Shown here: positions 1 to 64,000 of the stretch, piece by piece
How positions within the stretch are numbered: the first letter of the stretch is position 1
Layout of the letters: each line of letters opens with the position of its first letter
DNA from: Bdellovibrionales bacterium GWB1_55_8
GTDB lineage: Bacteria; Bdellovibrionota; UBA1018
Assembly (NCBI GenBank): GCA_001769835.1
Contig: MEPR01000039.1
Span: 56,101-120,100 of the forward strand
Length of the DNA: 64,000 nucleotides
Direction: 5' to 3'
Position numbers and translations under genes: made by a program
Notes under the pieces: generated by a model
Database searches by the model: none
Told to the model about the DNA's origin: nothing
The model's input: the letters and a program-made list of their open reading frames with translations, nothing else

Positions 1-521
1 CCCTGCTCTTTCAGCCGAAACGCGTACGCCTCGTCATTCAACCGCATTCCGCGGAACACTTTACTCTTCTTACGCAGATTCGGAGTCGCGGCAAAAGCCT
101 GCCGCAGCTGCTCGGCCGAAGCGTTCGGATTTTTCGCGAGGTGCTCCTTGCTCCAACTCAGGAAAGAATCCGTGCGGCAAAGAATCCGAGGATCGAGCAT
201 GAGATGCGCGCGCCGCTCGCCGAGGACTTCACGAAACCGAGGATAGATCATCTGCGGGAACATCTCTGATCCGTACCAACTGCGCGCGAGGTTCGTGACC
301 TCTTCGGGATGGGACTCCAGATAGGAACCGAACCGAGGATCGAGCCAATACGCTTTGCTCGTGATTACCTGGTCCACCAAAGCGGCAATTTCCAACTCAC
401 CGAGCTGTTGGATAATGCAGGGGTTGCCCGCTGACCATGCGCTCAGGCCGGGAACGCAGGCCCAGCACATCAAAAGCATGAAGATTGACCGAAAAGACAC
501 GGAACCCCCTGGTCGTATCAT
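1..521 (-). CDS. Hypothetical secreted protein, C-terminal part truncated by the window edge. N-terminus MIRPGGSVSFRSIFMLLMCWACVPGLSA looks like a signal peptide.
   Basis: Manual reverse-complement translation of 1-521 gives an open frame from ATG (521..519) to the window start with no stops. An in-frame stop lies immediately upstream of the ATG. Hydrophobic signal-like N-terminus. Absent from the ORF track, presumably because it is truncated. Confidence 0.4.
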   Translation of the reverse strand, partial: MIRPGGSVSFRSIFMLLMCWACVPGLSAWSAGNPCIIQQLGELEIAALVDQVITSKAYWLDPRFGSYLESHPEEVTNLARSWYGSEMFPQMIYPRFREVLGERRAHLMLDPRILCRTDSFLSWSKEHLAKNPNASAEQLRQAFAATPNLRKKSKVFRGMRLNDEAYAFRLKEQ

Positions 522-720
522 TCTAAGCGCGAAACGAAATCAAATATACTCCTGAACCCTTACATCGCGCCCATTTCCGGATTGCAAAAGTTTACGACAA
601 TGGCACTATTTTGACAGTTTCGTTCACCTGTTCAATTCGGATGATTGGACGTACCCACGGAAGGTCAGAGCGAGTTCGGAAGCTACCCCGTTCAGCTTAC
701 ACGGCCTTGAGGTTGTACTT

Positions 721-1638
721 TTGAACTACGGGACCCGCCCCTCCCTCATGAACCGGAACCCCCGACAGATCGGCATCGCTCAGGTCATGCTCTCCGGAGT
801 CTTTTTCGGCGTCCTTGGGGTTTCGGGTAAATCGGTTTTTGAAAATGGCGTGAAGGCAGGAGAACTGCTGAGCCTCCGGTTTCTCATCGCGGCCATCCTG
901 CTTTGGCCCGTTGTCCTGATTCTGTTTCCCAGACACTGGCGGCTGCGCCCGCGTGAGATCGCGCTGTGCGCTGGCCTGGGCACCGGGGGATATGCGCTTT
1001 TTTCCTCATGCTTTTTTCTAGCGCTCCAGGGCATGTCTGCTTCACTCACCGTCCTTCTGCTTTACCTGTACCCGATCTTCGTCTCCCTTCTTGCATGGAT
1101 GTTTTTGGGAGAGAAAATCCCGAGACAGAAGTGGCCGGCCCTTCCATTAGCGATGATCGGACTGGTACTTCTCGTCTGGGACGAATTTTCGGTGGAGAGG
1201 GTCAGTTCCCTGCTTCTTGGAGTCGGATCAGCGGTCTTCTACTCCGCCTACATTCTGGTATCGAGCCGGTTTCTGAAGGGCATCCCCCCTCTTGTTTCGA
1301 TCACGTATATTTTGAGCTTCGCTGGAATCGCCTTATCAGCGCTTCATCAGAGGGATCTGGAGCATGTCACAGTTCAACTCACGGAAAACTGGCGGGCAAT
1401 GCTTGCCATTGTTTTCTTGGGTACGGTCGGCGCCATGACACTCTTCCTGGCCGGACTTCAAAAACTAAAAGCCTGGGAAGTGTCGATACTCAGCATGCTT
1501 GAGCCGATTACCGGAATAGCACTCGCCGTTTTGATTCTCGGCGAACGCCTGAATTCGTGGCAGGGCATCGGTGCGGCCGGTATTATGGGAGCCCTCGTTT
1601 TCGTCTCGCTGCCGTCAAAACGCTCAGAGTCCGGTTAG
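721..1638 (+). CDS. EamA/DMT-family (drug/metabolite transporter) permease
   Basis: 305-aa ORF with about 10 hydrophobic helices arranged as two halves, typical of EamA duplication. Start may be at a downstream Met. Confidence 0.65.
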   Translation: MNYGTRPSLMNRNPRQIGIAQVMLSGVFFGVLGVSGKSVFENGVKAGELLSLRFLIAAILLWPVVLILFPRHWRLRPREIALCAGLGTGGYALFSSCFFLALQGMSASLTVLLLYLYPIFVSLLAWMFLGEKIPRQKWPALPLAMIGLVLLVWDEFSVERVSSLLLGVGSAVFYSAYILVSSRFLKGIPPLVSITYILSFAGIALSALHQRDLEHVTVQLTENWRAMLAIVFLGTVGAMTLFLAGLQKLKAWEVSILSMLEPITGIALAVLILGERLNSWQGIGAAGIMGALVFVSLPSKRSESG

Positions 1639-1649
1639 CGAGGAAGAAC

Positions 1650-2201
1650 TCACCCCTTGGCCTTGGAGCCGGAAAAATTTTTCAAGAAACCGAAATACTC
1701 GTCAGGATGTTGGTCGAATTCCAACGTGCTGTTGCAGGTTTTGCAGTGAGCTTCGGGTGCTTGCGGAGATCCATCCTCGTACTTGATGTCCTCCGGCTTG
1801 AAAAACTCGAAGGTCCGTCTCTTGCAATTCGCACACTGGTAGGGCACGCAGAATGAGACAAGCTTGCCGCGTTTTCCGAAAATGTTCGGAACAATGCCGG
1901 CCATATCGACAAAGGTTTCGCTCGCTTTTTCGAACCTGAGACTCATGCGCGGTTCGATCTTCTCAATAAAGAAGAGCCATGCGCGTATCCCGATGGAGTT
2001 CGCGGAAACAACGCCTTGAAGATCAAAAACAACTTCTTTGATGTCCTCGCTCAGCTTCGAAAGACGGTCAAATACAAGATCGAGCTTCGAATTTTCGTTA
2101 AGCGCGCCGATGGGCCGCAGCTCCACGGTTTTACCTTCAACATTCAGATACAACTCGACCTTGAATTGTCCATTTTCGGCGACGATTTCCGGGTTGCTCA
2201 T
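1650..2201 (-). CDS. STAS-like (anti-sigma-factor antagonist-like) domain protein with C-terminal 4-Cys zinc-ribbon
   Basis: 183-aa ORF. The N-terminal region resembles a STAS fold (…LDLVFDRL…VVFDLQGV…). C-terminal CxxC…CxxC (CANCKRR…CKTCNS). Confidence 0.4.
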   Translation of the reverse strand: MSNPEIVAENGQFKVELYLNVEGKTVELRPIGALNENSKLDLVFDRLSKLSEDIKEVVFDLQGVVSANSIGIRAWLFFIEKIEPRMSLRFEKASETFVDMAGIVPNIFGKRGKLVSFCVPYQCANCKRRTFEFFKPEDIKYEDGSPQAPEAHCKTCNSTLEFDQHPDEYFGFLKNFSGSKAKG

Positions 2202-2279
2202 GAGAACTAAGCTTTCAGTTAAACATATCCCGTGTCAAGCGCTCTTGATGCTCTCAATCTGAATTTGTTTACTTTCATG

Positions 2280-4244
2280 CTATTTTACAATAAATCTTCG
2301 CGTCGAACTCCACCCGCTATCAAGATCCTTCAACTGACTTCTGACCCGCCAGTGATAGGTGCCCGCCCGAGGCTCGAAGAACGAGTAAAAGTTATTTATG
2401 ACCTGTTCGTTCACCACCGTGGTCGAAAAATCCTGATCACTGGAAACCTGAATCTGGTAGCTTTTCGTTGCAAGGGTTCTCTCCCAGGTCAGAACAAAGT
2501 CGCCGTCCAATACGGCACCATCGTCCGGCAATTTTAATACAGGGGCGGCGAGTTCGAGCGGCAGATTAACTCGCCCACTGGTGATGACGGCACCTTCCTC
2601 AAGCAAGGCAGTCACTTCGTAGCTGTATTGCCCGCTGATTGAATCAAGCAAAAAGTGCAGCCGCGGTTCAGACGTTGCGCGGTTTTTGAAGACGGCCTTG
2701 GATCCATCAAAAAGCGAAACGCGGTATTCCTTGGCCTCCAGAATGGAGTTCCATTCAATGATCAGCGGAACTTTCTGCAGTTCATCGGCAGATCGAAGAC
2801 GGGTCGAAAGCGCAGGTGTATTCACCGCCAATTTCGGCAGAATACGCGGTGCCGGAACCGGACTCGGAACGGCAATCGGAAGCGGGCTTGGAATCGCCGC
2901 AGGGGCAGCCACCGTGAACTGGAGAGTCTCGCTCCAGGGTGAGACCTGTTCGTCGGGCAATACCGACCTGATTCGCCAGAAATATCTTCCAAGGGGCAAA
3001 TCGAGCCTTAAGTTCGATTGCTCTGTTACTCGAGAGTCTTTCTGACCCTGGAAGTCAGTGGAATCACGCGCGATCTGGACTTCCGTCTTTGCCTCGCCTG
3101 GAGCACGACCCCAGGACAGGCTGATTTCCAGATCAGAGACCTCGCTAGTCAGGGTCGTGAAACGCGAGTTGTTCGCCGGTGCCATCGGTTGAGGAGCAGC
3201 AAGGCCCAGAACGGAAAAGGTCATCCAGGAACTGGTGATCTGTTTTTGATCCGGGCTGTCGAACGCAAGCCGCCATTGGTATTTACCCGGTCTGACAGAA
3301 AGCGTTGCCTTCGCGCTCTCCGGATCGACCCTTTGTTTTGTCTTGTGATTTGTTTCAGTCTCTTGCACTTCCAGCGATAGCGTTGCTCCGGGAGGAACCC
3401 TGTCGATCGCTTCCCACTCGAATTCCGCGGGAAACGATTCTGCGATCGCCGGGTTGATGTATCGAGCTTCGCCACTTCCAGGCCTCAAGGGTCGCAGCGA
3501 TACATCATAGACCCGGGTTTCCTGCTCTTTCTGAATGACGGCAGTATGGCCTGCCGCCACCACCACCGCGGCTTTCGGCATCGCCGAGTCAGGCTTTTCC
3601 TCGGTGATCTTGATCTGCGACTCCGAACCGGTCGTTAACTGCAGTCCGCCGGCGGATTTCGGATCGACACTCAGTTCCACTGAGCTATTCGCTGAAACGG
3701 ATTCCAGCTTGTAATCCGTGTTGTTCGATTTGATTCTCAAGGGCGCCATCTTCGGTGTCAGCCGCAGTTTTACCTGGCCTTGCTTGATTTCCACAGTATG
3801 GCGAGCGGGGCCTGCCGCCGATCGATCCGCAAGGCGCGCCAGCCAACCCGATTTGACAGCCGCCCGTTCCTCCTGCTGAATCGTGATCAACGAATGAGGC
3901 GTGATCGCAATTTCAGAACCGGACGCCAGGCGAACGAGCGCGTGACCGGATTCTCCGGTGAAAACCGTATCTCCCAGTGCAACCTGATACTCCTGGTCCC
4001 CGATATCTCTCCAGACCCAGCTTTTCTCGGAACGCTGGCGCACGGCACCCTTCTCTCTCCGGAGAACCCCTGCTGACTGTGAAGGATCTAAAAGAGAGGC
4101 ATCCTCATTCCAGTAGGCCCCGTCGAGAACAAGCCAAAAGCCGATCAGACCAGCGCAAAAAAGGGTGATCACCCAAGCCCAATGGAGCGGGCCTGTTTTC
4201 AACGCATGCGGCAAGGGTGCTGTTGCTAGGGTCGTCAAAGGCAC
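2280..4244 (-). CDS. Membrane-anchored FecR-domain protein with several Fn3-like/beta-sandwich repeats
   Basis: 654-aa ORF. N-terminal TM (WAWVITLFCAGLIGFWLVL), then a FecR-like segment (GDTVFTGESGHALVRLASGSEIAITPHS), then repeated ~90-aa modules with a recurring '…YxWRxRS…' signature (YFWRIRS, YQWRLAF, YHWRVRS). Confidence 0.5.
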   Translation of the reverse strand: MPLTTLATAPLPHALKTGPLHWAWVITLFCAGLIGFWLVLDGAYWNEDASLLDPSQSAGVLRREKGAVRQRSEKSWVWRDIGDQEYQVALGDTVFTGESGHALVRLASGSEIAITPHSLITIQQEERAAVKSGWLARLADRSAAGPARHTVEIKQGQVKLRLTPKMAPLRIKSNNTDYKLESVSANSSVELSVDPKSAGGLQLTTGSESQIKITEEKPDSAMPKAAVVVAAGHTAVIQKEQETRVYDVSLRPLRPGSGEARYINPAIAESFPAEFEWEAIDRVPPGATLSLEVQETETNHKTKQRVDPESAKATLSVRPGKYQWRLAFDSPDQKQITSSWMTFSVLGLAAPQPMAPANNSRFTTLTSEVSDLEISLSWGRAPGEAKTEVQIARDSTDFQGQKDSRVTEQSNLRLDLPLGRYFWRIRSVLPDEQVSPWSETLQFTVAAPAAIPSPLPIAVPSPVPAPRILPKLAVNTPALSTRLRSADELQKVPLIIEWNSILEAKEYRVSLFDGSKAVFKNRATSEPRLHFLLDSISGQYSYEVTALLEEGAVITSGRVNLPLELAAPVLKLPDDGAVLDGDFVLTWERTLATKSYQIQVSSDQDFSTTVVNEQVINNFYSFFEPRAGTYHWRVRSQLKDLDSGWSSTRRFIVK

Positions 4245-4336
4245 TGAGATTCTCCGTGTCCTATTTATCGGGCGATCAACGAATTTCTTAATGAAGTTCG
4301 TCGATTCTGACGAATTAGAAACACAGGAGATAAGAT

Positions 4337-6208
4337 TTGATTTCCATCAGGCTAAAAATCCTAGCATTGCTTGTCGCCGCCCTGGCCATAAGCCTACTGA
4401 GTTACCTTTTCGTGGGAACGTCTCTGATCGTCAAAGACAAGACTTCCTATATTTACGATTACAACCTCGCCCAGGTGAAAGCGGCAGGCGACCAGATCGA
4501 CTCCCAGCTGGAACGGTTGCGCTCCACCTTTTTACTGATGGGGAATCTGGTGAATCCCGCGCTTCCGAAGTCCAATGCTGATGCGGTCCAGCGCTTTTTC
4601 AAGCGTCATCAGAATGCTCTGTCAATCGCCGGGTTCGCCATTTTCCGTCCTTTGAATAGCGAGCACTTCAAACCCGATTCCAATTTTTCAGATGACGCAA
4701 GCGCAAGACAAGCGGGTTTGGAAGCCTTGGGCTGGTCCCCCCTCTATTTTGAAAAAAACGAGTTTGCGACCGGCAGTCTGACCCCGGACTCCAAGACAAT
4801 TCCTGTCGGATTGAGGTTGGTGGATGCAGCCGGGAAGCCGTTCCTGGCGGTATCCCGAATTGAACTGAACCGGAAAGTATTCGAGAAGCGAGAGAGCAAT
4901 TTCAAACTCATGGTCGTGAATTCACGAGGCCAGCCGCTCGCTGGAACCGAGGGGTCACCAGCCCTGGACCCCGAGTCAGTCACTCTGGTGAACACCTTGC
5001 TCAGCTCGGAGTTTTCATCTGGTGCAAGAGATTGGTCCCGCGGGAGCGAAGAGTTCATCGTCGCCTATGAAAAACTTGCGAAGCTGGACGCAATGGTGAT
5101 CGGCCTGATTTCCAAAGAGGAATCTTTCCATGCCGCCCGCGCACTTGTGCAACGATCAATCGCTTTAGGCATCAGCATTCTGCTGATGAGCATCGCACTC
5201 ACTTACGTGTTTGCTCGCGGCCTCACACGCCGACTCAGCGAAATGTGGCACGCGACGCAGCGAGTGGCTTTAGGGGATTTCTCCGTACGCGTGGATGCAA
5301 CACGAGGCAAAGACGAGATTTCAGGTCTGGCCCTGTCCTTCAACAAGATGTCGGAGCGGATTAAAGAGCTCATGGCCGAAACCGCCGAAAAGGTGCGGAT
5401 GGAAAAAGAGCTTGAGACGGCTCAAGCTGTCCAGAACCGGTTCTTTCCGGAAAAAGGGTTCAGCCATCCGAATATACGCCTGGCCGGAAAAGCGATCGCC
5501 GCGACGGAGTGCGCTGGTGATTGGTGGCAGTACGTAAAAATCGGAAAACATCTTCTCGTCGCCGAGGGCGATGTCACGGGCCACGGCGTCTCATCGGCCC
5601 TGGTGACTGCTGCCGCCTACGGCGCGTTTTCCATCTCTGTCGGCGACATCGTCGAAAATGAATCACAGACCATCCACACCCCTCCGATGGATAAATTGCT
5701 CAAAAATCTCGATAGAGCTGTCAGAGCTGCCGGAGGCGAGCACGCCTCGATGACGATGGTTCTTTCCTCGATTGACCTTGAAACAGGAATGATGAAAACC
5801 CTGAATGCCGCTCATCGCGCAATTTACGTTTATCGCAAGAGCCCGGATGCGGCGAGTAACCCGACCAAGTCCTTCAAAGTGATCACCGACGGGCGCCTAC
5901 CCTCACTGGGATGTCAGATCAGTGACCTTCCTCCTCCCGGTGAGTTTCAGCTCGTTCCGGGCGATGTGGTGTTCTGGTACACCGATGGCCTGGTTGAGTG
6001 CAGAAATCCGACCGGTGAGTGTCTCGATCGAAAGACTTTGATGGCGACGATGGCAAACGTTGCTGAACAGAATGGATCAGATGCGGATCGCATCTGCGAC
6101 GCGGTACTTGCGGAATTCGTCCGGTTCCTTGCTGAAAACGCCAAAAATCCGGATGACGACACCACCCTGGTGGTGGCGACGATTCCGATGGACGCGAAAT
6201 TCACATAG
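4337..6208 (+). CDS. Membrane sensor with HAMP domain and PP2C/SpoIIE-type Ser/Thr phosphatase domain (RsbU-like)
   Basis: 623 aa. N-terminal TM, periplasmic region, second TM plus HAMP (…LTRRLSEMWHATQRVALGDFSVRVDATRGKDEISGLALSFNKMSERIKEL…), then PP2C signatures (GDWWQYV…VAEGDVTGHGVSSALV…DGLVE). Confidence 0.75.
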   Translation: MISIRLKILALLVAALAISLLSYLFVGTSLIVKDKTSYIYDYNLAQVKAAGDQIDSQLERLRSTFLLMGNLVNPALPKSNADAVQRFFKRHQNALSIAGFAIFRPLNSEHFKPDSNFSDDASARQAGLEALGWSPLYFEKNEFATGSLTPDSKTIPVGLRLVDAAGKPFLAVSRIELNRKVFEKRESNFKLMVVNSRGQPLAGTEGSPALDPESVTLVNTLLSSEFSSGARDWSRGSEEFIVAYEKLAKLDAMVIGLISKEESFHAARALVQRSIALGISILLMSIALTYVFARGLTRRLSEMWHATQRVALGDFSVRVDATRGKDEISGLALSFNKMSERIKELMAETAEKVRMEKELETAQAVQNRFFPEKGFSHPNIRLAGKAIAATECAGDWWQYVKIGKHLLVAEGDVTGHGVSSALVTAAAYGAFSISVGDIVENESQTIHTPPMDKLLKNLDRAVRAAGGEHASMTMVLSSIDLETGMMKTLNAAHRAIYVYRKSPDAASNPTKSFKVITDGRLPSLGCQISDLPPPGEFQLVPGDVVFWYTDGLVECRNPTGECLDRKTLMATMANVAEQNGSDADRICDAVLAEFVRFLAENAKNPDDDTTLVVATIPMDAKFT

Positions 6209-6947
6209 GTGAATGCCAGACCTGATTCGATCTGCTGAGTTCTCGCATCAAAAGTGCGCGAAGCTTTGGCTGGTATTTCGGAGGTACATCTACAAACTTC
6301 ACACCTAACTCGCACCTATCCTTTTTCTGTTCGGACGTACGAGCCCACACCACTTCAGCCTCCAGCGTCACGCTCGTCAAACGCAGACCAGGACCACTGA
6401 ATTGGATTTTAAGGCGGGTATTCAAAGGAATCGGCCGTTCAGTTGTGAGACCGGCGCCCATCATGGACAGATTGCTGATGGTACCTGCTCCAAACTGATC
6501 CACTGAAGCCTTCAACTTTGTCCGGACTCGAAAGGCATTCCGCGGCTTTCCAAAAACCTTCTCTGCAGGAGTGGAAAGAAGTGCGTCGAGCGCACCAAAA
6601 ATAACGCTGGGAGGATGAGCTTTGTGAACAGCCAGAAAGGATGGGTAGATCAACAGGTCCAGCAGGGTATCCGCTTTTTCATCGGCCACTAAAATGGTCG
6701 GCACATCCTCTTCGCAACGCTTCAATGCGTGGACAAGGTGCGCGCCGTTGATTCGCGGCATTTCGAAGGCTGTCACGACACCGGCGAAGAATCTGGGATA
6801 AAAAAGAGCCAGCGCTTCAAAACCATCCGATGCCTCAATGGCATGGAAACCTGCGGCTTCAAATTCATTACAGATCGCTATTCTGGATACAGGATCGTTG
6901 TGCGCAACCAAAACAACACGAGCAGGCTCGGGCGAGCGGTCATCCAT
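6201..6947 (-). CDS. Receiver-like (REC) domain fused to C-terminal PilZ domain. The receiver appears degenerate.
   Basis: 248 aa. N-terminal CheY-like fold, but by-eye alignment puts A/H/A at the D12/D13/D57 positions. C-terminal PilZ-like region (…RNAFRVRTKL…, DQFGAGTISNLSMMGAGL). Confidence 0.55.
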   Translation of the reverse strand: MDDRSPEPARVVLVAHNDPVSRIAICNEFEAAGFHAIEASDGFEALALFYPRFFAGVVTAFEMPRINGAHLVHALKRCEEDVPTILVADEKADTLLDLLIYPSFLAVHKAHPPSVIFGALDALLSTPAEKVFGKPRNAFRVRTKLKASVDQFGAGTISNLSMMGAGLTTERPIPLNTRLKIQFSGPGLRLTSVTLEAEVVWARTSEQKKDRCELGVKFVDVPPKYQPKLRALLMRELSRSNQVWHSPM

Positions 6948-7087
6948 AGACCCCTTTCGGATGAAAACCGGAATTTTTTTAGGACTTAGTCCAAACCGAA
7001 ATTCCGGTCGAAGAAATGAGCTTCAATTCCCGCTTCCTATGACCCATTCAACTGCAATGATTAATGGAATTCAGCCCTACCCTCTGA

Positions 7088-7786
7088 TCAAAACTGGCAA
7101 TGCCAGATTCCGGTACATTCCCGAAGGATAGCGCCGCCATTTGCCTCCATAAGAAGCGGAAACCTTTTCCCGAAGAATGCTTCGGTCAAAGCATCGGCCT
7201 GCTCTTTTGAATCAAAGCGATAATCGGTTCGTATCCAATTTCGTGCAAACCCGAACTCGCGTTCAAGAAACGAGTAATATTCGAAGAGCCTTTCATTGGG
7301 CTCCACCGGCAACTCATGTCCCGTACCCAGTGTCTCCAAAATGATAGCGAACCCCGACGGCCGGCTAATTCGTTCCATCTCTTTCACCGCTGATGCAACA
7401 TGCTCTTTCCAGGCATCGGGATACCAGGAAGTGCAATGTCCGAATGTCCAACCCGCAATTGTCAGATCCGCCGAAGCATCTTCGACCGGAATGGCTCTAT
7501 TTTCGCCGACTCGCCACGAAACATTCTCAATTCCAAGCACGCCAAGTCTGGCGCGTCCCTCATCGATCATCGCTGGATAAGCATCAAAGGCATGAATGAA
7601 TTTGCATCTTGGAGCAATCAGTCTGGTGAGACGTCCTGTTCCGGCACCGAATTCGACAACCTCTTTCTGAGCAAGCGGGGAGATTCGTTCTATAGCGGGG
7701 AGAATATTCCCCTGAAAGTCCTCCCGATAGACGAGAGCTTCATAGGTCTTCGCATGAGATTCATAGACTTTTTTGTATCGAGGCAT
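7088..7786 (-). CDS. Class I SAM-dependent methyltransferase
   Basis: 232 aa with a glycine-rich SAM-binding motif I (VVEFGAGTGRLT) and an acidic motif II (FDAY). Confidence 0.65.
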   Translation of the reverse strand: MPRYKKVYESHAKTYEALVYREDFQGNILPAIERISPLAQKEVVEFGAGTGRLTRLIAPRCKFIHAFDAYPAMIDEGRARLGVLGIENVSWRVGENRAIPVEDASADLTIAGWTFGHCTSWYPDAWKEHVASAVKEMERISRPSGFAIILETLGTGHELPVEPNERLFEYYSFLEREFGFARNWIRTDYRFDSKEQADALTEAFFGKRFPLLMEANGGAILRECTGIWHCQF

Positions 7787-7810
7787 CTATTCAGGATCTA
7801 TAGCCCGGAA

Positions 7811-7847
7811 ACAAAAAAGGCCAGGTCCGAAGACCTGGCCTTATTTC
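7811..7847 (-). terminator. Rho-independent terminator downstream of tRNA-Asp: a 10-bp GC-rich hairpin followed by a T6 run on the minus strand
   Basis: aaaaaaGGCCAGGTCcgaaGACCTGGCCttattt. Perfect stem AGGCCAGGTC/GACCTGGCCT. Reads as hairpin + TTTTTT on the minus strand and hairpin + TTATTT on the plus strand. Confidence 0.55.
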
Positions 7848-7860
7848 ACGTCTTAGTAAA

Positions 7861-7937
7861 TGGCGGGAGCGATGGGACTCGAACCCACGACCTTCGCCGT
7901 GACAGGGCGACATTGTAACCGACTCAACTACGCCCCC
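7861..7937 (-). tRNA. tRNA-Asp (anticodon GTC), 77 nt including encoded CCA
   Basis: Reverse complement is GGGGGCGTAGTTGAGTCGGTTACAATGTCGCCCTGTCACGGCGAAGGTCGTGGGTTCGAGTCCCATCGCTCCCGCCA. It has a cloverleaf with a 7-bp acceptor stem, a D-arm, the anticodon loop CTGTCAC, a T-arm GGTTCGAGTCC and a CCA end. It is near-identical in layout to canonical bacterial tRNA-Asp. Confidence 0.9.
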
Positions 7938-8016
7938 GCATTTCACTGACGTGAGATAATCAAGTAATCGAACCCCAAACTCTTGTCAACCGACAAAACT
8001 GAAGTTGAAAACGAAA

Positions 8017-9184
8017 CTATTCGAGATCCGCTCCGCCGCCCCGGGCCCATTCACCCGTGATCCGGCAGGTCAGGAAGGATTTGATATACCCGTCCAAATC
8101 GCCATCAAGGACCTTGTCGGCAACCGGCATTGTAAAGCCTGTCCGATGATCTTTTACCATTTTATACGGATGCAACACATAGGAGCGGATCTGACTGCCC
8201 CAGGCGATATCCATTTTGGAATCTTCAATGGCTGCCTGCTTCTTCCGCTCTTCTTCCAAATGGCGCTCGTAAAGTCGTGAACGCAGAACTTTCATGGCCA
8301 GGTCTTTATTTTTGATCTGCGAACGTTCCTGCTGACAGGTCACGACCAGGCCGGATGGATGATGGGTGATCCGGACCGCTGAATCGGTCGTATTCACGCC
8401 CTGCCCCCCCTTGCCGCCTGCACGATAGACATCGATGCGAAGGTCGGCCGGGTTGATGACAACCTCGAAGTCATCGTCGATTTCGGGACTGACGAAGACA
8501 CTGGAGAACGAGGTATGGCGACGTGCGTTCGAATCAAAAGGAGAGATTCTGACCAGGCGATGCACGCCGGCTTCGGACTTCAAAAGCCCATAAGCATACG
8601 GACCGCTGATCGTCAGAGTTGCGCTCTTGATTCCCGCTTCTTCGCCCTGCTGCGCATCAAGCAGTTCAACTTTGAATCCTTTTGCCTGGCCCCAACGTTG
8701 GTACATCCGAAGGAGCATCTGCGCCCAGTCCTGAGACTCCGTCCCGCCCGCGCCGGCATTGATCGTCACAATGGCGTTTTTGGGGTCTTGCTCTTCAGCA
8801 AGCATCTTGTGGAATTCAACTTTTTCAAATTGATCGGCGAGGCTTGTAATCAGGGCCGAAACCTCGCGCATGCTGCTTTCGTCGTTTTCCGACTGAGCGA
8901 GCTCGTAAAGCGTTTCAGCGTCGCTCAAGCCGGTCTGCAGCTCGTGAAATTCACGAACCTCGTCCTCAAGGCGTGTTTTTTCCGTGGTGAGGGTGCGGGC
9001 GCGACGGTTGTCGTTCCAGAAGCCCTCCTGGGTGCTTAAATCGGCAAGTTCTTCGATCCGGCGAGTTTTGACCGGGAGGTCAAAGAGAGTCTCGTAGGAA
9101 ATCGAGCTTCTGGCGCATCGTCGCCAGCCGCTCGCGGATTTCATGGGGGGCAAGAATCGATGTGCCCGTCTGCTGTAAGTTCAT
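8017..9184 (-). CDS. prfB: Peptide chain release factor 2 (RF2) with a programmed +1 ribosomal frameshift
   Basis: The ORF-track entry 8017..9153 is the post-shift frame, carrying the RF2 hallmarks SPF and GGQ (…RISPFDSNARRHTSFSSV…, …AGGKGGQGVNTTDSAVRITH…). Frame 0 from ATG 9184 reads MNLQQTGTSILAPHEIRERLATMRQKLDFLRDSL and then hits in-frame TGA at 9082..9080 inside CTT TGA C, the classic prfB shift site. Confidence 0.9.
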
Positions 9185-9714
9185 GCTTTGGGTTTACTTG
9201 AGCCTGCGCGGTTAATCAAGCCCGGCTTCGCCTTGCTCAAAAGCTTTGCCTCAAAAGCCGCCATCTCATGGCCTCGTGCATGTGCTTTGGGTCCTTTGCC
9301 TTCGTGATCCTGACCCAGCAGATGAAGCAGGCCATGCACGAGGAGAACCCGTAGCTCCTCTTTGGCAGGATGCCCTATTTCACGCGCCTGCTTCTTCATG
9401 ACGGGAAGACAGATCACTAATTCACCCAGGAGGCCCTGTTCGCGGAAAACCTCGGGAGCTTCGAAGCTCAAGACATCCGTCGGCCCCTTTTTCCCGCGGT
9501 AGAACTCATTCAAACGCGCCATCTCAGCGGTGCCGACGAGATGAACCCCCGTGACCCACTCGTGCTTGGGCCCGAGTTTTCGGAGTTTCGGAAGGCTCCT
9601 GGCTTTCTTCAGATTCGCCGCAAGCAATCTTCGGGCAAGCCGGGGCCACTCAGGCTTCGATGAGGATGTTTTGGGTTTGGACCGGGTCTCAGTTCTTCTT
9701 TTTGGGCTCGCCAT
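9181..9714 (-). CDS. ybeY: rRNA maturation endoribonuclease YbeY
   Basis: 177 aa with the HxxxH zinc motif (LLVHGLLHLLGQDHE) and conserved …YRGKKGPTDVLSFE…. Basic N-terminal extension, so the true start is uncertain. A 4-nt overlap with the prfB start suggests translational coupling. Confidence 0.8.
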   Translation of the reverse strand: MASPKRRTETRSKPKTSSSKPEWPRLARRLLAANLKKARSLPKLRKLGPKHEWVTGVHLVGTAEMARLNEFYRGKKGPTDVLSFEAPEVFREQGLLGELVICLPVMKKQAREIGHPAKEELRVLLVHGLLHLLGQDHEGKGPKAHARGHEMAAFEAKLLSKAKPGLINRAGSSKPKA

Positions 9715-9740
9715 GGTGGCGTGATATACAGCGAAGAACC

Positions 9741-10664
9741 ATGACTCACAAGAACGAAGCCCCCCAAAGTCCGGCAGACAGCCTGCCGAAGGAAAACCAG
9801 AACGTCCTGAAACCCATCGAAGAACTCATTCAAACCGTGCATCGCCTGCGCGCGCCTGACGGCTGCCCTTGGGATCGCGAACAGACGCACCAGTCCATCC
9901 GCCAGTACTTCATCGAGGAAACCTACGAAACCATCGAGGTGCTCGATCAGATCGATAAGCCCGAAGACGTCAGAAAGGAGCAGATCCTCGGACGCCTGCG
10001 CGAGGAACTCGGAGACGTGCTGTTGCAGGTGCTCCTGCACTCGGAAATGGCCGATGAGCAAAAGGCATTCAACTTCGTGGAAGTGGCAAAAGCACTGAAT
10101 GAAAAGCTGATCCGCCGTCACCCCCATGTTTTCGGTGAAACACGGGTGAAAGACTCCGAACATGCATTCCAGAGCTGGGAAAAACAGAAAGCGAAGGAAA
10201 AGGCCTCAAAACCCGATGCCAGCGTCCTCGATGGCGTGCCGAAGGGCCTGCCCGCCGTGCAACGCGCCACGCGCGTGATCGAAAAGGTGACGAAGGTCGG
10301 CTTTCAGTGGACCGGACTGGAGGGCCCTCTTTCCAAAGTGGACGAGGAACTCGGCGAATTGAAGGCCGAAATCGAGCTGCTCCAAAAGGCAGGGAGTGAT
10401 CCCGCGGCACAGAGCCTGGCGCGGAAAAAAATCGGGCATGAGCTCGGAGATCTTTTTTTCTCGATCTGCAATCTCGCGCATATGCTGCGCGTCAGCCCTG
10501 AAGATTCCTTTCGAGGAACGATTCAGCGCTTCGAATCCCGCTTTCGTCATGTCGAAAAACGACTGAAAGAGATCGGCAAGACCCCCGAACAATCCACCCT
10601 TGAGGAAATGGACCGGTATTGGGATGAAGCCAAACGGCTTGGCAGGGAATCAGGAGCCGAATGA
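9741..10664 (+). CDS. mazG: Nucleoside triphosphate pyrophosphohydrolase MazG
   Basis: Tandem MazG domains (…HRLRAPDGCPWDREQTHQSIRQYFIEETYETIEVL…EELGDVLLQVLLHS…, and a second …ELGELKAEIE…ELGDLFFSICNLA…). Start placed at MTHKNE (9741) rather than the ORF-track 9660, which would overlap ybeY. Confidence 0.8.
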   Translation: MTHKNEAPQSPADSLPKENQNVLKPIEELIQTVHRLRAPDGCPWDREQTHQSIRQYFIEETYETIEVLDQIDKPEDVRKEQILGRLREELGDVLLQVLLHSEMADEQKAFNFVEVAKALNEKLIRRHPHVFGETRVKDSEHAFQSWEKQKAKEKASKPDASVLDGVPKGLPAVQRATRVIEKVTKVGFQWTGLEGPLSKVDEELGELKAEIELLQKAGSDPAAQSLARKKIGHELGDLFFSICNLAHMLRVSPEDSFRGTIQRFESRFRHVEKRLKEIGKTPEQSTLEEMDRYWDEAKRLGRESGAE

Positions 10665-11314
10665 AGCAGAAAAGACCTCCGGGCCAGCTTTCGGTCGGAA
10701 ACCGGGAAAGCAAGAACGCCGTGGAAGTTTGGGGCCTGACCGGGGGCATCGCCTCAGGAAAATCCCAAGCCGCTCGCATATTTGCCGAAGCAGGGGTTCC
10801 GGTCGTTGATGCGGATAAAATTTCCCGCGAGTTGAGCACGCCTGGAGGCGCTGCATACGATGCCATTCTGAAACGTTTTGGTACGGCGGACCGCGCGGAA
10901 CTTCGCTCACGCATTTTTCAGGATGCCTTGGCCAAACGCGACCTCGAAGCGATCCTTCACCCCCTGATTCAAGCCGAGAGCATGCGCCAGATTCAATCCA
11001 TCGCTGAAAACTGGCCCGGGCCTGCGCCCGGGCTTCGCGTCCTGTATGAAGCCGCTTTGCTGGTGGAAACGGGGCGATACCGAAACTTTTCGGGCCTGAT
11101 CGTGATCGAGGCGGAACGTGAACTTCGCAAGAAACGTCTGATCGCTCGCGATCGGATGGATGAGATCACCGCGGAGCGGATCATCGCCGCACAGACTTCC
11201 GATGAGGAGCGACGGCGAGCGGCTTCCGTGGTCATCGAAAACAATGGCACACTGGATGACCTCCGAGCCCGCGTAATTCACTTCATTATTGAAAGAGGCT
11301 GGGCGACAGCCTGA
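10661..11314 (+). CDS. coaE: Dephospho-CoA kinase
   Basis: P-loop GLTGGIASGKS near the N-terminus, about 200-aa CoaE-like layout. The true start is probably the downstream GTG at 10721 (VEVWGLTGG…). The ORF-track start overlaps the mazG stop. Confidence 0.8.
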   Translation: MKQKRPPGQLSVGNRESKNAVEVWGLTGGIASGKSQAARIFAEAGVPVVDADKISRELSTPGGAAYDAILKRFGTADRAELRSRIFQDALAKRDLEAILHPLIQAESMRQIQSIAENWPGPAPGLRVLYEAALLVETGRYRNFSGLIVIEAERELRKKRLIARDRMDEITAERIIAAQTSDEERRRAASVVIENNGTLDDLRARVIHFIIERGWATA

Positions 11315-11382
11315 TCACTTTACAAAGATCGATACCTCCCCTACCCTAAAAGCCTGCTTGTTCATTCATAGGAGAATTCGCC

Positions 11383-12279
11383 GTGAAGAGACCTTTCTCA
11401 GCTGTCGTATCGACTCTGTTTGCCTGTGCATTTTCCCTGACGGTCACCGCCTGCAATGTCTTTGAGCCACTGGATGGTCCCAGCTCAGACGCGCAACTTT
11501 TATCTGCTGCGCGGGCCGCTTTTGATCAGGGCAGATTTGAAGAGGCCGCCGATTTCTACGGTCGCCTTTCATCTGATTACGCGGAAGTCTCCGCAAGTGA
11601 ATCGGCCTTTCAGATTCTGGACCAGTACGGCGCATCCATGGGCGCTTTCATGAGCTCTTTCGGACAGGGTATGGAGAACATCGGCGTGGGATTCACCAGA
11701 CTCGCCCCGAAGCTGACCTCAGATGGACGTGCCCCCGGCCAGGCCAAGCGCGTTGCGATTTTTGGCGCTTTCCGGAAAATTGACAACATCACCTCGAACC
11801 CGGAATTACGGGGCCTGATTCGCTTTGTCTCGGCGGCGGCGCTGCTGTCTGAAATATTGGCTGAAAACACGGGCGCTTCGGGGTTGTTCCAGGAGGCCGA
11901 TCTTGTTGCCGATCCCAACGCTTGCCTGACTTTGGGCGCAGGTTGCGCAGCCCCCGGCGGCGCTTGCAGAATTCCGACAGGCAAAACGATCAATGACTCC
12001 GGCACCGCCTTCGAGTTGAGCCTGAATACAGCCGGGCGCCCTTCTGACCCTGCGGCACTCGCCAAACTCGACGTTGCGGCACCGAATTTTCAAATGATCC
12101 AGGCCGCACTGGTGGAAATCAATCACGCCCTTACGACTGAGATCGCCGCGAGCGGTGACCTCGGTGGATCGCTTCAGGGTTTCTCAGCGGAGTTTATCAA
12201 CGTCTACGGACTCGTCCTTGATGCGACTCCGAACTGTTATCGCCAAGGGCTTCTTCTGAACGGAATCGGAGCGAACTAA
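11383..12279 (+). CDS. Hypothetical lipoprotein
   Basis: Signal peptide plus lipobox (LFACAFSLTVTAC). Its stop overlaps the start of the next ORF (ATGA), so the two are likely co-transcribed. Confidence 0.5.
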   Translation: MKRPFSAVVSTLFACAFSLTVTACNVFEPLDGPSSDAQLLSAARAAFDQGRFEEAADFYGRLSSDYAEVSASESAFQILDQYGASMGAFMSSFGQGMENIGVGFTRLAPKLTSDGRAPGQAKRVAIFGAFRKIDNITSNPELRGLIRFVSAAALLSEILAENTGASGLFQEADLVADPNACLTLGAGCAAPGGACRIPTGKTINDSGTAFELSLNTAGRPSDPAALAKLDVAAPNFQMIQAALVEINHALTTEIAASGDLGGSLQGFSAEFINVYGLVLDATPNCYRQGLLLNGIGAN

Positions 12280-13397
12280 TGAAAGCACATCACCTGTTGA
12301 CCGCAGCAATCGTTATCATCTCCTTGTCCTCATTTCCCGAGCGAGCCCAGGCGCTTGAGCAGATCATCCGTCCCTATCAGAACGCGCGAAGCAGCGGAAT
12401 GGGCGGAGTTAAAATCACGACGGGTTTTTACGACGAGAACTTTTTCGGCAACCCCGCTCGTGTCACCCACAATCCGAAGTTCCGCCTGAGCCTGCTGGAA
12501 CCGACTTTCGAGATCAACCCGAACTCGATCAGCACCGTCTCGGATCTCGCCGGCGCCGATGATATCCTGCAGACGCTCGGGGATACCGCCGGACGGAGCA
12601 ATCACGTTCGTGTGCAGACGGTTTTCCCATCGATCTATATTCCGACGAACAATGGCGCGCGAATGTCCTATGCGTTCGGCGTGATCATGAACTCGCAGGG
12701 TGACGTGGCACTGAGAAGAAGCTTCCAGGTCAATCCCCAGGCCGTGGTCGATATCGGCCCGGCGCTTACGATTGGCAGGCGCTTCCTTGCGAATGATGCT
12801 TTGTCCGTAGGTCTGACTTCGCATCTGATTTATCGTGCGGCAGCTCGCACGAACCTTTCTCTCGGCGACCTGCTCGAAGACTCTTCGATGTCCCCCGAAC
12901 GAATTGGCGGCGATGGAGCTATGGTCGACTTTGACCTGGGCGCCACCTACGAACTTCCGTGGATCTGGAAAGATTTCCAGTTTCTCACGGGCGCAGCCAT
13001 TAATAACGTCCTTGGCGGCAAGTATTCGAATCTGAACCTGCAGGTGATCGATAATACGGCAGGTGCCCTCGAACAGCCGCGCACACTCGGCCTTGGCATC
13101 ACTGCACGCCGCGCGAAACTCGGCCCTTTCCGTGATTTTCAGACGGCTTTTGAGATCACCGACATTGGAAATAACGATGGTGGAAGCCTGTTCCGCCTGA
13201 TTCATATCGGCGCCGAAGCTCACTACGGAGTCCTGGCTCCGCGGCTCGGGATCAACCAGGGTTACCTGACCGGCGGACTTGGATTGAACACGCGGTTCTT
13301 CAGTCTCGATTACGCCTACTACGGTGAAGAGCTCACCTTAAACGCCGGCGGTTATGAAGATCGTCGCCATATCGTGAAAATAGCATTTCATATCTGA
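12279..13397 (+). CDS. Secreted putative outer-membrane protein, family not recognised
   Basis: 372 aa with signal peptide MKAHHLLTAAIVIISLSSFPERAQA. Alternating amphipathic beta-strand-like segments rich in G/Y/N. The antisense ORF 12330..13223 is judged a shadow ORF. Confidence 0.45.
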   Translation: MKAHHLLTAAIVIISLSSFPERAQALEQIIRPYQNARSSGMGGVKITTGFYDENFFGNPARVTHNPKFRLSLLEPTFEINPNSISTVSDLAGADDILQTLGDTAGRSNHVRVQTVFPSIYIPTNNGARMSYAFGVIMNSQGDVALRRSFQVNPQAVVDIGPALTIGRRFLANDALSVGLTSHLIYRAAARTNLSLGDLLEDSSMSPERIGGDGAMVDFDLGATYELPWIWKDFQFLTGAAINNVLGGKYSNLNLQVIDNTAGALEQPRTLGLGITARRAKLGPFRDFQTAFEITDIGNNDGGSLFRLIHIGAEAHYGVLAPRLGINQGYLTGGLGLNTRFFSLDYAYYGEELTLNAGGYEDRRHIVKIAFHI

Positions 13398-13451
13398 ACG
13401 AAACATTCGAAAGTCCGACAAAAAGGGTGTAAACAGGCTTAAACCCAATGG

Positions 13452-13979
13452 GTGAGGAGTTCCTGCATGACATCCGCTATTCTTGCGCCACGAGAGAAGC
13501 TTTTCCTTCTACTGGCGGTTTTCGCGCTTTCGACCACCGCCTTCGCCGAAGGTAATATCCGGGCAGGAAATGCTGCGGTCAGCGGTTATGCGGACGTCTC
13601 CCGAAGATCTGCCCCCAGCGATGCGACCGACTATGCGCTGGGTATCAATAGCTCTTATTTTTTCCGGGATTCTCTCGCGCTTGGCGTAAAGGGTACGATC
13701 AGCGGATCTTCCGATTCGGACATGGGCGCCCTTCTCGGTCCGACTGCCACGTACTTCTTCTGGAGTCAGGACAGCCTCGCGAGCTATGCCCGAGCCGGAA
13801 TTCAATTCGGCCTGACCGATGTCTCGGTCCTATCGATCATTCAGGGAGAACTCGGGCTCGAGCATTTCCTTCTACCTTCGGTTGCTCTCGGGCCGGTGAT
13901 CTCCTACTCTCATTACAATAGTCGCTACTCGGACTTCCAACGCCTCGGATTTTCCGTGAATCTGGCTATTTATCTGTAG
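13452..13979 (+). CDS. Small outer-membrane beta-barrel protein (OmpW/OmpA-like 8-strand type)
   Basis: Signal peptide (LLLAVFALSTTAFA) followed by alternating aromatic/hydrophobic beta-strand pattern with G/S/N-rich turns. Likely start is the Met at 13467. Confidence 0.55.
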   Translation: MRSSCMTSAILAPREKLFLLLAVFALSTTAFAEGNIRAGNAAVSGYADVSRRSAPSDATDYALGINSSYFFRDSLALGVKGTISGSSDSDMGALLGPTATYFFWSQDSLASYARAGIQFGLTDVSVLSIIQGELGLEHFLLPSVALGPVISYSHYNSRYSDFQRLGFSVNLAIYL

Positions 13980-14026
13980 GGCGGCCTGAACGAGATAGGG
14001 CCAAGCTCTCGATTTTCTTCGTTTCT

Positions 14027-14048
14027 TAAGACTCTCAAGTCTTTTTCA
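14027..14048 (+). terminator. Weak intrinsic terminator after the small OMP gene
   Basis: AAGACTctcaAGTCTT 6-bp stem followed by TTTTCAAA. Confidence 0.3.
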
Positions 14049-14119
14049 AATCAGCCGCTCTTGCGAACCCTTGCAACGCACCGCACAATAAGAGTGCGGC
14101 CATAGGCCCAGGAGTTCGT

Positions 14120-14584
14120 ATGTGGCAATCCCCCAATCAACGAGTCCGTGCGATCGCGAATTCAAAAAAACGCGAACGAGAAAGACTTCAGCAGCAATTT
14201 CACCTGAGAAGGGTTTCAGTGAGCCTGAAACTCGAACCGGCAGCCAGTGCGCCGCCAGACGCGCCCGCGGAGGCTATTACCCTCCTGGCGCGCGCTGTAT
14301 TGAACGATCTCAGCCCGCAGGGCATTGGCCTCTTTGTCTCGCAGCAACTCACCTCTGGCGAGATCCTGAGCCTGACGATCCATGGACATAAGCCACTCGA
14401 GGTGCGCGGCCGAGTCGTGGCATCTCAGGAGTTCGACAACGGAAGCCATATCCTGTCGCAGCAACACTTCACCTGCCGCGTCGGCATCCAGTTCATCTTC
14501 GACTCGCCCGAAAAAGAGCGCGAAGTAAAGGAATATTGCCAGTCGATTGCAGGCGAGCTGCTGGGCGGAAAAGCGGCGGCCTGA
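14120..14584 (+). CDS. PilZ-domain (c-di-GMP-binding) protein convergent with fliA
   Basis: 154 aa with an RxxxR-type motif (RERERLQQQFHLRR) and a D/NxSxxG motif (NDLSPQGIGL). Confidence 0.6.
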   Translation: MWQSPNQRVRAIANSKKRERERLQQQFHLRRVSVSLKLEPAASAPPDAPAEAITLLARAVLNDLSPQGIGLFVSQQLTSGEILSLTIHGHKPLEVRGRVVASQEFDNGSHILSQQHFTCRVGIQFIFDSPEKEREVKEYCQSIAGELLGGKAAA

Positions 14585-14586
14585 TA

Positions 14587-15648
14587 TCAACCCAGAAGCG
14601 TACTGACTTCGTCCCAATGTCCGCGCAGCTTTGATTTCAACCTGAGAATGGCCTGCGTATGCAGCTGGCTCACGCGTGACTCCGTCACGTCGAGGACCTT
14701 GCCGATTTCCTTCAGGTTCAGATCCTCGTAATAATAAAGCGAAAGCACGAGACGCTGTTTTTCGGGAAGATCCCTGATTGAATCGGCGATCATGCGCTTG
14801 ATCGAAGCCAGCGTCACTTCGCTGAAGGGCGTCGGAACTTTCGAACCGTTCTCACCCGCTCCGTGAAGCAGCCGCTTATCGGATTTCGAGAAGTTCAGGA
14901 TGTCATCATAGGAAAGAAGCGAGACGCTCCGGACCTGATTGAGCAGATCGTGATACTCGTCCTGCGTGATCTTGAGCTCCTCGCAGACTTCCTCATCAGT
15001 TGCCTGCCGGCCTTTCTGCTGTTCGATCTTGTTGTAGCAACGTTCGAGCAGTTTCGCCTTTTCGCGAACCGAACGCGGTACCCAGTCCTGCGCGCGAAGT
15101 TCGTCGAGAATGGCCCCGCGGATACGGAATTCAGCGTAGGTTTTGAATTTGTTGTCGCGATTCGAATCGTATTTCTCGATCGCGTCCATCAGCCCGATCA
15201 CTCCGGAGCTCATCAGGTCATCGAGTTCGATGTTCGCGGGCAGGCGCGCCGCTATTTTCTGCGCGATATATTTGATCAGCGGCGCATATTCCAGCACGAG
15301 CCTCTCGCGTGTGCTGTTGACAGGAGACAAATCCTCCTTCACCAGCTGCGCGGTTTGCGAAGCTTCACGCTCAAGCTCGGCCGCGATCTCTTTCTGCAGC
15401 TCGGCTTCCTCGCGCGCGGCTTCCTCTGCCGCCTTCGCGGCTTCCGCCGCTTCGCTCAGCGCCTGCTCTTCCGCTTTTGAAGTCTTGGTGCCCTTCGCAG
15501 GCGTTTTCGCCTTACCGGGCTTCGGTTTTTCCGGCGTTACAGCCGCAACCGCCTCGACTTCAGCGGCCTTCTTGGCTTTCTGCTCGCCCTTTGGCTCGCT
15601 TTTCCGCGCCGTATCCCGATACTTTTGAATTCCCTGGTTCAGCCTCAT
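14587..15648 (-). CDS. fliA: Flagellar sigma factor sigma-28 (FliA) with an unusual ~100-aa K/A/E-rich N-terminal extension
   Basis: C-terminal 250 aa carry sigma-70 regions 2-4 (…YAPLIKYIAQKIAARL…GVIGLMDAIEKYD…KFKTYAEFRIRGAILDELR…LSLYYYEDLNLKEIGKVLDVTESRVSQLHTQAILRLK). Last gene of the flagellar array after flhF and flhG. Confidence 0.8.
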   Translation of the reverse strand: MRLNQGIQKYRDTARKSEPKGEQKAKKAAEVEAVAAVTPEKPKPGKAKTPAKGTKTSKAEEQALSEAAEAAKAAEEAAREEAELQKEIAAELEREASQTAQLVKEDLSPVNSTRERLVLEYAPLIKYIAQKIAARLPANIELDDLMSSGVIGLMDAIEKYDSNRDNKFKTYAEFRIRGAILDELRAQDWVPRSVREKAKLLERCYNKIEQQKGRQATDEEVCEELKITQDEYHDLLNQVRSVSLLSYDDILNFSKSDKRLLHGAGENGSKVPTPFSEVTLASIKRMIADSIRDLPEKQRLVLSLYYYEDLNLKEIGKVLDVTESRVSQLHTQAILRLKSKLRGHWDEVSTLLG

Positions 15649-16574
15649 GCCTTTACCTCGCCCAACAGGATTCGCCAGAATCCTGTTTTATTGCCTGGCG
15701 CTGATCGCGCCGGTTCTTCCCTAAACCGACTTGGTGGGAGCCGTCTTTTGGTTACGATCCGTTCAGCATCAAATCCTGATTCTGATCCGGACCCCGTTCC
15801 CATTCTCGTTCCCCTGAGATACCGACCTAAAAACCTTTTGGCCAGTAACTCGAAGCAACGAACCGACAAAGCTCCTGACTCCAAGTCTAACAGAATTTTT
15901 CGATTCCTCACGGCCTGCGAAAATTTTTCATCACGTCCGCAATGCCCAAGGTACTCGAGCTCAACTCCTGAAATTCTCTCCGCATTCGCCTTAAGACTTC
16001 TGAACAACTTCTGCGCCTCAGCGCCATCTCGCGCTTGATTAACGATAACACCGGCTTGCAACCTTCCCAGGCGCGCTTTCAGATGGCCGATTCGCGAACA
16101 GGCTTCCGCCACTGACGTCGGCCGCGGCGTCAAGACAATGACGTACTCCGCCTTCAGGGCCTCGCAAATTTTCGAGTGTTCCTCGGCCTGAGCAGATCCT
16201 CCGGAACCCAGATCAAGAAACGCCACTTCAGCGCAACCTGCCTTCGCGGTAAGACTGCTTTCATCGGCCCTTTCAATGGCGGGCACCAGCCATAAATCCT
16301 GCTCGATTTCGTAGACAGGCTCGTTACTCAGAAAAGGCCCGGCGCCGAACGCATCGATCAGACTCACGCGCGGATTCTTCTCCAGCTCGACCGCAGCCAC
16401 CTTCCATCCAGAACGAGCCAGAATGGCGGCGATATTGGCCAGAACCGAACTTGTGCCCGCGCCTGGCCCTGAGCCGGCGAATGCAAGGACCCGCGCACTG
16501 CGGGTATCCGAGTCCGATTTCGGCCGCTCGCGCATCAGCCTGCGAAGCGTTTCAGCCTGATCCCCCACTTCCAT
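15645..16574 (-). CDS. flhG: MinD/ParA-family flagellar number regulator FlhG (FleN/YlxH-like) with a degenerate Walker A
   Basis: 309 aa immediately downstream of flhF, with a MinD-like fold. The P-loop reads AFAGSGPGAGTSSV where KGGxGK[ST] is expected, so both lysines are missing. Confidence 0.65.
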   Translation of the reverse strand: MEVGDQAETLRRLMRERPKSDSDTRSARVLAFAGSGPGAGTSSVLANIAAILARSGWKVAAVELEKNPRVSLIDAFGAGPFLSNEPVYEIEQDLWLVPAIERADESSLTAKAGCAEVAFLDLGSGGSAQAEEHSKICEALKAEYVIVLTPRPTSVAEACSRIGHLKARLGRLQAGVIVNQARDGAEAQKLFRSLKANAERISGVELEYLGHCGRDEKFSQAVRNRKILLDLESGALSVRCFELLAKRFLGRYLRGTRMGTGSGSESGFDAERIVTKRRLPPSRFREEPARSAPGNKTGFWRILLGEVKA

Positions 16575-16595
16575 ATCCCCCCTTTGAGTCAGGCC

Positions 16596-18032
16596 TTAGA
16601 AATTCATGATCAATGCAGCCACACGTTCACGAGACGCCTCTTCGATGTCCTCCGGAACTCGCTGACCTGTCGTGAAATAAAGAAGCGGGAGCTTGGCCTT
16701 TTGCGAAACATTGTAAACCGCGCCGTAAACGGTGGTCTCATCCAGCTTCGAAACGATGATTCCCTGCGGTCGAAACAATGCGAACCGATGGGTGGTTTCG
16801 TAGAGCTCCGTATCCCGCGTCGTCGCGGAAAGGACGAGATGCGTTCGAACGTTCGGCACCGCGCTCAGCAGATCATGCATCTCTTTCAAAGTGCCTGCAT
16901 CGCGCTGTGAACGCCCGGCGGTATCGATCAAGACAAGATCGAGCGATTGAAAATCCTGGATTGCGATCCGAAGCTCCTCGAGCGTGCCGACCGAACGAAA
17001 AGGAACGTTCAGAATTTTCGCGTAAGTGCCAAGCTGGTCGAAAGCGGCTACTTTATAGCTGTCCAGATTGATCAAACCGACTTTCAGGTTACGCTTCAAC
17101 AATCCTTCACTGGCAATCTTGGCGACCGTGGTGGTCTTGCCCACTCCCGTCGGTCCCACCATCGCGATCACGACGGGTCCATTCTCACGCTGGCCGGCTT
17201 CAATTCCGCTCAACGGCGAGAGCACCTCGGTGCTGTCCATGAGTTCCATGGCAAGCTGATCCGTGACTGCGTCGAGGCTATTCGCGTTCTCTGAACCTGT
17301 CTGCGCGGCTGCCTTGCGCACCAAGGCCAACGCGTAACGGCGATCCACTCCGCTCACGATCAGCTGCTCAAAAGCGTCCTGTAGTGCCGGCGTACCAAGC
17401 GCCTCGGAACCCATGAGCGACTGAGCACCCGTAACCGCCGGAGCTTCCTCCTCCTTGGTTTTCATCTCGTGAATCATCGCCTTCAGGTTCCGCAGCTCTT
17501 CCTCAAGCGACATTCGCTCGCGACTTGCGGAATCCAGACGGCCGGTAGCGGCGTTGGCCAGTGAAGCGGAGTTCTTGTTCGCCACCGCGGCACTCGTCGC
17601 CGTGGCAGGGGCTTCGGGTGAATCGATGTCGATGTATCGCGTTGCCGTGATGCTCTTCTTCTGGGCTGTTGCGGCAGCCTGTTGCTGCGGGAGCTTTTTC
17701 GCGCCGCCGCTCAACTGGACGCGATCTTTCGTGTTCTTCGCGCGATCCATGTGCCGTTCAGTGTATTTGTCGTAGAGCTCAGCTTGTTTTTGCGCGCCCA
17801 TTTTCCCCACTGCGGTCTTGCTCTGAGCGGGAAGCCGGGTTTCCACAAAGGTCTTCTTCGAAAGTGAGCGCTCCGACACGGCCGCCGTCACTTCGACCGA
17901 TGGTTTCGACATCAGGCCGAATCCCCGCTTATTCCTTTTCGTCTGCAGGATGATGGCTTCCGGACCCAGCTCGCGCTTGATCGTATCGAGGGCTTCTTGA
18001 ATAGTCGGGGCTTCGAATTTCTTAACTTGCAT
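16596..18032 (-). CDS. flhF: Flagellar SRP-type GTPase FlhF
   Basis: Conserved N-terminus MQVKKFEAPTIQEALDTIKRELGPEAIIL. GTPase motifs VIAMVGPTGVGKTTTVAKIA, DTAGR and TKLDET-like (SKLDETT). Confidence 0.85.
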   Translation of the reverse strand: MQVKKFEAPTIQEALDTIKRELGPEAIILQTKRNKRGFGLMSKPSVEVTAAVSERSLSKKTFVETRLPAQSKTAVGKMGAQKQAELYDKYTERHMDRAKNTKDRVQLSGGAKKLPQQQAAATAQKKSITATRYIDIDSPEAPATATSAAVANKNSASLANAATGRLDSASRERMSLEEELRNLKAMIHEMKTKEEEAPAVTGAQSLMGSEALGTPALQDAFEQLIVSGVDRRYALALVRKAAAQTGSENANSLDAVTDQLAMELMDSTEVLSPLSGIEAGQRENGPVVIAMVGPTGVGKTTTVAKIASEGLLKRNLKVGLINLDSYKVAAFDQLGTYAKILNVPFRSVGTLEELRIAIQDFQSLDLVLIDTAGRSQRDAGTLKEMHDLLSAVPNVRTHLVLSATTRDTELYETTHRFALFRPQGIIVSKLDETTVYGAVYNVSQKAKLPLLYFTTGQRVPEDIEEASRERVAALIMNF

Positions 18033-20103
18033 ACGACAACCTCACCGTGGCGAAGGATTTGACGTTCACGTTCGTCGTGATCTCGTTATGCGAGAGCACC
18101 GTGACATTCGGAATAAAGCGATCCACCAGCGTTTTCAAATGTGCGCGGATCAGCGGTGAACAGAGCACAACAGGCTGAAGCGCCTGGCTGGAGAGTTCCA
18201 CTGCCTGCTGATTCAGCTGCGCGATAAAGCTTCGAACGAACTCAGGATCCAGCGAAAGCTGCTGACCCTGGTCAGTATGGATAATCCCTGAAGCGATCGT
18301 TTCCTCGATATTGCGATCCAGCGTGAGAAGATTGATCTGACCGTCGGGACCGGCGAGTTTGCGCGTGATCGTGCGCGCGAGCGCCGTACGCACGTGCTCG
18401 GTAAGCACCATCGGATCTTTCTGCTGGGGCGCTGAATCGGCAAGGGACTCCAGAATCGTGCGTAGATCGCGGATCGGAACACCTTCCTTGAGCAGATTCT
18501 TGAGCACCTTGAGGACAGCTCCGAGCGGGAGCAGATTCGGGATGAGATCGTCGACCACCTTGGGCGCGCTCTGTTTGATTGTATCGAGAAGCGCCTGAAG
18601 CTCCTGACGGCCCAGCAGCTCTCCTGCATGCTGTCTCACGAGCTCCGTCAGATGAGTCGCGATCACAGTGGACAGATCGACGACCGTATAACCGGCGTAC
18701 GTCGCCTCATCCTTCTGCCTCGGCGAGATCCAGAGCGCATCCAGGCCGAAAGCGGGTTCACGAGTGGGAATTCCAGAGACCGATTCCGTGACATTTCCCG
18801 GATCCATGGCAAGGAGCTGGCCCACCATCAGGGAGCCTGCCCCGATCTGAACGCCCTTCAGAAGGAGTTGATAATCACCCGGCTTGAGTTCCAGGTTGTC
18901 CCGGATTCGAAGCGGCGGAACGATGATGCCGAGGTCGAGCGCGAACTGCTTCCGGATGTTTGAAATACGCTCGAGAAGGTCCCCGTTCTGTTCGGCGTCC
19001 ACGATATTGATCAGGCCATAACCCACTTCGAGTTCGAGAGCGTCGACTGACAACAGATTCTCGAGCTTCTCCGGCGTGGGCTTGAGCTTTTCGACATCGG
19101 CCTTGCGCTGTTTGGCGGCTTCGACGTCGCGTTCTTTGTTTTGAAGATAGTAAGAGGCCCATCCGAGCGCCGCCGCCAGGATAAAAAACGGGATATGGGG
19201 AAGACCCGGAACCAACGCCATGAAGAACAGCACGCCCCCCGCCGCGCCGAGCGCCTTGGGCTTCATGATGAGCTGCTTGGAGAACTCCTGGCTGAAGTTG
19301 GTGCTCGTCGCCGTGCGGGTGACGATGATGCCAGCCGCGGTTGAAATAATGAGTGCCGGAATCTGGCTCACCAGACCGTCACCGATGGTGAGAAGCATGA
19401 AAGTCTCGGCCGCAGTTCCGAAATCCATGCCCTTCTGAAGGGTGCCGATCATGATCCCGCCAATGACATTCACAGCCACGATCATGATGCCTGCGATCGC
19501 ATCTCCCCGAACAAACTTGCTGGCACCATCCATGGCTCCGTAGAAATCCGCTTCACGCGCTATTTCAGAACGCCTTCGCCTGGCTTCCTCTTCATTGATC
19601 GCGCCGGCGTTCAAATCGGCATCAATCGACATCTGCTTGCCGGGCATGGCGTCCAACGTGAAACGCGCGGCGACTTCAGCCACCCGGCCAGCGCCCTTGG
19701 TGATGACGATGAAATTGATAATCACCAGGATTACGAAAATGATAATGCCGACGGCGTAATTTCCGCCAACAACGAATTCTCCGAAAGACTTGATGACCTC
19801 ACCTGCCGCGGCGGTTCCCTCTTCCGCGCCGCGAAGGAGAATCACGCGCGTGGTAGCCACGTTCAGAGACAGGCGAAACAAAGTCGTGATCAAAAGAAGC
19901 GAAGGGAAAACGCTGAAATCAAGGGCGCGCGTCGCGTAGACCGACGTGAGCAGAAGAACGAGCGAGATCGCGATACCGAGAGAAAGAAGAAGATCGAGCA
20001 GAAAGGCCGGCATCGGGATGACCATCACGGCCAGAATCCCCACCAGCCCCACGGCCATGGCGAAATCGGAATTTCCGGTGAGTCGCTGCAGGAAAGTTTT
20101 CAT
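18022..20103 (-). CDS. flhA: Flagellar export apparatus protein FlhA
   Basis: 693 aa with 8 N-terminal TM helices (FAMAVGLVGILAVMVIPMP…), the conserved FHIPF/cytoplasmic linker region and a large C-terminal cytoplasmic domain. Confidence 0.9.
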   Translation of the reverse strand: MKTFLQRLTGNSDFAMAVGLVGILAVMVIPMPAFLLDLLLSLGIAISLVLLLTSVYATRALDFSVFPSLLLITTLFRLSLNVATTRVILLRGAEEGTAAAGEVIKSFGEFVVGGNYAVGIIIFVILVIINFIVITKGAGRVAEVAARFTLDAMPGKQMSIDADLNAGAINEEEARRRRSEIAREADFYGAMDGASKFVRGDAIAGIMIVAVNVIGGIMIGTLQKGMDFGTAAETFMLLTIGDGLVSQIPALIISTAAGIIVTRTATSTNFSQEFSKQLIMKPKALGAAGGVLFFMALVPGLPHIPFFILAAALGWASYYLQNKERDVEAAKQRKADVEKLKPTPEKLENLLSVDALELEVGYGLINIVDAEQNGDLLERISNIRKQFALDLGIIVPPLRIRDNLELKPGDYQLLLKGVQIGAGSLMVGQLLAMDPGNVTESVSGIPTREPAFGLDALWISPRQKDEATYAGYTVVDLSTVIATHLTELVRQHAGELLGRQELQALLDTIKQSAPKVVDDLIPNLLPLGAVLKVLKNLLKEGVPIRDLRTILESLADSAPQQKDPMVLTEHVRTALARTITRKLAGPDGQINLLTLDRNIEETIASGIIHTDQGQQLSLDPEFVRSFIAQLNQQAVELSSQALQPVVLCSPLIRAHLKTLVDRFIPNVTVLSHNEITTNVNVKSFATVRLSYAS

Positions 20104-20106
20104 CTC

Positions 20107-21198
20107 TTACAGATCCCTCTTGTTCTTGAGCCGATAAACGTAGGCCAGGACTTCAGCTACGGCCTGGTACAGGGCCCTGGGTATATATTGCCCTACTTTG
20201 ACGCTCTTGTAGAGAGTTCGCGCGAGCGGAACATTTTCCACGAGGGGTACCCCTGCATCCGAAGCAATTTTCTTGATTCTTTGAGCAAGGAAATCGGCGC
20301 CTTTTGCCACCACCTTGGGCGCGAGCATGCCATCCTTCGAATAGACGATCGCGACCGCGATATGCGTCGGATTTGTGACGATGACATCCGCTTTTTTCAC
20401 GGCTTCCATCATCCGCTTGCGCGCCATTTCGCGCTGAACCGCGCGAATGCGGGCTTTGATCATCGGATCACCTTCGCGCTCTTTATGTTCCTGCTTGGCT
20501 TCCTGCTTGGTTAACCGGAGGTTTTTATTGTAATCTCGCTTTTGCAGGATGAAATCAAACACCGCAAAGACGCTCAAAATCCCGATGAGCGCCAAAAAAA
20601 TGACTTTTGCCGCACTTCCGTAAGCCTGAAGGACGGATACCGGCTCGCTGCCCACCTGCCCGGGAGACTTGAGTACTTCCGTTTTGATCAGAGCATAGGT
20701 TACCACGAAAATGACAGCTGCCTTGAATACCAGCCGAACGCCGTTCACCGCCTGCTTCATGGAGAACATGCGCTTGAGCCCCTGGATCGGGTCGAGCTTG
20801 CTCAAATCCATGTTCAACGGGTCCGTCGAAAAAATGCTCCCGATCTGGGAGAAACTCGCCGCCACGCCGACAACGAACCCCGCAATCGCCACGGGCAAAC
20901 CCACAAGTGCCGTGAGCGAAAGGGCTTTCATCAGGAATGTCCGGAGCACGTCGTTCGCGCCGAGATTCAGCCGCGACGAAAGATCCGCGCGAAAGACCTC
21001 GTACATGAATTCCGTGAGCTGGCTCTGCATCTTCGGAGCGAGGATGTAAGTCATGGCACCGGCCGCAAGCAGCGCCGCCAACCCGGAGATCTCGCGACTC
21101 TGGGCGACCTTACCTTTGCGCCGATAATCTTCTAATCGGTGCTGCGATACTTCTTCGCTTAAGTCTTCTGAGGACCTTTCGTCCTGATTCTCAGCCAT
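20107..21198 (-). CDS. flhB: Flagellar export apparatus protein FlhB
   Basis: 363 aa with 4 TM helices and the NPTH autocleavage motif (VIVTNPTHIAVAIVY). Confidence 0.9.
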   Translation of the reverse strand: MAENQDERSSEDLSEEVSQHRLEDYRRKGKVAQSREISGLAALLAAGAMTYILAPKMQSQLTEFMYEVFRADLSSRLNLGANDVLRTFLMKALSLTALVGLPVAIAGFVVGVAASFSQIGSIFSTDPLNMDLSKLDPIQGLKRMFSMKQAVNGVRLVFKAAVIFVVTYALIKTEVLKSPGQVGSEPVSVLQAYGSAAKVIFLALIGILSVFAVFDFILQKRDYNKNLRLTKQEAKQEHKEREGDPMIKARIRAVQREMARKRMMEAVKKADVIVTNPTHIAVAIVYSKDGMLAPKVVAKGADFLAQRIKKIASDAGVPLVENVPLARTLYKSVKVGQYIPRALYQAVAEVLAYVYRLKNKRDL

Positions 21199-22022
21199 CA
21201 GGTTCCCTTCGCCATGGCGCGCATGACCGCTTCCATGCTTTCCCCGACCTTGCCGAGCATATTCGCCGTGACCGCCTGAAATTCAGGCAGGCTCAGCATC
21301 AACACGAGAAGCCCGATCAACGCGCTCGCCGCGAAAGACAACATAAGAACATTTAGCTGGGGCATGGCTTTCGCCATCACGCCGAACGCCACGTTGACGG
21401 CGAACAAAGCAATCGCGACCGGCGCCGCGAGCTCAACGCCGAACCGAACGACTTCTCCGGAGATCTGGATCAGCTTCTCACTGAAAGCCCCGCCCAGCCC
21501 CAACTCCACCGCGCCCAGGCCCCCCACTCCGACAATGGCGTAACTTCCCGTCACGGCCTGAAGCATGATGTGATGGCCATCGAGCGCCAGAAACACGAGC
21601 ATGGCCATCGCCATCTGGAATTCAGCCACCACCTGGCTTTGGGCTTCAAGGTGCGGGTCATACATGCTGGCGATACCGAAACCCATGAACTGGCCCACCA
21701 GGTTCCCGGCGAAAAAAACCGCCTCAAAAACCATCCTGCCCGCGAACCCGACAGCAAGCCCGAACAGCGCTTCCAGGGTGATCGTCCCGACGATACCACT
21801 GGTGCTGGAGGCCCAGACCATCGCTTCACCTGGTTTGACGAAACCTTTGGCCACAAGGAAAGGATAGAGCGCGACGCTCACCGAAAGTGAAAGCAGGACT
21901 TTCACCGGCGTTGGCACCATGCGATCACCCAGAAAGGGAAGAACCGAGAAAAGAACGCTGAAGCGGACCAGTACCGCGAAAAAGCTGAGCAGTTCTTCCT
22001 GATTGAGCTGAAAAGCCCCCAT
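21198..22022 (-). CDS. fliR: Flagellar export protein FliR
   Basis: 274-aa polytopic membrane protein placed between fliQ and flhB. Confidence 0.85.
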   Translation of the reverse strand: MGAFQLNQEELLSFFAVLVRFSVLFSVLPFLGDRMVPTPVKVLLSLSVSVALYPFLVAKGFVKPGEAMVWASSTSGIVGTITLEALFGLAVGFAGRMVFEAVFFAGNLVGQFMGFGIASMYDPHLEAQSQVVAEFQMAMAMLVFLALDGHHIMLQAVTGSYAIVGVGGLGAVELGLGGAFSEKLIQISGEVVRFGVELAAPVAIALFAVNVAFGVMAKAMPQLNVLMLSFAASALIGLLVLMLSLPEFQAVTANMLGKVGESMEAVMRAMAKGT

Positions 22023-22023
22023 T

Positions 22024-22293
22024 TCACCTCACCAAGTCGCCGGCATTGCCCAGGACTTCGATCGTATACTGCTGAAGCATCTCGAGCATCCAGGGCGCCA
22101 TGACCACCAGGACGAGCACTACCGCGACCATCTTCGGGATGAAGGTCAGGGTCGCTTCATTGATCTGAGTGATTGCCTGCAGAACACTGACCAGAATACC
22201 AATGACCATCGCGGCAAGAAGCATCGGCCCCGCCAGATACACCACGATCTTGATGGCTTCTGAACCGAGTGCTAAAACCATGTCTTCAGTCAT
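22024..22293 (-). CDS. fliQ: Flagellar export protein FliQ
   Basis: 89 aa with 2 TM helices and the FliQ-typical sequence (…LQAITQINEATLTFIPK…). Confidence 0.85.
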   Translation of the reverse strand: MTEDMVLALGSEAIKIVVYLAGPMLLAAMVIGILVSVLQAITQINEATLTFIPKMVAVVLVLVVMAPWMLEMLQQYTIEVLGNAGDLVR

Positions 22294-22316
22294 TTCGTTC
22301 TCCCCGCACGCTTAAA

Positions 22317-23105
22317 TTAACCGAAGCTCTTGACCAGACTTCCGACCACGAGCTCCCACCCGTCCACCAGGACGAACAAGAGAAGTTTGAACGGAAGCGA
22401 GATCACCACAGGCGGCAGCATCATCATGCCCATCGCCATCAGGACGCTAGCAACGACCATATCAAGGACGAGAAACGGCAGATAAAGCATGAAGCCGATC
22501 TGAAAAGCCGTTTTCAATTCACTGATCACGAAAGCGGGAATCAGCACATAAGTCGGGACGTCATCGCGATTCTGAGGCTTTGCTTCCTTGGAGAGGGAAA
22601 GAAACAGCTCGAGATCCTTTTCCCGCGTCTGCGAGAACATGAATTCCCTGAGCGGCGCCTCGGCCCTTTCGTACGCGACGGACTGTGTGATTTTCTCGTT
22701 CATGAAAGGCTCGACCGCGTTCGCGGAAATCGCCTTCCACGTCGGGGCCATGACAAAGAACGAAAGAAAAAGCGAGAGGCCGACAATCAGCTGATTGGGC
22801 GGCATCTGCTGGGTTCCAAGCGCGTGTCGCACGAAGCTGAGCACCACGACAATGCGAGTGAACGAGGTCATCATGATCAGGATGGCCGGTGCCAGCGAAA
22901 GCACCGTCAGCATCATGATGATCCGAAGCACCGACACAACGTCAGTGGGTTTCTGATTGTCAGCGAAAGACAGGCTCAACGAAGGAAGAGAGAGCCCGGA
23001 AGTTCCAGGAATATAGCCGCCCCCGCCGGTGCCCTCGGCAAATGCCGGAACCGCCGCGAGGAGAAGCAGAAAGCCTGAAAGAAACGCCAGGCGCGAGCCT
23101 CTCAT
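22317..23105 (-). CDS. fliP: Flagellar export protein FliP
   Basis: 262 aa with a signal peptide and conserved FliP motifs (…[17 protein letters not shown]…, …[29 protein letters not shown]…). Confidence 0.9.
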
Positions 23106-24355
23106 AATTGTTTCAGCCCTTCCAGACGGCTTTTGATCCGCGCGCGCACGTCCGAATCATTCACGCGCGCCGCATGGGCCGCCGCTTGCGTTGCCACAGG
23201 CGCTGTCTTTTGAATCGAAGGCTTACGCGCCTCCGACCTGAGTACATCCGAAAAATCCACCTGCGTGGCGCTTACGCCTTTCGCGGTGGTCGCGGCCAGA
23301 AGTGCCGAAGCAGCGCTACTCTGTACCTGACGCGCGTCGGCCTTGGCCTGTTGGGCGGTGCCGAGCTTCCGGGCCTCGGGTTCAGCGATACGGAGTCCGA
23401 GATCCTCGAGGTCTGAAATTTCCATATTGAGGGACGACTCGCCGGAATCCGCGCCCAGCTGGGTGATCAGATTGATGGATTCCTCGGTTATGCCAAGGAC
23501 CATCGTCCGGCCGGCAACGCGCACGACCGCAATGCTTTTCTTCGGACCAAGATAATGATTCGAGAGAACCTCGATCATCTTCTTCTTTCCGATGCCGTTT
23601 TTCGCCAGGCGATTCAGGATGGGATTGCCACGAAGAAACTTTCTGAAACCGAAAGCGACTGCCCCGAGCAGAGCGATGATCGCAGCGAGTTTTCCAAAGA
23701 CCCTGAACGGACTGGGCAGAGGTTTGCCGCCAGTCAGCTGTTTCGTCGCGCCGGCCTTCGAATCCTGACGCATCACCTTCTCAAGAAGCTTTTTCTGTTC
23801 CGGATCATTGATCTGGACCGAGTCCGCGGTGCGCGTATCGCTATCGATCTTCGCAACGCCCGCTTTACGCGGCTCGCTCCTGGCTTCGATCGGCTTGGCC
23901 GCCGTTGCCGCGACACGATCCACGGTGATTCCGTTCGTCAGGCGAACGGTGAGAATTTTGCCGTTGGGGACGATCTCGATCCGATCCTTGTAATCCTCCG
24001 CATTGCCCTTCACGGAAAGACGGCATCTCACGAGTTTCGGCGTGTACTGATACGCGAAGATCTTGGTGAGATTTCCTCCGTTCACGGAAGAGATCTTCGC
24101 CGGATACACGGAAGTATCCGACAAGCTGATCTGGACGATGTCCTTGAAGAACTCGGCCTGGATCTGTTTTTTGTTTATCTTTCCGTCAAACAGCAAATCC
24201 ACCTGGGATCCGCCGGAAACCTGCACCTGCTTCAAACCAAGCAGGGTTGCACCCGCTTCATTGGCCCCAAACAGCGCCACAAGCAGCAGGCCCGAGAAGA
24301 TTCCCGTGAATGCTCTGAAATTCGTTATGCCCCTCATTTTCGCCTTCCTTGGCAC
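23102..24355 (-). CDS. FliO/FliZ-like flagellar biosynthesis protein, enlarged to 417 aa
   Basis: Occupies the fliO slot between fliN and fliP. An internal TM ([15 protein letters not shown]) is followed by a FliO-like segment (…[41 protein letters not shown]…). Extra N-terminal signal/TM plus an ~180-aa domain, and an A/Q-rich C-terminal tail. Confidence 0.5.
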
Positions 24356-24467
24356 TACAAGAGCTTACCGCTCTTCATCGCCGGGCGTTTAACCCGCGAT
24401 ATTCCTGCGGCCGTCGGAGCCCCCCGCCCCCACAGTCCGCGCGGAGCATCCTGCCCCGCTTGCGAGC

Positions 24468-24890
24468 TTACTTCAGCTGCTCGATCCGCTCCACCGGTGA
24501 AATGATATCTGTCAGACGGATACCGAACTTCTCGTTCACCACGACGACTTCTCCACGTGCAATGAGCTTTTCGTTCACCAGAACTTCGAGTGGCTCACCC
24601 GCGAACTTCGAAAGCTCGATCACCGACCCCTGCGCGAGCTGCAGGATCTCGCGGATGGCCATTTTTGAACGTCCCAGTTCAACCGTGAGCTTGAGCGGGA
24701 TATCCAGGATGAAATCGAGAGACTGCACCTGTTGCGCCGTGGCTCGGGAGCCGCCCGAAGCCTGCGCAGCACTATGCCCGCCGCCGCCCATGCCTTCCAT
24801 GCCTCCCGCTTGCGATCCGGCAGCCGCGAGCGCGGCTCCGATATCGCCCATATTGATATCACCCAGTGGAGATGCCGATTGATCGTTCAT
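24468..24890 (-). CDS. fliN: Flagellar motor switch protein FliN
   Basis: 140 aa with a C-terminal SpoA domain (…LDIPLKLTVELGRSKMAIREILQLAQGSVIELSKFAGEPLEVLVNEKLIARGEVVVVNEKFGIRLTDII). Confidence 0.85.
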   Translation of the reverse strand: MNDQSASPLGDINMGDIGAALAAAGSQAGGMEGMGGGGHSAAQASGGSRATAQQVQSLDFILDIPLKLTVELGRSKMAIREILQLAQGSVIELSKFAGEPLEVLVNEKLIARGEVVVVNEKFGIRLTDIISPVERIEQLK

Positions 24891-24903
24891 ATTACTCTCC
24901 TGC

Positions 24904-25929
24904 CTACTCGTTATCCGGAATTCTGGTCACCTGAACGGCCCGATTGCCGCGCGAGACACCGAAGAATGCCTTGAATTTGGAGACGCCCTCGACCTCGACA
25001 TCGAGTTCCGCATCCGCGTTCTGCGTCAGAGGGACGATGTCCCCGACGTTCAGGTTCACGAGATCGCCAACTGTGATCATGGCGGCCCCGAGATTCACCC
25101 TGACGTTCACCTCCGCATTGCGAAGATGCTCTTCCATTTTCGCGGTCCATTCCTTGTCATGCCGATCGGACTCGGTCTGGAAAGACGCGTTCAACTTGTT
25201 TTTAATGGGCTCGATCGTCGAATAAGGGATCACCAGCGCGATTGTGCCGCTGGCGTTCTCCAGTTCAACCTCGAATGTGGTCGAAATGATCACGTCAGAA
25301 GGCGGCACCACGCCGACGAACTGCGGATTCACTTCGGTACGCATGAAGCTGATGTCAACCTTGTGAACCGGGGCCCACGCGTCCTCGAGATCCTTGATTG
25401 CAAGATCCATCACCTTCTTCATGATGGAAAGTTCGATGCGAGTGAACTCCTTGCCCTCGATCTTGGTGTAGGGTCGGTCCGTTCCGCCGAAAAAGCTGTC
25501 AACCAGCGCATAAGCGAGCTTCGATTCGAATACGAGGAGCGCCGGTCCATGAAGGCTTTCAAAGCGCATGATGCACATGCAGCTGGGGATCGGAAGCGTG
25601 TTGACGAACTCACCGAATTTCAAAAGGTCCGTTGAAATGATGCTGATAGTGGCGATCTTGCGCAGCGAATTGGACAGCGACATCCGGTACAGGCGGATGA
25701 AACGTTCATAAATGATGTCGAGGGTCGGCATGCGACCGCGAATCACGCGGTCCTGATTGGTCAGGTCATAAGGGGCAATATCGGCATCCGGGAGAAAACC
25801 GGCCGTCGCATCACCAAAACCGCCACCGCTCGCCTCTTGGGCCTGAGGGGCCGCGGTGGTCTCAACAGACCCCTCGACCACCGCGCTGAGCAGCGCATCG
25901 ACTTCTGATTGGGTCAGTACCTGGTTCAT
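24904..25929 (-). CDS. fliM: Flagellar motor switch protein FliM
   Basis: 341 aa starting MNQVLTQSEVDALL (the CheY-P-binding LSQxEIDALL motif), with a CheC-like middle domain and C-terminal SpoA. Confidence 0.85.
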   Translation of the reverse strand: MNQVLTQSEVDALLSAVVEGSVETTAAPQAQEASGGGFGDATAGFLPDADIAPYDLTNQDRVIRGRMPTLDIIYERFIRLYRMSLSNSLRKIATISIISTDLLKFGEFVNTLPIPSCMCIMRFESLHGPALLVFESKLAYALVDSFFGGTDRPYTKIEGKEFTRIELSIMKKVMDLAIKDLEDAWAPVHKVDISFMRTEVNPQFVGVVPPSDVIISTTFEVELENASGTIALVIPYSTIEPIKNKLNASFQTESDRHDKEWTAKMEEHLRNAEVNVRVNLGAAMITVGDLVNLNVGDIVPLTQNADAELDVEVEGVSKFKAFFGVSRGNRAVQVTRIPDNE

Positions 25930-25982
25930 GCCTTCCTAGCCTCCACGGGCATCCTGCCCGACTTCGTCAGCCTCTCGGCTGC

Positions 25983-26558
25983 CTAGCTACTCAGGGCGAA
26001 ATTCGTGAAAAACACGCCCTTCACCTTGCCTGTCACCAGAAACGCATTCAATGCGCTCCTGATTTCCTCCTTCAGATAATCCCGACCCTCCGCCGTAGCC
26101 AGATCGGCGGGTCGCTTGCTGTTGAACAGATCAATCACGACGTTCCGCACCTGCGGCATCTTGAGATTGACCTCGCTCTCGGAATCTTCATTGGGAACTT
26201 CAAGAGAGATGTTCACGCGGACGAATTTCGGATTCACGCTTCCGGGTGTCGCAAGATTCACGGTGAATTGATCGAGCGTCACCATTTTTCCGAAATTCGT
26301 GGGCTTCTTGGCTTCAGCCGCGCCCTTGGCGCCATGCTCGCCCTTTCCATCGCCCTGTGCTGCAGGTGAATTCGCCGCGAGATCCTCAATGGCTGGAGTT
26401 TTCTGGTCGCGTTGAAACGCGACGAAAAGAATACCGAGCATTCCGAGAGTCACAAGAGTGTTGATGCCCGTCAGAATGAGTACGAGCTTGCTGCCTCCCC
26501 CGCCTGAGGAGGCGCTGACTGGCGCTTCAATTTTTTCGATATCTTCTTTTGCGGCCAT
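25983..26558 (-). CDS. fliL: Flagellar basal-body-associated protein FliL
   Basis: 191 aa with a single TM (LVLILTGINTLVTLGMLGILFVAF) and a FliL periplasmic domain (…FVRVNISLEV…). Confidence 0.75.
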   Translation of the reverse strand: MAAKEDIEKIEAPVSASSGGGGSKLVLILTGINTLVTLGMLGILFVAFQRDQKTPAIEDLAANSPAAQGDGKGEHGAKGAAEAKKPTNFGKMVTLDQFTVNLATPGSVNPKFVRVNISLEVPNEDSESEVNLKMPQVRNVVIDLFNSKRPADLATAEGRDYLKEEIRSALNAFLVTGKVKGVFFTNFALSS

Positions 26559-26833
26559 GAGTCCGGGGTTCCCTCCACCTGACTGCTATTATTTTGCTAC
26601 GCAGACTCAGGGTGAAGCAAGGCCCATCTTCAGGCCGGCCGGGCATGGATGTCAAAAAGAGGTCAGAAAAAGGCTCACAACGGGTGCGCGAACTCAAAAC
26701 GGGCTTACTTACAGGCTTTTTCAGATTGGGCGCCGCCCGGGGGGCAAGGGGGCAGGAAGGAAAGAGCAGTCAAATACCGTCAGTCAAATGACACTCAATC
26801 GATCCTGAACCCCTCACCGGCTCAATTCAGCGA

Positions 26834-28117
26834 TTAACCACGTTTGAGGTTAATCACTTCCTGCATCATCTCGTCAGCCGTGCTGACCACCTTGCTGTTC
26901 GCCTGGAACGCGCGCTGCGCGGTCATCATGTTGATGAACTCAGTCGCGATATCCGTGGTCGAGGATTCGATGGTCTTCGAAGACACGCGGCCACGGCCGC
27001 CCGTGGACGGCGCACCGATTGTCGGCTGACCGGAGAGTCGGCTTTCGCGATAACGGTTCTGACCGTTCTTGAAGAGGCCTTCCGGGTTTTCGAATTTCGC
27101 AAGCGAGATCTGCGCCAGATTGATGGTCTGACCATTCGTGTAAATGGCGGAAAGATTTCCGTCATCATTGAAGGTAAGACCTGCAAGAGTACCAGCAGTG
27201 AAGCCGTCCTGCAGTGTTTTGTAAGCTTCGGAAGCGGTACCGTACTGCGTGACCTGGAGGCCGGGGCCGCCATTATTCTTGTCTTCACCGAAATTGAAGC
27301 GGATCTCCTGGTCCGGAAGAGCTCCCTTGTTGAACTGGAAGCTGGAATTTTCCGTGATCTGCTCCTTCAGGCGTCCGTCGTTGTCAAACAGCAGTTTTCC
27401 CCGTGCCTGCTCGAGCATCTCACCTTTTTTACCGCCGACGACCTCGTCGCCTTTGGCCATCGCGCGCCAAGTCCATTCACCGTCATCCGTTTTATTGAAA
27501 TAAACCGTGACCACATGGGCGGTACCAGCCGTGTCGTACACCGTGGCACCCGTCGCGAAATGCGAGGTCTGATCCGGGCGTTTGGGATCGAACTTCAAAG
27601 AGACCTCAGCGCGAAGGTCGAGGTTCATGAATAAATCCACATCCGTCGTCTTCTTCGCGTCGACCACAGTGCGGTTGACCGAAATATCACCCATTTTGGA
27701 GGTGATTTTGCCATCCTCATCGGCCATGAAGCCCTGCACCTTGAAGCCGTCCGCATTGATCAGCTTGCCATCCTTGTCGAAATGGAAGGCACCGTTTCGG
27801 CTGAAGCTCTGCCCATCCACACCTTCGAGCACGAAGAAGCCGTCGCCGGTGATGGCGAGGTCGGTGGACGATTCAGTCTGCACGATCGACCCCTGCGAGA
27901 AAACCGGATTAACCGCGGCGAGCCGGGTTCCGCGGCCGATCTGATTTCCGCCGAGAAGACCTTTCAAGGATTTTGCGATCACGTCCTGGAACTCGGGACG
28001 GCTTGTCTTGAAGCCGACCGTGTTCGCATTTGCAATGTTGTCACCGTAGATGGCGAGAGCTTCGCCCTGACCCTGCAGACCCGTGATACCCGTATACATT
28101 GAAGAGAGAATACCCAT
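26834..28117 (-). CDS. flgE: Flagellar hook protein FlgE
   Basis: N-terminal flagellar-rod domain (…SSMYTGITGLQGQGEALAIYGDNIANANTVGFK…) and C-terminal conserved …STADEMMQEVINLKRG. Start placed at MGILSS, while the ORF track extends to 28141. Confidence 0.85.
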   Translation of the reverse strand: MGILSSMYTGITGLQGQGEALAIYGDNIANANTVGFKTSRPEFQDVIAKSLKGLLGGNQIGRGTRLAAVNPVFSQGSIVQTESSTDLAITGDGFFVLEGVDGQSFSRNGAFHFDKDGKLINADGFKVQGFMADEDGKITSKMGDISVNRTVVDAKKTTDVDLFMNLDLRAEVSLKFDPKRPDQTSHFATGATVYDTAGTAHVVTVYFNKTDDGEWTWRAMAKGDEVVGGKKGEMLEQARGKLLFDNDGRLKEQITENSSFQFNKGALPDQEIRFNFGEDKNNGGPGLQVTQYGTASEAYKTLQDGFTAGTLAGLTFNDDGNLSAIYTNGQTINLAQISLAKFENPEGLFKNGQNRYRESRLSGQPTIGAPSTGGRGRVSSKTIESSTTDIATEFINMMTAQRAFQANSKVVSTADEMMQEVINLKRG

Positions 28118-28227
28118 AAAGAAACGCCTCCATGCGTTCATGAATTAAGGTTTTACCAGCCCGTCAATCAATCGGGGCCGGCTAGGCTTCCCTTATGGGT
28201 CCAGCCTATATGTGGCAATCCGCCACG

Positions 28228-28653
28228 CTAAACGATCACTGCTCCGTCAATATTCGTGAACACGTTGCCCGACATCGAATTCTTGTCGAGTGCCGTGATC
28301 ACAGTTCGGTTCTTCACGCTGACTATCAACGCCGCATCCGGCGTCAACACGAGCGTGTCTCCAAGACCCTTTGCATCAGCCTTATCCACGGCATTGCTGA
28401 CTTTCGCCATCATCGCCGGGTCCAGTTTGATATTTCGTTCGCGTAGTCTCTGCGTCGCATGCGCCGAGAATTTCAGCGGCGCCCGCATCTGGTCCAGTTC
28501 GGGCTGCGCGGAAGTCCCGAGAGTATTCTCGAGAACGCGATCGAATTCTCCTTTTACCGCGTCATTTTTCCTGGGTAGCCGGTCCGATTGTCCGATACCG
28601 GACTGCCCGGGCAATGAGGTCACATTGGGGTAAAGAAATGGTCCACTGCTCAT
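28228..28653 (-). CDS. Small 'flagellar operon protein' found between flgD and flgE in Firmicute- and spirochaete-type operons; function unknown
   Basis: 141-aa ORF tightly packed between flgD and flgE. Assigned by position and size only. Confidence 0.4.
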   Translation of the reverse strand: MSSGPFLYPNVTSLPGQSGIGQSDRLPRKNDAVKGEFDRVLENTLGTSAQPELDQMRAPLKFSAHATQRLRERNIKLDPAMMAKVSNAVDKADAKGLGDTLVLTPDAALIVSVKNRTVITALDKNSMSGNVFTNIDGAVIV

Positions 28654-29756
28654 CCGTTTTCTCCTCCTTTCTCATTTATGGGTGGTTGCTGGTCATCTGA
28701 ATCCTGTAAACCGTTCGGGAATCCCCGCTCTGAGTCCGCCGGCGCTGCCTGTCCTGCTCTCGCCTCGGACTGCTGAGACTGGAACTGCTGAAGCGCGGCT
28801 TTCGCTTCTGGAGAAAGCTGCTCCTGCGAGAGGTTCGAAGAACCCACGCCCTTCTGGAATGAGATGAAATTGTTTCCGCCGAACTGGGGCTGCACGGCTT
28901 GCATGCCCTGAACAACCTGGGGCGCGGCACCCGGCGCCTGCGGTCGAGACATCGGATTTTGAATGGCGCCAGAGGAATCATCGATCTGAATGACATTCTT
29001 GAGCGTGATTTTTTCCTGGCGATTGCGATCTCCGACAAGAAATACGGGCTCACTCCCCTCAAAACTCACGCCAACAACCTGCGCGCGAGTACGTGATGAA
29101 GTTTCAACCGACTGTCCGGCGGCGTTCTTCGCGTCGACGCGGAACATATAGGTTCCGGATTTCGCCGCGAGAGTGTTCACTTTTTTGCCATCCCAGTTGA
29201 AGCTCACGAGCCCGGCCTTCTGCTGCCCAAGATCCTTCGCGAGAACTGTTTCGCCCGCGTCATTGATGATCGCGACACTCACCTCCGTCGCATCCGACGG
29301 CAATGAGAACGAAACGAGGGAGTTACTGCCCTCGGTATGAGGGAAACGCTCGCGATCGATGGTGACCGTCTTTCCGATCATGTTCGTCATCGCAAGGCGT
29401 TCGAGCGGTTGATTCTGTCCCGCCATTTTCTGGAAATTCTGATTCAGGTTCTGAAGCTGCTCGACTGACGCGAACTGCGCCATCTCCGCGGCCATCTGCT
29501 CCGGCTTGAACGGATTCGTCGGATCCTGATAACGCATCTGCGTGACCATGATCTTCATGAAATCATCTTTGCCGAGAGTTTTCTTAATTTCCCGCTGCGG
29601 TTTTGGTTTCGCGCCGTATTGTGACTGAATCTTCTCGAGGACATCGCCGAATTTCGGCGCAGTGGAAGGATCTTTCATTTCCTGCTCGAGCATCTGCCCG
29701 CGACTTGGCTGAATCGCCGTCTCCGTCGCGGTTTTTGTGATGCTCATTCCTTCCAT
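28650..29756 (-). CDS. flgD: Flagellar hook capping/assembly protein FlgD
   Basis: Conserved FlgD N-domain (…LGKDDFMKIMVTQMRYQDPTNPFKPEQMAAEMAQFASVEQLQNLN…) and a FlgD Ig-like domain (…GTYMFRVDAKNAAGQSVE…). Q/P-rich C-terminal extension. Confidence 0.8.
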   Translation of the reverse strand: MEGMSITKTATETAIQPSRGQMLEQEMKDPSTAPKFGDVLEKIQSQYGAKPKPQREIKKTLGKDDFMKIMVTQMRYQDPTNPFKPEQMAAEMAQFASVEQLQNLNQNFQKMAGQNQPLERLAMTNMIGKTVTIDRERFPHTEGSNSLVSFSLPSDATEVSVAIINDAGETVLAKDLGQQKAGLVSFNWDGKKVNTLAAKSGTYMFRVDAKNAAGQSVETSSRTRAQVVGVSFEGSEPVFLVGDRNRQEKITLKNVIQIDDSSGAIQNPMSRPQAPGAAPQVVQGMQAVQPQFGGNNFISFQKGVGSSNLSQEQLSPEAKAALQQFQSQQSEARAGQAAPADSERGFPNGLQDSDDQQPPINEKGGENG

Positions 29757-29844
29757 CTCGTCCCCTCTTCTCTTATCCTAGCGGCTTATTCGGGGGCGCG
29801 AAATGGGCTTTTTTTTCCCACTTCGCGCCCTCGTTGCTTAGCGG

Positions 29845-31407
29845 TTATGCCGTGACGTCAAGACGCCCACTTGCGGCAGCCGCGCGTGTTCTTGCGGCCG
29901 CGTTCCAACCTGCGCCCGCCGCCTGAGTACGTGAACCCGCCGAATCGGCACGGGCGTCCGCCCTGCCTTCCGACGACTGTTCGCGGTTCTGGCCCTTTTC
30001 CTGTCCCATCATGCTTCCCAGATCCTGGAAACCATGCTGGCCCTGCTGTCCCTGTTCGTTGCCTGAGTTCGAACTGAAGGAAGTCCCGTGTGAAGATCCG
30101 ACGGCCAACTCCACTTTTCCAAGGCTCAGATTCTGCGAAGCGAGGCTGTCCTTGAGGAAGTTCATGCTTTCCTCGATGACTTTCATCGCTTTATCGTCTG
30201 AAGCCTGGATCTGCAGACCCACCTCGGTCCCGCGCGTCACGACCCGGAGATGCAACTCTCCGAGATTTTCCGGTCTCAGTCGGATCCGGATTTCACCGCC
30301 GCCGTGGGCAGTCATATTCCGGATGTTCCCGCTGAGCCCCAGAAGCGTGTCCGAGGAAAGTCGATCCCGCGCCATTTCGCCTTTCGCGACGTGTGCCGTG
30401 AGCTCGACTGTTCCTGACTGAGACGTGTTCTCGGGCGAACCCGCCTGATGACCCAGAGAGGTCCCCATCAGTTCGGAAAAGCGGCTTTGCTCGCCGTTCT
30501 TTTCCGCTCCTCCGCGGATCATCTTGAGTTCGGGACGGATCCCCGCTCTCATCTGAGCCTGGGATCCGGCGCCGCCCTGTCCGGAATCACCGGAAAGCTG
30601 CGACTTCGCTCCCTTGACGCCCGCATTACGGACGGAATTCAGGGCGTTCAGAAACTCATCACCCGAAAGCTGGGTGGTCAGTCCCTTTTTCCCGCCTTCC
30701 GCCTTGTCGCGCTGACCCGTGATCGTCGGTTCGCCATGAAGGGAAACACCCTCCAAAGCGCCGTTCAGACCATCAGTCAACTTCTCGAGTCCCTCAGGCC
30801 CCGTGAAACCGGCTGCTTCCGCTCCCTGCATCTGCAAAGATTGCGGACCTGCATCGCCCCTCGTCTGAAGCGCGGCCGCATCGGCGGCCTTATCCATGAG
30901 CCCTTTCACCATTTCCGGTGTCAATTCGGGTTTGCTCTCTCCCGAAAACAAGGGCTGCAACTCCGGGCGCGGGTTTTCGAATCCTTCGAATACCCACTCC
31001 CCGCTCCAGGGTTTGAGTCCAGCGATAGCTGCCGCGGTACTCATACCGGCAGCCGATTTCTGGGCCAATTCCGATTTCGCAATGGTGGACTCGTGAAGTG
31101 CCGAGACCTTCCCGCCTTTTATAGCGGAAGCGGACTCGACGTTCACCAGCGTGGAAACTCCGACCTGCCCCGCATCATCGCCCAGGGCGACCAGCGCCTC
31201 GATATCGGACGCCTGGTCAGCGTTCGGCGTCGGGACTTCGGCCAAATTCGGATCCAGAGACAGCTCCGGGTTTGCCTGTTTGGCCACCACGGCTCCTGCC
31301 TGTACCAGCTCGAGAGCAAACTCTTCGCCCTTTTTGCTGCCCTTTTCGGACTTTTCCGCGTTTCCTTCCATTGCAATCGGTTTAGTGACATCAATTGCTT
31401 TGATCAT
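29845..31407 (-). CDS. fliK: Flagellar hook-length control protein FliK
   Basis: 520 aa, low complexity, with a C-terminal FliK domain (…GEIRIRLRPENLGELHLRVVTRGTEVGLQIQASDDKAMKVIEESMNFLKDSLASQNLSLGKVELAV…). Confidence 0.7.
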   Translation of the reverse strand: MIKAIDVTKPIAMEGNAEKSEKGSKKGEEFALELVQAGAVVAKQANPELSLDPNLAEVPTPNADQASDIEALVALGDDAGQVGVSTLVNVESASAIKGGKVSALHESTIAKSELAQKSAAGMSTAAAIAGLKPWSGEWVFEGFENPRPELQPLFSGESKPELTPEMVKGLMDKAADAAALQTRGDAGPQSLQMQGAEAAGFTGPEGLEKLTDGLNGALEGVSLHGEPTITGQRDKAEGGKKGLTTQLSGDEFLNALNSVRNAGVKGAKSQLSGDSGQGGAGSQAQMRAGIRPELKMIRGGAEKNGEQSRFSELMGTSLGHQAGSPENTSQSGTVELTAHVAKGEMARDRLSSDTLLGLSGNIRNMTAHGGGEIRIRLRPENLGELHLRVVTRGTEVGLQIQASDDKAMKVIEESMNFLKDSLASQNLSLGKVELAVGSSHGTSFSSNSGNEQGQQGQHGFQDLGSMMGQEKGQNREQSSEGRADARADSAGSRTQAAGAGWNAAARTRAAAASGRLDVTA

Positions 31408-31413
31408 ATGCTT

Positions 31414-32058
31414 TTACCTCCTTTCTTTATGCGTGGTCACTGCAGCGTCACTCGACGCATCGGTACCCCGCTCTTTTGGAGCGGAATCGTTGGCCCGGAC
31501 CACTCCGGCCAGAAGTTCTGTCAACCGCGACGACTTCGCGGGATCCATAAGATTCATGATCTTTGCTAAACGCTGCGTCGAAATCCGCGACATGGCCGAA
31601 ACCGCGAGCGTCTCATCAAGCGAGGTCAGAAGCTGCGACGCCGCTTTCGGGCTCATCGTCTCGAAAGTCTCCACCAGCTTGTTCACGCGTTCGTCGTTCT
31701 CGGACTTGCGGGATTCCTGCACCTTCGCAAGCTCCTTGCGTATTCCATCAAACTTCTTCAGCTCCTCCGCGATCGCGTCCTCGCGCGCCTTGAACTCCGC
31801 TTCCTTGGCAACAAGATTGCGTTCGCGCACCTGAAGAGCCTCGCGCTGCTTGCGCAGATCCTCGATCACCGAAGGATCCGTCAGGCATGCGCCCGACGCT
31901 GAGCTGGAAATATTCGTTTCCGTAGTGTCGCCCCCGGAACTCTCAGCTGCACCCGCCGACCCAGCCGCTGAAGGAGCCGGGGTCTCTGCACTTGCGAGCA
32001 CCGTCATGACGGCGGCAGCGAGAAACACCATGACTGCAAGCGTTCTGAGGAGTCTCAT
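31414..32058 (-). CDS. MotE/FlbB/YlxF-like flagellar protein (MgtE-N-like domain)
   Basis: Signal/TM N-terminus, coiled coil and an MgtE_N-like C-terminus (…LLTSLDETLAVSAMSRISTQRLAKIMNLMDPAKSSRL…). Sits between fliJ and fliK, as ylxF does in Bacillus. Confidence 0.5.
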   Translation of the reverse strand: MRLLRTLAVMVFLAAAVMTVLASAETPAPSAAGSAGAAESSGGDTTETNISSSASGACLTDPSVIEDLRKQREALQVRERNLVAKEAEFKAREDAIAEELKKFDGIRKELAKVQESRKSENDERVNKLVETFETMSPKAASQLLTSLDETLAVSAMSRISTQRLAKIMNLMDPAKSSRLTELLAGVVRANDSAPKERGTDASSDAAVTTHKERR

Positions 32059-32510
32059 CCGACAGCCCTCTCCTTCAGGCGATCTCTCATGACCGACATG
32101 TCGTCGAGCAGCTTCTGCTCGCGCTTGCTCTGCATCTTTCGAAATTCAGCATGCTCGCGGTCGTACAGCGACTCCATCATGCGAGTCTGACGCCGCGTAT
32201 GAAGAAAATACTTCAAAGCCTTTTCGACCGCGCGACTCGCGCGCATGATATCGCGGTCAGCGCGCACGATCCGATGTTTCGTTCCTGCGATGAATTCGTC
32301 CTCAAGCTGGAAGGAAAGAACGCCGATTGGTTCGATACCAAGATTCTCACGGCGGATCAGCGCATTCTGAAGTTCGGAAACAAGACGTCCCTTTTTCGAG
32401 AGCTCTTCCTGATAAGCCCGTTGCGCATCACCCAACGCACGAAGAGCCTCCTCTTCGCGGCTTTTGCGCAGATTCAATACAGTGGCCAGTCTGAATCGGA
32501 AGCGTCTCAT
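32055..32510 (-). CDS. fliJ: Flagellar export chaperone FliJ
   Basis: About 150-aa all-helical protein starting MRRFRFRLATVLNLRKSREEEALRAL (FliJ-type). Start placed at ATG 32510 rather than the ORF-track TTG at 32522. Confidence 0.65.
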   Translation of the reverse strand: MRRFRFRLATVLNLRKSREEEALRALGDAQRAYQEELSKKGRLVSELQNALIRRENLGIEPIGVLSFQLEDEFIAGTKHRIVRADRDIMRASRAVEKALKYFLHTRRQTRMMESLYDREHAEFRKMQSKREQKLLDDMSVMRDRLKERAVG

Positions 32511-32609
32511 GTCTAAGATCAATTCTGATCTTGAGGCTCACCGCCCGCTAGACTGAATGTTTTGCCGCATGAAGGGGCACCACTGCTGCCGAGTGGAAAA
32601 AAGTGCCGA

Positions 32610-33173
32610 TCAGAGTGCGCGGCTCTTCAAGCCCGGCGGCCCCACTCCGTTTGAAATGACTTGAAACGGATCCCAGCTCCCGGACCAGAGTCCTTTCGAT
32701 TCAAGGAAATTCTTTGTAAAATACTCGGTTACGCGTTTGAACTCGTGGCCCCAACTTATAATCCTGGAATAAAGAGTACGGTCCCAGAACCTGCCCTTCG
32801 CGTTCGTCTTGCGGGCTCCCATGATCTGAAAGGCCAGCGCTCCTGAAAACTCCCTGAGGAAGCCCTGAAAATTCCGCTTCGCGGAAACGAAGCCCTTCGC
32901 GTCTGCTTTCACGAGCAAATGCAGGTGATTTCCCACGTTTACAGATCGATACACGCGGATCCTGTAGCGCCGGGCGCAGTCGGCCAACAGGTGTTCGAAC
33001 AATTTTGCATTCTCGCGGGTCAGAAGAGACCACTTCCCTTGCGCGCGGCTGGACCGCAGGACGAGATAGATCGGGTGCTTATGGCTGAACGGACGAGCCA
33101 CCTTTCTTCGCCCCTGACGTACCCCTCCCCCATGCTCGAGACGAAGGGATGGCAGAAATGAAGCCTGTTTCAT
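32610..33173 (-). CDS. tnpA: IS200/IS605-family Y1 HUH transposase (TnpA/RAYT-like)
   Basis: HUH motif NHLHLLVKA plus a C-terminal RAYT-like FWDRTLYSRIISWGHEF (catalytic Tyr region). Start at MKQASFLP (33173). The ORF-track start at 33284 would read through the upstream palindrome. Confidence 0.75.
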   Translation of the reverse strand: MKQASFLPSLRLEHGGGVRQGRRKVARPFSHKHPIYLVLRSSRAQGKWSLLTRENAKLFEHLLADCARRYRIRVYRSVNVGNHLHLLVKADAKGFVSAKRNFQGFLREFSGALAFQIMGARKTNAKGRFWDRTLYSRIISWGHEFKRVTEYFTKNFLESKGLWSGSWDPFQVISNGVGPPGLKSRAL

Positions 33174-33174
33174 G

Positions 33175-33192
33175 ACCGGATATATATCCGGT
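33175..33192 (-). promoter_or_regulatory. 18-bp perfect palindrome ACCGGATATATATCCGGT, 2 nt upstream of the tnpA ATG. Likely the IS200-type left-end hairpin, which would occlude the RBS.
   Basis: Seen directly in the sequence. IS200 elements carry such hairpins, serving as TnpA recognition sites and translational repressors. Confidence 0.5.
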
Positions 33193-33376
33193 TCAGTTAA
33201 CCGTGTAAAGACGTTTGTTACGGGTGAACGCTGGGGCAATGGTATTTTGATCGTACAAACACTGATGGAAACAAGGTCTGTCACATCTATTCTGCTAACT
33301 GACCCTGGATTTTTCTCGACCTTGTCAAAGCGCCATGAAAGCCGATGCTGTCGCGGAGCCTTTCAATAGGTAAGCT

Positions 33377-33577
33377 TCAGTTTTTGCGATCACATAAGTC
33401 TTGAGCATTCGGCTCATTTTTTCGGCAGACATTATCGATCGTGTCCCAGCAACCACCCGAGTCCAGACACGAGTCCTGCTTCATCCACGTACATGCATTC
33501 AGAGCAGATACCAGGAGCAAGCATGCTGAGATCAGCATCATCGAGAAAAGCCGTCCGTTCGCCCTACTCCGGGTCAT
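33377..33577 (-). CDS. Small secreted Cys-rich lipoprotein, 66 aa with 7 Cys
   Basis: Signal peptide plus lipobox (LLVSALNAC), then a Cys-rich mature peptide CTWMKQDSCLDSGGCWDTIDNVCRKNEPNAQDLCDRKN. Overlaps the start of the upstream kinase gene by 4 nt. Confidence 0.4.
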   Translation of the reverse strand: MTRSRANGRLFSMMLISACLLLVSALNACTWMKQDSCLDSGGCWDTIDNVCRKNEPNAQDLCDRKN

Positions 33578-34071
33578 TCAAAGGCCTTCTTCTTGATCAG
33601 ATCAGCGATCTCGTCCGGACTCATGTTGTCGGTCTTGATCTCAAACCCAAGCGCACCGTTCAAAAATCTTCCTCTCTGATTTCGTTCCACTTCCTGGGTT
33701 TCAGAAACTTCCCTCTCGGCTTGCGGTCGTCCACGTTTCAGAATCCGAGCGGAGAGACTCCGAGTTTCAGCTGAAAGATAGAACACACGGGCAGGCTCGC
33801 CCACTCTCTGAATGAAATCTTCCATCAGGTCAGGACTCAAAAACAGGCTATCGAATACGATCGTCCTTGCGCCCAGGCGGCGATAAGCGCTGATCAGATC
33901 ACAGGCGACATTCAAGGCAAGTTTCTGTCGCGACTGCGTGGCAATCAAATTATCCGAAACGAACCCGAGAACGTCGCCTTCAATATACGCGGCATCGTCC
34001 AACTGGCATAGCAGAGTCCTTGCCACCCAGGTTTTTCCAACGCCCACGGTGCCGTTTACGATGATGAGCAT
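33574..34071 (-). CDS. Small P-loop kinase (AAA_33/gluconokinase-sized NTP-binding protein)
   Basis: 165 aa with Walker A NGTVGVGKT at residues 6-14 and a Walker B-like hydrophobic strand plus D (IVFDSLF). Confidence 0.55.
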   Translation of the reverse strand: MLIIVNGTVGVGKTWVARTLLCQLDDAAYIEGDVLGFVSDNLIATQSRQKLALNVACDLISAYRRLGARTIVFDSLFLSPDLMEDFIQRVGEPARVFYLSAETRSLSARILKRGRPQAEREVSETQEVERNQRGRFLNGALGFEIKTDNMSPDEIADLIKKKAFE

Positions 34072-34197
34072 GTCTCAATCGTAAGTAGCGGCAGCCCGCC
34101 CGTCGAGCTAAAAAATACCGGAGCTCCATGCGAAAACATCGAAGTAAGAATCGCCGATGTCTTCGCATGAAGTTCCGGGTTCGAATTCACTGCAGTC

Positions 34198-34653
34198 CTA
34201 TTCGGACTTCTGTTGTACACATCTGATGTTCTGCTGATCGACTGTTTCAATGAACTCATCCACAAGGTCTTCGAGGTGTGAAACGATCTTGTGCCGAAGG
34301 TCAGGAGTGTCATCGAAGTACCTTACTTTTTTCCCTCGATCAGAAAGCGTGCTGAATACCGTCACGCCATTCGATTTCACGGCCTTAAGCCAGATTCTGT
34401 TCCTGAAAAAACTGGCACAAGACACCACGCCGCACTTTGCAAGCCCGGTCCACCCTGTGTAGTAATCCGTCTCAAGGAATATATGAGCAGGCACTCCCTG
34501 CGGCACCACATGATAGCCCTTCGTTAACAAGTGTTGCTGAGCCCATGTGTCATCGGTTGAGATCGTGCAGTTTAACGATGGACCGTCTTTCGCGTACGCT
34601 GATGAGACCGCGACCAAGCAGATTCCAACGATAGCCATAATTTTGCCGTTCAT
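34198..34653 (-). CDS. Hypothetical secreted protein
   Basis: Signal peptide MNGKIMAIVGICLVAVSSAYA. 4 Cys in the mature part. Low local GC. Confidence 0.4.
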   Translation of the reverse strand: MNGKIMAIVGICLVAVSSAYAKDGPSLNCTISTDDTWAQQHLLTKGYHVVPQGVPAHIFLETDYYTGWTGLAKCGVVSCASFFRNRIWLKAVKSNGVTVFSTLSDRGKKVRYFDDTPDLRHKIVSHLEDLVDEFIETVDQQNIRCVQQKSE

Positions 34654-34888
34654 ATGTTCTCCATTTTCTTCTTCCGGTTCAGCCCGGAAGCGAAAACGAG
34701 AATACGCCGCAATAGTCCAGGTCTCCGCTGACATCCTCTGACGTAAAGTAACATACGGAATTCACGAAAGAATCGCGATTCCTGCCGACCCTGCTCTACT
34801 TCGGCGCACCCTTGAAATTATCGGCCGGCTATGAGCATATGGCCCTCGTCGACTTGCACAATTCCAAACTTTTAGCGTCTCTATCGAG

Positions 34889-36268
34889 GTGATCCGGATG
34901 AGAGCTTTGTTCATCACACTTCCATTTCTGTTCATCGGCATAAACTCGGCCACTGCCGATGTTCTTCCGATTCAGGCAAACTACGTTTCGACGCGGGCCC
35001 AGGAAGGAATCATGTCTTTCGACCATTTCGTCGAGTTCAACGCGGATGCGAGGCAATCCGACACGGCACTTCAGGGCTGGGCGCGGCAGGCGATTGAAAA
35101 GCAGCTCATGTTTCTGATCGGTTCAATGAGGTGGCACTTCTCCGTTCCGAAGGGCGATCACAAAATCACGGAGCTGCGCCTTGCCCCGAAAAGCGCACAG
35201 GGTGTGACGATGATCGCCTCTTACCATTACGAGGGAACCGTTCAGATCCGCGAGGACGTACCCCTTCCGCTCAGGCTCGTGCTTCCGAATAACCCCTATC
35301 GGTTTTACTGGGACGGTCTCGTGCGAGATGGCTTCAAAATAAGCGCGCCTTGCACGCAGAAGCATTATCGTTGGCCGAGCGACCTGTTTTATTTCTGGCA
35401 CCCTTACGCTCCCGCGTGTCCATGGAAACGCGGCGAGGACTACCAGGAGATCCAGCCTGAAATCGTTTTAAAAAATAACGACGAAACGACCTATCCGGAA
35501 TACGACCGGCTTGTCGACCCCGCCACCCGTACGATCTCGATGTGGATACTTGTCGGACCTGCCAGCAACAAATCCATGAATCCGATGACCTCTCCTGATA
35601 TCAATGCGCAGACTTTCTGTGAATTCCGGGAACATTTCCTGCGTAAGGGATTTTCTTCACGGCGTTGGACCTCCAAAGAAATCCGCAGGAAGGGGAACAC
35701 CCTCTTCGCGAAACTCCCTTGGGTCGAGGATTTCGAAAAACAAGGCGCCCGATCCCGTATCCTGATCCACGCATTCTATGGCCATACCGCGGTGAAGGAT
35801 TTCAGCCGCGCTTTTTACCACTTTCTTGAGGACGGGGTCGAGAACGCCTCAATGGTGGTGTACGCAGGACATGCAGGATTGGGCAAAACCCTTGCACCTT
35901 CCGTAGCGGAAAAGATCGGGCTACTCAGGATGCGACCCAATCGGGATCGCTACCAGATCTATTTCTTCAACGGATGCAGCACTTACGCTTATTACACGCA
36001 ACCCTACTTCACGCGTAAAGCGAGCGCTTTGGATCCAGAAGGCACAAAGAACCTCGACATCATCACAACCGGCCTGGCCACAGGCGAGGACTTCCTCGGG
36101 AGTAGTTCACTCGCCGCGATCGATGCTGTGACGGACTGGGCTGATGGCGGTGCTGCCGCAAGTTATCAGGAAATCCTGAAACGCGCAGGTGGTTCCAATT
36201 TGCTGAGCGTCAGCGGAGATGAAGACAATCCGTCATCTCCGCAAAAACCCTTCCAAACGCGCGATTAA
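34889..36268 (+). CDS. Secreted protein with a putative clan-CD (caspase/clostripain/gingipain-like) cysteine peptidase His-Cys dyad
   Basis: Signal peptide (LFITLPFLFIGINSATA). The C-terminal half has a hydrophobic strand plus GH (MVVYAGHAGLG) followed ~40 aa later by a hydrophobic strand plus xC (QIYFFNGCSTYAYY), the arrangement typical of CD-clan peptidases. Confidence 0.4.
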   Translation: MIRMRALFITLPFLFIGINSATADVLPIQANYVSTRAQEGIMSFDHFVEFNADARQSDTALQGWARQAIEKQLMFLIGSMRWHFSVPKGDHKITELRLAPKSAQGVTMIASYHYEGTVQIREDVPLPLRLVLPNNPYRFYWDGLVRDGFKISAPCTQKHYRWPSDLFYFWHPYAPACPWKRGEDYQEIQPEIVLKNNDETTYPEYDRLVDPATRTISMWILVGPASNKSMNPMTSPDINAQTFCEFREHFLRKGFSSRRWTSKEIRRKGNTLFAKLPWVEDFEKQGARSRILIHAFYGHTAVKDFSRAFYHFLEDGVENASMVVYAGHAGLGKTLAPSVAEKIGLLRMRPNRDRYQIYFFNGCSTYAYYTQPYFTRKASALDPEGTKNLDIITTGLATGEDFLGSSSLAAIDAVTDWADGGAAASYQEILKRAGGSNLLSVSGDEDNPSSPQKPFQTRD

Positions 36269-38455
36269 CAGGTCTAAAATCGAAATTCTATCCTTTGAGA
36301 CTGGCTCCCCGATTCTCCCCTTTTCGAGTTCCGCAAGCTCCCGCGCCTTCAATGTACGAACCGCCTGCTCGGCTTTCGATCGATCGCTGGCAAGCGCCGC
36401 TTCAGCGGACTTGGCAAGAGCCGTATCCGATTGGATCAATTCCTTTTCCCGTCTGAGCTCATCGTCTGAAGGCACCCGCCTTGTTCTGAATTCTGGTTCT
36501 GCGGGAAGTGTAAGTTCCACTTTACTCAGCCAGACGTCAGAAGGAGCACCGGTTCTCGCAGAAGGAGCGAGACAACTTGGGTCTGCGGAGAAAATATTGA
36601 AACTCAGGAAACTTCGATCGGGGGAAAGCGACATCTGAACGTCCAGCTTCGCGTCCCGATGTGATGCAAGCCACAGGGATTTCGGTGTTCTTGAGAAAGA
36701 CGATTTGCAGTTCCTGAATTGAATGGTGCCACTCCACGAGTCAGGTTTGATGGTCAGATCAGCACTGAAATCGCGGCGCGATACCTGGACCTTCACCACA
36801 CCAGCAGCGGCATCGCAGTTCACCTTGAGTTTCACATCAGCAAATTTTTGGCCGTTCGGAACTTCCCCGGCGGAAGCATAATGGGCGATCTCCGGCTTCT
36901 TCGGATCAAAGTCGCGTCTCTCAATCCGCACCTTCTTGGGATGTCCTTTTTTATCGAAAAGGTCAGGATCAGAACAGTAGAGCCTGTAAATCTCTTTCGC
37001 ATCGCGAGATTTCAGACCCCGCGATTTTATGAGATCCGGGAAACGCATACCGGCGGTTTGGATGACTCCGGAAATATCCTCGATCGACTCCGCGCGAATG
37101 ACACCGCCCCCTTCTTTTCGGATAGCCAGATAGACGTTCCCTAGCGAGTCTTTGATTCCGGTTTCCTTGCACCCAACATGACTGCGGTAGAGGCTGAAAT
37201 ACGGGGAGTTATAGTAACCCTCCTTCGCTATACCGCCGACATCACCACCGCCGCCTTTGCCGACATCACCACCGCCGCCTTTGCCGACATCACCACCGCC
37301 GCCTTTGCCGACATCACCACCGCCGCCTTTGCCGACATCACCACTGAACCTCAGTCCAGATGACGAATCCACAAACGGACTCGGACACACGGATTGAAAC
37401 CGTTCCGTAGTAGCGCCGACACGAAAAGTGATCTCGGGCGTGCCCACAGCTCCACCTGGTGTTTGTGTCACCGTCCGGTCGTAGTAATACGGAGACCCTT
37501 CTGCTTTCGAGACATCAAGCCCATTCATGAGCCCTGGAAGGGCCTCATTGATGGTCTCGATCGGAACCGCGACGGACTGGGTTTCGTTCAAGAACGTCTT
37601 CAGAAGTATTCCAGAGAGGAAAGTTTTCGATTCGAAGATCTCACTGGTTCCGCTTCGGGGTACCAAAACGGTGTAAATAATCGGACTGCCACTCATGCCT
37701 GGCCGGACACCCTGCTTCGGCAATAGGACTGCGCTCCTACTCCCGATAAGCGGATGCTCTGCAGCTTGGGTCGCGAGCTCGATTTGCACGGGAAAACGAT
37801 TGGGGATCACCTTCAATCCATCTTCAGTCACTCGTGCGAGATGCAGATTTTCCCGATTGACGAAATCCGCCGCTGTTTGGATGTAATGGCTGCCTTCTGG
37901 CAGCCAGTTTTCGCGATTAATGGGAAGCAGGTGGCGAACTTCAGCCACGGGCAGTTTGAAACCATCCCAAACAAATAAGGGCGTCAGGTCCGAAACAATC
38001 TTCTCTAATTCCAGGACCGCGAGATCCTTCGTCTGGCTGATACCGCGAACTTTTGCCTGAACAACTTTCCCCCCGCAGCGGACCTGGACCTTTTCGGCGC
38101 CTGCGACCACGTGTGCGGCGGTCAAAACGAACAGATGTTTTGGTTCATTGGCCGATTTAAAGACAGAGCCTTGCCCAATCGAGGACAGCGAGTCTTTACC
38201 GGACTGCCTCTGCCCCTCGATCTCGACTACTTCGCACCGGTCCAGAACCGGGGCGTTGTTCGCGATTCGATCCAGCCATCTCACCAGCTCCGGCTCAAGG
38301 AGCGCCTCGCCTGACAAGCCACTATTGCAACAAGGGTCCGCAGTCACTGGCGAAGATGAGCCAGACAAAGCCATTGCAGGGATCATCGATCCCGCGACGC
38401 CGAAGAGAATAGTGAGCACTCGCAGTGGAAAACTGCACATCGTTCGTTTATTCAT
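36233..38455 (-). CDS. Large secreted trypsin-like (S1 family) serine protease with an internal (GDVGKGGG)n tandem repeat and a C-terminal coiled coil
   Basis: Signal peptide MNKRTMCSFPLRVLTILFGVAGSMIPAMA. Catalytic His (VLTAAHVVAG), Asp (KDLAVLEL) and Ser (GMSGSPII) in S1 order. Repeats GDVGKGGG ×4.5, then …ELRREKELIQSDTALAKSAEAALASDRSKAEQAVRTLKARELAELEK. Start chosen at the signal-peptide Met. Confidence 0.6.
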   Translation of the reverse strand: MNKRTMCSFPLRVLTILFGVAGSMIPAMALSGSSSPVTADPCCNSGLSGEALLEPELVRWLDRIANNAPVLDRCEVVEIEGQRQSGKDSLSSIGQGSVFKSANEPKHLFVLTAAHVVAGAEKVQVRCGGKVVQAKVRGISQTKDLAVLELEKIVSDLTPLFVWDGFKLPVAEVRHLLPINRENWLPEGSHYIQTAADFVNRENLHLARVTEDGLKVIPNRFPVQIELATQAAEHPLIGSRSAVLLPKQGVRPGMSGSPIIYTVLVPRSGTSEIFESKTFLSGILLKTFLNETQSVAVPIETINEALPGLMNGLDVSKAEGSPYYYDRTVTQTPGGAVGTPEITFRVGATTERFQSVCPSPFVDSSSGLRFSGDVGKGGGGDVGKGGGGDVGKGGGGDVGKGGGGDVGGIAKEGYYNSPYFSLYRSHVGCKETGIKDSLGNVYLAIRKEGGGVIRAESIEDISGVIQTAGMRFPDLIKSRGLKSRDAKEIYRLYCSDPDLFDKKGHPKKVRIERRDFDPKKPEIAHYASAGEVPNGQKFADVKLKVNCDAAAGVVKVQVSRRDFSADLTIKPDSWSGTIQFRNCKSSFSRTPKSLWLASHRDAKLDVQMSLSPDRSFLSFNIFSADPSCLAPSARTGAPSDVWLSKVELTLPAEPEFRTRRVPSDDELRREKELIQSDTALAKSAEAALASDRSKAEQAVRTLKARELAELEKGRIGEPVSKDRISILDLLIARLEGFLRR
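37222..37345. repeat. Perfect 24-bp tandem repeat (GACATCACCACCGCCGCCTTTGCC) ×4, plus one partial copy at each end (about 5.3 copies), in-frame within the S1 protease gene
   Basis: Seen directly: …gccgacatcaccaccgccgcctttgcc ×4 …gacatcaccactgaa. Encodes GDVGKGGG units on the minus strand. Confidence 0.9.
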
Positions 38456-38534
38456 CGGCATAACCTGGTGACTTCCTAAGTATTCTTTGTCTGCTTGCCG
38501 ATAAGAGTCCTGGAGGGCTCCCGGGAGCTGCGTC

Positions 38535-39728
38535 ATGAAACATAAATACGGCTCTACTGCTCTGAACAAGAGCCCAACACTGAGGAGCAGCGAACTTTCG
38601 GCGATCTACTACTCGCTGGTCGAGATGATCTTGCAAGGCCGCTATGAAGCAACGGCGGAAGCCCTGAACCAACTTCGTCGTGGAAGCCCGTTCACGCATG
38701 ACGATAACGAAGCTATTCGCAGATTGATTGCCGCGCGCCTCGCGATAAAACAAGGCGATGCTGGTGAGGACACATCCTGGCTGGATATTCCAGTTCCGGA
38801 GAATTCCTGGCTTGCTGCTGAAAAGGAAATTGTAAAAGGTCATTGGGAGTATCACCTGCAGAACTTTCCGATGGGCATCACGCACTTTAAGGAGGCGGAG
38901 CGCCAATTCAAAAACCTGGGAATGCTCGATCGGGAGTTCCTCAGCGCTTTCAATCAAATCATCGGCGAAGTCAGTGGCCCCTCTCAGCTCCCCCCCCTTC
39001 AGCAGATCGATCAGCTTCGGCAGTTGGAGATCCGAGTCCGACAGCACCTCGAGAAAGTGGGCTGCGTGCGAGTTCAGGCGCTGATTCATCGACAAAAATC
39101 TCACGCATTTGAGGACCTGACCCTGTTCCACGCGGCGGTGGAAGAGATATCAAAAGCGATACAAATACTGGAGCTTCACGGGCCAGCCTCGGACTATCAA
39201 CTGGCCCTGCTTCAGGCTGCCGACCTGAGCCTGGATTTAGGTGACCAGTTCCGGGGTCGCACCTTTTTCGAATACGTCATTCCACCGCTCGATAAGAGAG
39301 TTGAATTTCCTCATGCCTACATAGCCTGGCGATTGGGCGGACCGCTTCCCGAGCAATCCAATTTTGAAATCCTGCCCGGCGGATGGAAGGAAAAGTTCGA
39401 GAAATTGAGAGCATCCCTCACTCCCGATAACAGTACTCCTCACGAATGGACCTGGAATCTCACCTCAGGTGAGATTCAAAGCCCTGAGCTTCTCAAACCC
39501 ATTCAACTCAAACCAGCAAGCCTGGAAGGGCGCCTCGTACAGATGTTGACCCGCAACAAGGCAACGAAGAACCTTCTAATTGAATCTTTCTGGCCCGGGC
39601 AAAGCGACAGACAGTTACTGGACAACCGCCTGCACAGGATGATCTCCCGCTTGAACAAAAAGTTGTCGAACCTCATCGAGTTTGACGGGAAAAGTTATCG
39701 TCTCAAGCGGCGATTACGGACTAAATGA
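38535..39728 (+). CDS. Atypical transcriptional regulator: N-terminal helical/TPR-like domain and C-terminal OmpR/PhoB-type winged-helix DNA-binding domain, with no receiver domain
   Basis: C-terminus …LEGRLVQMLTRNKATKNLLIESFWPGQSDRQLLDNRLHRMISRLNKKLSNLIEFDGKSYRLK matches the trans_reg_C pattern (LT..E..LL..L…vWg…..ld..i.rLRkKL…i.tvrg.GY.L). Divergently transcribed from the protease gene. Confidence 0.5.
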   Translation: MKHKYGSTALNKSPTLRSSELSAIYYSLVEMILQGRYEATAEALNQLRRGSPFTHDDNEAIRRLIAARLAIKQGDAGEDTSWLDIPVPENSWLAAEKEIVKGHWEYHLQNFPMGITHFKEAERQFKNLGMLDREFLSAFNQIIGEVSGPSQLPPLQQIDQLRQLEIRVRQHLEKVGCVRVQALIHRQKSHAFEDLTLFHAAVEEISKAIQILELHGPASDYQLALLQAADLSLDLGDQFRGRTFFEYVIPPLDKRVEFPHAYIAWRLGGPLPEQSNFEILPGGWKEKFEKLRASLTPDNSTPHEWTWNLTSGEIQSPELLKPIQLKPASLEGRLVQMLTRNKATKNLLIESFWPGQSDRQLLDNRLHRMISRLNKKLSNLIEFDGKSYRLKRRLRTK

Positions 39729-39799
39729 AAGAAATGCCGCCACTCTTCTTCTCGAAGAGGGCGGCATTCTCATGAACGGCTAAATAAACTCCTAGAGCA

Positions 39800-40642
39800 T
39801 CAAAGGACTGAGTCGGAACCCGGAACGCTGACACCCGCTTTGGTGAAATAGGCCTGAAAATCAGCTTCAGAGACTTCCTCGCCGTTGATTTCATACTTGG
39901 TTTCTGTTCCATCGAAGGACTGTTTCAACTCCGCCGAAAAATCCGCATACTCAAGTTTGAGGGCCACGGAGCCGCTGCCATCGGCCTCTGTGCTGCTGAA
40001 TTCCATTTCCACATCGGCTTGCAGTTCGAATTTCACATCACCCTTGGTCTGCGAGTGGACATCGCCCTTAACCTCGCCCTCGATCACGATCGAACCACCG
40101 CTCGTGGAGGTCGTTGCTTTGACTGCGATCTCGCCCGAAAGGTCGAACTTGTCGACATCGTTCAGCTTGCGGAATTCGTCGTCTTTCACTTCGTATTTCA
40201 GCGTGGCGGCGACCTTGGCTTCCGTTTCGCTGCCTGAGCCCTTCATTTCGATATTCATCGAAATCGGGCAGGACACATCAGGCTTGTCGGAAACCTGAAT
40301 TTTGATATTGAAGCTGGTGGCGCTCGTCGAAACAGGTACCGAATAGTCCACCTGACAAAGTTCGTCTGCCAGCTTCTCCTGCATTTCAATGGTGGTGGGA
40401 TCCGTCGTGAGCGCTGCCGAACGTGATCCAGCCGTGCCACTGAGAAAGGACAGCGCATGGAACCGGTTCACAACAGGAAGGGCGAGCGTTGCCGGCGCGC
40501 CAGGAACCGATTGATGAGTGCGGCCCGCGCTTTCGATTGTTGCCGACACGATGGCCTTCTGCTCATCTGTCAGCTTCTTTTGTCCACAACCAGTCACGAC
40601 GAGTGCCATCAGCACGGATACAAGCACAAATGCGTTTCTCAT
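39800..40642 (-). CDS. Hypothetical lipoprotein
   Basis: Lipobox LMALVVTGC. S/T/E/K-rich repetitive beta-rich mature domain. Confidence 0.5.
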   Translation of the reverse strand: MRNAFVLVSVLMALVVTGCGQKKLTDEQKAIVSATIESAGRTHQSVPGAPATLALPVVNRFHALSFLSGTAGSRSAALTTDPTTIEMQEKLADELCQVDYSVPVSTSATSFNIKIQVSDKPDVSCPISMNIEMKGSGSETEAKVAATLKYEVKDDEFRKLNDVDKFDLSGEIAVKATTSTSGGSIVIEGEVKGDVHSQTKGDVKFELQADVEMEFSSTEADGSGSVALKLEYADFSAELKQSFDGTETKYEINGEEVSEADFQAYFTKAGVSVPGSDSVL

Positions 40643-40803
40643 GAGATCTCCTTTTATTTGCAGGGATCATAAGGAAGGAAACGCAAATTCACAAGCTGAC
40701 GCTTCAGCGAAAGACGCATTCGCCTTACGTCTTATTCTGAAGTTATTCAGTTGACAGCCTTGAGCCGTAACCACTCACGGATGACAGTGGATGGATTCCC
40801 TGC

Positions 40804-42285
40804 CTATTTTTGCTTCTGCCCGGTCTGCTGTGCCGCGAAGGCGGCTTCCACGCTCCGGACAATCGAATAGAGCATCCCGGTGGCCTGATCGTAAGTCGTT
40901 CGTTCATCGATTCCCTGCCGGAGAAACGCATTGATCCGCTCGATCGCGAAAATCGCCTGATCGATCTTCGCATTGCTGCCTTTCACATAGGCTCCGATAT
41001 TGATCAGATCCTCGGCCTGCGCGTAGGCTGCCATCCATTCCCTGACCTGGCCTGCCCAGAGATTATGTTCCTTGCTGATCACCGAACGCATCACACGACT
41101 TGCGCTCTGAAGCACATCAACGGCCGGGTAGTGATTGCGTTGCGCGATCTTCCTAGAAAGGACGATGTGCCCGTCCAGAATGGACCGGACGGAGTCCGCG
41201 ATCGGATCATCCATGTCATCGCCTTCCACGAGTACCGTGAACAAGCCCGTGATACTCCCCTTTTTCGGCGCCATGCCGGCGCGTTCAAGAAGCTTCGGAA
41301 GGGTCGAGAACACACTGGGAGTGTAGCCCTTGGAAGCCGGAGGTTCGCCCATGGCCAGCCCGATTTCACGCTGGGCCATCGAGAAGCGGGTCACTGAATC
41401 CATGAGCATCAAAACGTCTTTGCCCTGATCCCGGAAATACTCCGCGATCGTCATTCCAAGGAAGGCCCCGCGCATGCGGAGAAGCGGCGAACGATCAGAG
41501 GTTGAAACGACGACGACCGAACGAGCCAAAGCTTCCGGCCCCAGGTCCCGTTCGATGAACTCCCGGACCTCGCGTCCGCGCTCGCCGATCAGCGCAATCA
41601 CGTTCACCTCGGCCGAGGTATGCCTGGCCATCATCCCTAGCAGGACGGATTTTCCGACACCCGAACCTGCCATGATCCCGACACGCTGGCCCTTGCCACA
41701 AGTCATCAGCCCATTGATGGAACGAATTCCGAGATCCAGGGGCTCGGTAATCATTTCACGCTCGAGAGGATGGGATGGAACCTGGTACAGGCTCCGCTCC
41801 TCCAGCCATTCGCCACGTGAAACCAGCGGTCCCTTGCCGTCGATTGGAACGCCCTTTCCATCGATCACACGGCCGAGAAGCGCGTTTCCAACCGGGACCG
41901 TGGATTTATTCTTTCGAAGAACGACCAGGCTGTCGTTATGGACACCTGAGGCATCTTCAAAGGGCATCAGAAGAACACGCTTGTCGCGAAACCCGATCAC
42001 CTCGGCATCAACGCCTTCGTCCGCTCCTGGTTCGCTTGAGCTGAGAATGCGACAAAGACTTCCGACCGCTGCACCGGGCAGATGCGCCTCGTAAATGAGA
42101 CCAAGAGACTTGGTCACTTTACCGGCATGATTGTAGAGAAGCGTGTGTTTGAGCCGATCCTCGTACTTCGCGGAATCAATCTCCCAGGTCACGTGGTCTC
42201 GCTCCCATGCTCTGTCGAACTGGCGAAGAGAGCCGAGGAGATGCTCTGAAGCTGCGCCTCGACGCTTGCGTTGATCGCGTTCCAC
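40804..42285 (-). CDS. fliI: Flagellum-specific ATP synthase FliI
   Basis: Walker A GSGVGKS, Walker B …VLLMMDSVTRFSMAQREIGL… and an F1/T3SS ATPase fold. The ORF-track start overlaps fliH by 97 nt, so the true start is probably an alternative codon near 42190-42200. Confidence 0.9.
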   Translation of the reverse strand: MERDQRKRRGAASEHLLGSLRQFDRAWERDHVTWEIDSAKYEDRLKHTLLYNHAGKVTKSLGLIYEAHLPGAAVGSLCRILSSSEPGADEGVDAEVIGFRDKRVLLMPFEDASGVHNDSLVVLRKNKSTVPVGNALLGRVIDGKGVPIDGKGPLVSRGEWLEERSLYQVPSHPLEREMITEPLDLGIRSINGLMTCGKGQRVGIMAGSGVGKSVLLGMMARHTSAEVNVIALIGERGREVREFIERDLGPEALARSVVVVSTSDRSPLLRMRGAFLGMTIAEYFRDQGKDVLMLMDSVTRFSMAQREIGLAMGEPPASKGYTPSVFSTLPKLLERAGMAPKKGSITGLFTVLVEGDDMDDPIADSVRSILDGHIVLSRKIAQRNHYPAVDVLQSASRVMRSVISKEHNLWAGQVREWMAAYAQAEDLINIGAYVKGSNAKIDQAIFAIERINAFLRQGIDERTTYDQATGMLYSIVRSVEAAFAAQQTGQKQK

Positions 42286-43082
42286 TCGGTTTCAATGACG
42301 CACCCGCCGAGTTTCACCTGATCAGAAGGCTCGACACTCAGATTCTTGAGATTGCCCAGGGACTGTTCCAGCCCCCGCTTCACCATTTCGGCTGTTTCCG
42401 CATCCTGCTGACTGATATGAATCTTTATGTTCTCGCGTACGCCCACCTTCTCGATCAGTTCGCGTGCCAGGCGCAGCACGTACTCCCCGTCCGTGCTCAT
42501 TTCCCGCAACAGCACCATCCGTCCGATGCGATAGACCAGATCCAGAAGAAACTTCTCGTTCGCGTGATAAACCTGCTCTTTCGCGCCCTCGAATTCCGCG
42601 ATCATCTTCGAAAAGGAGCCGAGACGTTCCTCACCCTCACGCTGAAATTTCGTGAAGGCCTCATGATATCCCTTCTTCAGACCTTCCTCGTAACCCTGCG
42701 CTGAGGCGTTCACACGCGCCTCATCAGCCATGGCAGCGACCCGAGCGCGCACTTTCTCGTCGATGACCCGGCGCTCCTCCTCCTCGATGGAAAGAGGATC
42801 CCTGAGCAGTGAGTTCAGCTTGAAACGGCTGTCTTTCTGCGCCCTGCCCGCCCTTTCGGGATCCGTCACAGCGAGGGCTCCGAATTTCTTCTTTACGTCT
42901 GCGTAGTTCCGGTTCCCGGGCTCGGAAAGCGCCCCGAACTCAAACGATTTGACAACAGTCTTTTCAGCCTCGCCTCCGAGCTTCACCACCCGAGGTTCAG
43001 TTGCGGTGCCTGCGTCCTCCTTGATCTTGATACCGGAATTCTTCTGGGAAGACGGCGGTACATGGGGCGTGAATTTCGACAT
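42189..43082 (-). CDS. fliH: Flagellar assembly protein FliH
   Basis: 297 aa with FliH/YscL-type motifs (…YEEGLKKGYHEAF…, …KLGGCVIETEWNAINASVEAQL…). Sits between fliG and fliI. Confidence 0.7.
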   Translation of the reverse strand: MSKFTPHVPPSSQKNSGIKIKEDAGTATEPRVVKLGGEAEKTVVKSFEFGALSEPGNRNYADVKKKFGALAVTDPERAGRAQKDSRFKLNSLLRDPLSIEEEERRVIDEKVRARVAAMADEARVNASAQGYEEGLKKGYHEAFTKFQREGEERLGSFSKMIAEFEGAKEQVYHANEKFLLDLVYRIGRMVLLREMSTDGEYVLRLARELIEKVGVRENIKIHISQQDAETAEMVKRGLEQSLGNLKNLSVEPSDQVKLGGCVIETEWNAINASVEAQLQSISSALFASSTEHGSETT

Positions 43083-43106
43083 TTCTTTTCCCTGTCAGTC
43101 TTCTTG

Positions 43107-44120
43107 CTAGACCAGCGCGTCGGATTCGCCGCCGCGACTGATGATGATCTTGCCTTCGGCCTCCAGCCGTTTGGCGATATTGACGATTTCCTGCTGAGCC
43201 GCCTCGACATCCGAGAGCCGCACCGGACCCATGGCGTCGAGATCCTCGCGAAGCAGATCGGCCGCGCGCTTGGAGATATTGCGGAAAATCTTGTCCTTGA
43301 TCTCCTCGGGCGCCGTCTTGAGTGCAATGACGAGCTTCTGGTTGTCGACTTCCTTGAGCAGTTGCTGCATCCCGCGATCGTCGATAAAGACGATGTCTTC
43401 GAAGACGAACATGAGTTTGCGAATCTCTTCCGCCAATTGCGGGTCCTTCTCCTCCACGCGAGCCATGATGTTCTGCTCGCTCGTCTTGTCCATGACGTTG
43501 AGCATTTCGGCGATCGGCTGGACGCCGCCGAGCTGCTGGGTGTCGATTGAACCCAGCGTGGCAAGTTCCTGTTTGAGGACATCGTCGACCTGCGCGATGA
43601 GGTTCGGCGAGATAAAATCGAGGTTCGCAATACGAAGCACGACTTCCGTCTGTATCCCTTCCGGAAGCCTTTTAAGCACTTCCGTTTTCTTGTTCGGGTC
43701 CAGATGCGCAAGAATGAGCGCGACTGTCTGCGGATGTTCATTGACCAGGAAGTTCGCGAGAGTTCTCGGGTCCACAAGCTCCAGCGCTTCGAGAGTGCGG
43801 CTGCCCTCGAGTACCGAGAGCTGTCCCAGGACGGTTTTTGCGCGCTCCTCACCCAGTGTGGCCAGAACAAAGTCCCGTCCCTGCGCGTGTCCGAATATCA
43901 GCGTGTCTTCTTCGGCGATCTCCGCATAGAAGGACTCAAGCACCTGCTTGACGACTGGAATCGGCACCTTGGTGACCTGCCCCATCGCACTCACCAGCCG
44001 TTTCACGTCATTATCGCGCATTTTCTTGAAAATCTGAGCGGTCACTTCATTACCCAGGACATTCAGCAGCAACGCTGATCTTTCCAGTCCTGTCAGTTCC
44101 TCGAAGTTTTCGTAAGCCAT
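43107..44120 (-). CDS. fliG: Flagellar motor switch protein FliG
   Basis: 337 aa with an N-terminus starting …LTGLERSALLLNVLGNEVTAQIFKKM… and conserved middle and C-terminal torque-helix regions. Confidence 0.9.
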   Translation of the reverse strand: MAYENFEELTGLERSALLLNVLGNEVTAQIFKKMRDNDVKRLVSAMGQVTKVPIPVVKQVLESFYAEIAEEDTLIFGHAQGRDFVLATLGEERAKTVLGQLSVLEGSRTLEALELVDPRTLANFLVNEHPQTVALILAHLDPNKKTEVLKRLPEGIQTEVVLRIANLDFISPNLIAQVDDVLKQELATLGSIDTQQLGGVQPIAEMLNVMDKTSEQNIMARVEEKDPQLAEEIRKLMFVFEDIVFIDDRGMQQLLKEVDNQKLVIALKTAPEEIKDKIFRNISKRAADLLREDLDAMGPVRLSDVEAAQQEIVNIAKRLEAEGKIIISRGGESDALV

Positions 44121-44146
44121 CGCTTATGCTCCGTTCGTTTCCGCTT

Positions 44147-45847
44147 TTATGCCGTTGCCGATGCCGACGGGGACCGCTTATTACCGTCTTCGTCGGATTT
44201 CTTGCGTGAGGTATCCAGTACCATCCAGTCCTTGATGATCAAGGCTGCCTTGTGCGGATTGGAATCGACGAGAGTGATCACCTTCTCGCGAATCATCTCG
44301 CCTTCGGTCTTCTCAGGATCCATCTTCTCCGGAATCACGGGAACCGCCTCCTCAAGCCCCGGCAGATTGCCGCTGGTCTGAAGTCTTTCGAGTTCCTCGA
44401 TTGTCTGAGGCAGGAAGGTATCGACGCTGTCGATCGTGTTCTCGGTGAGCCACTTCATGAAAGGACGAACCACGAGGAAGAAGAAGAGCGCGATCGTAAG
44501 ACCCACTACCGCGTAGAGGATCATGTTCTGCAGATAGCTCTTCCGCTCTTTCTCGGCGACGATCTTCTGGGCTTCATCGAAATCCTCGCGCGTGAACTCC
44601 ATGGTCTTGACCTCAAGCGCGTCGCCGCGCTTGCGATCAATGCCGACGGTGCTTGCGACGATGGATTCGAACTCAGCGAGCTTCTCTGCCGACCAGGGCT
44701 CAACCTTGCTCAGGGTCTTTCCATCCTCGCCTACGGTCTTCACGGTCTTTCCATCCACCATGACCGCCACTGAAAGACGCTTCACGGTACCCGACGGGCG
44801 GGTAGTGCGACGAATGGTTTTGGGCACTTCGTAATTGACGACTTCGTTACTCTTGGTCGTCTCGTTGCGGATGGCGCCATTCGCGGCCGGCAATTCACCT
44901 GGCGTGTTCGAAACGGCTCCCGCCACCCCGTAAGGGCCGGGGCGAGTGCCGCTCATGTTGTCATTTCGCTTCTGGACGGAAAGAACAGCCGACCCGTCCG
45001 CATCGACGAAAGTCTGGGTTTCAGCAACCTGAGAGAAGTCGAGTTCCGCCGATACTTTCGCCACGACGTGCCCCTCGCCTACCACTCGCGAAAGAATCGA
45101 CTCGATCCGCTTTTCCATCTCGGATTCGACCTTCGTCTGGAAATCGAGCTGGGTTGCCGTGGCGGCGGCCAGCGGGTCCGAGGGGTTTTTCGAGAGCGTC
45201 TTGCCGTTCGAATCCACGATCACGACGTCGGCGACTTCCATGCCCTCGACAGCACGGGCCACGAGGTTCGCGATGCCATAAACCTGCTTGTCATTCAGGA
45301 CAACACCCGGCTCCAGATCCAGAACCACTGATGCCGTGGATTTCTTCTGGTCTTCCACGAATGTGCTCTTCTGAGGCGTCGCCAGATGGACACGCGAGCG
45401 GCGTACGCCCTTGATCGAGGCAATCGACCGCATGAGTTCGCCCTCGAGGGCGCGCTTCTGATTGACCTTCTGGACAAAACTCGTGGTACCGAGCGACTGC
45501 TTGTCGAAAACCTCATAACCGATCGTGCTCGACTGCGGAAGCCCCATGGTCGCAAGCTCGAGGCGCAGCTGATAGATGTCTTCCGAAGGAACCAGGACGT
45601 TCTTGCCAGTCTGGTCCATCTTGAACGGGATCCGCTTTTCGCGAAGAACACGAATGATGTTACTGGCATCCTCCGGATTCAGATTGGTCATGAGAGGGGT
45701 GTAAGTCGTCTCTCCCGCCCAGAAGAAAAGCGCCGAAAGGCCCACGATGATTCCGGCCGTGGTCATGCCGACCGCGACCTTCTTCACCGGACTCAAGCCC
45801 TTCAGAAACTCGTCGATCTGCCCGAAGATTTTCTTGAAATATTCCAT
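44147..45847 (-). CDS. fliF: Flagellar MS-ring protein FliF
   Basis: 566 aa with an N-terminal TM, a YscJ/FliF domain (…RIPFKMDQTGKNVLVPSEDIYQLRLELATMGLP…) and a C-terminal TM. Confidence 0.9.
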   Translation of the reverse strand: MEYFKKIFGQIDEFLKGLSPVKKVAVGMTTAGIIVGLSALFFWAGETTYTPLMTNLNPEDASNIIRVLREKRIPFKMDQTGKNVLVPSEDIYQLRLELATMGLPQSSTIGYEVFDKQSLGTTSFVQKVNQKRALEGELMRSIASIKGVRRSRVHLATPQKSTFVEDQKKSTASVVLDLEPGVVLNDKQVYGIANLVARAVEGMEVADVVIVDSNGKTLSKNPSDPLAAATATQLDFQTKVESEMEKRIESILSRVVGEGHVVAKVSAELDFSQVAETQTFVDADGSAVLSVQKRNDNMSGTRPGPYGVAGAVSNTPGELPAANGAIRNETTKSNEVVNYEVPKTIRRTTRPSGTVKRLSVAVMVDGKTVKTVGEDGKTLSKVEPWSAEKLAEFESIVASTVGIDRKRGDALEVKTMEFTREDFDEAQKIVAEKERKSYLQNMILYAVVGLTIALFFFLVVRPFMKWLTENTIDSVDTFLPQTIEELERLQTSGNLPGLEEAVPVIPEKMDPEKTEGEMIREKVITLVDSNPHKAALIIKDWMVLDTSRKKSDEDGNKRSPSASATA

Positions 45848-45907
45848 TATCCCTTTACCCCGTCATTACCACTGAAGAATTCTGCCCTATTCCGTCAAAA
45901 CCGAGAA

Positions 45908-46315
45908 CTACACCTGCATCCGCATGATTTCGCGGTACGCATCCAGGATCTTATTGCGGACCTGAAGCGCCAATTTCAAAGACGTATCGGCGCGCTCGAT
46001 CGTCAGCATTGTTTCATGAATATTCTTATTCCGTCCGGCAACCATTTCCTTGATCGCCCGGTCGGCCTCATGCTGGTCCTGATTCACCTGATCGAACGAA
46101 TTCCGAAGCATCTCGGAAAAAGTCTTCGCGTTATCGCCGGCGGTGGAAGCCTCCCCGCCCGCTCCGACAGCGAAGCCTCCCGGAGGCTCCATGCCTTCCG
46201 AGCGCATCGCGCGTAGTGCCGAGGCTTCCGAGGCGAATTCCCCTCCTGCGCCAGCGGCACGGGAGGTCTCACCCTGAAGAACCGGCGCCAGATTTTCAAG
46301 TCCAAGAGTCGACAT
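45908..46315 (-). CDS. fliE: Flagellar hook-basal body protein FliE
   Basis: 135 aa with a C-terminal FliE signature (…AIKEMVAGRNKNIHETMLTIERADTSLKLALQVRNKILDAYREIMRMQV). Confidence 0.8.
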   Translation of the reverse strand: MSTLGLENLAPVLQGETSRAAGAGGEFASEASALRAMRSEGMEPPGGFAVGAGGEASTAGDNAKTFSEMLRNSFDQVNQDQHEADRAIKEMVAGRNKNIHETMLTIERADTSLKLALQVRNKILDAYREIMRMQV

Positions 46316-46325
46316 TCATCACTCC

Positions 46326-46763
46326 TTAGCGGCCGATTTCCAGAGCCTTCTGGGCCATGGCCTTTGCCGCGTTCAGGGCCGTTATGTTCGCCTCGTAAGA
46401 GCGCTGGGCACTGATCATGTTGGCCATTTCCTCGACCGTATTCACGTTCGGCATGGCCACGTAGCCTTCCTCGTTCGCATCCGGATGCGATGGATTGTAG
46501 ACCATTCTCGGTGCCCTTTGATCCTGCACGATTTCCTGAACGCGAACTCCCTGAACATTTTCGTCGAGTTCGTTCTGAAGGATCTCGCCAAAGCTTTCAC
46601 GATCGGTTTCAGCCGCCAGAAGCGGATCTTTGCGGCGATAGGGTCCGCCCTCTTCGGTTCGCGTGGTCTCCGAATTGGCGATGTTACTCGAAATCGTGTT
46701 CATGCGCGTTGTTTGCGCGTCAAGTCCCGTGGCACTGACTCTCATGGACGAAAAGAAATCCAT
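46326..46763 (-). CDS. flgC: Flagellar basal-body rod protein FlgC
   Basis: …ATGLDAQTTRMNTISSNIANSETTR… N-domain and a conserved C-terminal rod domain. Confidence 0.85.
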   Translation of the reverse strand: MDFFSSMRVSATGLDAQTTRMNTISSNIANSETTRTEEGGPYRRKDPLLAAETDRESFGEILQNELDENVQGVRVQEIVQDQRAPRMVYNPSHPDANEEGYVAMPNVNTVEEMANMISAQRSYEANITALNAAKAMAQKALEIGR

Positions 46764-47179
46764 TACCGGTTACCTCCACCTTCGCTGATCGAATACTTCA
46801 GCATTCCGAGCTTCTTCTTGAGCATCTCGGCCGCAGCGTCATAAAGCAGCTGATTTTCCGTGAGCCTTGCCATCTCCTCGGCGCGATTCACGGTATTGCC
46901 GTCAAGCGATTCCACTCCGTTCGGATCGTCGTAGATCTCGGGTTCGACAGCATCCGTGGAGCGGTGAACGATATGGCGAGGATCCCCTTCGCGTGGCGTG
47001 AGTTCCGTACCCACGCCAAGGGCATCGCGGAGCGCGCCCTCGAACTCCATTTTCTTGGTCTTGTAACCGGGAGTGTCCGCGTTCGCGATGTTGCCGCTGA
47101 TCACGTTCTGATTGGCGAGCCTGAGGTTCAGGGCCGTGTTCAGAGCGCCGATTGTCGGGTCAAATCCGCTGTTTTCCAT
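46763..47179 (-). CDS. flgB: Flagellar basal-body rod protein FlgB
   Basis: …LRLANQNVISGNIANADTPGYK… signature. Start set at MENSGFD. First gene of the minus-strand flagellar array. Confidence 0.8.
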   Translation of the reverse strand: MENSGFDPTIGALNTALNLRLANQNVISGNIANADTPGYKTKKMEFEGALRDALGVGTELTPREGDPRHIVHRSTDAVEPEIYDDPNGVESLDGNTVNRAEEMARLTENQLLYDAAAEMLKKKLGMLKYSISEGGGNR

Positions 47180-47413
47180 AGTGTTCCCCTGCCAGAAACT
47201 CTTCAAGTTACATGCCGCGTCTTCCGATGAGCCCGATGAAGGCATTGCTCGAAATCCGCTGTGGTTCAGGCGTCTTGAAAATTTTCCCCGGATCCTCCTC
47301 TACTTAGTCCCGCTCGCCCCTCGGCAAAAGTTGCCGCTTCCATCTTTTCCCAGGGCAAATACTGCCGTCCCCGTCCATCGCCCGGACGACGATGGCAGCA
47401 TTGCCCTGTTCCA

Positions 47414-48373
47414 CTAAACCTGAATCCCGACCCCGCGATATTCGGCGAGCTTGTTCCGCAAGGTGCGGATCGAAATGCCAAGCGCCTTCGCGGTGTGCGT
47501 GCGATTGCCCGAATGATACGTCAACGCCTGCAGAATCACGTTTCGCTCGATATCGTTCAACGTCTGGCCCGGTTCCCAGTTGCGTTCGACAGCGTCTGCC
47601 ATCTGAGCCGCCGCCATATTCGGCCTGCGCTCGATATGGATATCGCGAGCCAGGATGCCTTCCACACCGGCCGTGATCACCGCGCGCTCGATCACATTCT
47701 CGAGTTCGCGGATATTGCCGGGCCAGGAGTGCGACTCAAGAACCGAAAGGGCTTCGGGTGCGAAACCGCTCAAAGTCTTTCCGTTCTTCTCGGCGTAATA
47801 GGCCATGAAGTTGTTGGAAAGGATCCGCACATCTCCGATCCGTTCGCGAAGCGGTGGCAAAGTCAAATTCACCACGTTCAGGCGGTAAAAAAGGTCTTCG
47901 CGGAAAGAACCCTCACGAACGCAATCCGAAAGATTGCGATTCGTTGTTGCAATGATCCGCACATCCACCGCGATGGGCTTGCGCCCGCCGATCCGGTCCA
48001 CCTCGCCCTGCTGAAGAACACGCAAAAGTTTCGCCTGAAGACGGATATCCATCTCCGAAATTTCATCCAGGAGCAGCGTTCCGCCATTGGCGAACTCGAA
48101 ACGCCCGGCCTTGCTGGAAACCGCGCCCGTGAAAGCGCCGCGTTCATAGCCAAAGAGCTCCGATTCGAGCAGATTCTCGGGGATAGCCGCGCAGTTGATC
48201 GCAACAAAGGGTTTGTTGGCGCGTGTGCTGTGCTCGTGAACCAGACTGGCCACAAGCTCCTTTCCCGTGCCGCTCTCGCCCTGGATCAGTACGGTTGCCT
48301 TGCTCTGGGCCACCGTCCGAGCCAATTGAATCACCTCGCTCATTCTGCGATCCGCAGTGATGATTTCCGTCAT
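47414..48373 (-). CDS. Sigma-54-dependent transcriptional activator (AAA+ EBP plus Fis-type HTH) with no N-terminal regulatory or receiver domain
   Basis: Walker A GESGTGKE, GAFTGA motif, ESELFGYE, an R-finger region and a C-terminal HTH (…RTHTAKALGISIRTLRNKL…). The protein starts only ~20 aa before Walker A. Confidence 0.8.
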   Translation of the reverse strand: MTEIITADRRMSEVIQLARTVAQSKATVLIQGESGTGKELVASLVHEHSTRANKPFVAINCAAIPENLLESELFGYERGAFTGAVSSKAGRFEFANGGTLLLDEISEMDIRLQAKLLRVLQQGEVDRIGGRKPIAVDVRIIATTNRNLSDCVREGSFREDLFYRLNVVNLTLPPLRERIGDVRILSNNFMAYYAEKNGKTLSGFAPEALSVLESHSWPGNIRELENVIERAVITAGVEGILARDIHIERRPNMAAAQMADAVERNWEPGQTLNDIERNVILQALTYHSGNRTHTAKALGISIRTLRNKLAEYRGVGIQV

Positions 48374-51162
48374 TGTCCGCCCTCCTTGGCGTCTCTCTTC
48401 GTGTCATTTGCCAGCGTTTCTGCCGCAAGTTTCTTCCAGAACCCGTCTCCGGCGCCGCTGGCGAGCTTCCTCATCGCCGTCCGGCCCTTTTCAACTTCGA
48501 CTTTCGTCCCTGTCTTCAGTAACGCACGAGCGTTACCGAAAACCGCACGATCGCCGCTCCAACCTTTTTCAATTGCCTTCTCGTACGCGACGGCCGCTTC
48601 GGACCACCGCCCCAGCTTTTCCAAGGCTCCTGCTTCGGCGATCACCAGTGCTTCCAGTGAAGGAGCAGGAGCAAGTCCCAGGGATGATGCCACCACGCTG
48701 CTTTCGCCCCCGGCCCCCTGAATCCTGCCGATCTTCTGCTCAAGGGCGCGAAGGAGCTCAAGCGCCATACGGGAATCTCCGCCTCCGACTTGAAGCATGG
48801 CCACATGGGCCTCGAGCCTGAGCGCGAGGTCACGATCCTTCGCAGCGCTTTCAGGCGCGAGCACCTGGGCTTTTGCCGCATGCGCGAGGGCCGCCGTAAA
48901 ATTCCCTTCACGTTCCTCGAGCAGGGAGAGAATCACGTATTTCTCAAATGAGTAACGGGACTCGTCGGTCACGCCAGCCAGGAGATTCCGGATTTCCGAC
49001 GCCGCGGCTGCCGGAATTTTCGAACTCGCGCCATTTTGGGAAACCCAATTCGCCTTGGCACGCGCGAAGCGCTGCTCGGATGCCCTCGCCTGCTCCTCGA
49101 GATCGTCCGCAGCCTGCTCGGCCGCGATCATCCGTCCGCCATTGCGGGGCGACTTCGAAACAGATTTGTCGTAGAGTTCGGCGAGCTCCTTGCCGACACT
49201 TCCCAGGCCCAGATCGGAACCCGCTCTTGAAAGCGCCAGAAGATAATCAAAGTCGTTTCCAGAATCCTTCAGGAGCATTTCCTTCCGCTCATGATAAAAC
49301 GCGAGCGCTTCATATTTTTTTCCATTCTCCAGCAGCTGCAGAATGGTTTTCCTGAACAGGAAATTCACGATCTTTCCCAGGTAAGGCTGGGCGGCCGAGT
49401 TCGCCGGTTGCGCAAGCTCGCGAAGAGCCAGAGTCACCGCCTGATCATCATGTCCCAGGGTGACAAGCGCGCGGACCTGCGAAAGCGCTTTGAAAGTTCC
49501 ATAGCGCTTCATTTGAATCTCACCCGCACCATCGAAACGCGCGGCATCCTCCCTGAAAAAGCGCTCCATGCCCGCGAGGTCGAACCCTCCCTGATCACCA
49601 CAGGGCACGAGCCTCATGCGAGCCAGCGTCGCCCCCGGGCTGAACGGAAAACGGTTGATCGTTTCATTAAACCAGTGCCGGGATTCGGCGCGTGCCTGCT
49701 CCCCGCCTTTTCTTCCGCTGATCTCGCCCAGTCGGAACGCCGCCCTCCAGCCGGAAGGATGTCCTGGATGTTTTTCGAGAAACTGCGAGAAAGCGTCCTT
49801 GGCCCGGTCATACTGGCCAAGCTGATAGAGAGCTTCCGCACGATTCACAAAAACAGAGGGAAATCCCTTCACCTGTTCCTGAAAGTGACTCAAAGACTCG
49901 TAATAGGAGGCCAGCGCCTGCTCGTATTGGAAGCGGTCCATATACAGATCGCCGACGCGGATCGCGGCTTCCGCCTTGTCGGAATCAGATGGCGCGTTTT
50001 CGATGACCCACTGATACTCTTTGGCCGCGCGCTCGGTCTGCTTCAGGAGATACAGCGACTCGGCCGCCCCAAGGTGAAACACCCAGTTCAGGGAATGTTT
50101 GGGGTGGCGGTTGGCCAGCCAGAAGAAACTCTCCATGGCTGCCAGATGTGAACCCTTTTGAAAACGGCTGTTGGCCAGGAACATGGCCGAATGCAGACCG
50201 ACCGGAGAATCCTTCGCGTCGATCACAAGCTGGCTCAAAATCTCGTCCGACTCACCGGAAAGCCCGAGCTTCACGAGTGCGCTCGCCTTGAGAAGCCGCA
50301 TTTCATACCGGAATTCCGAACCAGGGTGCTCTCGTTCAAAAAACTCGAGCGTCCGGACAGTCAGAGCAGGCTTTCCCTGCTTATAGAGTTCGAGCGCCAA
50401 CCGGACGTACTGTGCGTCTCGCGTTTTCGCCTCGGGAATGAAATAGGAATAATTCTCATCCGGCACCTTTGCGGAGAACCAACGGCCAAAATCAATCTTC
50501 TCGTGGAACGGCAGGAAAGAAAGGAAAACGTCCGTGGAATCCTTCAAGGGTTCGGCACAGAAACCCTGGACAGCACTCTCGGCTTCCTGTCGCGTTTTCT
50601 GGCTCGCGAGCCTCCTGTCTGCCCGCTGCTTGGATTCCATTCGCGCTTTCGACTCAGCCTGGGCCTTCTTCACCCGCGCCCGGGCGGATTCCACTTCCGA
50701 GACCGTCGGGCCCGACTTCCACCAGAAGTCGACCACATAGCGGGGGGCCTTCTCCCGATATTCGAACGTCTCCATGGCCGGAACAGCCGGGGCGTTTCGC
50801 CCGATCGGGTACTTCCATTGACCCCGAATGAGAACCCCACTGGCGGTTTCCTCAAAGCTCAGCCCGGCAAGACGGGGGTCGGCAGCAGCCCGGAAATTCG
50901 CTTTCCACTCTTCTTGCTGGCCGCTCGGCACGCCCAGATCGGTCAATGCGATCCCTTTGAGCAGGATCTCAAAACCCCGGCTGCCATTCTTCCACTCAAC
51001 AGGCACGCTTTCGTCCACGGAAAGGGCCAGGCGGCCATGTGTCTTGAAGGTCTGAATTCTAAGCGCTTCGGCGGAAGCATACGGGGCTGCCAGGGCGGCG
51101 CCCAAGGGAAGAAGGATTCCCATCAGAAGAAGGTCACGGACCGTATTTGGCTTGAGCATCAT
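48370..51162 (-). CDS. Large secreted TPR-repeat protein, 930 aa
   Basis: Signal peptide MMLKPNTVRDLLLMGILLPLGAALAAPYASA. Multiple TPR-like A/L/Y-rich helical repeats. A 4-nt overlap with the downstream EBP gene suggests an operon. Confidence 0.55.
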   Translation of the reverse strand: MMLKPNTVRDLLLMGILLPLGAALAAPYASAEALRIQTFKTHGRLALSVDESVPVEWKNGSRGFEILLKGIALTDLGVPSGQQEEWKANFRAAADPRLAGLSFEETASGVLIRGQWKYPIGRNAPAVPAMETFEYREKAPRYVVDFWWKSGPTVSEVESARARVKKAQAESKARMESKQRADRRLASQKTRQEAESAVQGFCAEPLKDSTDVFLSFLPFHEKIDFGRWFSAKVPDENYSYFIPEAKTRDAQYVRLALELYKQGKPALTVRTLEFFEREHPGSEFRYEMRLLKASALVKLGLSGESDEILSQLVIDAKDSPVGLHSAMFLANSRFQKGSHLAAMESFFWLANRHPKHSLNWVFHLGAAESLYLLKQTERAAKEYQWVIENAPSDSDKAEAAIRVGDLYMDRFQYEQALASYYESLSHFQEQVKGFPSVFVNRAEALYQLGQYDRAKDAFSQFLEKHPGHPSGWRAAFRLGEISGRKGGEQARAESRHWFNETINRFPFSPGATLARMRLVPCGDQGGFDLAGMERFFREDAARFDGAGEIQMKRYGTFKALSQVRALVTLGHDDQAVTLALRELAQPANSAAQPYLGKIVNFLFRKTILQLLENGKKYEALAFYHERKEMLLKDSGNDFDYLLALSRAGSDLGLGSVGKELAELYDKSVSKSPRNGGRMIAAEQAADDLEEQARASEQRFARAKANWVSQNGASSKIPAAAASEIRNLLAGVTDESRYSFEKYVILSLLEEREGNFTAALAHAAKAQVLAPESAAKDRDLALRLEAHVAMLQVGGGDSRMALELLRALEQKIGRIQGAGGESSVVASSLGLAPAPSLEALVIAEAGALEKLGRWSEAAVAYEKAIEKGWSGDRAVFGNARALLKTGTKVEVEKGRTAMRKLASGAGDGFWKKLAAETLANDTKRDAKEGGQ

Positions 51163-51437
51163 GCTCGAAGGTGTCCTTTGCTGTTGTCTCGCTGGTGCCT
51201 TTCAGGTCCTTCATGGACCAGGGGCGCCACCCGGGTTAAAAGCAAGCCTGATGCCATGCGCGGAAAAAATAACCTATCCGGCAAAACTTACCGGAACCTT
51301 CCGTTCGCAATGGGCAATTCCTTCGCCGGCAGAAAAGGGATGCCCGGCAGAGCTTGCCCGAATCTCGGGGGAATTTTGACCCTCCGTCAGAAAACGCCAC
51401 AGTTTACGGCGGGCTTTTGACGGTTTACATTAGCGGA

Positions 51438-51986
51438 ATGCGAACCTCATCCCTGTTGATTCTTCTTCCCCTGCTCCTGTTCCAAACCGCCTGCGGACTT
51501 CTCATCGGGAACGTGAAACCGGTTTCTGAGAAATCCGAGAGTTACCGCATCATGGACCTTTCCCGTGAGTCGGCCGAATGGGAACGAATTGAAGACACGC
51601 AGGGTCCGACAGAAGAAGATGAACCTCTGGCGATTCCGGACGTCGCCTACCAGTCAAAAGTGACCGCCTCCATCATCTCTCTGAATTCAGGCTGCAGACC
51701 GAGCATGGAAGCTTCCGAACAGTCCCTCAAAAATTTCACTGAACAGCTCTTTCTCGGAGTGGGAAAAATCACCTCGCGCGAGGAGCGGGAGATCGTGGCC
51801 GGAGGCGCTCCGGCTCTTGAAACAACCATTTCAGGACGTCTCAATGATGAAAGCGTCAAACTTCGCACGGTCGTACTCCGCGCCGATCGCTGCCTCTATG
51901 ACCTGACTTACGTCGCAAGACCCGAGCAGTTTGAAAAGGATGAGAAGCTCTTCTCCCAATTCGTTGCTTCGTTGCGGCTCAGATAG
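51438..51986 (+). CDS. Hypothetical lipoprotein
   Basis: MRTSSLLILLPLLLFQTAC lipobox. Start chosen at this Met, not at the ORF-track 51354. Confidence 0.4.
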   Translation: MRTSSLLILLPLLLFQTACGLLIGNVKPVSEKSESYRIMDLSRESAEWERIEDTQGPTEEDEPLAIPDVAYQSKVTASIISLNSGCRPSMEASEQSLKNFTEQLFLGVGKITSREEREIVAGGAPALETTISGRLNDESVKLRTVVLRADRCLYDLTYVARPEQFEKDEKLFSQFVASLRLR

Positions 51987-52053
51987 TAACTTTAAGTTTA
52001 TGCCCCTGGCACATCCATCTGGATACAACTTCCTCCGGCGCATCGGAGGCAAG

Positions 52054-52809
52054 ATGATGTACAGCCTTCGCTTTGCCGGAGGCTTCGGTCTTCTTTGCGT
52101 TCAGATCCTCAAAGAACTCTTCACTCCTCCTTTCTACCCCCGGCTTGTCATCCAGCAACTTTTCGCCATCGGCATTCAGTCCTTTCTTCTCGTCGCGGTG
52201 ACGGGTCTCGCCACGGGATCAGTCATGGCTCTGCAATTTGGGTATGGGCTGGCGAAATTCGGGGGCACCCTTTACGTGCCTAAGATCGTCGCTCTCACGA
52301 TTCTTCGAGAGATGGGTCCCGTTTTCACAAGCCTGCTCCTCGCCGGCCGTGTGGGATCAGGGATCGCCGCCGAAGTGGCATCGATGAAAGTCACGCAGCA
52401 GATCGATGCCGTTCGGGCGCTGGGCACGAGCCCTATCAAAAGAATCGTAATTCCCAGGCTACTGGCCGCGCTGATCGCGTTTCCTATCCTCACCCTTTTC
52501 GCGGATTACATCGGCCTTTTCGGCGCGATGCTGGTGAGCCTCCACGACCTTGACATCGATACGGAATATTTCTTTTCCAAAGCCGTCGAATCACTGAGGA
52601 TGTACGACCTCCTCACTGGGATGGCGAAGACGATCGTATTCGCGTTCTTCATTACGGTGACGGCCTGCTGGCGGGGACTCAATACGCAGGGCGGAACAGA
52701 AGGAGTGGGAAACACGACCACCTGGGTGGTGGTGACATCGAGCATTTTCATCATGATCAGTGACTTCTTCCTGACCAAACTTTTCATCGCGACCGTGTAC
52801 CCGAAATGA
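52054..52809 (+). CDS. mlaE: Mla/Ttg2-family ABC transporter permease MlaE
   Basis: Polytopic permease with the conserved MlaE core (…LVAVTGLATGSVMALQFGYGL…REMGPVFTSLLLAGRVGSGIAAEVASMKVTQQIDA…). Start at MMYSL, avoiding overlap with the lipoprotein gene. Confidence 0.8.
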   Translation: MMYSLRFAGGFGLLCVQILKELFTPPFYPRLVIQQLFAIGIQSFLLVAVTGLATGSVMALQFGYGLAKFGGTLYVPKIVALTILREMGPVFTSLLLAGRVGSGIAAEVASMKVTQQIDAVRALGTSPIKRIVIPRLLAALIAFPILTLFADYIGLFGAMLVSLHDLDIDTEYFFSKAVESLRMYDLLTGMAKTIVFAFFITVTACWRGLNTQGGTEGVGNTTTWVVVTSSIFIMISDFFLTKLFIATVYPK

Positions 52810-53582
52810 CCACAACGAGAGACGACAATCAGATGCCAAGCTCCGAAATCGCGCTTGAAGTTCGGGACCTTCACAAGTCTTTCGACGGCAAAAAGGTCCA
52901 CCAGGGCGTCTCTTTCCGATTGCGAAAAGGAGAGATCCTCGGACTGTTCGGCGGCTCCGGCAGCGGCAAAAGCGTCATTCTCCGTTCCATCATCGGCCTG
53001 GAAAAACCCGATCGCGGACAGATCCTCTTCGAAAGCCAGGACCTCACTCGCCTCAAGGAACGTGAACTCATGAAGGTCCGGACGAAGATCGCCTACGTGT
53101 TCCAGAACGGGGCCCTCTTCGACTCTTTCACAGTCGAGGACAATCTCGCCTACCCTCTTCGCGAACACACCCAGCTCACCGAAAAACAGATTCATGACAG
53201 GGTCAACGAGATGCTGGAGCTGATCGACATGAAGGGAGCGAACCTTCTTCTGCCTGCTGAACTATCCGGCGGGATGCAGAAGCGAGCGGGCCTCGCGCGG
53301 GCGATCATTCTTGAGCCCCAAGTGATTCTTTTTGACGAGCCCACTGCGGGCCTCGACCCCGTCAATACCAAGAGGCTTCTCGAAAACATCTCGAAACTGA
53401 AGAAGAAAGGCATCACCGGGATTTTCGTAACTCACGACATTCCGGCCGCCTTCGAAATTGCCGATAGAATCGCTATTCTTTACAATGGAAAAATCGCGAT
53501 CATGGATACCGTGGAGAGCATCAGGAACTCCACGGACCCGCTGGTACAGATGTTCGTGTCCGGCGGTCACATCACGGAGTAA
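52806..53582 (+). CDS. mlaF: ABC transporter ATP-binding protein MlaF
   Basis: Walker A GGSGSGKS, ABC signature LSGGMQKR and Walker B ILFDEP. Confidence 0.85.
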   Translation: MTTTRDDNQMPSSEIALEVRDLHKSFDGKKVHQGVSFRLRKGEILGLFGGSGSGKSVILRSIIGLEKPDRGQILFESQDLTRLKERELMKVRTKIAYVFQNGALFDSFTVEDNLAYPLREHTQLTEKQIHDRVNEMLELIDMKGANLLLPAELSGGMQKRAGLARAIILEPQVILFDEPTAGLDPVNTKRLLENISKLKKKGITGIFVTHDIPAAFEIADRIAILYNGKIAIMDTVESIRNSTDPLVQMFVSGGHITE

Positions 53583-53590
53583 GCGAATCA

Positions 53591-54421
53591 ATGGGGAAAC
53601 AGCTGGAAATCGAAATCAAAGTCGGCCTCTTCGTGACCATCGGGATCGCGCTGATCATGGTGGCTATCCTGGTGCTTGGCTCCAGCGAAAACTTTCTCGA
53701 GCGAAAACACACCTATACCGTCCACTTCAAGACTGTGGAAGGCTTGATCCCGGGCGCAAAGGTGGTCCTGGGGGGCGTTCAGGTCGGCACCGTGAAGGCC
53801 GTCCGGCTGAACCCGAAGGAACGGGACATCGAGGTGGAATTGTCTGTCTCCGATGAATCGTCTGAATGGATCCGAGAGGATTCTCGTGCCGAGATCGCAA
53901 CCCAAGGGGTACTGGGTGATAAGTACATCGGAATCTCCCCAGGAACCACGGATGCCGAGCATCTGAAGCCCGGATCCGAGATCCCAGTCACCTCCTCGGC
54001 CGGCCTCACTCAATTCATCAGCAAAGGTGACCAGCTCATGGTCTCCCTGAATCGGATCGCAGGCAGCCTCGACAACCTTCTGAAGAGTTTCGAAAGCGGA
54101 AATCGCGCCGACACGCTCGCCAAAGGAATGGCCTCGACGGCCAAGAACCTGGCCTCCGCCTCTGAGAAGCTCAATCGCGAGCTCGACCATCTCAATCTCA
54201 AATCCTCGATGGCGAACCTGAATGCGATTCTTTCCAAGATCAACAACGGTACCGGCACGCTCGGCGCACTCGTGAATGACCCTGGCCTTTATGATGACGC
54301 TAAGTCCCTCATGGGCGGAGTCAGCCGCAATCGTGTCATGCGAAACCTCATCAGACAGACGGTCCGCGAGTCCGAGGAGAAAAGCGCTAGCTCACCGGTA
54401 ACGGCGAAAGAAAAGCGCTGA
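53591..54421 (+). CDS. mlaD: MCE-domain protein MlaD
   Basis: N-terminal TM plus MCE domain (…GLIPGAKVVLGGVQVGTVKAVRL…), positioned after mlaE and mlaF. Confidence 0.8.
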   Translation: MGKQLEIEIKVGLFVTIGIALIMVAILVLGSSENFLERKHTYTVHFKTVEGLIPGAKVVLGGVQVGTVKAVRLNPKERDIEVELSVSDESSEWIREDSRAEIATQGVLGDKYIGISPGTTDAEHLKPGSEIPVTSSAGLTQFISKGDQLMVSLNRIAGSLDNLLKSFESGNRADTLAKGMASTAKNLASASEKLNRELDHLNLKSSMANLNAILSKINNGTGTLGALVNDPGLYDDAKSLMGGVSRNRVMRNLIRQTVRESEEKSASSPVTAKEKR

Positions 54422-54423
54422 GC

Positions 54424-54450
54424 CCGCCCCTTTCAGGGGCGAGCCCAGAT
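54424..54450. terminator. GC-rich imperfect hairpin between convergent mlaD and the sigma-54 EBP gene. Reads as hairpin + T-rich tract on the minus strand.
   Basis: gcccGCCCCTttcAGGGGCgagc. The minus-strand reading continues …cgcTTTTCTTTCg. Confidence 0.4.
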
Positions 54451-54458
54451 AAACGAAT

Positions 54459-55535
54459 TCAGCAATCCATCAAGCCAGGACCAGGTCCGGTCCCATCGAA
54501 GGCATCCAGGCTTTCGCGCGTCTTCTCGAGCGGAATGATCATGCCCCGCTTGCGAAGCTTCTCGACGAGAGTGGTGCGATTCATCTGGAGCAACTCGCTT
54601 GCGCGATTCTTGTTGCCATTGGTCCGGGCCAGAGCCTGGTCCACCAAGTGGTTTTCAAATGCCGCGACGATCGACTTGAGATCAAGCCCGTCGGATGGAA
54701 GCGCCATTTTCGGAAACTCCCACTCCGCCATGGCACCTGTACCCTGAGGCTGAGTTTCCGCGTATTTCTGGAAAACCTTGTAAGGAAGGTCGCCCAGGTC
54801 CACGGCGCCCTTGCCCTTCAGGATCACCAGACGTTCCATGAGGTTCTCGAGCTCGCGAACATTTCCGGGCCAGTCATAGGCCATCAGGGCGTCAAGCACC
54901 TGCTCGCTGAGCGCCTCGACTTCGTTTCCCGTGACGCGATTGAATTTCGCGACGAAATGATTGGCCAGCAACGTGACATCCGTGCGGCGCTCGCGGAGCG
55001 AGGGAACCTTCAAGGGGATCACGTTCAAGCGATAATAAAGATCTTCACGGAAGCTGCGGTCAGCGACGGCCTTCTCGAGATCGCGATTGGTGGCTGCAAT
55101 AATCCGAACATCCACCTCGAGAGTTCTGGAAGAACCCACGGGCTCAAACTGACGGGTCTGAAGGACTCGCAGCAGCTTCACCTGTAGGTGAAGAGGAAGC
55201 TCTCCCACTTCATCCAGAAAGATGGTTCCGCCATGGGCCAGCTCGAAGCGTCCTTGGCGGTTCTGGGTCGCGCCGGTAAATGCGCCTTTCATGTGGCCGA
55301 AAAGCTCAGCCTCCAGCAATTCCGAGGGAATTGCTCCACAGTTCACGACCACGAGCGGCCGTGCTGCGCGGGGCGAACTTTCGTGGATGGCCCGAGCCAC
55401 CAGCTCCTTCCCCGTTCCGCTTTCCCCTGTGATCAAGACAGTGCTATCAGTCTGAGCGACCTTCTCGATCGTGCGGAAAATGGTTTGTATGATTGAACTT
55501 TCACCGACGAATGGCGATTGAAACGTGAGCATCAA
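54459..55535 (-). CDS. Second stand-alone sigma-54-dependent activator (AAA+ plus HTH, no receiver domain)
   Basis: GESGTGKE, GAFTGA, ELFGHMKGAFTG and a C-terminal HTH (…KNRASELLQMNRTTLVEKLRKRG…). Confidence 0.8.
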   Translation of the reverse strand: MMLTFQSPFVGESSIIQTIFRTIEKVAQTDSTVLITGESGTGKELVARAIHESSPRAARPLVVVNCGAIPSELLEAELFGHMKGAFTGATQNRQGRFELAHGGTIFLDEVGELPLHLQVKLLRVLQTRQFEPVGSSRTLEVDVRIIAATNRDLEKAVADRSFREDLYYRLNVIPLKVPSLRERRTDVTLLANHFVAKFNRVTGNEVEALSEQVLDALMAYDWPGNVRELENLMERLVILKGKGAVDLGDLPYKVFQKYAETQPQGTGAMAEWEFPKMALPSDGLDLKSIVAAFENHLVDQALARTNGNKNRASELLQMNRTTLVEKLRKRGMIIPLEKTRESLDAFDGTGPGPGLMDC

Positions 55536-55728
55536 TGCTCCCCCCCTTTAACCCTTCCTGAGTTTGGGACTACACCGCTGAACCTGGCTGACCCGTCTTG
55601 GTCGGTTTCAGTTCAACGCCCCTATAAAAAGGCTAAGCAAAAGCTGCCTACGTGTCAAAAGTTTTTCGCATGAGCCAAAAAACAGTCGGAGCAGCCATGT
55701 TTTTCCAGGGAAAACAGATTCGGGTACC

Positions 55729-55950
55729 CTACCCGCCGATCAGAGCGCGGACCCAGAGATCTGAATTCTTGTCTCCGCGAAAGACAAACCAGAGCAGCAC
55801 CAGAACGACCAGCAACCCGGATGCTGACCAGAGCGGGACGAAAACGCGGTTGTTCTTGCGGCGAAAATGAAGCCCAAGATCAGCCAGAATGAACGCAACT
55901 GGAATCGCCCAGTACGGGAAAAACCGGAGCGCGGTGAATAGGAAGCGCAT
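55729..55950 (-). CDS. Small 2-TM membrane protein (hypothetical)
   Basis: 73-aa ORF with two hydrophobic helices. Weak support. Confidence 0.3.
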   Translation of the reverse strand: MRFLFTALRFFPYWAIPVAFILADLGLHFRRKNNRVFVPLWSASGLLVVLVLLWFVFRGDKNSDLWVRALIGG

Positions 55951-55975
55951 CCCCGGATTATAGGGAAGTACCGTC

Positions 55976-57142
55976 TTATTTCAAACTGCGAAGTGCGGCA
56001 ACTTGGTCAGTATTTTCCCAGGTAAATTCGGCTTCACTGCGACCAAAGTGCCCGTATGCGGCCGTTTTCGAGTAGATCGGCCTGAGCAGATCCAGTGAAT
56101 CGATAATGCCAGCGGGGCGAAGATGGAACACTTCGCGGGTGGCTGCTTCAATCTTTTTCAGCTCTACCTTCTCAGTTCCATAGGCATTCACCATGACGCT
56201 GACTGGCTCTACGACACCGATGGCGTACGCAAGCTGAACAAGACATTTGTCCGCCAGGCCTGCCGCAACAATGTTTTTTGCGATGTAACGGCCCATGTAT
56301 GCGGCCGAACGATCCACTTTGGAGGGATCTTTACCGGAGAAGGCACCGCCACCGTGAGCTCCGTGCCCACCATAGGTATCGGCGATGATCTTACGGCCCG
56401 TGAGACCGCAATCACCCATCGGCCCACCGATCACAAAACGACCGGTCGGATTCACATAGAATTTTGTTTTGCTATCCAGAAGTTTCGCAGGAATGACCTT
56501 CTTGATCACTTCTTCAGTCAGGGCTTCCTGGATCTGCTTATGCGTGATGTTGTCGTCATGCTGTGAGCTGACAACAACCGCGTCGACGCGCTTGGCGATA
56601 TCGTTTTCGTACTCAATCGTGACCTGTGTCTTGCCATCGGGCCGGAGCCAGCCCAGCGTTCCGTTCTTGCGAACTTCTGAAAGGCGAAGCGCGAGCTTAT
56701 GGGAGAGGTCAATCGTGAGAGGCATCAGATTGTCTGACTCGCGAACCGCGTAGCCAAACATGATGCCCTGGTCACCGGCTCCCTGTTCCTTTTGGTTATG
56801 AATGCCTTGACCGGTGGTTACACCTTGCGCGATGTCCGGGGACTGTCTGTCCAGAGTCGTCATGACGCCACAGGTTTTATAGTCAAACCCTTTTTCAGAG
56901 GAATCATACCCGATCTTCTTCACGGTCTGGCGAACGATATCCGCATAATCAATGCGTGCGTTCGTCGTCACCTCACCGGCCACAACCACCAATCCGGTGG
57001 TAATGAGCGTTTCACAGGCAACGCGGGACCGGGGATCCTCCGTGAGAAGGGCATCCAGAATCGCGTCCGAGATCTGATCGGCCATTTTGTCTGGATGGCC
57101 TTCCGTGATGGATTCAGAAGTGAAAAGGTAGTTGCGTCCCAT
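55976..57142 (-). CDS. metK: S-adenosylmethionine synthetase
   Basis: [25 protein letters not shown]…, [12 protein letters not shown] and the [19 protein letters not shown] motifs. Confidence 0.95.
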
Positions 57143-57166
57143 GACAGATCTCCGCGTCGATCTTTC

Positions 57167-57295
57167 TTAATTCTCGAGGTGAATCGGAAACTTGGGGGTT
57201 GTGCCTTTATTCTGTTCCTGGCGCTTACGTGCTTTGCCTTTGCGGGCCTTGCGAATCTTGCGCGCCGTTTTGGTCTTCATCATACGTGATGGCAT
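57167..57295 (-). CDS. Putative 42-aa highly basic small protein upstream of metK (unannotated sORF)
   Basis: ATG at 57295 preceded by GGAGAccctt (SD). Translation MPSRMMKTKTARKIRKARKGKARKRQEQNKGTTPKFPIHLEN. Below the ORF-track size cutoff. Confidence 0.3.
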   Translation of the reverse strand: MPSRMMKTKTARKIRKARKGKARKRQEQNKGTTPKFPIHLEN

Positions 57296-57471
57296 AAGGG
57301 TCTCCGTGGTCGACTGGTGATAATCCGCTCTGCGGCTAAATAGTTCTGTCAGTTGTTATGATGGAAAGACCGCCCTTGTCAATCAAAGAGGGCAACAAGA
57401 GCGCAACAAGGGGCTCTTAACAGAGCTCCCCCTGCCGCGACCGGCCTGTCTCTTGCGCTGCTCCAAGACCT

Positions 57472-59037
57472 ATGAATCGCCTGAAACAGCTCCAGTTACC
57501 CCGGTTACCGATGACAGTGATCGCATTCCTGACCCTCCCCTTTCTCGCGGCTCCTCAATCCGCGAGCGGCAACGGGCAGCTGAAACACGCCGCCCCGATC
57601 GTACTTTGCCCCGGCGAACAGCGAATTTTGAGCTTCCCCGGGCTGCAGCGTTACGCACTGGGTGCCGATTTTGTCCGGGCAACGAGACCGCCGAACCGCC
57701 TGCCGGGTTCGCCTGAGGCCTCCCTCCTGGTAAAAGCCCGGACGCCCGGCCAGACAGACATTTTGGTCTGGAAGCAGGACGGTAGCATCGAAAAGCGGAA
57801 CATTTCAGTTCAACGATGCCGCGAGACGATCAGCACCCCTTTGGAGACGGCCCTCTCTTCACTCGAGGAAGTGGAGATATACGTCAGCGGGGGATTCGCA
57901 ATACTGCGGGGCGTATTCCAGACCAAACCGGAAAGTGCGCGGATCCAATCCCTTCTCAGTGGTTTCCCGGGAAAGGTCCGGGACGATTCGCGCCCCTCGC
58001 AAGAGCTCCTGGATCAGGAGCTCGCGGCCGTGAACCACTGGATCGCTGAAACCGGGAAATCCGCCCTTCTACAAACTGCGCTGACAGGAAAGAGGGTATT
58101 TGTCCGCGGAAATGTCGAGGATTCGGTGTTGCGCCAGACTTTGGAAGAAGAACTCAAGTCTCGGTTCACGCTCGCCACGCCGGAATTGGCGAGCCTGCCC
58201 GACAGTGCTCCTACTGTTTACTTCAGAGTATTCCTGCTTGAACTGAAAAAGGCCCGCTTCGGTGCGATCGGATTATCCTGGCCCGATGCAGTTCCAGGCG
58301 CTTTTCGCGTGACCACGGCAGGAATTCCCCGCTTTGAAGACCTGCTGCAGATTGACCTGACGCTAGAAGCTTTGGAAGGCGAGGGCTCAGTGAAAGTTCT
58401 TTCGAGGCCCGAACTCGCTCTCCGCACCCCGGGGGAAGCGGAACTTTTTGCCGGAGGAGAGCTTCCGATCCAATCGCGCGGTCGATACACGTCGAACATC
58501 TCGTGGAAACCCTACGGACTCACACTGAAACTCAAAGCCACCCACTCTACAGACACCCAAGTGCGCCTGGAAGTTTTCACGGAAGTGAGTCACCTCGACA
58601 CTGCCGTTGCATCCGACTCGGTTCCAGGTATCCGCTCCAATCGCATGAAAACACAGGTGGATGCCAGGTTTGGAAAACCTCTCCTTTTATCAGGCCTCCT
58701 CCAGGAGAAAAATCGCGAAAATGCGCGGGGAATCCCGATCCTGAGAAGCATTCCGGTACTCGGGTCCCTCTTCGGGTCCACGGATTACCTTCAGGATAAA
58801 TCAGAACTCGTCGCGATCTTGCTGCCACTGAGAGCCCCCCCTGCAGCGCCGGAGTCGTTACCTAATCGCCCGCTCCTCACAAATGCTCCGAAAACGGAAA
58901 TTCCAGCAGCTTCCTTCGCAAAGAAACCCACTCTCAAGCGACGGGTGGCTGGCCCTTTTCCGTACCGAATGGGAGCACTTCGGATTCGTTCGAAAATCAA
59001 CACAAGAAAGGCGGCCGGCGGGAGGACCGCGAAATGA
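57472..59037 (+). CDS. cpaC: Tad/Flp-pilus-type secretin (CpaC/RcpA family)
   Basis: Signal peptide and a C-terminal secretin domain (…VKVLSRPELALRTPGEAELFAGGELPI…GIPILRSIPVLGSLFG…). Confidence 0.75.
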   Translation: MNRLKQLQLPRLPMTVIAFLTLPFLAAPQSASGNGQLKHAAPIVLCPGEQRILSFPGLQRYALGADFVRATRPPNRLPGSPEASLLVKARTPGQTDILVWKQDGSIEKRNISVQRCRETISTPLETALSSLEEVEIYVSGGFAILRGVFQTKPESARIQSLLSGFPGKVRDDSRPSQELLDQELAAVNHWIAETGKSALLQTALTGKRVFVRGNVEDSVLRQTLEEELKSRFTLATPELASLPDSAPTVYFRVFLLELKKARFGAIGLSWPDAVPGAFRVTTAGIPRFEDLLQIDLTLEALEGEGSVKVLSRPELALRTPGEAELFAGGELPIQSRGRYTSNISWKPYGLTLKLKATHSTDTQVRLEVFTEVSHLDTAVASDSVPGIRSNRMKTQVDARFGKPLLLSGLLQEKNRENARGIPILRSIPVLGSLFGSTDYLQDKSELVAILLPLRAPPAAPESLPNRPLLTNAPKTEIPAASFAKKPTLKRRVAGPFPYRMGALRIRSKINTRKAAGGRTAK

Positions 59038-59999
59038 ATACGCCCCTCTGGCTTCGCCATGCCCTGACCAACCCGCAGGTATCCGACATCTGCCTGAACG
59101 GGGCAGCGACCGTTTTTATCGATCAAGGACAAGGCCTCCAACCCATTGAGGACAGAACGCCATGGAGCGATGAAGAAATGAAAAGCTGGGTGCTCGAACA
59201 GATTTCACTGGCAGGCCGAAGCTGGGACGCGAAGCACCCATTCATTGATGCAACCCTCGCCTCTGGACACCGGATCCATGTCGCTTTTCCACCCCTGGCC
59301 AGGCAGGGTATTCTCGTTTCCCTGAGACGTCTGGCTCATGCGAGTGAACACTCTGAAAAAGACGATTCAATCGCGAGATGGGGAAACTCGGAGGCGTTCA
59401 GGCTCCTGGCTTGCGCCGTACGCAATGGTGATTCTGTCATCATCTCAGGCGCGACCGGCAGTGGAAAGACGACTCTCGCAAGTGACTTGCTCGCCTCGGT
59501 ACCCGAAATAGAGCGGATTGTCGCACTCGAAGACACCCCGGAACTCAGACCCCATCATCCTCACTTCGTGACCCTGATCAGTCGTCCGCCGAATTCCGAC
59601 GGTTTTGGGGAGGTGACTCTGACCACATTGCTCCGGCAGGCGCTCCGGATGCGACCAGACCGCATCGTCCTGGGTGAGTGCCGCGGACGAGAAGTCCTGG
59701 ACCTGCTGCAGTCACTCAATACCGGTCACCGTGGCGCACTGGCCACTCTGCACGCGAACTCGGCTCGTGAGGCATTGAAGCGGCTCGAACTACTCTGCCT
59801 CCTTTCGGCAGGCGGAACGGTCCCGGCAGGAGTTCTCAAGGAACTCCTCGCACTCGGGGTTCAGTGGGTCACGCAAGTGCGCCGAGTAGGCGGCAGGCGC
59901 GAGATCTCCGAACTATGGCGAATTGAAGGTAAAGAAGGAGATACCATTCTCATGAGGCCCGTCTTTCGAAGTCACGAGGACGCCCACAGAATTGCCTAA
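59034..59999 (+). CDS. cpaF: CpaF/TadA-type (VirB11-like) secretion ATPase, short form
   Basis: Walker A GATGSGKTT, a Walker B/Asp box and His box (…RIVLGECRGREVLDLLQSLNTGHRGALATLHANS…). 321 aa, lacking the usual N-terminal domain. Confidence 0.75.
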   Translation: MNTPLWLRHALTNPQVSDICLNGAATVFIDQGQGLQPIEDRTPWSDEEMKSWVLEQISLAGRSWDAKHPFIDATLASGHRIHVAFPPLARQGILVSLRRLAHASEHSEKDDSIARWGNSEAFRLLACAVRNGDSVIISGATGSGKTTLASDLLASVPEIERIVALEDTPELRPHHPHFVTLISRPPNSDGFGEVTLTTLLRQALRMRPDRIVLGECRGREVLDLLQSLNTGHRGALATLHANSAREALKRLELLCLLSAGGTVPAGVLKELLALGVQWVTQVRRVGGRREISELWRIEGKEGDTILMRPVFRSHEDAHRIA

Positions 60000-60105
60000 G
60001 GCCCGATCGAGCCATGGCTGACCTGCTCCGGGAATCACCCACGGTTTGCCACCCAGCAGAATCCCGAGCAGAAGCGCCCAGAACGACCATCGGATCAAAG
60101 CTGCT

Positions 60106-61194
60106 TCAAATTCCACCATTTCCGCCAAACTGATCCAGCCATGAGAGCCAAAGGCCGAAGCCGAGCATCCCCATCAGAGCGGGTGCCACACAAAGGAAGA
60201 GAGGCTTCAATGCTCGCGTCGGCAGCAGGACGAGCTCCCGATCCGTCCTCACCTTCATTTCGCATCGAAACGCCCGCAACGATGCCTCGGAGCGCTCCAG
60301 ACAAGGACGTCCTTCCATCAAGCTGACCTGAGCAGACTTTTTCAGCGCATTTCCAAGATCGATCAGTGGCAGAATCGCGGGATGCTCACCCACCATTACC
60401 GGCTCGGATGTCCAAAGCGAGTATCCCCAGTGCGCCGCCAACTCGGGCGAATGGGTCGCCAGCCATTCACAGCTCTTTGACCAGGCAATATCAGCAGGAT
60501 TGCCTGCGCGAATAAGCGCGAGAAAACGTTCGCCTGCGCATTGAACCGAAAGTAACCCGTTGCGGTGCCCGCGGGGAAGTGAAGCCCACCTGGCCGTCTC
60601 GGCGAGCCTAAGAATCCATTTTGCGCCAAACACCGCAAGAGAAAGCGCGAGCGCGCACACCACTGCCCAAAGTCCCAAATGCGCGTCTATTCCCGGAAGC
60701 AAAAGGTAAAGCATGCCTGCGAAAAGCGGAACAAGCCCTGCGCAGGCGATTGCCTGAACCACCGCCTGCGAGGATCGGGATTCCGCATCAGCCAGCACCT
60801 CGCGATGATGATTCGCAAATTCTCTCAAGCGTCCTAACGTAGGCAACAACGCTCCGCCCTGCCTCCTGAGTTCCTGAATGCTCTCGTGCGCCAGAACTCC
60901 CCAAGGGGCCGACAGGCGTTGAACGGCTTCCCAACGGGAAGGTGCCGGGATCAATCCTGCTGCAAGTGTATCTTCAAGCTCCCTGAAGAGCGAAACAACA
61001 CGTTCAAGCGCAGCTCGTTCCATCTTCACCCCACCCGCGGCGAAAGACGAAAGCCACCCCTCGCGGAGTTTCCCTAATCCGTGGAAAAGGCACCAGAAAC
61101 CCACAGTCCAGACAAGCCCTTGAGCCATTTGCGCATTCCTCTGCGCGAGCGCTATGCCAGGAATATTCCAGCTGGCCAGAACCGGCGTAGTCAC
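60106..61194 (-). CDS. Polytopic inner-membrane protein, possibly of the T2SS-F (GspF/PilC/TadB-C) family
   Basis: 3-4 TM segments separating two cytoplasmic helical regions (…RELEDTLAAGLIPAPSRWEAVQ…). Convergent with cpaF. The assignment is tentative. Confidence 0.3.
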   Translation of the reverse strand: MTTPVLASWNIPGIALAQRNAQMAQGLVWTVGFWCLFHGLGKLREGWLSSFAAGGVKMERAALERVVSLFRELEDTLAAGLIPAPSRWEAVQRLSAPWGVLAHESIQELRRQGGALLPTLGRLREFANHHREVLADAESRSSQAVVQAIACAGLVPLFAGMLYLLLPGIDAHLGLWAVVCALALSLAVFGAKWILRLAETARWASLPRGHRNGLLSVQCAGERFLALIRAGNPADIAWSKSCEWLATHSPELAAHWGYSLWTSEPVMVGEHPAILPLIDLGNALKKSAQVSLMEGRPCLERSEASLRAFRCEMKVRTDRELVLLPTRALKPLFLCVAPALMGMLGFGLWLSWLDQFGGNGGI

Positions 61195-61285
61195 TTCGAC
61201 CGAAAGGCTTTGAAATCTCCGGACTCAGGAAAGCAGATTCGGACTTTCCTTGCCGGGAGGACCTGTTCACCCGTAAAATTTCAGA

Positions 61286-62107
61286 ATGCGATCCATTCTG
61301 CTCGTTTTGTGTCTCTGTGCAAGCCTACTTGCGGGACTCCAGGCCCTTGCATACCGGACTTACGCCGAAACCGCGCTGTCTTCTCCAGCCCGGCCACAAT
61401 ACGCCGAAGGCGATCAGGCATTTGCAAAACGGAACGTTCCCGAAGAGGCACAAAAAGCGCTCGAACTTTTTCGCCGTTACCATTCGGAGAATCCAAAAGA
61501 TCCTGAAGCTGGCTGGCGGCATTCCATGGGGTGCTACTTTGCCGGACTGCATCTTCTGAAGGGCAAAAATGACAAAGCTAAAACCTTTGCTGAAGGACGG
61601 GATGCAGGAAAAGCTGCACTGAAACTCGCGCCCGATTGCGCGCCTTGTCATTTCTGGACGGCCATCAACATGGCCCTGTATGGACAGACCATCGGTGCGG
61701 TTAAAATGCTATTCAGCCTGAAATCAATCCGGGGGCATCTCCAATCGACACTGAAAACCGAGCCCGCTTACGCGGGTGCCGGAGCGCATCGTTTGCTGGG
61801 TCTGATCGAGCAAAAGCTTCCGGGCGTTCTTGGCGGCAGCAACGCCCGCGCAAAGGAGCACTTCGAGAGAGCCATCCAGGTTGCACCGGATGAGCCAATG
61901 AATCACCTGTTTCTGGTAAAGCTGCTGTTTGAGAAACTCAAAGACAAGAACGCCGCCAGGGTGGTCGCGAAGCAAGGATTGAGAGTCCCCGCTCCTTCTC
62001 CGGAGCGGATCGAATCACTGGGTTCGATGAAAGAATTGCAGGAATTCCTGGATGCTCACCCGGAACCCGAAGCCGCAGAGTCGCCCGCCCCGGCCGGGAG
62101 CTCATGA
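61286..62107 (+). CDS. Secreted helical/TPR-like protein (hypothetical)
   Basis: Signal peptide MRSILLVLCLCASLLAGLQALA, then helical repeats. Confidence 0.4.
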   Translation: MRSILLVLCLCASLLAGLQALAYRTYAETALSSPARPQYAEGDQAFAKRNVPEEAQKALELFRRYHSENPKDPEAGWRHSMGCYFAGLHLLKGKNDKAKTFAEGRDAGKAALKLAPDCAPCHFWTAINMALYGQTIGAVKMLFSLKSIRGHLQSTLKTEPAYAGAGAHRLLGLIEQKLPGVLGGSNARAKEHFERAIQVAPDEPMNHLFLVKLLFEKLKDKNAARVVAKQGLRVPAPSPERIESLGSMKELQEFLDAHPEPEAAESPAPAGSS

Positions 62108-62313
62108 ACAAGATCCCCGAGCCGCTCCAGCAGTGCTTCGGTTTCGCTGAGGAAATCAGGCGGAATGCTGAGTTCCAGATCCCGATACAGAGCCCCTGAG
62201 CGATGATCGAGGGTGGAATAGCTAGTGATGCCCTCATACGACTCCAGAATGAAGTAAACGTATGCTGAGTCTTCCTTGCGTACGCGGATGATCTTCTTGA
62301 TTGCCGAAACCAC
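62056..62313 (-). CDS. Small cytoplasmic protein (DUF4911-like?)
   Basis: 85-aa ORF, convergent with the previous gene and overlapping it by 52 nt. Weak. Confidence 0.3.
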   Translation of the reverse strand: MVSAIKKIIRVRKEDSAYVYFILESYEGITSYSTLDHRSGALYRDLELSIPPDFLSETEALLERLGDLVHELPAGAGDSAASGSG

Positions 62314-62354
62314 GCAGTCAACTTATCCTATGTTCAAGTATGTGCTACCGAAAA

Positions 62355-63170
62355 ATGCTCCCGCTCGTCACCCGCAGAATTTCTATCACTTTCGTTGGGC
62401 TGCTCGTTCTGGGAGCCTGCTCATCGGTTCAGAAAGCCTCTGAAAACGAAAACGACAAGGCTGAAGCGGCTCCGCCGATTTCCGAGATGCGCACTCAGAT
62501 GGGCGCATTGAACGCACGGATCGAGGAACTCGAAGGCAAACTTACCTCTCTGAACGGAAAGCTTGAGTCCATGCAGGCAGCCGCATCCACATCAGCAGAC
62601 CGCATGGAACGCTCGGCTGCCGCACCTGTCATTCCCCATCCAGCCACTCGCGCGGGCGCTCCGATATCCATATCCAAGGCTTCCAGTGATCCGGAGGCAG
62701 GCTTTATGAGCGATGACGCCATTCAAAGTTATCGAAAAGCGCTTGTCCTGCTCCAGTCACAGCAGCATTCCGAATCTGTTCTGGCTTTTTCTAATTTTCT
62801 GGAACAATACCCCGACCACCCTCTCGCCGGCTCAGCCCAGTTCTATGTGGGGGAAGCTTACTTTCAGCAAAAGGAATACAAGCTGGCGCTTCAGGAGTAC
62901 CGCCGTGTTCTGACCTCTTATGATCGCAGTGCTCAGGTTCCCGAGGCGCTCCACAAGATGGCACTCGCGGAAGACCTTCTGAACATGAAAGAAGACGCGA
63001 AAGCCCATCGACAGCTTCTCACCTCGCTTTACCCGCAATCACCCGCTGCGGGCGCCAATGCTGAGCAGGAATCCACTGAATCGAGCGCGCCCCGCGGACT
63101 GGATGGGGTGCCGCCGACAGCTCCTCTGAAGAGCCAGATGAACGAACCGAAACGAGAGAATGCGCACTAA
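62355..63170 (+). CDS. cpoB: Tol-Pal-associated cell-division coordinator CpoB/YbgF
   Basis: Signal/lipobox-like N-terminus (VGLLVLGACS), a coiled coil (…LNARIEELEGKLTSLNGKLESMQ…) and C-terminal TPRs (…AQFYVGEAYFQQKEYKLALQEYRRVLTSYDRSAQVPEALHKMAL…). Confidence 0.65.
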   Translation: MLPLVTRRISITFVGLLVLGACSSVQKASENENDKAEAAPPISEMRTQMGALNARIEELEGKLTSLNGKLESMQAAASTSADRMERSAAAPVIPHPATRAGAPISISKASSDPEAGFMSDDAIQSYRKALVLLQSQQHSESVLAFSNFLEQYPDHPLAGSAQFYVGEAYFQQKEYKLALQEYRRVLTSYDRSAQVPEALHKMALAEDLLNMKEDAKAHRQLLTSLYPQSPAAGANAEQESTESSAPRGLDGVPPTAPLKSQMNEPKRENAH

Positions 63171-64000
63171 AAAAAAGCAGGACGCAAATCGCCGTGCTGT
63201 CTTGATTGCGGGATCCGCAAGCGCGGTTGCGTTCGCCTTTTTGAGCGCCGAAACCGCCTGGACCGCGATTGCGCCCGGAGTTCGTGAGCAGCAATCTGCC
63301 GAGCTCGCCCGGACTCTCAAGCCGATTCCCGACGAGGAATGGCAGATGATCGCCGGAGAACGCGCTTCCCAGAAATACAGCATCGTTCGCGGTGATACGC
63401 TTTACGACATCTCGCGAAGATTGTTTGGTGATGCGCGATATTGGCCAAAAATCTGGGCGCTGAACAATAACTCCATTACTAATCCCCATCTGATCAGCCC
63501 AGGGCGCGAGATCGCGTTCCTGCCCGGCACAGGCGTTTCATTGCCGGCAGTCGCGATCGGTTCTCTGGAAAACCGGACAGCGGAACCCGCTCGTTCCGGA
63601 TTCTCACAGGAAATTCCCAGCAAGACCGGTGCAAAACCCCGTTCCTCCGAGTGGAGGCGCCTCCCCCCTCAGGAATGGGAACAGGTTTCCATCGCGTTGC
63701 CGCCGGAAGTGGACCCACTCGGATTTGACACGAATACGAAAATCAGTTTTGGGCAAGGCCAGAACGGCTTTGAGCTCGGAGTGCTCGTCCAATCGGAACG
63801 GATTGACCCTCTCGGTGAGATCACGGGTTCCAACGACGACGTCGGCATGCTCAGCCCCGAAAACCAGATATTCATCGAGTCAGATGGTAACCTCCATGTC
63901 GGCGAAACCTATGACATCACGAGTAGTCCCGCTGTTCTGAAAACCAGCTTGTTCGGTCGCACAGGATACGCCTACCCTCTGGTCGGAACCGTCCGGATCA
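63160..64000 (+). CDS. LysM-domain peptidoglycan-binding protein, C-terminally truncated by the window
   Basis: ATG at 63160 overlaps the cpoB stop in another frame. LysM motif YSIVRGDTLYDISRRLFGDARYWPKIWALNNNSITNPHLISPGREIAF. Not in the ORF track because it is truncated. Confidence 0.55.
   Translation, partial: MRTKKKQDANRRAVLIAGSASAVAFAFLSAETAWTAIAPGVREQQSAELARTLKPIPDEEWQMIAGERASQKYSIVRGDTLYDISRRLFGDARYWPKIWALNNNSITNPHLISPGREIAFLPGTGVSLPAVAIGSLENRTAEPARSGFSQEIPSKTGAKPRSSEWRRLPPQEWEQVSIALPPEVDPLGFDTNTKISFGQGQNGFELGVLVQSERIDPLGEITGSNDDVGMLSPENQIFIESDGNLHVGETYDITSSPAVLKTSLFGRTGYAYPLVGTVRI

Follow-up and report, generated by a model that had tools for sequence, protein, structure and literature searches.

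A degenerate FlhG in an uncultured Bdellovibrionota bacterium lacks its nucleotide motifs and retains the predicted FlhF-activating helix

FlhG is a MinD-type ATPase that regulates flagellar number and placement, and current models treat the GTPase FlhF and the ATPase FlhG as a two-nucleotide switch. The deviant Walker A motif of MinD, ParA, and FlhG, KGGxGK[ST], carries a signature lysine and a P-loop lysine. In a 64,000-nucleotide stretch of DNA from Bdellovibrionales bacterium GWB1_55_8 (the window), one gene encodes a protein that a sequence-only reading had described as an FlhG/FleN homologue and probable pseudo-ATPase lacking both lysines. We asked whether this protein is indeed FlhG, whether its nucleotide site is lost, and what an FlhG of this kind could still do.

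The gene lies in an intact flagellar operon with the order flhA-flhF-flhG-fliA (Table 1). It is located downstream of flhF after a gap of 21 nt, and its stop codon is joined to the fliA start by an ATGA overlap that can be read directly from the sequence. Consensus scans across the region yielded no sigma-70-like promoter and no excess of terminator-like sites over shuffled sequences. In every one of 26 related loci, flhF and flhG were adjacent. In 21 of these, fliA was present as well, and most of the other five stop so close to flhG that a following fliA would be missed. A further MinD/ParA gene elsewhere in the window was considered and rejected, as phmmer searches with three canonical relatives matched this FlhG alone among 517 window ORFs of at least 60 aa.

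Table 1. Genes and protein features at the flhG locus (positions within the window; residues numbered along the FlhG protein)
Feature	Residues	Sequence or motif	Position	Strand	Basis or remark
flhF, SRP-type GTPase, presumed target of the enhancer helix			16596..18032	(-)	TIGR03499, E = 6.6e-59
flhG, FlhG orthologue with degenerate nucleotide site	309 aa		15645..16574	(-)	stop codon 15645..15647
fliA (sigma-28)			14587..15648	(-)	TIGR02479, E = 9.7e-80
N-terminal enhancer helix	4-17	GDQAETLRRLMRER; DQAxxLR motif	16524..16565	(-)	clade-conserved columns, AF2
Degenerate Walker A	33-43	AGSGPGAGTSS (relatives ASGKGGVGKSC)	16446..16478	(-)	alignments
Switch I remnant	62-67	VELEKN (relatives VDGDFGLANLD)	16374..16391	(-)	alignments
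Walker B/switch II region, Asp121 present	118-126	AFLDLGSGG	16197..16223	(-)	alignment columns
Conserved segment in C-terminal half of core	149-154	TPRPTS (relatives TPEPTS)	16113..16130	(-)	alignment
Amphipathic basic helix, likely membrane targeting	244-257	LAKRFLGRYLRGTR	15804..15845	(-)	hydrophobic moment, AF2
Clade-specific C-terminal tail	283-309	RFREEPARSAPGNKTGFWRILLGEVKA	15648..15728	(-)	alignments, AF2

The AF2 model of the protein (pLDDT, 80.3; pTM, 0.75) has the MinD/ParA alpha/beta fold of MinD and FlhG. In Foldseek searches, the top match of the model was FlhG 4rz2 (5.6e-15), followed by FleN 5j1j and then by BcsQ and MinD. FlhG 4rz2 and FleN 5j1j were also the best PDB sequence matches with HMMER, and phmmer aligned residues 108 to 257 with residues 134 to 279 of the 295-residue 4rz2 chain, towards its C-terminal end. 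Among Pfam models, only CbiA matched the protein (E = 8.5e-6; 26.2 bits, the cut-off being 25.4). Canonical relatives also match ParA, AAA_31, and further models, none of which recognized this protein, and NCBIfam minD_bact gave 16.9 against 212.9. Synteny, fold, and best PDB matches agree in identifying the protein as the orthologue of FlhG in an uncultured Bdellovibrionota bacterium. It resembles FlhG/YlxH/FleN (4RZ2/4RZ3 of Geobacillus and 5J1J of Pseudomonas) in its placement with flhF and fliA, its fold, its N-terminal DQAxxLR enhancer helix, and its predicted C-terminal amphipathic helix. It differs from them in lacking both deviant Walker A lysines and the whole of switch I, and in carrying an additional tail of about 50 aa that is specific to the clade.

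The loss of the lysines was confirmed by four independent alignments (HMMER against the PDB, two MAFFT alignments, and hmmalign against a profile of canonical relatives), all of which place residues 34 to 42, GSGPGAGTS, opposite SGKGGVGKS. The signature lysine had been read as replaced by proline; it is in fact Gly36, and Pro37 replaces the next glycine, one position off. The exchange of the P-loop lysine for threonine (Thr41) held in every alignment. Gly38, Gly40, and Ser42 of the motif are kept. Switch I, the loss of which had gone unremarked, has both aspartates changed to glutamate and lacks about 14 residues, with none of its eight conserved columns kept. Further along, Asp121, Gly123, and Gly125 of the switch II region are present, as is Thr149, which is invariant across alignment A1.

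The nucleotide motifs bear a disproportionate share of the losses. When columns at least 90% conserved in 31 canonical relatives were counted, the protein kept 3 of 18 in Walker A and switch I, compared to 48 of 79 elsewhere (Fisher P = 0.0012). Over the nucleotide-binding half, its identity to canonical relatives was 27%, versus 62.5% among those relatives themselves. As judged from the alignments, then, the nucleotide motifs are lost, and the absence of both lysines together with switch I supports the description as a probable pseudo-ATPase. The protein is predicted to be unable to bind ATP, and with these elements gone, the ATP-dependent dimerization and membrane cycle of FlhG in model species could not run as described.

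Neither of two other explanations accounts for these differences. A missed start or a P-loop elsewhere in the protein was rejected: an in-frame stop upstream leaves room for at most seven extra codons, the N terminus aligns with the N termini of homologues, and G.K[ST] is matched only by GNKT at residues 294 to 297 in the tail, the lysine of which is not conserved. Three separate assembly records, which possibly share reads (ENA ERZ28564339, ENA ERZ27254732, and JGI 3300025030), carry the gene for an identical protein, and this makes a sequencing or assembly error unlikely. The differences consist of many substitutions and in-frame deletions, without frameshifts.

We then considered the orthologues in related taxa. 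Canonical FlhG proteins of the Bdellovibrionota type (P0002, P0003, and L001) belong to the same clade, have the same synteny, and share with the window protein the enhancer helix, RKILLD, DEK, and the C-terminal FWRxLLGEVKA tail, but their SGKGGVGKS and DGDFGLANLD motifs are intact. A canonical Walker A was missing from at least 23 of 78 relatives that bear the enhancer-helix motif, the degenerate representatives all being metagenome proteins. DQAxxLR was kept in these proteins, and nearly all had a degenerate switch I as well. The same two motifs have decayed in many Bdellovibrionota relatives. The P-loop lysine position holds Thr, Val, Ala, or Arg with no new consensus, and switch I is deleted or scrambled differently in each lineage. 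Many of the degenerate proteins are shorter (200 to 270 aa). Walker A was probably lost in three or more independent events.

Apart from the identical protein, the nearest relative of the window FlhG is 44% identical to it. The sister of the window lineage is the pair L004 (Bdellovibrionales bacterium RIFOXYD1_FULL_55_31) and L005 (P0007), with 89% bootstrap support in a tree of FlhF plus FliA. An FlhF-only neighbor-joining tree had instead paired the window with L011 as sisters sharing a switch I deletion; this grouping was rejected, as it received 1.7% bootstrap support in the FlhF-FliA concatenation. Like the window protein, FlhG of L004/L005 (42 to 44% identity overall) has lost both lysines (ASxTRA-GRSS), has an altered switch I, and keeps helix and tail. 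Unlike it, the pair has a one-residue deletion in the P-loop with Arg at the lysine position, and its switch I carries a 4-aa insertion with a D-to-N change rather than a deletion.

These alignments bear on the possibility that the protein binds, and perhaps hydrolyzes, nucleotide through a noncanonical site, such that an ATP switch persists in altered form. Some members of the ParA/MinD family place key lysines elsewhere in the sequence (reviewed in PMC11407121). In McdA-type proteins, Walker A departs from KGGxxK[ST] as it does here (PMC11407121), and these proteins have ATPase activity, drawing the key lysine from another part of the fold. The window protein keeps Gly38, Gly40, Ser42, the Walker B Asp121, and an invariant Asn179, which could allow weak nucleotide or anion binding, and degenerate relatives retain the shape S-x-x-x-G-x-G-x-[ST][ST], several with Arg at the P-loop lysine. 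It differs from the McdA type, however, in that the P-loop lysine and switch I are both missing, with no conserved replacement in evidence. The variety of residues at the lysine position, the loss of both switch I aspartates in nearly every degenerate protein, and the seemingly unconstrained nucleotide-binding half also argue against an altered site. Lineage-specific lesions combined with a collapsed half form the pattern of function loss and not of a relocated catalytic residue, and we regard a surviving ATP switch as unlikely.

Three parts of the protein show the opposite pattern. The enhancer helix, in which the motif reads D5-Q6-A7-E8-T9-L10-R11 (DQAETLR), keeps all eight clade-conserved columns, is helical from residue 6 to 16 in the AF2 model, and is 68% identical to canonical relatives, versus 71% among those relatives. 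The hydrophobic moment of the protein peaks at residues 244 to 257 (0.8); these form part of the end of a model helix spanning residues 236 to 260 and are likely a MinD-like membrane-targeting sequence, as predicted from sequence; identity in this region is 34% in both comparisons. The tail, RFxEEPARxAPGNxxxFWRxLLGEVKA, is specific to the clade and is the best conserved segment, being 70 to 78% identical to relatives with only about 40% overall identity. Its average identity to canonical relatives is 55.5%, compared to 46% among them. In the model, it has low pLDDT and a short helix at residues 297 to 303. On this comparison, all three parts have been selectively retained.

The conservation of the tail could mean that the protein has been repurposed, for example as a tail adaptor for a C-ring, polar-landmark, or transcription partner, with FlhF stimulation secondary or lost. 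FliM keeps its N-terminal LTQSEVDALL peptide, which would fit such a role; in Geobacillus and Shewanella, FlhG reportedly binds an N-terminal FliM/FliY peptide that this one resembles. The tail is also found in canonical, ATPase-competent relatives, however, and so is not an innovation tied to the loss of the ATP site. Two degenerate lineages, L016 and L018, have dropped the tail yet kept the helix, and the presence of DQAxxLR in every degenerate relative examined points to continued contact with FlhF. Repurposing therefore seems quite improbable to us.

A young pseudogene with a still-open frame, leaving flagellar number to be set without FlhG, would fit the faster evolution of FlhG relative to its neighbors (between the window and L004, FlhF is 70% and FlhG 42% identical), the in-frame deletions in the core, and the shortening of many degenerate relatives, but such a decaying remnant is very unlikely given that all changes are in frame in a reading frame open over 309 codons (none of 20,000 shuffles stayed open), that helix, membrane-helix region, and tail match canonical relatives as well as those relatives match one another, that the flhG stop is coupled to fliA, that flhG of the sister pair is under strong purifying selection (dN/dS = 0.077 at dS = 0.197), and that degeneracy had probably set in before the window lineage split from L004/L005, with full-length flhG kept in both lines. 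The GC2 and GC3 of the gene, flatter than in neighboring genes, were rejected as evidence of decay. GC3 also drops relative to flhF in canonical flhG of the clade and in the selected L004/L005 pair, so the signal is not diagnostic of pseudogenization.

We consider it probable that this FlhG survives as a working protein, namely, as an ATP-independent activator of the FlhF GTPase and a negative regulator. The DQAxxLR enhancer helix of FlhG stimulates the FlhF GTPase, and its Gln is co-catalytic (PMC12826062). In the window, the flhF product has intact G1, G3, G4, and G5 motifs, with DSYK as G2. Having lost ATP binding and hydrolysis, the protein would lack the ATP-driven monomer/dimer switch. 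Its helix would dock into the FlhF dimer and stimulate GTP hydrolysis, and this stimulation would still restrain flagellar assembly. The MinD-fold body would serve as a mere scaffold for the amphipathic membrane helix and the conserved tail. Activity may then be governed by the amount of protein or by a tail partner instead of an ATP cycle. With the DQAxxLR helix kept, the protein probably still acts through FlhF, and control is less likely to have been offloaded; for a transfer of control to the neighboring PilZ protein, adjacency was the sole support.

Work in Vibrio shows what such a protein would have to overcome. Walker A mutants of Vibrio FlhG are nonfunctional, and the cells are hyperflagellated (PMC7226244), so a working ATP-free FlhG would need a different logic. 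Flagellar number in a Vibrio Q9A helix mutant was normal again once expression was restored, which leaves the in vivo role of the helix unsettled even in a model species.

A broader proposal, which we put forward tentatively and with slightly more doubt than confidence, is that the FlhG ATPase engine has been discarded repeatedly and independently across a large part of Bdellovibrionota, with the FlhF-activating helix never given up. Should this hold, activation of the FlhF GTPase would be the conserved core role of FlhG, and the ATP-driven membrane/dimer cycle, which current models place at the center, would be an optional regulatory layer, dispensable for whole lineages. Our literature search returned no description of a degenerate, pseudo-ATPase, or Walker-less FlhG and no relevant work on Bdellovibrio FlhG. 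The window protein and its relatives would represent natural FlhG proteins without an ATP site that are still under selection and whose conservation is confined to helix, C-terminal half, and tail. They offer a natural separation-of-function experiment that reveals the parts evolution treats as indispensable, and they allow one to test whether activation of the FlhF GTPase alone suffices for numerical control of flagella. As a group, they would also be a clear prokaryotic example of a pseudoenzyme arising repeatedly within one family. Flagellar number might in these bacteria be set by tail partners or by FlhG dosage, flhG being cotranscribed and translationally coupled with fliA. Upstream of the flhG ATG lies the Shine-Dalgarno-like sequence AAAGGGGGG.

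flhG*, the window gene for an FlhG orthologue with a degenerate nucleotide site, lies 21 nt downstream of flhF, and its TGA stop codon shares bases with the ATG of fliA (ATGA). The SD-like sequence AAAGGGGGG lies 5' of the flhG* ATG. Upstream on the minus strand are flhA, flhB, fliR, fliP, fliO, fliM, fliL, flgE, flgD, and fliK, so that flhG* stands where FlhG is expected in an intact flagellar operon. Together with its top PDB sequence matches, Geobacillus FlhG (4rz2, 5e-8) and Pseudomonas FleN (5j1j), this position bears out the sequence-only reading of an FlhG/FleN homologue. The MAG Bdellovibrionales bacterium GWB1_55_8 carries the identical protein, with no annotation beyond hypothetical. 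A consensus scan of the region found no sigma-70-like promoter around flhG* and no excess of terminator-like sites over shuffles.

Features of the flhG* region (window positions)
Feature	Position	Strand	Details
PilZ protein, single domain	14120..14584	+	154 aa; PF07238 E 7.4e-10
fliA	14587..15648	-	FliA/WhiG TIGR02479 E 9.7e-80
flhG*	15645..16574	-	ORF, 309 aa
Clade-specific tail RFxEEPARxAPGNxxxFWRxLLGEVKA	15648-15728	-	FlhG residues 283-309; homologues in alignment A1 (canonical and degenerate FlhG)
flhF	16596..18032	-	TIGR03499 E 6.6e-59
FliO homologue	23102-24355	-	417 aa; FliO domain at residues 253-306 only

Four alignments agree that residues 34 to 42 of flhG* read GSGPGAGTS where relatives have SGKGGVGKS. 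Both Walker A lysines are absent, as had been claimed, and the P-loop Lys is indeed replaced by Thr41; the signature Lys, however, has become Gly36 rather than Pro, with Pro37 replacing the Gly that follows. Switch I, which the earlier reading had overlooked, is lost as well: 31 canonical relatives (those with an intact Walker A) have VDGDFGLANLD, versus VELEKN and a deletion of ~14 residues in flhG*, and none of the eight conserved columns survives. The CPWEMD segment ahead of Walker B is missing through a further deletion, and Walker B Asp121 is retained. In Walker A and switch I, flhG* keeps 3 of 18 conserved columns versus 48 of 79 elsewhere (Fisher p = 0.0012). Its only Pfam match is the generic CbiA/MinD/ParA domain (26.2 bits; cutoff, 25.4), and ParA, AAA_31, and the other models that match canonical relatives fail. 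flhG* shares with FlhG its descent, position, fold, and enhancer helix (the N-terminal DQAxxLR helix) but, judged by the chemistry that defines ParA/MinD ATPases (a deviant Walker A plus switch I), falls outside that family. These losses support the earlier suggestion of a probable pseudo-ATPase, which would be unable to bind ATP. An upstream start placing the P-loop elsewhere was ruled out by an in-frame stop seven codons upstream and by the alignment of the N termini; that three separate assembly records encode the same protein speaks against a sequencing artifact.

Across 26 related loci from species-representative genomes, flhF always adjoins flhG, with fliA identified in 21. Six of the Bdellovibrionota-type loci carry noncanonical Walker A sequences, switch I being degenerate in all six. 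In an exhaustive search of 1.84 billion protein representatives, flhG* was the sole member of its 50% cluster, its nearest relative being 44% identical. Canonical Walker A is missing from 23 of all 78 DQAxxLR-bearing proteins retrieved, a sample skewed to degenerate forms because the query was itself degenerate; examples are SGRPGAGTT, SAQSGVGTT, GCRGGVGVS, and SALQGVGRT. Switch I is scrambled or deleted in nearly all 23, and many are shortened (200 to 270 aa), with the helix kept and the FWRxLLGEV tail often kept. Only 1 of 300 bootstrap replicates grouped the four crown degenerate lineages as a clade, and two more are basal, which points to independent losses, at least three by this two-protein NJ tree. 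At FlhF identities of ~63 to 64%, FlhG identity is 54% for canonical-canonical pairs versus 39% for canonical-degenerate pairs: degenerate FlhG proteins evolve faster.

The sister lineage of the window (L004 and L005; FlhF+FliA concatenation, 89% bootstrap) also has a degenerate FlhG, with other lesions (ASxTRA-GRSS; DGN plus a 4-aa insertion). The two flhG genes differ by 42.5 synonymous and 10.5 nonsynonymous changes (dN/dS = 0.077 at dS = 0.197), demonstrating purifying selection on a Walker-less FlhG. The representative search also returned an FlhG-like protein (P0117) in which only the P-loop Lys is replaced, by Thr (SGKGGVGTS), with switch I (DADLGLANLD) fully intact; it may show how the same degeneration begins. 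Three further proteins (P0066, P0071, and P0099) have DQAxGLR helices, strings resembling Walker A (for example AGAQSGIGASS, ASAQAGLGATS, and GAPPDAGRSS), and no Bdellovibrionota tail, and Walker-less FlhG-like proteins may therefore exist beyond this clade.

Mean identity among canonical relatives is 71% in the enhancer helix, 62.5% in the nucleotide-binding N-half, 59% in the C-half, 34% in the membrane-helix region, and 46% in the tail; for flhG* against the same relatives, the values are 68%, 27%, 46%, 34%, and 55.5%, respectively. This pattern is the inverse of that of a normal ATPase, the collapse being confined to the nucleotide-binding half. By analogy with McdA-type proteins, whose lysines are placed elsewhere (PMC11407121), flhG* might have a noncanonical nucleotide site. 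We regard this as unlikely, given that constraint is lost over the whole N-half, that the residue at the P-loop Lys position differs freely from relative to relative (T, V, A, R), and that switch I is destroyed by different changes in each lineage. The tail, which lies past the MinD-like membrane helix after a variable linker, is the best-conserved segment of these FlhG proteins (70 to 78% identity versus ~40% overall). That flhG* was re-purposed through this tail seems quite unlikely, as canonical and degenerate FlhG alike possess it and two degenerate lineages lack it yet have the helix.

Several lines of evidence indicate that flhG* is still a protein with a job. AlphaFold2 with a family alignment confidently predicted a MinD-type fold (pLDDT 80.3, pTM 0.75), and the solved structures closest to the model are FlhG and FleN, before BcsQ and MinD. 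The 309-codon frame stays open in none of 20,000 shuffles, and all length changes are in frame. The GC3 of flhG* (0.565, versus 0.66 to 0.72 in neighboring genes) is no sign of decay, since canonical flhG genes of the clade show the same reduction. With the identity loss confined to one half and the low dN/dS in the sister lineage, a young pseudogene is improbable.

We conclude that flhG* is, as far as sequence can tell, a pseudo-ATPase FlhG and one case of a trend that recurs in the phylum and had gone unremarked. The earlier observation is confirmed, and its interpretation, as corrected here, is supported entirely by sequence inference from uncultured organisms. Full-text searches turned up no account of FlhG proteins that naturally lack Walker A, nor any of what FlhG does in Bdellovibrionota, and Walker-less FlhG is unmentioned in the searched passages of a 2025 review of FlhF/FlhG diversification. 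FlhF/FlhG specialists would be surprised, and a clean hypothesis becomes testable.

In established models, ATP-bound FlhG dimerizes and its C-terminal helix binds the membrane; the co-catalytic Gln of the DQAxxLR helix raises the hydrolysis of GTP by the FlhF dimer and turns FlhF off (PMC12826062). Vibrio FlhG Walker A mutants no longer show ATPase activity, localization at the pole, or negative regulation (PMC7226244). A Vibrio Q9A helix mutant recovers normal flagellar number once expression is restored, so that the in vivo weight of the enhancer helix is debated even in model species. flhG* keeps all eight clade-conserved positions of this helix, the window FlhF has intact G1, G3, G4, and G5 motifs, and LAKRFLGRYLRGTR in flhG* is a MinD-like amphipathic basic helix (hydrophobic moment 0.8). 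The best reading of these features is that flhG* would still act on FlhF, activating its GTPase independently of ATP and regulating it negatively. How active flhG* is might depend on its amount, via cotranscription and translational coupling in the flhF-flhG-fliA unit, or alternatively on a binder of the conserved tail. The PilZ gene, convergent to fliA and immediately 3' of this unit, might convey a c-di-GMP input to motility; adjacency is all that speaks for the earlier idea that control has shifted to it.

The window FlhF has a D[ST]YK G2 motif (around LINLDSYKVAAFDQL), as does FlhF of every Bdellovibrionota-type locus (L001 to L018 and L021), whether FlhG is canonical or degenerate. Outgroup FlhFs (Bacillota, Desulfobulbaceae, Spirochaetales, and Silvanigrellales) keep Arg at this position (DTYR, DCYR, DNYR, DSLR), a catalytic residue of SRP-type GTPases. 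With this Arg missing, the active site of the clade's FlhF may itself be unusual. The FliO homologue is unusually long, its long N-terminal part being without annotation. FliA (353 aa) has a Lys/Ala/Glu/Pro-rich N-terminal extension (residues ~1 to 110) preceding sigma region 2; FliA-matching ORFs at the related loci are of comparable length, and the extension thus looks characteristic of the clade.

What the first reader, a model, noticed from the sequence alone, without database searches (positions are those of the whole stretch)
32523..40803. An ~8.3-kb accessory module inserted between fliI and fliJ in an otherwise canonical flagellar super-operon
fliH, fliI and fliJ are normally contiguous and co-transcribed. 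Here fliI (ending at 40804) and fliJ (starting at 32510) are separated by nine genes on both strands:
- a HUH transposase
- a 66-aa Cys-rich lipoprotein
- a P-loop kinase
- a secreted protein of unknown function
- a secreted putative clan-CD cysteine peptidase
- a 740-aa secreted S1 protease with tandem repeats
- a winged-helix regulator
- a lipoprotein

Plus-strand genes inside a minus-strand operon should break read-through into fliJ and the genes downstream of it. Local GC in parts of the module is lower than the flanks (45-50% against about 58%). The content looks like a horizontally acquired secreted-hydrolase cassette with its own regulator, possibly predation- or virulence-related.
Basis: partly seen in the sequence, partly recalled or inferred. 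Interest (0 to 1): 0.8.

Follow-up and report, generated by a model that had tools for sequence, protein, structure and literature searches.

The report
Gene islet splitting fliI from fliJ
A predatory-type bacterium (Bdellovibrionota) carries an 8.3-kb patchwork of secreted-protease and other genes between two flagellar genes that are neighbours in its closest relatives, at a spot where about eleven related lineages have each gained different genes; it is a real but fairly ordinary gene islet.

Summary
In this window (Bdellovibrionales bacterium GWB1_55_8, groundwater MAG), 8,281 bp (32523-40803) lie between fliI and fliJ. They carry eight ORFs, six co-oriented with the flagellar cluster and two antisense. 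In the four closest genomes fliI and fliJ are 81-123 bp apart.

It is not one imported cassette. Only the TPR/winged-helix regulator and the secreted S1 protease travel together elsewhere, in non-flagellar contexts. The clan-CD-fold peptidase belongs to a large Bdellovibrionota family with a paralogue in the same genome. No inverted or direct repeats, integrase or tRNA mark the ends. GC is only about 3 points below the window mean.

The junction is a recurrent gain site. About 11 independent insertions with unrelated cargo occur among about 42 related genomes. Every one mapped lies 5' of an invariant 17-nt box, usually 35-42 nt before the fliJ ATG. A strong hairpin ends transcription after the first islet gene.

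Best reading: a lineage-specific flexible islet in a pre-existing inter-operon spacer that leaves fliJ's own upstream control region intact. How the DNA got in, and what binds the box, are both unknown.

The parts
40804..42285 (-). fliI, the flagellar export ATPase and the upstream anchor. Pipelines call a 462-aa product starting at 42192.
   Evidence: Pfam ATP-synt_ab 2e-91 and T3SS_ATPase_C 3.5e-25; 75-79% identical to L001-L004.
40643..40803 (-). New fliI-p280 spacer. It has no similarity to the fliI-fliJ spacer of relatives. It contains a sigma-70-like site, TTGTGA-17-TATGAT (40694 to 40666).
   Evidence: Alignment with L001-L003; promoter scan, where the overall count is no better than chance.
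39800..40642 (-). p280, a predicted lipoprotein (signal sequence with VVTGC lipobox) with a beta-rich repetitive body. Function unknown.
   Evidence: ORF and translation; only sub-threshold family hits; absent from all 80 related loci.
39733..39768 (-). GC-rich hairpin followed by a T-rich tail, lying between the convergent p280 and p397 genes. Likely the intrinsic terminator that ends the fliFGHI(-p280) transcript.
   Evidence: MFE -32.9 kcal/mol, z = -3.1 against shuffles.
38535..39728 (+). p397, a cytoplasmic regulator with a TPR superhelix (residues 14-295) and a C-terminal domain with OmpR/PhoB-like winged-helix topology (residues 305-396). It is transcribed divergently from the S1 protease.
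   Evidence: AF2 pLDDT 87; Foldseek TPR/Rap/NprR hits at E about 1e-3; Trans_reg_C at E about 0.01 in 2 of 5 homologue C-termini; 12 homologues; paired with an S1 homologue in L090-L094 and L096.
36233..38461 (-). Secreted S1 (chymotrypsin-fold) serine protease of 742 aa. It has a signal peptide, a protease domain (His117/Asp146/Ser257), a Gly-rich linker, a Cys-rich C-terminal domain and a coiled-coil tail.
   Evidence: Pfam Trypsin_2 27.8 bits against a 27.6 cut-off; invariant triad and 8 invariant Cys in 4 homologues; only 2 database homologues plus L096:7170-8912.
37235..37354 (-). Five tandem 24-nt units encoding (GDVGKGGG)n in the protease linker. Copy number differs between assemblies.
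   Evidence: product lengths 742, 734 and 718 aa; 24-nt gap in the L081 alignment.
34898..36268 (+). p459, a secreted clan-CD-fold (gingipain/separase/caspase-like) putative cysteine peptidase. It belongs to an uncurated family that is, as far as named hits show, specific to Bdellovibrionota. Its 3' end overlaps the S1 gene by 36 bp.
34198..34734 (-). p178, a small protein with an internal signal-peptide-like segment (MNGKIMAIVGICLVAVSSAYA). Function unknown. Divergent from p459.
   Evidence: ORF; called in L081; no family hits.
33574..34071 (-). P-loop NMP-kinase-fold protein, related to chloramphenicol-phosphotransferase/AAA_33 and Gar/GrdA families. Substrate unknown.
   Evidence: Pfam AAA_33 1.2e-7 and CPT 7.8e-6; NCBIfam NF038208 1e-10, below cut-off; PDB 2bdt 5e-5.
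33377..33577 (-). 66-aa Cys-rich ORF with a signal/lipobox-like N-terminus. Its start overlaps the kinase stop (ATGA). No pipeline calls it, so its status is uncertain.
   Evidence: Translation; absent from the L081 gene calls.
32610..33173 (-). Y1 (HUH) IS200/IS605-type transposase-like gene of 187 aa at the fliJ-proximal edge. The HUH motif and the Tyr are retained.
   Evidence: PF01797 E 0.004 and NF047646 3.7e-6, both below cut-offs; family of 1,232 clusters; 40 of 41 members hit Y1_Tnp; the profile hits ISDra2 and ISHp608 TnpA structures; conserved N82-H83-x-H85 and Y151.
33175..33192 (.). 18-nt perfect palindrome ACCGGATATATATCCGGT, 1 nt 5' of the Y1 start codon. Possibly an operator or a left-end hairpin.
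   Evidence: Read directly from the sequence. Not tested further.
32511..32609 (-). Retained ancestral fliJ upstream region. It holds the loose element GGCA-N6-TCCA (32594-32607) and the invariant fliJ box GGCAAAACATTCAGTCT (32550-32566), 39 nt before the ATG.
   Evidence: Alignment to L001-L003; box present in 34 genome loci and 16 metagenome contigs, always 5' of fliJ; no conserved RNA pairing.
32055..32510 (-). fliJ, the downstream anchor, followed by p214, fliK, flgD and flgE.
   Evidence: Pfam FliJ 3e-14; 60-68% identical to L001-L003; downstream genes.

Best explanation
The 8.3-kb stretch is a lineage-specific, mosaic flexible islet. It accumulated in the spacer between two flagellar transcription units, fliFGHI and fliJ-fliK-flgDE, of a Bacteriovoracia-like member of the Bdellovibrionota.

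Shown by the data:
1. It is absent from the closest relatives.
2. The same junction has gained unrelated genes about 11 separate times in the clade.
3. Every insertion that could be mapped lies between the fliI stop codon and a conserved fliJ leader. That leader carries an invariant 17-nt box, usually 35-42 nt from the fliJ ATG, and it is intact here.
4. The cargo is not one cassette. It comprises a self-contained regulator-protease pair (TPR + winged-helix p397, divergent from a secreted S1 protease) that recurs as a pair elsewhere; a secreted clan-CD-fold peptidase from a large Bdellovibrionota family; two or three small exported proteins; a P-loop kinase; and a Y1 transposase-like gene at one edge.

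Inferred, not shown:
- Transcription from fliFGHI runs at most into p280 and stops at the hairpin at 39733-39768.
- p397 controls the divergent protease promoter.
- fliJ and the genes after it are expressed from their own conserved upstream element. Read-through from the co-oriented p178-kinase-Y1 string may add to this.
- Flagellar assembly is therefore not compromised, and the site tolerates insertions because it is already an operon boundary.
- The cargo most plausibly adds to the cell's secreted hydrolase repertoire.
- How the DNA got in is unknown. Several separate events of illegitimate or homologous recombination seem likeliest, with the Y1 gene a later or separate arrival rather than the carrier of the whole islet.
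For: - Adjacency in relatives: gaps of 81-123 bp in L001-L004 and under 200 bp in 26 clade loci.
- FliI tree: the window sits among 'adjacent' genomes, while insertions are scattered. They occur in the window, L005/L006, L007, L014, L019, L020, L021, L024, L029, L032/L036 and L078.
- Unrelated cargo in those inserts: a papain-like C1 peptidase; an SDF symporter with a solute-binding protein; a DAO oxidoreductase with a holin-like protein; unknown secreted proteins; FeeM-PilZ.
- fliJ box: a single copy per locus, always 5' of fliJ with constant spacing. In 34 genome loci, 26 have it 35-42 nt from the ATG. It is also directly 5' of fliJ in 16 metagenome contigs, 34-38 nt from the start of the fliJ match in 14 of them.
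- The window keeps 99 bp of this leader, aligned to L001-L003.
- Mosaic origin: the p397/S1 pair is 61%/47% identical in L090-L094 next to secA, and about 38%/24% identical in tandem in L096. No other module gene accompanies it.
- p459 homologues sit in three different contexts, and one paralogue is in the same genome.
- Terminator-like hairpin after p280.
- No tRNA, integrase, phage or defence-system signal.
- Five assemblies agree on the structure.
Against: - No transcription data exist, so the promoter role of the fliJ box is inference. The box fits neither the sigma-54 (GG-N10-GC) nor the sigma-70 consensus. The Bdellovibrio FliA consensus TTAAG-N16-CCGATA (PMC3627812) abuts it perfectly only in L003.
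- Consensus promoter and terminator scans across the module are no better than shuffled sequence.
- The closest genomes are only 75-79% identical in FliI. The order and number of insertion events in the window lineage therefore cannot be resolved, and a single multi-gene acquisition from an unsampled Bdellovibrionota donor is not excluded.
- The module is the lowest-GC stretch of the window and has weaker codon adaptation (0.034 against 0.105 +/- 0.05). This fits foreign or recent DNA as well as low expression.
- Four of the insertion loci (L005, L006, L014, L029) are inferred only from the absence of fliJ in the sequence available.
Confidence: 0.65

Rival explanations
1. A single horizontally acquired secreted-hydrolase cassette with its own regulator, delivered in one event and mobilised by the Y1 (IS200/IS605-type) transposase at its edge.
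For: - The module is the lowest-GC 8.3-kb stretch in the window, with weaker codon adaptation.
- A Y1 gene with an intact HUH motif and Tyr sits exactly at the fliJ-side boundary.
- IS200/IS605 elements leave no target-site duplication and have no terminal inverted repeats (established knowledge). The lack of such marks is therefore not decisive against them.
- L006 also has a Y1 homologue downstream of fliI.
Against: - Only two of the eight genes co-occur anywhere else.
- The p459 family is native to the phylum and has a paralogue in the same genome.
- Every homologue that a source names is from Bdellovibrionota.
- The Y1 stop codon abuts the ancestral spacer, leaving no room for a right-end hairpin.
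- No second copy or REP-like repeats occur in 64 kb, and there are no plasmid relatives.
- Known IS200/IS605 elements are about 0.7-2 kb and do not carry 8 kb of cargo (established knowledge).
- The other ten or so insertions at this site carry no transposase, L006 excepted.
Confidence: 0.15
2. The block is ancestral at this position and was deleted in the relatives.
For: The nearest sampled genomes are fairly distant (FliI 75-79% identical), so the ancestral state is inferred only by parsimony.
Against: - All four nearest genomes and 26 clade members lack it.
- The occupied sites in other lineages hold unrelated genes, not remnants of this block.
- tblastn finds no trace of any module protein in the 80 loci, apart from a 32%-identical Y1 homologue in L006.
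Confidence: 0.04
3. The inserted genes are lineage-specific flagellar accessories (for example sheath, collar or basal-disc proteins, or a flagellum-processing protease) recruited into the flagellar regulon.
For: - p280 follows fliI in the same orientation after a 161-bp gap, with the terminator only after it, so it may be co-expressed with fliFGHI.
- Six of the eight genes are co-oriented with the cluster.
- In B. bacteriovorus, FliA drives many attack-phase proteases as well as flagellar genes (PMC3627812).
Against: - No hit to any flagellar family.
- No module gene is conserved next to flagellar genes in 80 related loci.
- The p397/S1 pair lies in non-flagellar contexts elsewhere.
Confidence: 0.08
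4. An assembly artefact: a chimeric join inside a metagenome-assembled contig.
For: The source is a MAG. One assembly (L081) has a 180-N gap nearby in fliF.
Against: Five assemblies from different pipelines (ENA x3, JGI, Logan) reproduce the fliI-p280-p397 junction at 99.8-100% identity. L081 spans the whole block into fliJ and fliK.
Confidence: 0.02

Closest known systems
Flexible genomic islands at fixed hotspots, meaning the same locus with different cargo among relatives. One class sits inside flagellar gene clusters (Alteromonas macleodii, PMC3542563). The Pseudomonas aeruginosa flagellar glycosylation island is a further example, cited from my own knowledge.
   Same: Conserved flanking flagellar genes. 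The same junction is occupied by different gene sets in different lineages. There is no integrase or tRNA, and composition is only mildly atypical.
   Different: Known flagellar-cluster islands mostly encode flagellin glycosylation or alternative flagellins, so they are functionally tied to the flagellum. Here the cargo is secreted peptidases, a regulator, a kinase and small exported proteins. The comparison is between species or genera, not strains. The site lies inside the core fliFGHIJ block rather than next to flagellin genes.
IS200/IS605-family insertion sequences and REP-associated tyrosine transposases (RAYTs)
   Same: The edge gene has the Y1 HUH fold signature (HUH motif plus catalytic Tyr). 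Its family profile matches the ISDra2 and ISHp608 TnpA structures. The module shows no target-site duplication or terminal inverted repeats, as expected for this family.
   Different: Scores fall below the curated cut-offs of both Pfam and NCBIfam models. There is a basic N-terminal extension. No right-end hairpin, no tnpB, no REP arrays and no second copy are seen in the window. There is no evidence that it moved the other seven genes.
Clan CD cysteine peptidases: gingipains (C25), separase (C50), CHAT, and metacaspases/caspases (C14)
   Different: Only 8-14% sequence identity, and no match to any Pfam or NCBIfam model. There is an extra N-terminal beta-rich domain of about 200 residues. Catalysis is untested, and I did not verify the superposition of the dyad on the template active site.
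HtrA/DegP-like and other PA-clan S1 serine proteases of the Bdellovibrio hydrolase arsenal
   Same: Trypsin_2 domain with TAAHV / DLAV / GMSGSP motifs, and a signal peptide.
   Different: No PDZ domains. Instead there is a Gly-rich repeat linker, a Cys-rich domain of about 250 aa with no known homologues and a coiled-coil tail. Only three relatives were found among 5.8 billion clusters.
Orphan OmpR/PhoB-type winged-helix regulators fused to TPR domains (SARP/AfsR-type), and TPR-based RRNPP regulators (Rap, NprR)
   Same: A TPR superhelix combined with a small DNA-binding-type domain. The gene lies next to its likely target.
   Different: The domain order is reversed relative to SARPs, with the winged helix at the C-terminus and no BTAD domain. 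The RRNPP resemblance rests only on generic TPR matches (E about 1e-3, TM 0.3-0.45). No peptide gene was identified. Trans_reg_C is matched only below threshold.

Membership tests
Flexible genomic island / insertion hotspot | Conserved flanking genes that are adjacent in close relatives | tested here: met
   fliI-fliJ gap is 81-123 bp in L001-L004 and under 200 bp in 26 clade loci.
Flexible genomic island / insertion hotspot | The same junction occupied by different, unrelated cargo in other lineages | tested here: met
   About 11 independent occupied sites with unrelated genes; also L121.
Classical integrase-mediated genomic island | Tyrosine or serine integrase, a tRNA/tmRNA target and flanking direct repeats | tested here: not met
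   No integrase domain. The only tRNA is at 7861-7937. No boundary repeats.
Classical integrase-mediated genomic island | Clearly atypical base composition or codon usage | tested here: inconclusive
   GC 52.9% against 55.6%; GC3 0.596 against 0.642; codon score 0.034 against 0.105 +/- 0.05. Lowest in the window but within the range of other genes.
IS200/IS605 insertion sequence or RAYT | Y1 transposase with HUH motif and catalytic Tyr | tested here: met
   N82-H83-x-H85 and Y151 are conserved in a 41-sequence alignment. 40 of 41 members hit PF01797. The profile hits the 2xo6 and 2a6m TnpA structures.
IS200/IS605 insertion sequence or RAYT | Score above the curated family cut-off | tested here: not met
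   PF01797 17.7 bits against a 23 cut-off; NF047646 26.9 against 80; NF033573 18.3 against 55.
IS200/IS605 insertion sequence or RAYT | Sub-terminal hairpins at both ends, or flanking REP sequences, and multiple copies | tested here: inconclusive
   One perfect 18-nt palindrome lies 5' of the gene (33175-33192). Nothing lies 3' of it, where the stop codon abuts the ancestral spacer. No repeat family is found in 64 kb. Genome-wide copy number could not be tested.
Clan CD cysteine peptidase | Caspase/hemoglobinase alpha-beta-alpha fold | tested here: met
Clan CD cysteine peptidase | Conserved catalytic His then Cys dyad | tested here: inconclusive
   H325 and C360 are invariant in 63 sequences and in the expected order. 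Structural superposition on a template active site was not done, and activity is untested.
Clan CD cysteine peptidase | Membership of a curated sequence family (C14, C25, C50, C11, C13, CHAT) | tested here: not met
   No Pfam, NCBIfam or PDB sequence hit, even with a 63-sequence profile.
S1 / PA-clan serine peptidase | Trypsin-like domain with His-Asp-Ser in order | tested here: met
   Trypsin_2 27.8 bits against a 27.6 cut-off. H117, D146 and S257 are invariant in 4 homologues down to 25% identity.
OmpR/PhoB-type winged-helix DNA-binding domain | Significant match to Trans_reg_C or to a solved member | tested here: not met
   No hit for p397 itself; E about 0.01 in 2 of 5 homologue C-termini. 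PDB profile search negative.
OmpR/PhoB-type winged-helix DNA-binding domain | Topology of a beta-sheet, three helices and a C-terminal beta-hairpin | tested here: met
   AF2 elements E305-308, E313-315, H330-340, H345-352, H359-376, E381-383, E387-390, E394-396 at pLDDT 82-92. This is resemblance by topology only.
Flagellar accessory proteins (FlgP, FlgT, FlbB and similar) | Homology to a flagellar family, or conserved linkage to flagellar genes | tested here: not met
   No flagellar family hit for any of the eight products. None is present in the 80 related flagellar loci.
Anti-phage defence system | Match to PADLOC models | tested here: not met
   Only marginal hits, at E of 2e-4 or weaker.

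The most novel reading that the evidence does not exclude
In the Bacteriovoracia-like branch of the Bdellovibrionota, the fliI|fliJ spacer may be a dedicated regulatory node. Its invariant 17-nt 'fliJ box' (GGNAAAANWTTCAGTCT, at a fixed distance from the fliJ ATG and fitting no known sigma-factor consensus) would be recognised by an unknown factor. Because the operon is naturally split there, the site would also act as a gene-capture locus. New secreted predation hydrolases and their regulators would be slotted in and expressed alongside, or just after, the flagellar export apparatus. This would link prey-attack enzymes to motility control.
Probability: 0.15. Interest if true: 0.6.

Novelty: new member of a known kind. 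Interest (0 to 1): 0.4.

Why it matters
- For annotation: the block should not be labelled flagellar, nor treated as one mobile element.
- For Bdellovibrionota biology it yields three leads.
  1. A conserved regulator-protease gene pair with almost no relatives in public data.
  2. A large, uncurated clan-CD-fold peptidase family that, as far as named hits show, is confined to the phylum.
  3. A recurrent gene-gain site inside the otherwise rigid fliFGHIJ block, marked by an invariant cis-element of unknown function.
- That cis-element is directly testable in cultured Bacteriovorax.
- None of this overturns current understanding. Islands inside flagellar clusters, and hotspots with variable cargo, are well known.

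Tried and rejected
- Target-site duplications and terminal repeats. Repeat searches at two scales, plus a direct local alignment of the two boundaries, found nothing above shuffled controls. By eye, both boundaries share GGCA-N7-TCCA followed by a CCACT...AGTGG stem. I treat this as chance.
- REP-like repeats for a RAYT: none in 64 kb.
- Plasmid relatives of the Y1 gene: none.
- Defence-system and phage-family scans: only marginal hits.
- Rfam across the module: nothing.
- The fliJ leader as a structured RNA: RNAalifold predicts no pairs in 23 sequences.
- The box as a sigma-54 promoter: the GG-N10-GC spacing is not met, and TGGCAC-N5-TTGC matches in the window are at chance level.
- The box as a general flagellar promoter: it occurs once per 20-kb locus. 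The similar core 5' of flgB in the window is not conserved in relatives.
- The box in non-fliJ contexts. The metagenome scan gave 42 hits. 16 have fliJ directly downstream, and one more is cut by the contig end 12 nt after fliI. The other 25 look like chance matches (low-GC, eukaryote-like or inside long ORFs), except possibly L099.
- p459 as part of a conserved cassette: three homologue contexts are all different.
- Confirming the winged helix by sequence: PDB profile, Pfam and hhalign searches were all negative or sub-threshold.
- PDB sequence searches for the kinase and p280: uninformative.

Full report
**What is there.** The window comes from Bdellovibrionales bacterium GWB1_55_8, a groundwater MAG (names given by sources). 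Its minus strand carries a canonical flagellar cluster. The order is a sigma-54 activator, flgB, flgC, fliE, fliF, fliG, fliH, fliI, then fliJ, a 214-aa gene, fliK, flgD, flgE, fliL, fliM ... fliR, flhB, flhA. Between the fliI stop (40804) and the fliJ ATG (32510) lie 8,281 bp plus a 12-nt leader remnant.

ORF listing and translation give eight ORFs. Gene calls on five independent assemblies of the same population confirm seven of them.
- In the direction of the flagellar genes: p280 (lipoprotein), the S1 protease, p178, a P-loop kinase, a 66-aa Cys-rich ORF and a Y1 transposase-like gene.
- Antisense: p397 (regulator) and p459 (peptidase).

The five assemblies are 99.8-100% identical to the window across the junctions, so the arrangement is not a chimera.

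**Is it an insertion?** I fetched 80 loci encoding FliI relatives from species-representative genomes and located the flanking genes by tblastn.
- In the four closest genomes (FliI 75-79% identical) fliI and fliJ are 81-123 bp apart.
- No module protein is found in any of the 80 loci, apart from a 32%-identical Y1 homologue in L006.
- On a FliI neighbour-joining tree the window groups with genomes where fliI and fliJ are adjacent.

Insertion in the window lineage is therefore the parsimonious reading.

**A recurrent site.** Within the same Bacteriovoracia-like clade, eight other loci have 1.0-4.1 kb between fliI and fliJ. Four more have no fliJ within the 0.8 to over 10 kb of sequence available. 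On the tree these fall into about 11 separate events. Their cargo is unrelated to the window's and to each other's:
- a papain-family peptidase (L007);
- an SDF symporter with a solute-binding protein (L019);
- a DAO oxidoreductase with a holin-like membrane protein (L020);
- unknown secreted proteins (L024, L032/L036);
- a FeeM-PilZ protein, an acyltransferase and a Y1 gene (L006).

The fliF-fliG-fliH-fliI junctions are uninterrupted in every locus. A metagenome contig (L121) adds one more case, with more than 6 kb and no fliI 5' of fliJ.

**Why this site?** Aligning the region 5' of fliJ revealed an invariant block, GG[A/C/T]AAAAN[A/T]TTCAGTCT.
- It is present in 34 genome loci, including all those with mapped insertions. 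In 26 of the 34 it lies 35-42 nt before the fliJ ATG.
- It occurs once per roughly 20-kb locus, always on the fliJ strand.
- Scanning the metagenome collection with the 19-mer recovered 16 further contigs with fliJ directly downstream. The box ends 34-38 nt before the start of the fliJ match in 14 of them. The remaining hits look like chance matches.
- A looser element (GGCA-N5-TTCC) lies 35-45 nt further upstream.

In the window both elements are retained (32594-32607 and 32550-32566). The Y1 stop codon abuts them. All mapped insertions lie between the fliI stop and these elements. The Bdellovibrio-like clade lacks the box and has a fliI-fliJ gap of 2-60 nt.

What the box is remains open.
- The leader shows no conserved RNA pairing.
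- It does not fit sigma-54 spacing.
- The B. bacteriovorus FliA consensus TTAAG-N16-CCGATA (PMC3627812) sits perfectly just 5' of the box only in L003.

I infer that fliJ heads its own transcription unit, or at least a separately controlled segment, in this clade. That would explain why the spacer tolerates insertions. This is inference; no expression data were available.

**Transcription logic inside the islet.**
- A GC-rich hairpin with a T-rich tail lies between the convergent p280 and p397 genes (39733-39768; -32.9 kcal/mol, z = -3.1). It would stop any read-through from fliI and p280.
- p397 and the S1 gene are divergent with about 73 bp between them.
- p459 and p178 are divergent with about 160 bp between them.
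- p178, the kinase, the 66-aa ORF and the Y1 gene are co-oriented with fliJ, with no terminator-like structure before it. Read-through into fliJ from inside the islet is therefore possible.
- Generic promoter and terminator scans are at chance level.

**What the cargo is.**
- *The S1 protease* marginally passes Trypsin_2 and keeps an invariant His117/Asp146/Ser257 triad. It also keeps eight invariant cysteines and a Gly-rich linker in homologues down to 25% identity. Only two database relatives exist, plus one found by context.
- *p397* is predicted as a TPR superhelix followed by a beta-alpha3-beta-hairpin domain with OmpR-like topology. Sequence evidence for the winged helix is sub-threshold, so 'winged-helix regulator' rests on topology and conserved sequence pattern only.
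- *The p397-S1 pairing.* p397 and the protease are neighbours in three separate situations. They are divergent here, divergent next to secA in a related Bdellovibrionales (61% and 47% identity), and in tandem in a more distant contig (38% and 24%). That is good evidence for a functional pair, most simply a regulator and its target.
- *The kinase* has a generic NMP-kinase/CPT-like P-loop fold.
- *p280, p178 and the 66-aa ORF* have export signals and no informative homologues.
- *The Y1 gene* belongs to a large family (1,232 clusters at 50% identity) with a conserved HUH motif and Tyr. Its profile matches IS200/IS605 transposase structures. The gene itself scores below curated cut-offs.

**Origin.** Nothing marks a single mobile element.
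- No boundary repeats, tRNA or integrase were found.
- No phage, plasmid or defence signal was found.
- Only the p397/S1 pair recurs together. p459 homologues sit in three different neighbourhoods.
- The module's GC is 52.9% against 55.6% for the window, GC3 is 0.596 against 0.642, and codon adaptation is lower. Other non-flagellar genes in the window are similar.

I therefore read the block as a mosaic of phylum-typical genes gathered at a permissive site. The Y1 gene is a separate resident rather than the vehicle. A single transfer from an unsampled relative cannot be excluded, because the nearest genomes are not close enough to show intermediate states.

**Comparison with known systems.** As a phenomenon, this is a flexible genomic islet at a hotspot. 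Such loci are well documented, including inside flagellar clusters (PMC3542563, and the Pseudomonas glycosylation island from my own knowledge). It differs from those in three ways:
- its cargo is unrelated to flagellin modification;
- it sits inside the fliFGHIJ core;
- the hotspot is shared across genera.

The individual proteins are new or poorly sampled members of known enzyme and regulator classes.

**Verdict.** The block is an insertion and it does carry secreted hydrolases with a regulator. It is not shown to be one horizontally acquired cassette, and it is probably not the cause of an operon break. Interest is moderate. The recurrent hotspot and the invariant fliJ box are the parts most worth following up.

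Noticed in passing
window 32550-32566 (-), with a looser element at 32594-32607; also L001-L039, L078, L103-L139: An invariant 17-nt 'fliJ box' (GGNAAAANWTTCAGTCT) lies before the fliJ ATG throughout the Bacteriovoracia-like clade, 35-42 nt from it in 26 of 34 genome loci. It occurs once per locus, shows no RNA structure and fits no known sigma consensus. It is absent from Bdellovibrio-like genomes.
   Followed up: partly
window 37235-37354: A perfect 24-nt tandem repeat encodes (GDVGKGGG)n in the S1 protease linker. There are 5 units here, 4 in L081 and 2 in L082, all assemblies of the same population. This is either real length polymorphism or short-read collapse. Distant homologues keep a Gly-rich linker at the same position.
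   Followed up: partly
window 33175-33192: An 18-nt perfect palindrome, ACCGGATATATATCCGGT, lies one base 5' of the Y1 transposase-like start codon. It could be an operator or an IS left-end hairpin.
   Followed up: no
window 47276-47288 (-): GGGAAAATTTTCA lies 30 nt 5' of the flgB ATG and shares the core of the fliJ box. These are the only two exact matches to GGNAAAANNTTCA in 64 kb. The flgB copy is not conserved in relatives.
   Followed up: partly
L003:11520-11585: A perfect match to the B. bacteriovorus FliA promoter consensus TTAAG-N16-CCGATA ends immediately 5' of the fliJ box in this relative. Other lineages keep only parts of the -10 element.
   Followed up: partly
window 31414-32058 (-): The 214-aa gene after fliJ weakly matches the spirochaete periplasmic-flagellum collar protein FlbB (NF047368, E 1.3e-6, below cut-off). 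The overall gene order matches what I recall of the B. subtilis fla/che and spirochaete flgB operons.
   Followed up: no
L081:5473-5652: This assembly has a 180-N scaffold gap inside fliF. The 276-aa antisense gene and the truncated FliF called there are artefacts of that gap.
   Followed up: yes
L086:10796-12670 and L089:14447-16396: Two p459-family genes (the same-genome paralogue P0003 and the homologue P0012) both lie within a few kb of Lnb_N (PF13387) domain genes. This could be a functional link.
   Followed up: no
L006:11485-21485: This relative has no fliJ within 10 kb downstream of fliI. The stretch holds a FeeM-PilZ gene, a 2-oxoacid dehydrogenase acyltransferase and a 32%-identical Y1 transposase-like gene, among others. 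It is either a much larger insertion or a rearrangement.
   Followed up: partly
window 6201-7786: Two genes next to tRNA-Asp (7861-7937) have the lowest GC (50-52%) and codon adaptation in the window outside the module. This may be another small variable region.
   Followed up: no

Follow-up and report, generated by a model that had tools for sequence, protein, structure and literature searches.

A divergent HUH-Y1 gene at the edge of a fliI-fliJ insertion belongs to a multi-copy gene family of Bdellovibrionota with a conserved 5' box

Introduction

What kind of gene is the small HUH transposase-like gene that lies between the flagellar genes fliI and fliJ, and does the palindrome beside its start codon make it the remnant of an insertion sequence? 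The preliminary description of this locus saw in it a solo IS200/RAYT-type transposase, with its ribosome-binding site hidden by the palindrome, and placed it at the edge of an insertion. Here, we examine the gene, its surroundings in the whole stretch of 64 kb analysed (the window) and its homologs in other genomes. The features discussed are listed in Table 1. Taken together, the evidence makes it fairly probable that the gene belongs to a HUH-Y1 family of Bdellovibrionota, long kept as a unit that runs from a 5' box to the stop codon, and that in this copy leaderless expression, a private palindrome and a position at the edge of an insertion come together.

Table 1. Features of the HUH-Y1 locus and of the fliI-fliJ region (positions in the window)
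Feature	Position	Strand	Remarks
fliJ	32055..32510	minus	Pfam FliJ, 53.7 bits; true start is the ATG at 32510, according to homolog starts
Native fliI-fliJ intergenic remnant	32511..32609	minus	Conserved AAAACATTCAGTCTAG at 32548-32563; compared with L140, L141 and L142
7-bp inverted repeat, AAGATCA-ATTC-TGATCTT	32515..32532		Just upstream of the fliJ ATG; not conserved in L140-L142
Insertion between fliI and fliJ, 8.2 kb	32610..40803		Comparison with L140 and L141
HUH-Y1 (RAYT/IS200-like) CDS	32610..33173	minus	Intact ORF, 187 aa; homologs, alignments, AF2 model, family profile
Perfect 18-bp palindrome, ACCGGATATATATCCGGT	33175..33192		Private to this copy; 1 nt from the ATG; TATATA centre at 33181-33186 is the putative -10
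Putative -35 hexamer, TTTACA	33204..33209	minus	Followed by 17-nt spacer, TATATA, 7 nt and ATG; read from sequence
Family-wide 5' box, AAAATACCATTGCCCC	33233..33248	minus	Left boundary of the repeated unit; conservation across loci
fliI	40804..42192	minus	NCBIfam FliI/YscN, 602 bits; P0065, 462 aa, 100% identical

The encoded protein

The ATG at 33173 was taken as the start of the gene because the motif MKQxSFLP opens all homologs. NHLHLLV, which had been proposed as the HUH motif, was found at residues 82-88, and the family profile aligns N82-H83-L84-H85 with DHVHLL of ISDra2. FWDRTLYSRII, which had been proposed as the C-terminal tyrosine motif, is likewise present at residues 129-139, but its Y135 varies among homologs (Y, F or W) and the catalytic tyrosine is Y151. 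The latter, a nearly invariant residue within EYFTKN, falls in the alignment on the catalytic tyrosines of ISDra2 (Y132) and IS608 (Y127). The HUH residues H83 and H85, the conserved W130, the catalytic Y151 and N155 are each at least 90% conserved among 130 diverse family representatives.

The protein has only two domain matches, Pfam Y1_Tnp and NCBIfam REP_Tyr_transpos, both of them weak. It scores 17.7 bits with PF01797, below the gathering score of 23, a threshold that some homologs pass in precomputed matches. NF047646 (REP_Tyr_transpos) is its best NCBIfam match, with 27.6 bits against a cut-off of 80, and NF033573 (IS200) gives 18.9 bits against 55. A search of the PDB with the single protein sequence returned only noise; the family profile was needed for a match to ISDra2 TnpA (E=1.8e-5), in which the HUH motif and the tyrosine fall on the catalytic residues. 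The ferredoxin-like beta-alpha-beta-beta-alpha-beta core was found in the AF2 model (pLDDT 81, pTM 0.74) and in its Foldseek matches. The top 30 matches in the PDB are all IS200/IS605 TnpA or RAYT proteins (30/30, probability 1.00), made up of TnpA from IS608, ISDra2 and the Sulfolobus IS200 together with RAYT 4ER8, which gives the best superposition (rmsd 3.7 A). The protein has a disordered tail and no extra domain.

Homology to Y1 transposases (PF01797), on which the first interpretation depended, therefore holds by fold and family profile, although the Pfam score is below the cut-off. The product of the ORF is a genuine but very divergent HUH-Y1 relative of the IS200/RAYT single-strand-DNA transposases. 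Its family is nearest the RAYT branch (TnpA-REP, "class 2"), with IS200/IS605 TnpA as kin by fold; the combination of NHLH, W and Y-x3-N is the class 2 signature according to Table 1 of Quentin et al. (2018; PMC6006769), and homologs carry the JGI name RayT. As had been stated, the gene stands alone, since Pfam and NCBIfam profiles revealed no TnpB-like neighbour.

A multi-copy family under purifying selection

The family comprises about 1,450 clusters (1,454 at 50% identity, E<=1e-10), almost all of them from Bdellovibrionota, and the search of genome contigs returned 135 relatives, nearly all from this phylum. No family homolog was found in the plasmid and phage collections searched. Among the 80 loci listed, a genome holds 2-9 or more diverged copies. 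The paralogs show dS of 0.4-1.1 and dN/dS of 0.02-0.12; syntenic orthologs show dN/dS of 0.05-0.17, and some copies stay at syntenic positions across species. Between the gene studied here and its closest homolog, dN/dS is 0.12, with dS saturated. The exact protein occurs on five contigs, with an identical gene neighbourhood in all; one sequenced copy of the locus equals the window, and in another a single SNP was found over 4.5 kb. With this strong purifying selection and synteny, the family behaves as a gene that has long persisted or been co-opted, and not as an insertion sequence with recent activity. The suggestion of a domesticated RAYT made in the preliminary description, if worded as "domesticated RAYT-like", suits the selection and synteny data better than an active insertion sequence does.

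Could the gene then be an inert relic, that is, a decaying transposase gene without present function, next to a chance palindrome? Such a relic might well have a private palindrome with an (AT)4 core of low complexity, and a 5' box that does not fold, the right half of its dyad being degenerate, as is the case in this copy. However, the ORF is uninterrupted and has kept every catalytic residue, dN/dS against the closest homolog is 0.12 (with dS saturated), and the exact protein recurs in the same neighbourhood as described above. We therefore regard the relic as highly improbable.

The repeated unit and its 5' box

The unit that is repeated among family members, about 0.65 kb long, begins with an A-rich CCATTGCCCC box, which is followed by a short promoter region and by the CDS; the stop codon marks its other end. 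Of the 80 distinct family loci, about 70 have the box upstream of the family gene, on the same strand. In the window its core, (A)CCATTGCCCC, was found as an exact 11-mer at 33233-33243. The box of the closest relative (L143) is identical over 16 nt, with flanks that are otherwise unalignable. Four paralogs of one genome share an identity of 0.77 over the box block, compared with 0.33 outside the unit and 0.31 directly past the stop codon. The multiple copies and the sharp unit boundaries imply past mobility, with only one recognisable end.

No conserved sequence was detected 3' of the family genes, neither a hairpin nor a TIR nor a REP. The box was also considered as a TIR or right end on the 3' side and rejected, since the near-matches, 17 on one strand and 20 on the other where 14.5 would be expected on each, form no positional peak of a second or inverted box. 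Nor is the box in general a hairpin (CATTG-CCC-CAATG), because a stem of at least 4 bp is present in just 7 of 67 boxes. As a dispersed repeat it was rejected too, since 711 kb of DNA from relatives contained 10 orphans where chance would give about 4. These orphan boxes include two pairs, one inverted (L030) and one direct (L029). Around the gene itself, direct or inverted repeats are limited to chance-level pairs, and an Rfam scan of 31.5-35 kb found no RNA family.

These results bear on the possibility of a classical domesticated RAYT, whose REP/REPIN population would lie outside the 64-kb window and would have the palindrome or the box as one member. Several observations are in keeping with it: REP_Tyr_transpos is the best NCBIfam match and RayT the JGI label, RAYT 4ER8 superposes best, the family genes are inherited vertically under purifying selection, and there are a few orphan boxes such as the pairs mentioned. 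However, the flanks of the gene contain no over-represented 12-mers, the palindrome and the box each have no second copy in the 64 kb, and orphan boxes in relatives are few (10, with about 4 expected by chance). Moreover, 27.6 bits is far from the cut-off of 80, and the family is multi-copy, which typical RAYTs are not (PMC5581495). A classical RAYT with distant REPs is thus unlikely.

For the favoured box-to-stop unit, conservation and position suggest that the box is the cognate binding or cleavage site of the HUH protein, or else an operator that this protein occupies. The protein would nick and join single-stranded DNA by means of Y151 and a metal bound by H83/H85. In some subfamilies the box overlaps the promoter spacer or the -35, and therefore it could also serve a host factor or the promoter alone.

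The palindrome and the start of expression

The palindrome had been described as lying 2 nt upstream of the ATG and as an IS200-type left-end hairpin that occludes the ribosome-binding site. A perfect palindrome is indeed present, at a distance of 1 nt; its interpretation fails on several counts. It is absent from all of the 80+ other family loci, closest relatives included, and has no 3' partner. Beneath it there is no Shine-Dalgarno motif, positions -17..-5 being CGGATATATATCC. The further copies of the palindrome or REP-like sequences for which a search had been recommended do not occur in the 64-kb window, even with up to 3 mismatches allowed. The palindrome is also absent from relatives without the HUH gene, so that the observation named in advance as contrary evidence, a palindrome at this locus in relatives that lack the transposase, was not made.

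As DNA, the palindrome can form a hairpin with a 7-bp stem (-6.5 kcal/mol, z = -3.45); as RNA, the 107-nt 5' region shows no significant fold (z = -1.17). Stems of 8 bp or more occur in 18 hairpins of the window, where shuffles gave 7.6 +/- 3.7; six stems reach 9 bp or more, where we would ourselves estimate roughly 2. Because of these counts and of its centre, a self-complementary (AT)4 run of low complexity, the palindrome is unusual rather than extraordinary. A scan of the metagenome contigs, a collection that does not contain the source genome and so tells little about it, gave 55 matches, which are scattered, each single-copy and none beside a homolog. With these unrelated matches and a single match in the window, the palindrome was rejected as a REP; the upstream regions of the 80+ loci and of the closest relatives rule it out as a conserved family feature, and as a terminator it was rejected because no T-run follows it and the scan gave no call.

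How does a minimal IS200-type insertion sequence fare, with the palindrome as both the TnpA recognition hairpin of the left end and an mRNA stem hiding the ribosome-binding site, as in Salmonella IS200? The lone tnpA-like gene, the compact unit of about 0.65 kb without tnpB and the stable fold of the palindrome as DNA agree with it, as does the 5'-UTR stem-loop that sequesters the Shine-Dalgarno of IS200 (PMC4513863). Against it stand the privacy of the palindrome, which even relatives 72-75% identical do not share, the missing Shine-Dalgarno, the insignificant RNA fold, the lack of any matching hairpin or conserved sequence 3' of the gene, and the score of 18.9 bits with the IS200 profile (cut-off 55). 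In addition, the protein has NHLH and Y-x3-N instead of DH[VI]H and Y-x3-Q, and the dS of 0.4-1.1 between copies within a genome contrasts with about 99% identity in the IS200 type (PMC6006769). The IS200-type element is therefore very unlikely, and may be taken as already largely refuted.

What the region upstream of the start does offer is a promoter-like geometry. A -35/16-18/-10 pattern ending 5-9 nt before the start is present in 24 of the 80 family genes; when the offset is shifted, only 0-7 genes show it. No Shine-Dalgarno-like motif precedes 68 of these 80 genes, nor does one precede the present gene, whereas 37 of the 47 long ORFs of the window have one. A consensus promoter scan of the region upstream of the gene gave no call, because TATATA is without the conserved final T at position 6. 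The start-anchored geometry and the missing Shine-Dalgarno suggest a leaderless mRNA, which would in turn account for the missing Shine-Dalgarno: the weak promoter, with its -10 ending 7 nt before the ATG, would place the transcription start at the start codon. The palindrome overlaps both the putative -10 and the putative transcription start, and at most it would damp transcription of the gene. Specific to this copy, it would be no more than a local operator or cruciform and may be incidental, and it is in all likelihood neither a transposon-end hairpin, nor a REP, nor a stem that sequesters a ribosome-binding site. If transcription starts upstream, however, the palindrome would fold in the mRNA into a hairpin that reaches the AUG, and the proposal of translational repression would partly hold.

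The fliI-fliJ insertion

The 8.2-kb insertion is real. In L140 and L141, which have the same gene order, the gap between fliI and fliJ measures 85-110 bp, and neither has any match to 32513-40843. The comparison with relatives that lack the insertion, which had been recommended, thus confirms an inserted block, and the HUH gene lies exactly at its fliJ-proximal edge, as had been reported. Along the minus strand from fliI, the insertion holds a lipoprotein-like ORF, unknown ORFs, a 778-aa trypsin-like protease, further unknown ORFs, an AAA_33 kinase-like ORF, a 66-aa ORF and the HUH gene. GC content is lower in the insertion (about 0.50-0.55) than in the flanks (0.55-0.60), and its tetranucleotide correlation with the rest of the window (0.917) is at the low end of the control range of 0.916-0.963. 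As to defence systems, PADLOC returned only sub-threshold matches for the cargo. The native intergenic remnant begins 1-2 nt past the HUH stop codon. The inverted repeat reported near the fliJ start at 32514-32531 does exist, shifted by one position (Table 1), but it is not conserved in relatives.

At the same site, L142 carries a different, unrelated insert without a HUH family gene, and therefore the fliI-fliJ junction is an insertion hotspot of this lineage in its own right. A causal role of the HUH gene in the insertion is nevertheless possible. In its strongest form, the gene would be the motor of an ISCR/IS91-like one-ended event, with the end at its 3' terminus and the upstream DNA as cargo. 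The stop codon, which ends every family unit, is here within 1-2 nt of native sequence; the cargo is entirely 5' of the gene, and two syntenic pairs likewise show extra accessory DNA on the 5' side of their family gene (+3.3 kb, L014; +1.4 kb, L008), all of which would fit. On the other hand, the sample of syntenic pairs is tiny, the cargo shows no synteny with any family locus, its genes never being linked to family members elsewhere, and the L142 insert did without such a gene. The fliI-proximal junction has no second box or end-like sequence, and with eight genes in the insert, a position at the edge is about 25% likely by itself. Rolling-circle mobilisation is not known for small Y1 enzymes, IS200/IS605 being of the peel-and-paste type. 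All considered, we think it improbable that the HUH gene drove the insertion.

Implications

HUH-Y1 proteins beyond the classical IS200 and REP-associated groups are numerous. The present family is a clean case among them: a small protein with intact catalytic residues, sharp unit boundaries, one invariant box of 10-11 nt as the obvious candidate substrate, and many old, selected paralogs in one phylum. If the box is a cleavage or binding site, the family would be a tractable system for the role of "domesticated" Y1 transposases. A further-reaching possibility, to which we give little weight, is that the family represents an undescribed HUH-Y1 kind, with one-ended, leaderless box-to-stop units that persist very long in multiple copies under strong selection and whose 3' end bounds variable gene islands; it would act either in Y1 gene capture or island seeding, with an ISCR-like outcome, or as a co-opted ssDNA-processing enzyme of predatory Bdellovibrionota. 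There is also a lesson for annotation. Genes of this family score too low for the Pfam and NCBIfam cut-offs and so far bear the label hypothetical, and a palindrome beside such a gene should be taken for the end of an insertion sequence only if comparison supports it.

Comparison with known systems

The TnpA of IS200/IS605 (IS608, ISDra2; "subclass 1.1") can be aligned with the HUH protein at the HUH motif and the catalytic tyrosine. Like IS200 (707 bp), the family unit is of a single gene, about 0.65-0.7 kb and without tnpB, and IS200 also has a stem-loop beside its start site (PMC4513863). The family units differ in having no subterminal hairpins at both ends, and in the motifs contrasted above (NHLH and Y-x3-N, not DH[VI]H and Y-x3-Q). 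Copies of subclass 1.1 have a mean identity of 99.4% (PMC6006769, Table 1), whereas the copies of the HUH family are old (dS 0.4-1.1). The present gene has no Shine-Dalgarno and is probably leaderless, and no plasmid or phage copies of the family were found, which again is unlike IS200/IS605.

With ISCR/IS91 the analogy is one of geometry only: a HUH gene at one extremity of unrelated cargo, with a single recognisable end. ISCR/IS91 elements, unlike the present gene, depend on large transposases of the Y2 or Rep-like type and have defined ori/ter ends, and no signs of replication-coupled mobilisation were found at the HUH locus.

The multi-copy subclasses 2.1 (TIRYT) and 2.3 of Quentin et al. 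(2018) resemble the family in having no REP near the gene; subclass 2.3 is, in addition, multi-copy with about 75% within-genome identity and confined to a lineage. However, proteins of these subclasses have 238-325 aa with HTH or other added domains, against about 185 aa and none added in the HUH family, and they belong to a different host phylum. TIRYTs have GGGG-type terminal inverted repeats (GGGG[AT][CG]A[CG]) and a C-terminal HTH, neither of which was found for the present gene.

Finally, the RAYT or TnpA-REP proteins (E. coli YafM, PDB 4ER8; "class 2", Quentin et al., 2018, PMC6006769) are present at about one copy per genome, with vertical transmission and housekeeping-like evolution (Bertels, 2017; PMC5581495), whereas the 80 listed loci of the HUH family give 2-9 or more copies for each genome. 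RAYT genes are flanked by hairpins, while the family has a single conserved linear 5' box, and no REP/REPIN occurs in the flanks of the gene or elsewhere in the window. At the protein level, Y-x3-N is followed by F or L rather than by the P of the RAYT Y-x3-NP, with 27.6 bits against the NF047646 cut-off of 80; the Trp motif is W-D instead of W-Q/E, and the family differs further in a conserved basic N-terminal extension, MKQxSFLP..HGG..GKRKxARPF. The HUH-Y1 fold is nevertheless common to both (rmsd 3.7 A), and the NHxH, conserved W and Y-x3-N motifs, the chromosomal location, the vertical inheritance, the low identity of paralogs and the COG/JGI label RayT are all RAYT-like.

The HUH-Y1 gene and its protein

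The solo HUH-Y1 gene proposed in the preliminary description is real, as indicated by both fold and profile. From sequence alone the evidence for the identity of the protein is weak, whereas that from fold and profile is decisive. The protein scores 17.7 bits with Pfam Y1_Tnp (cut-off 23), 27.6 bits with the NCBIfam REP-associated tyrosine transposase model (cut-off 80) and 18.9 bits with the NCBIfam IS200 model (cut-off 55), and a PDB search with the single sequence gave only noise. An AlphaFold2 model was built with 26 homologs as input (pLDDT 81, pTM 0.74), and every one of its best 30 Foldseek matches in PDB is either an IS200/IS605 TnpA protein (from IS608, ISDra2 or Sulfolobus) or the E. 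coli RAYT 4ER8; the best superposition is with 4ER8 (rmsd 3.7 A). In addition, the family profile matches ISDra2 TnpA with E=1.8e-5, where NHLHLL (NHLHLLV being residues 82-88) is aligned with DHVHLL of ISDra2, and Y151 with the catalytic residues Y132 (ISDra2) and Y127 (IS608). Among 130 diverse family representatives (30-48% identity to the query), H83, H85, W130, Y151 and N155 all show at least 90% conservation and Y135 falls below that level; FWDRTLYSRII (residues 129-139, with Y135), earlier taken for the Tyr motif, is consequently not the catalytic one. A longer GTG-started ORF is disfavoured because all homologs begin MKQxSFLP. No TnpB-like gene is found among the neighbours: on the minus strand, the HUH gene is preceded by the 66-aa ORF and an AAA_33 kinase-like ORF and followed by fliJ.

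Features in and around the HUH gene (window coordinates)
Feature	Position	Strand	Remarks
HUH ORF	32610-33173	minus	187 aa; ATG at 33173; from ORF and homolog starts
Perfect palindrome	33175-33192		ACCGGATATATATCCGGT
Putative promoter	TTTACA 33209-33204; TATATA 33186-33181	minus	17-nt spacer; 7 nt to ATG
5' box	33233-33243, or to 33248 with A-tract	minus	upstream of HUH gene
Insertion	32610-40803		8.2 kb
66-aa Cys-rich ORF	33377-33577	minus	directly 5' of HUH unit; lipoprotein-like signal LVSALNAC; no family match
Trypsin-like protease, 778 aa	36233-38569	minus	four tandem GDVGKGGG copies, repeat around 37180-37360
16-nt element AAAACATTCAGTCTAG	32548-32563	minus	about 35-50 nt upstream of fliJ start; AAATCATTCAGTCTAG in L142
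7-bp inverted repeat	32515-32532		near fliJ

A multi-copy family

An exhaustive profile search gave 580 clusters (50% identity) at E<=1e-30 and 1,454 at E<=1e-10. Contigs from one genome per species yielded 135 family relatives, nearly all from Bdellovibrionota, while no homologs were found in 72,556 plasmids and 50,697 phage records. Genomes among the 80 loci listed carry two to nine copies, and contig ends carry several. Copies of active IS200-type elements are about 99% identical (PMC6006769). The family does not behave like such an element: copies within a genome have diverged (75-91% DNA identity) and some are kept at syntenic positions, for example loci L007/L014/L001 beside MBL-tgt-yajC-secDF-recJ, L008/L010, L020/L026 and L022/L028. 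The within-genome copies show dS of 0.4-1.1 and dN/dS of 0.02-0.12, and one pair has 99% protein identity at dS 0.41; for syntenic copies between species, dN/dS is 0.05-0.17.

The 72%-identical homolog P0002 (gene 2757-3299 of L001, contig ANAN16-1 scaffold_22) comes from the same sample as the window. The tetranucleotide correlation of its contig with the window is 0.971, as high as between the two halves of the window, and its tgt-yajC-secDF position is also occupied in the FG-2 and Kiruna genomes. P0002 is probably a second copy (paralog) in the window's own genome, at the ancestral tgt-secDF position. The 5' box is missing at this copy.

The repeated unit and its 5' box

When four paralogs from a single genome are compared in pairs, identity is about 0.33 upstream, rises to 0.77 at the block with AATACCATAGCCCC, stays high across the CDS and is 0.31 directly after the stop codon. 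Therefore, the repeated unit extends from the box to the stop codon, about 0.65 kb. At about 70 of the 80 distinct family loci, the box, (A)CCATTGCCCC after an A-rich tract, is found upstream on the same strand; its distance to the start varies with the subfamily, from 26 to 125 nt. Between the window and L143, the closest relative with flanks, it is identical at 16/16 nt, and the remaining flanks are unalignable. No counterpart was found at the 3' end of the units. The box is not a general hairpin (fewer than 4 pairs in 60 of 67 boxes) nor a dispersed repeat, with 10 orphan boxes in 711 kb where about 4 would be expected.

Near family genes there are a few orphan boxes: in L030 (about 5797-5888) two in inverted orientation with about 75 nt between them, in L029 (1664-1673 and 1932-1941) a direct pair inside a 268-nt repeat, and in L024 (5788-5897) two that lie upstream of a XerC/D-like ORF in divergent orientation. 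A second conserved element, GTTGCACTT-N5-7-CTAAATCCGCCC, is located about 40 nt upstream of the box at L052, L066, L076, L031, L081, L040 and L037; it is common to several subfamilies of different genomes and not evident in the window copy.

Putative promoter and palindrome

In genes of different subfamilies, a -35-like TTGnnn is followed after 16-18 nt by a -10-like TAnnnn that ends 5-9 nt before the start codon. This arrangement is present in 24 of 80 family genes, against 0-7 (mostly 0-2) with a shifted anchor, and by eye in most of the remaining genes. An SD-like motif is absent in 68 of the 80, and GTG starts are frequent. An SD-like motif precedes 37 of 47 long ORFs in the window; the HUH gene instead reads CGGATATATATCC at -17 to -5. 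The window copy conforms to the promoter geometry (TTTACA-17-TATATA-7-ATG), and L143 reads TTGTCA-17-TAAAGA-7-ATG. A simple promoter scan made no call at the HUH gene because TATATA lacks the final T. From the start-anchored geometry and the missing SD we infer that family genes are probably expressed as leaderless transcripts.

The palindrome described beside the ATG is indeed perfect, with a spacing of 1 nt and not 2. It had been read as an IS200-style recognition hairpin that occludes the RBS, and neither role is borne out. All family loci lack the palindrome, as do relatives without the HUH gene, and its only recurrences are in re-assemblies of the same organism, of which one matches the window exactly and another has a single SNP in 4.5 kb; at its position the 72% homolog has the degenerate, non-palindromic TTTGATAGATCTCCAGGGC. 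If transcripts are leaderless, the palindrome would cover the -10 and start point, not an RBS. No REP association was found either, and the window holds no further palindrome copy with up to 3 mismatches. Stems of at least 8 bp are formed by 18 hairpins of the window, compared with 7.6 +/- 3.7 after shuffling, and six of the 18 reach at least 9 bp; the palindrome by itself forms a 7-bp hairpin, its centre is a self-complementary (AT)4 run, and the RNA fold of the 107-nt 5' region is unexceptional (z = -1.17). What is notable about the palindrome is mainly its position. Different short perfect palindromes (GCGCAGTTGCGC, CGCAGCTGCG, CCCAGTCTGGG, GCTCGAGC, TCAGGCCTGA) occur in the putative promoter spacers of other members, at L012, L014, L010 and L008 (about 20-31 nt upstream of the start) and L144 (10-19), which hints at copy-specific operators, or chance.

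The fliI-fliJ insertion

In two relatives (L140 and L141; FliI 77-79% identical to that of the window), the order is flgBC-fliEFGHI-fliJ-x-fliK-flgD-x-flgE, with a fliI-fliJ gap of 85-110 bp. The window is collinear with both on either side and 32513-40843 is without any match; the insertion is therefore confirmed. Its GC content is 0.50-0.55 (flanks 0.55-0.60), and in tetranucleotide usage it correlates with the remaining window at 0.917, at the bottom of the control range, so that the composition is only mildly atypical. At the same junction a third relative, L142, has an insert unrelated to this one and about 3.1 kb long (11425-14467; five ORFs, opposite strand, no HUH gene). The junction is thus a hotspot in its own right, recurrent in the lineage.

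The HUH gene does lie at the edge, as was proposed: native intergenic sequence, CGGCAnTTTTTTCC...AAAACATTCAGTCTAG, restarts 1-2 nt past its stop codon. Consequently, its 3' end is the junction itself, in agreement with the family-wide unit boundary. The 16-nt AAAACATTCAGTCTAG element is kept in all four genomes (window, L140, L141 and L142) within diverged intergenic DNA, and is probably a promoter or regulatory element of the fliJ-fliK-flgD-flgE operon; the 7-bp inverted repeat exists and is not conserved in relatives.

By annotation the cargo is unremarkable: besides the trypsin-like protease and the AAA_33 kinase-like protein it consists of lipoprotein-like ORFs and unknowns. There is no above-threshold match to defence systems, and no cargo gene is linked to family members at other loci. 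Extra accessory DNA directly 5' of the family gene was also found in L014 1958-6000 relative to L007 (+3.3 kb; C92 amidase, MFS transporter, CDP-alcohol phosphatidyltransferase) and in L008 4199-5925 relative to L010 (+1.4 kb; metallopeptidase-like). This geometry, the same as in the window, is suggestive in a very small sample of two syntenic pairs.

Comparison with known systems

The best-supported picture is that of a REP-less, multi-copy, long-conserved, RAYT-like and Bdellovibrionota-specific family, probably leaderless and with a single conserved 5' box; its copy in the window delimits one side of an accessory block that was inserted at a hotspot within the flagellar operon. The pattern is similar to that called 'domesticated' for RAYTs (PMC5581495), except that the copy number differs. 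NHLH, W and Y-x3-N correspond to the signature that Quentin et al. 2018 assign to 'class 2' (TnpA-REP-like), while IS200 has Y-x3-Q (PMC6006769, Table 1). The family carries this signature, although without the usual Pro after Asn, and its conserved basic N-terminal extension matches none of the subclasses tabulated there.
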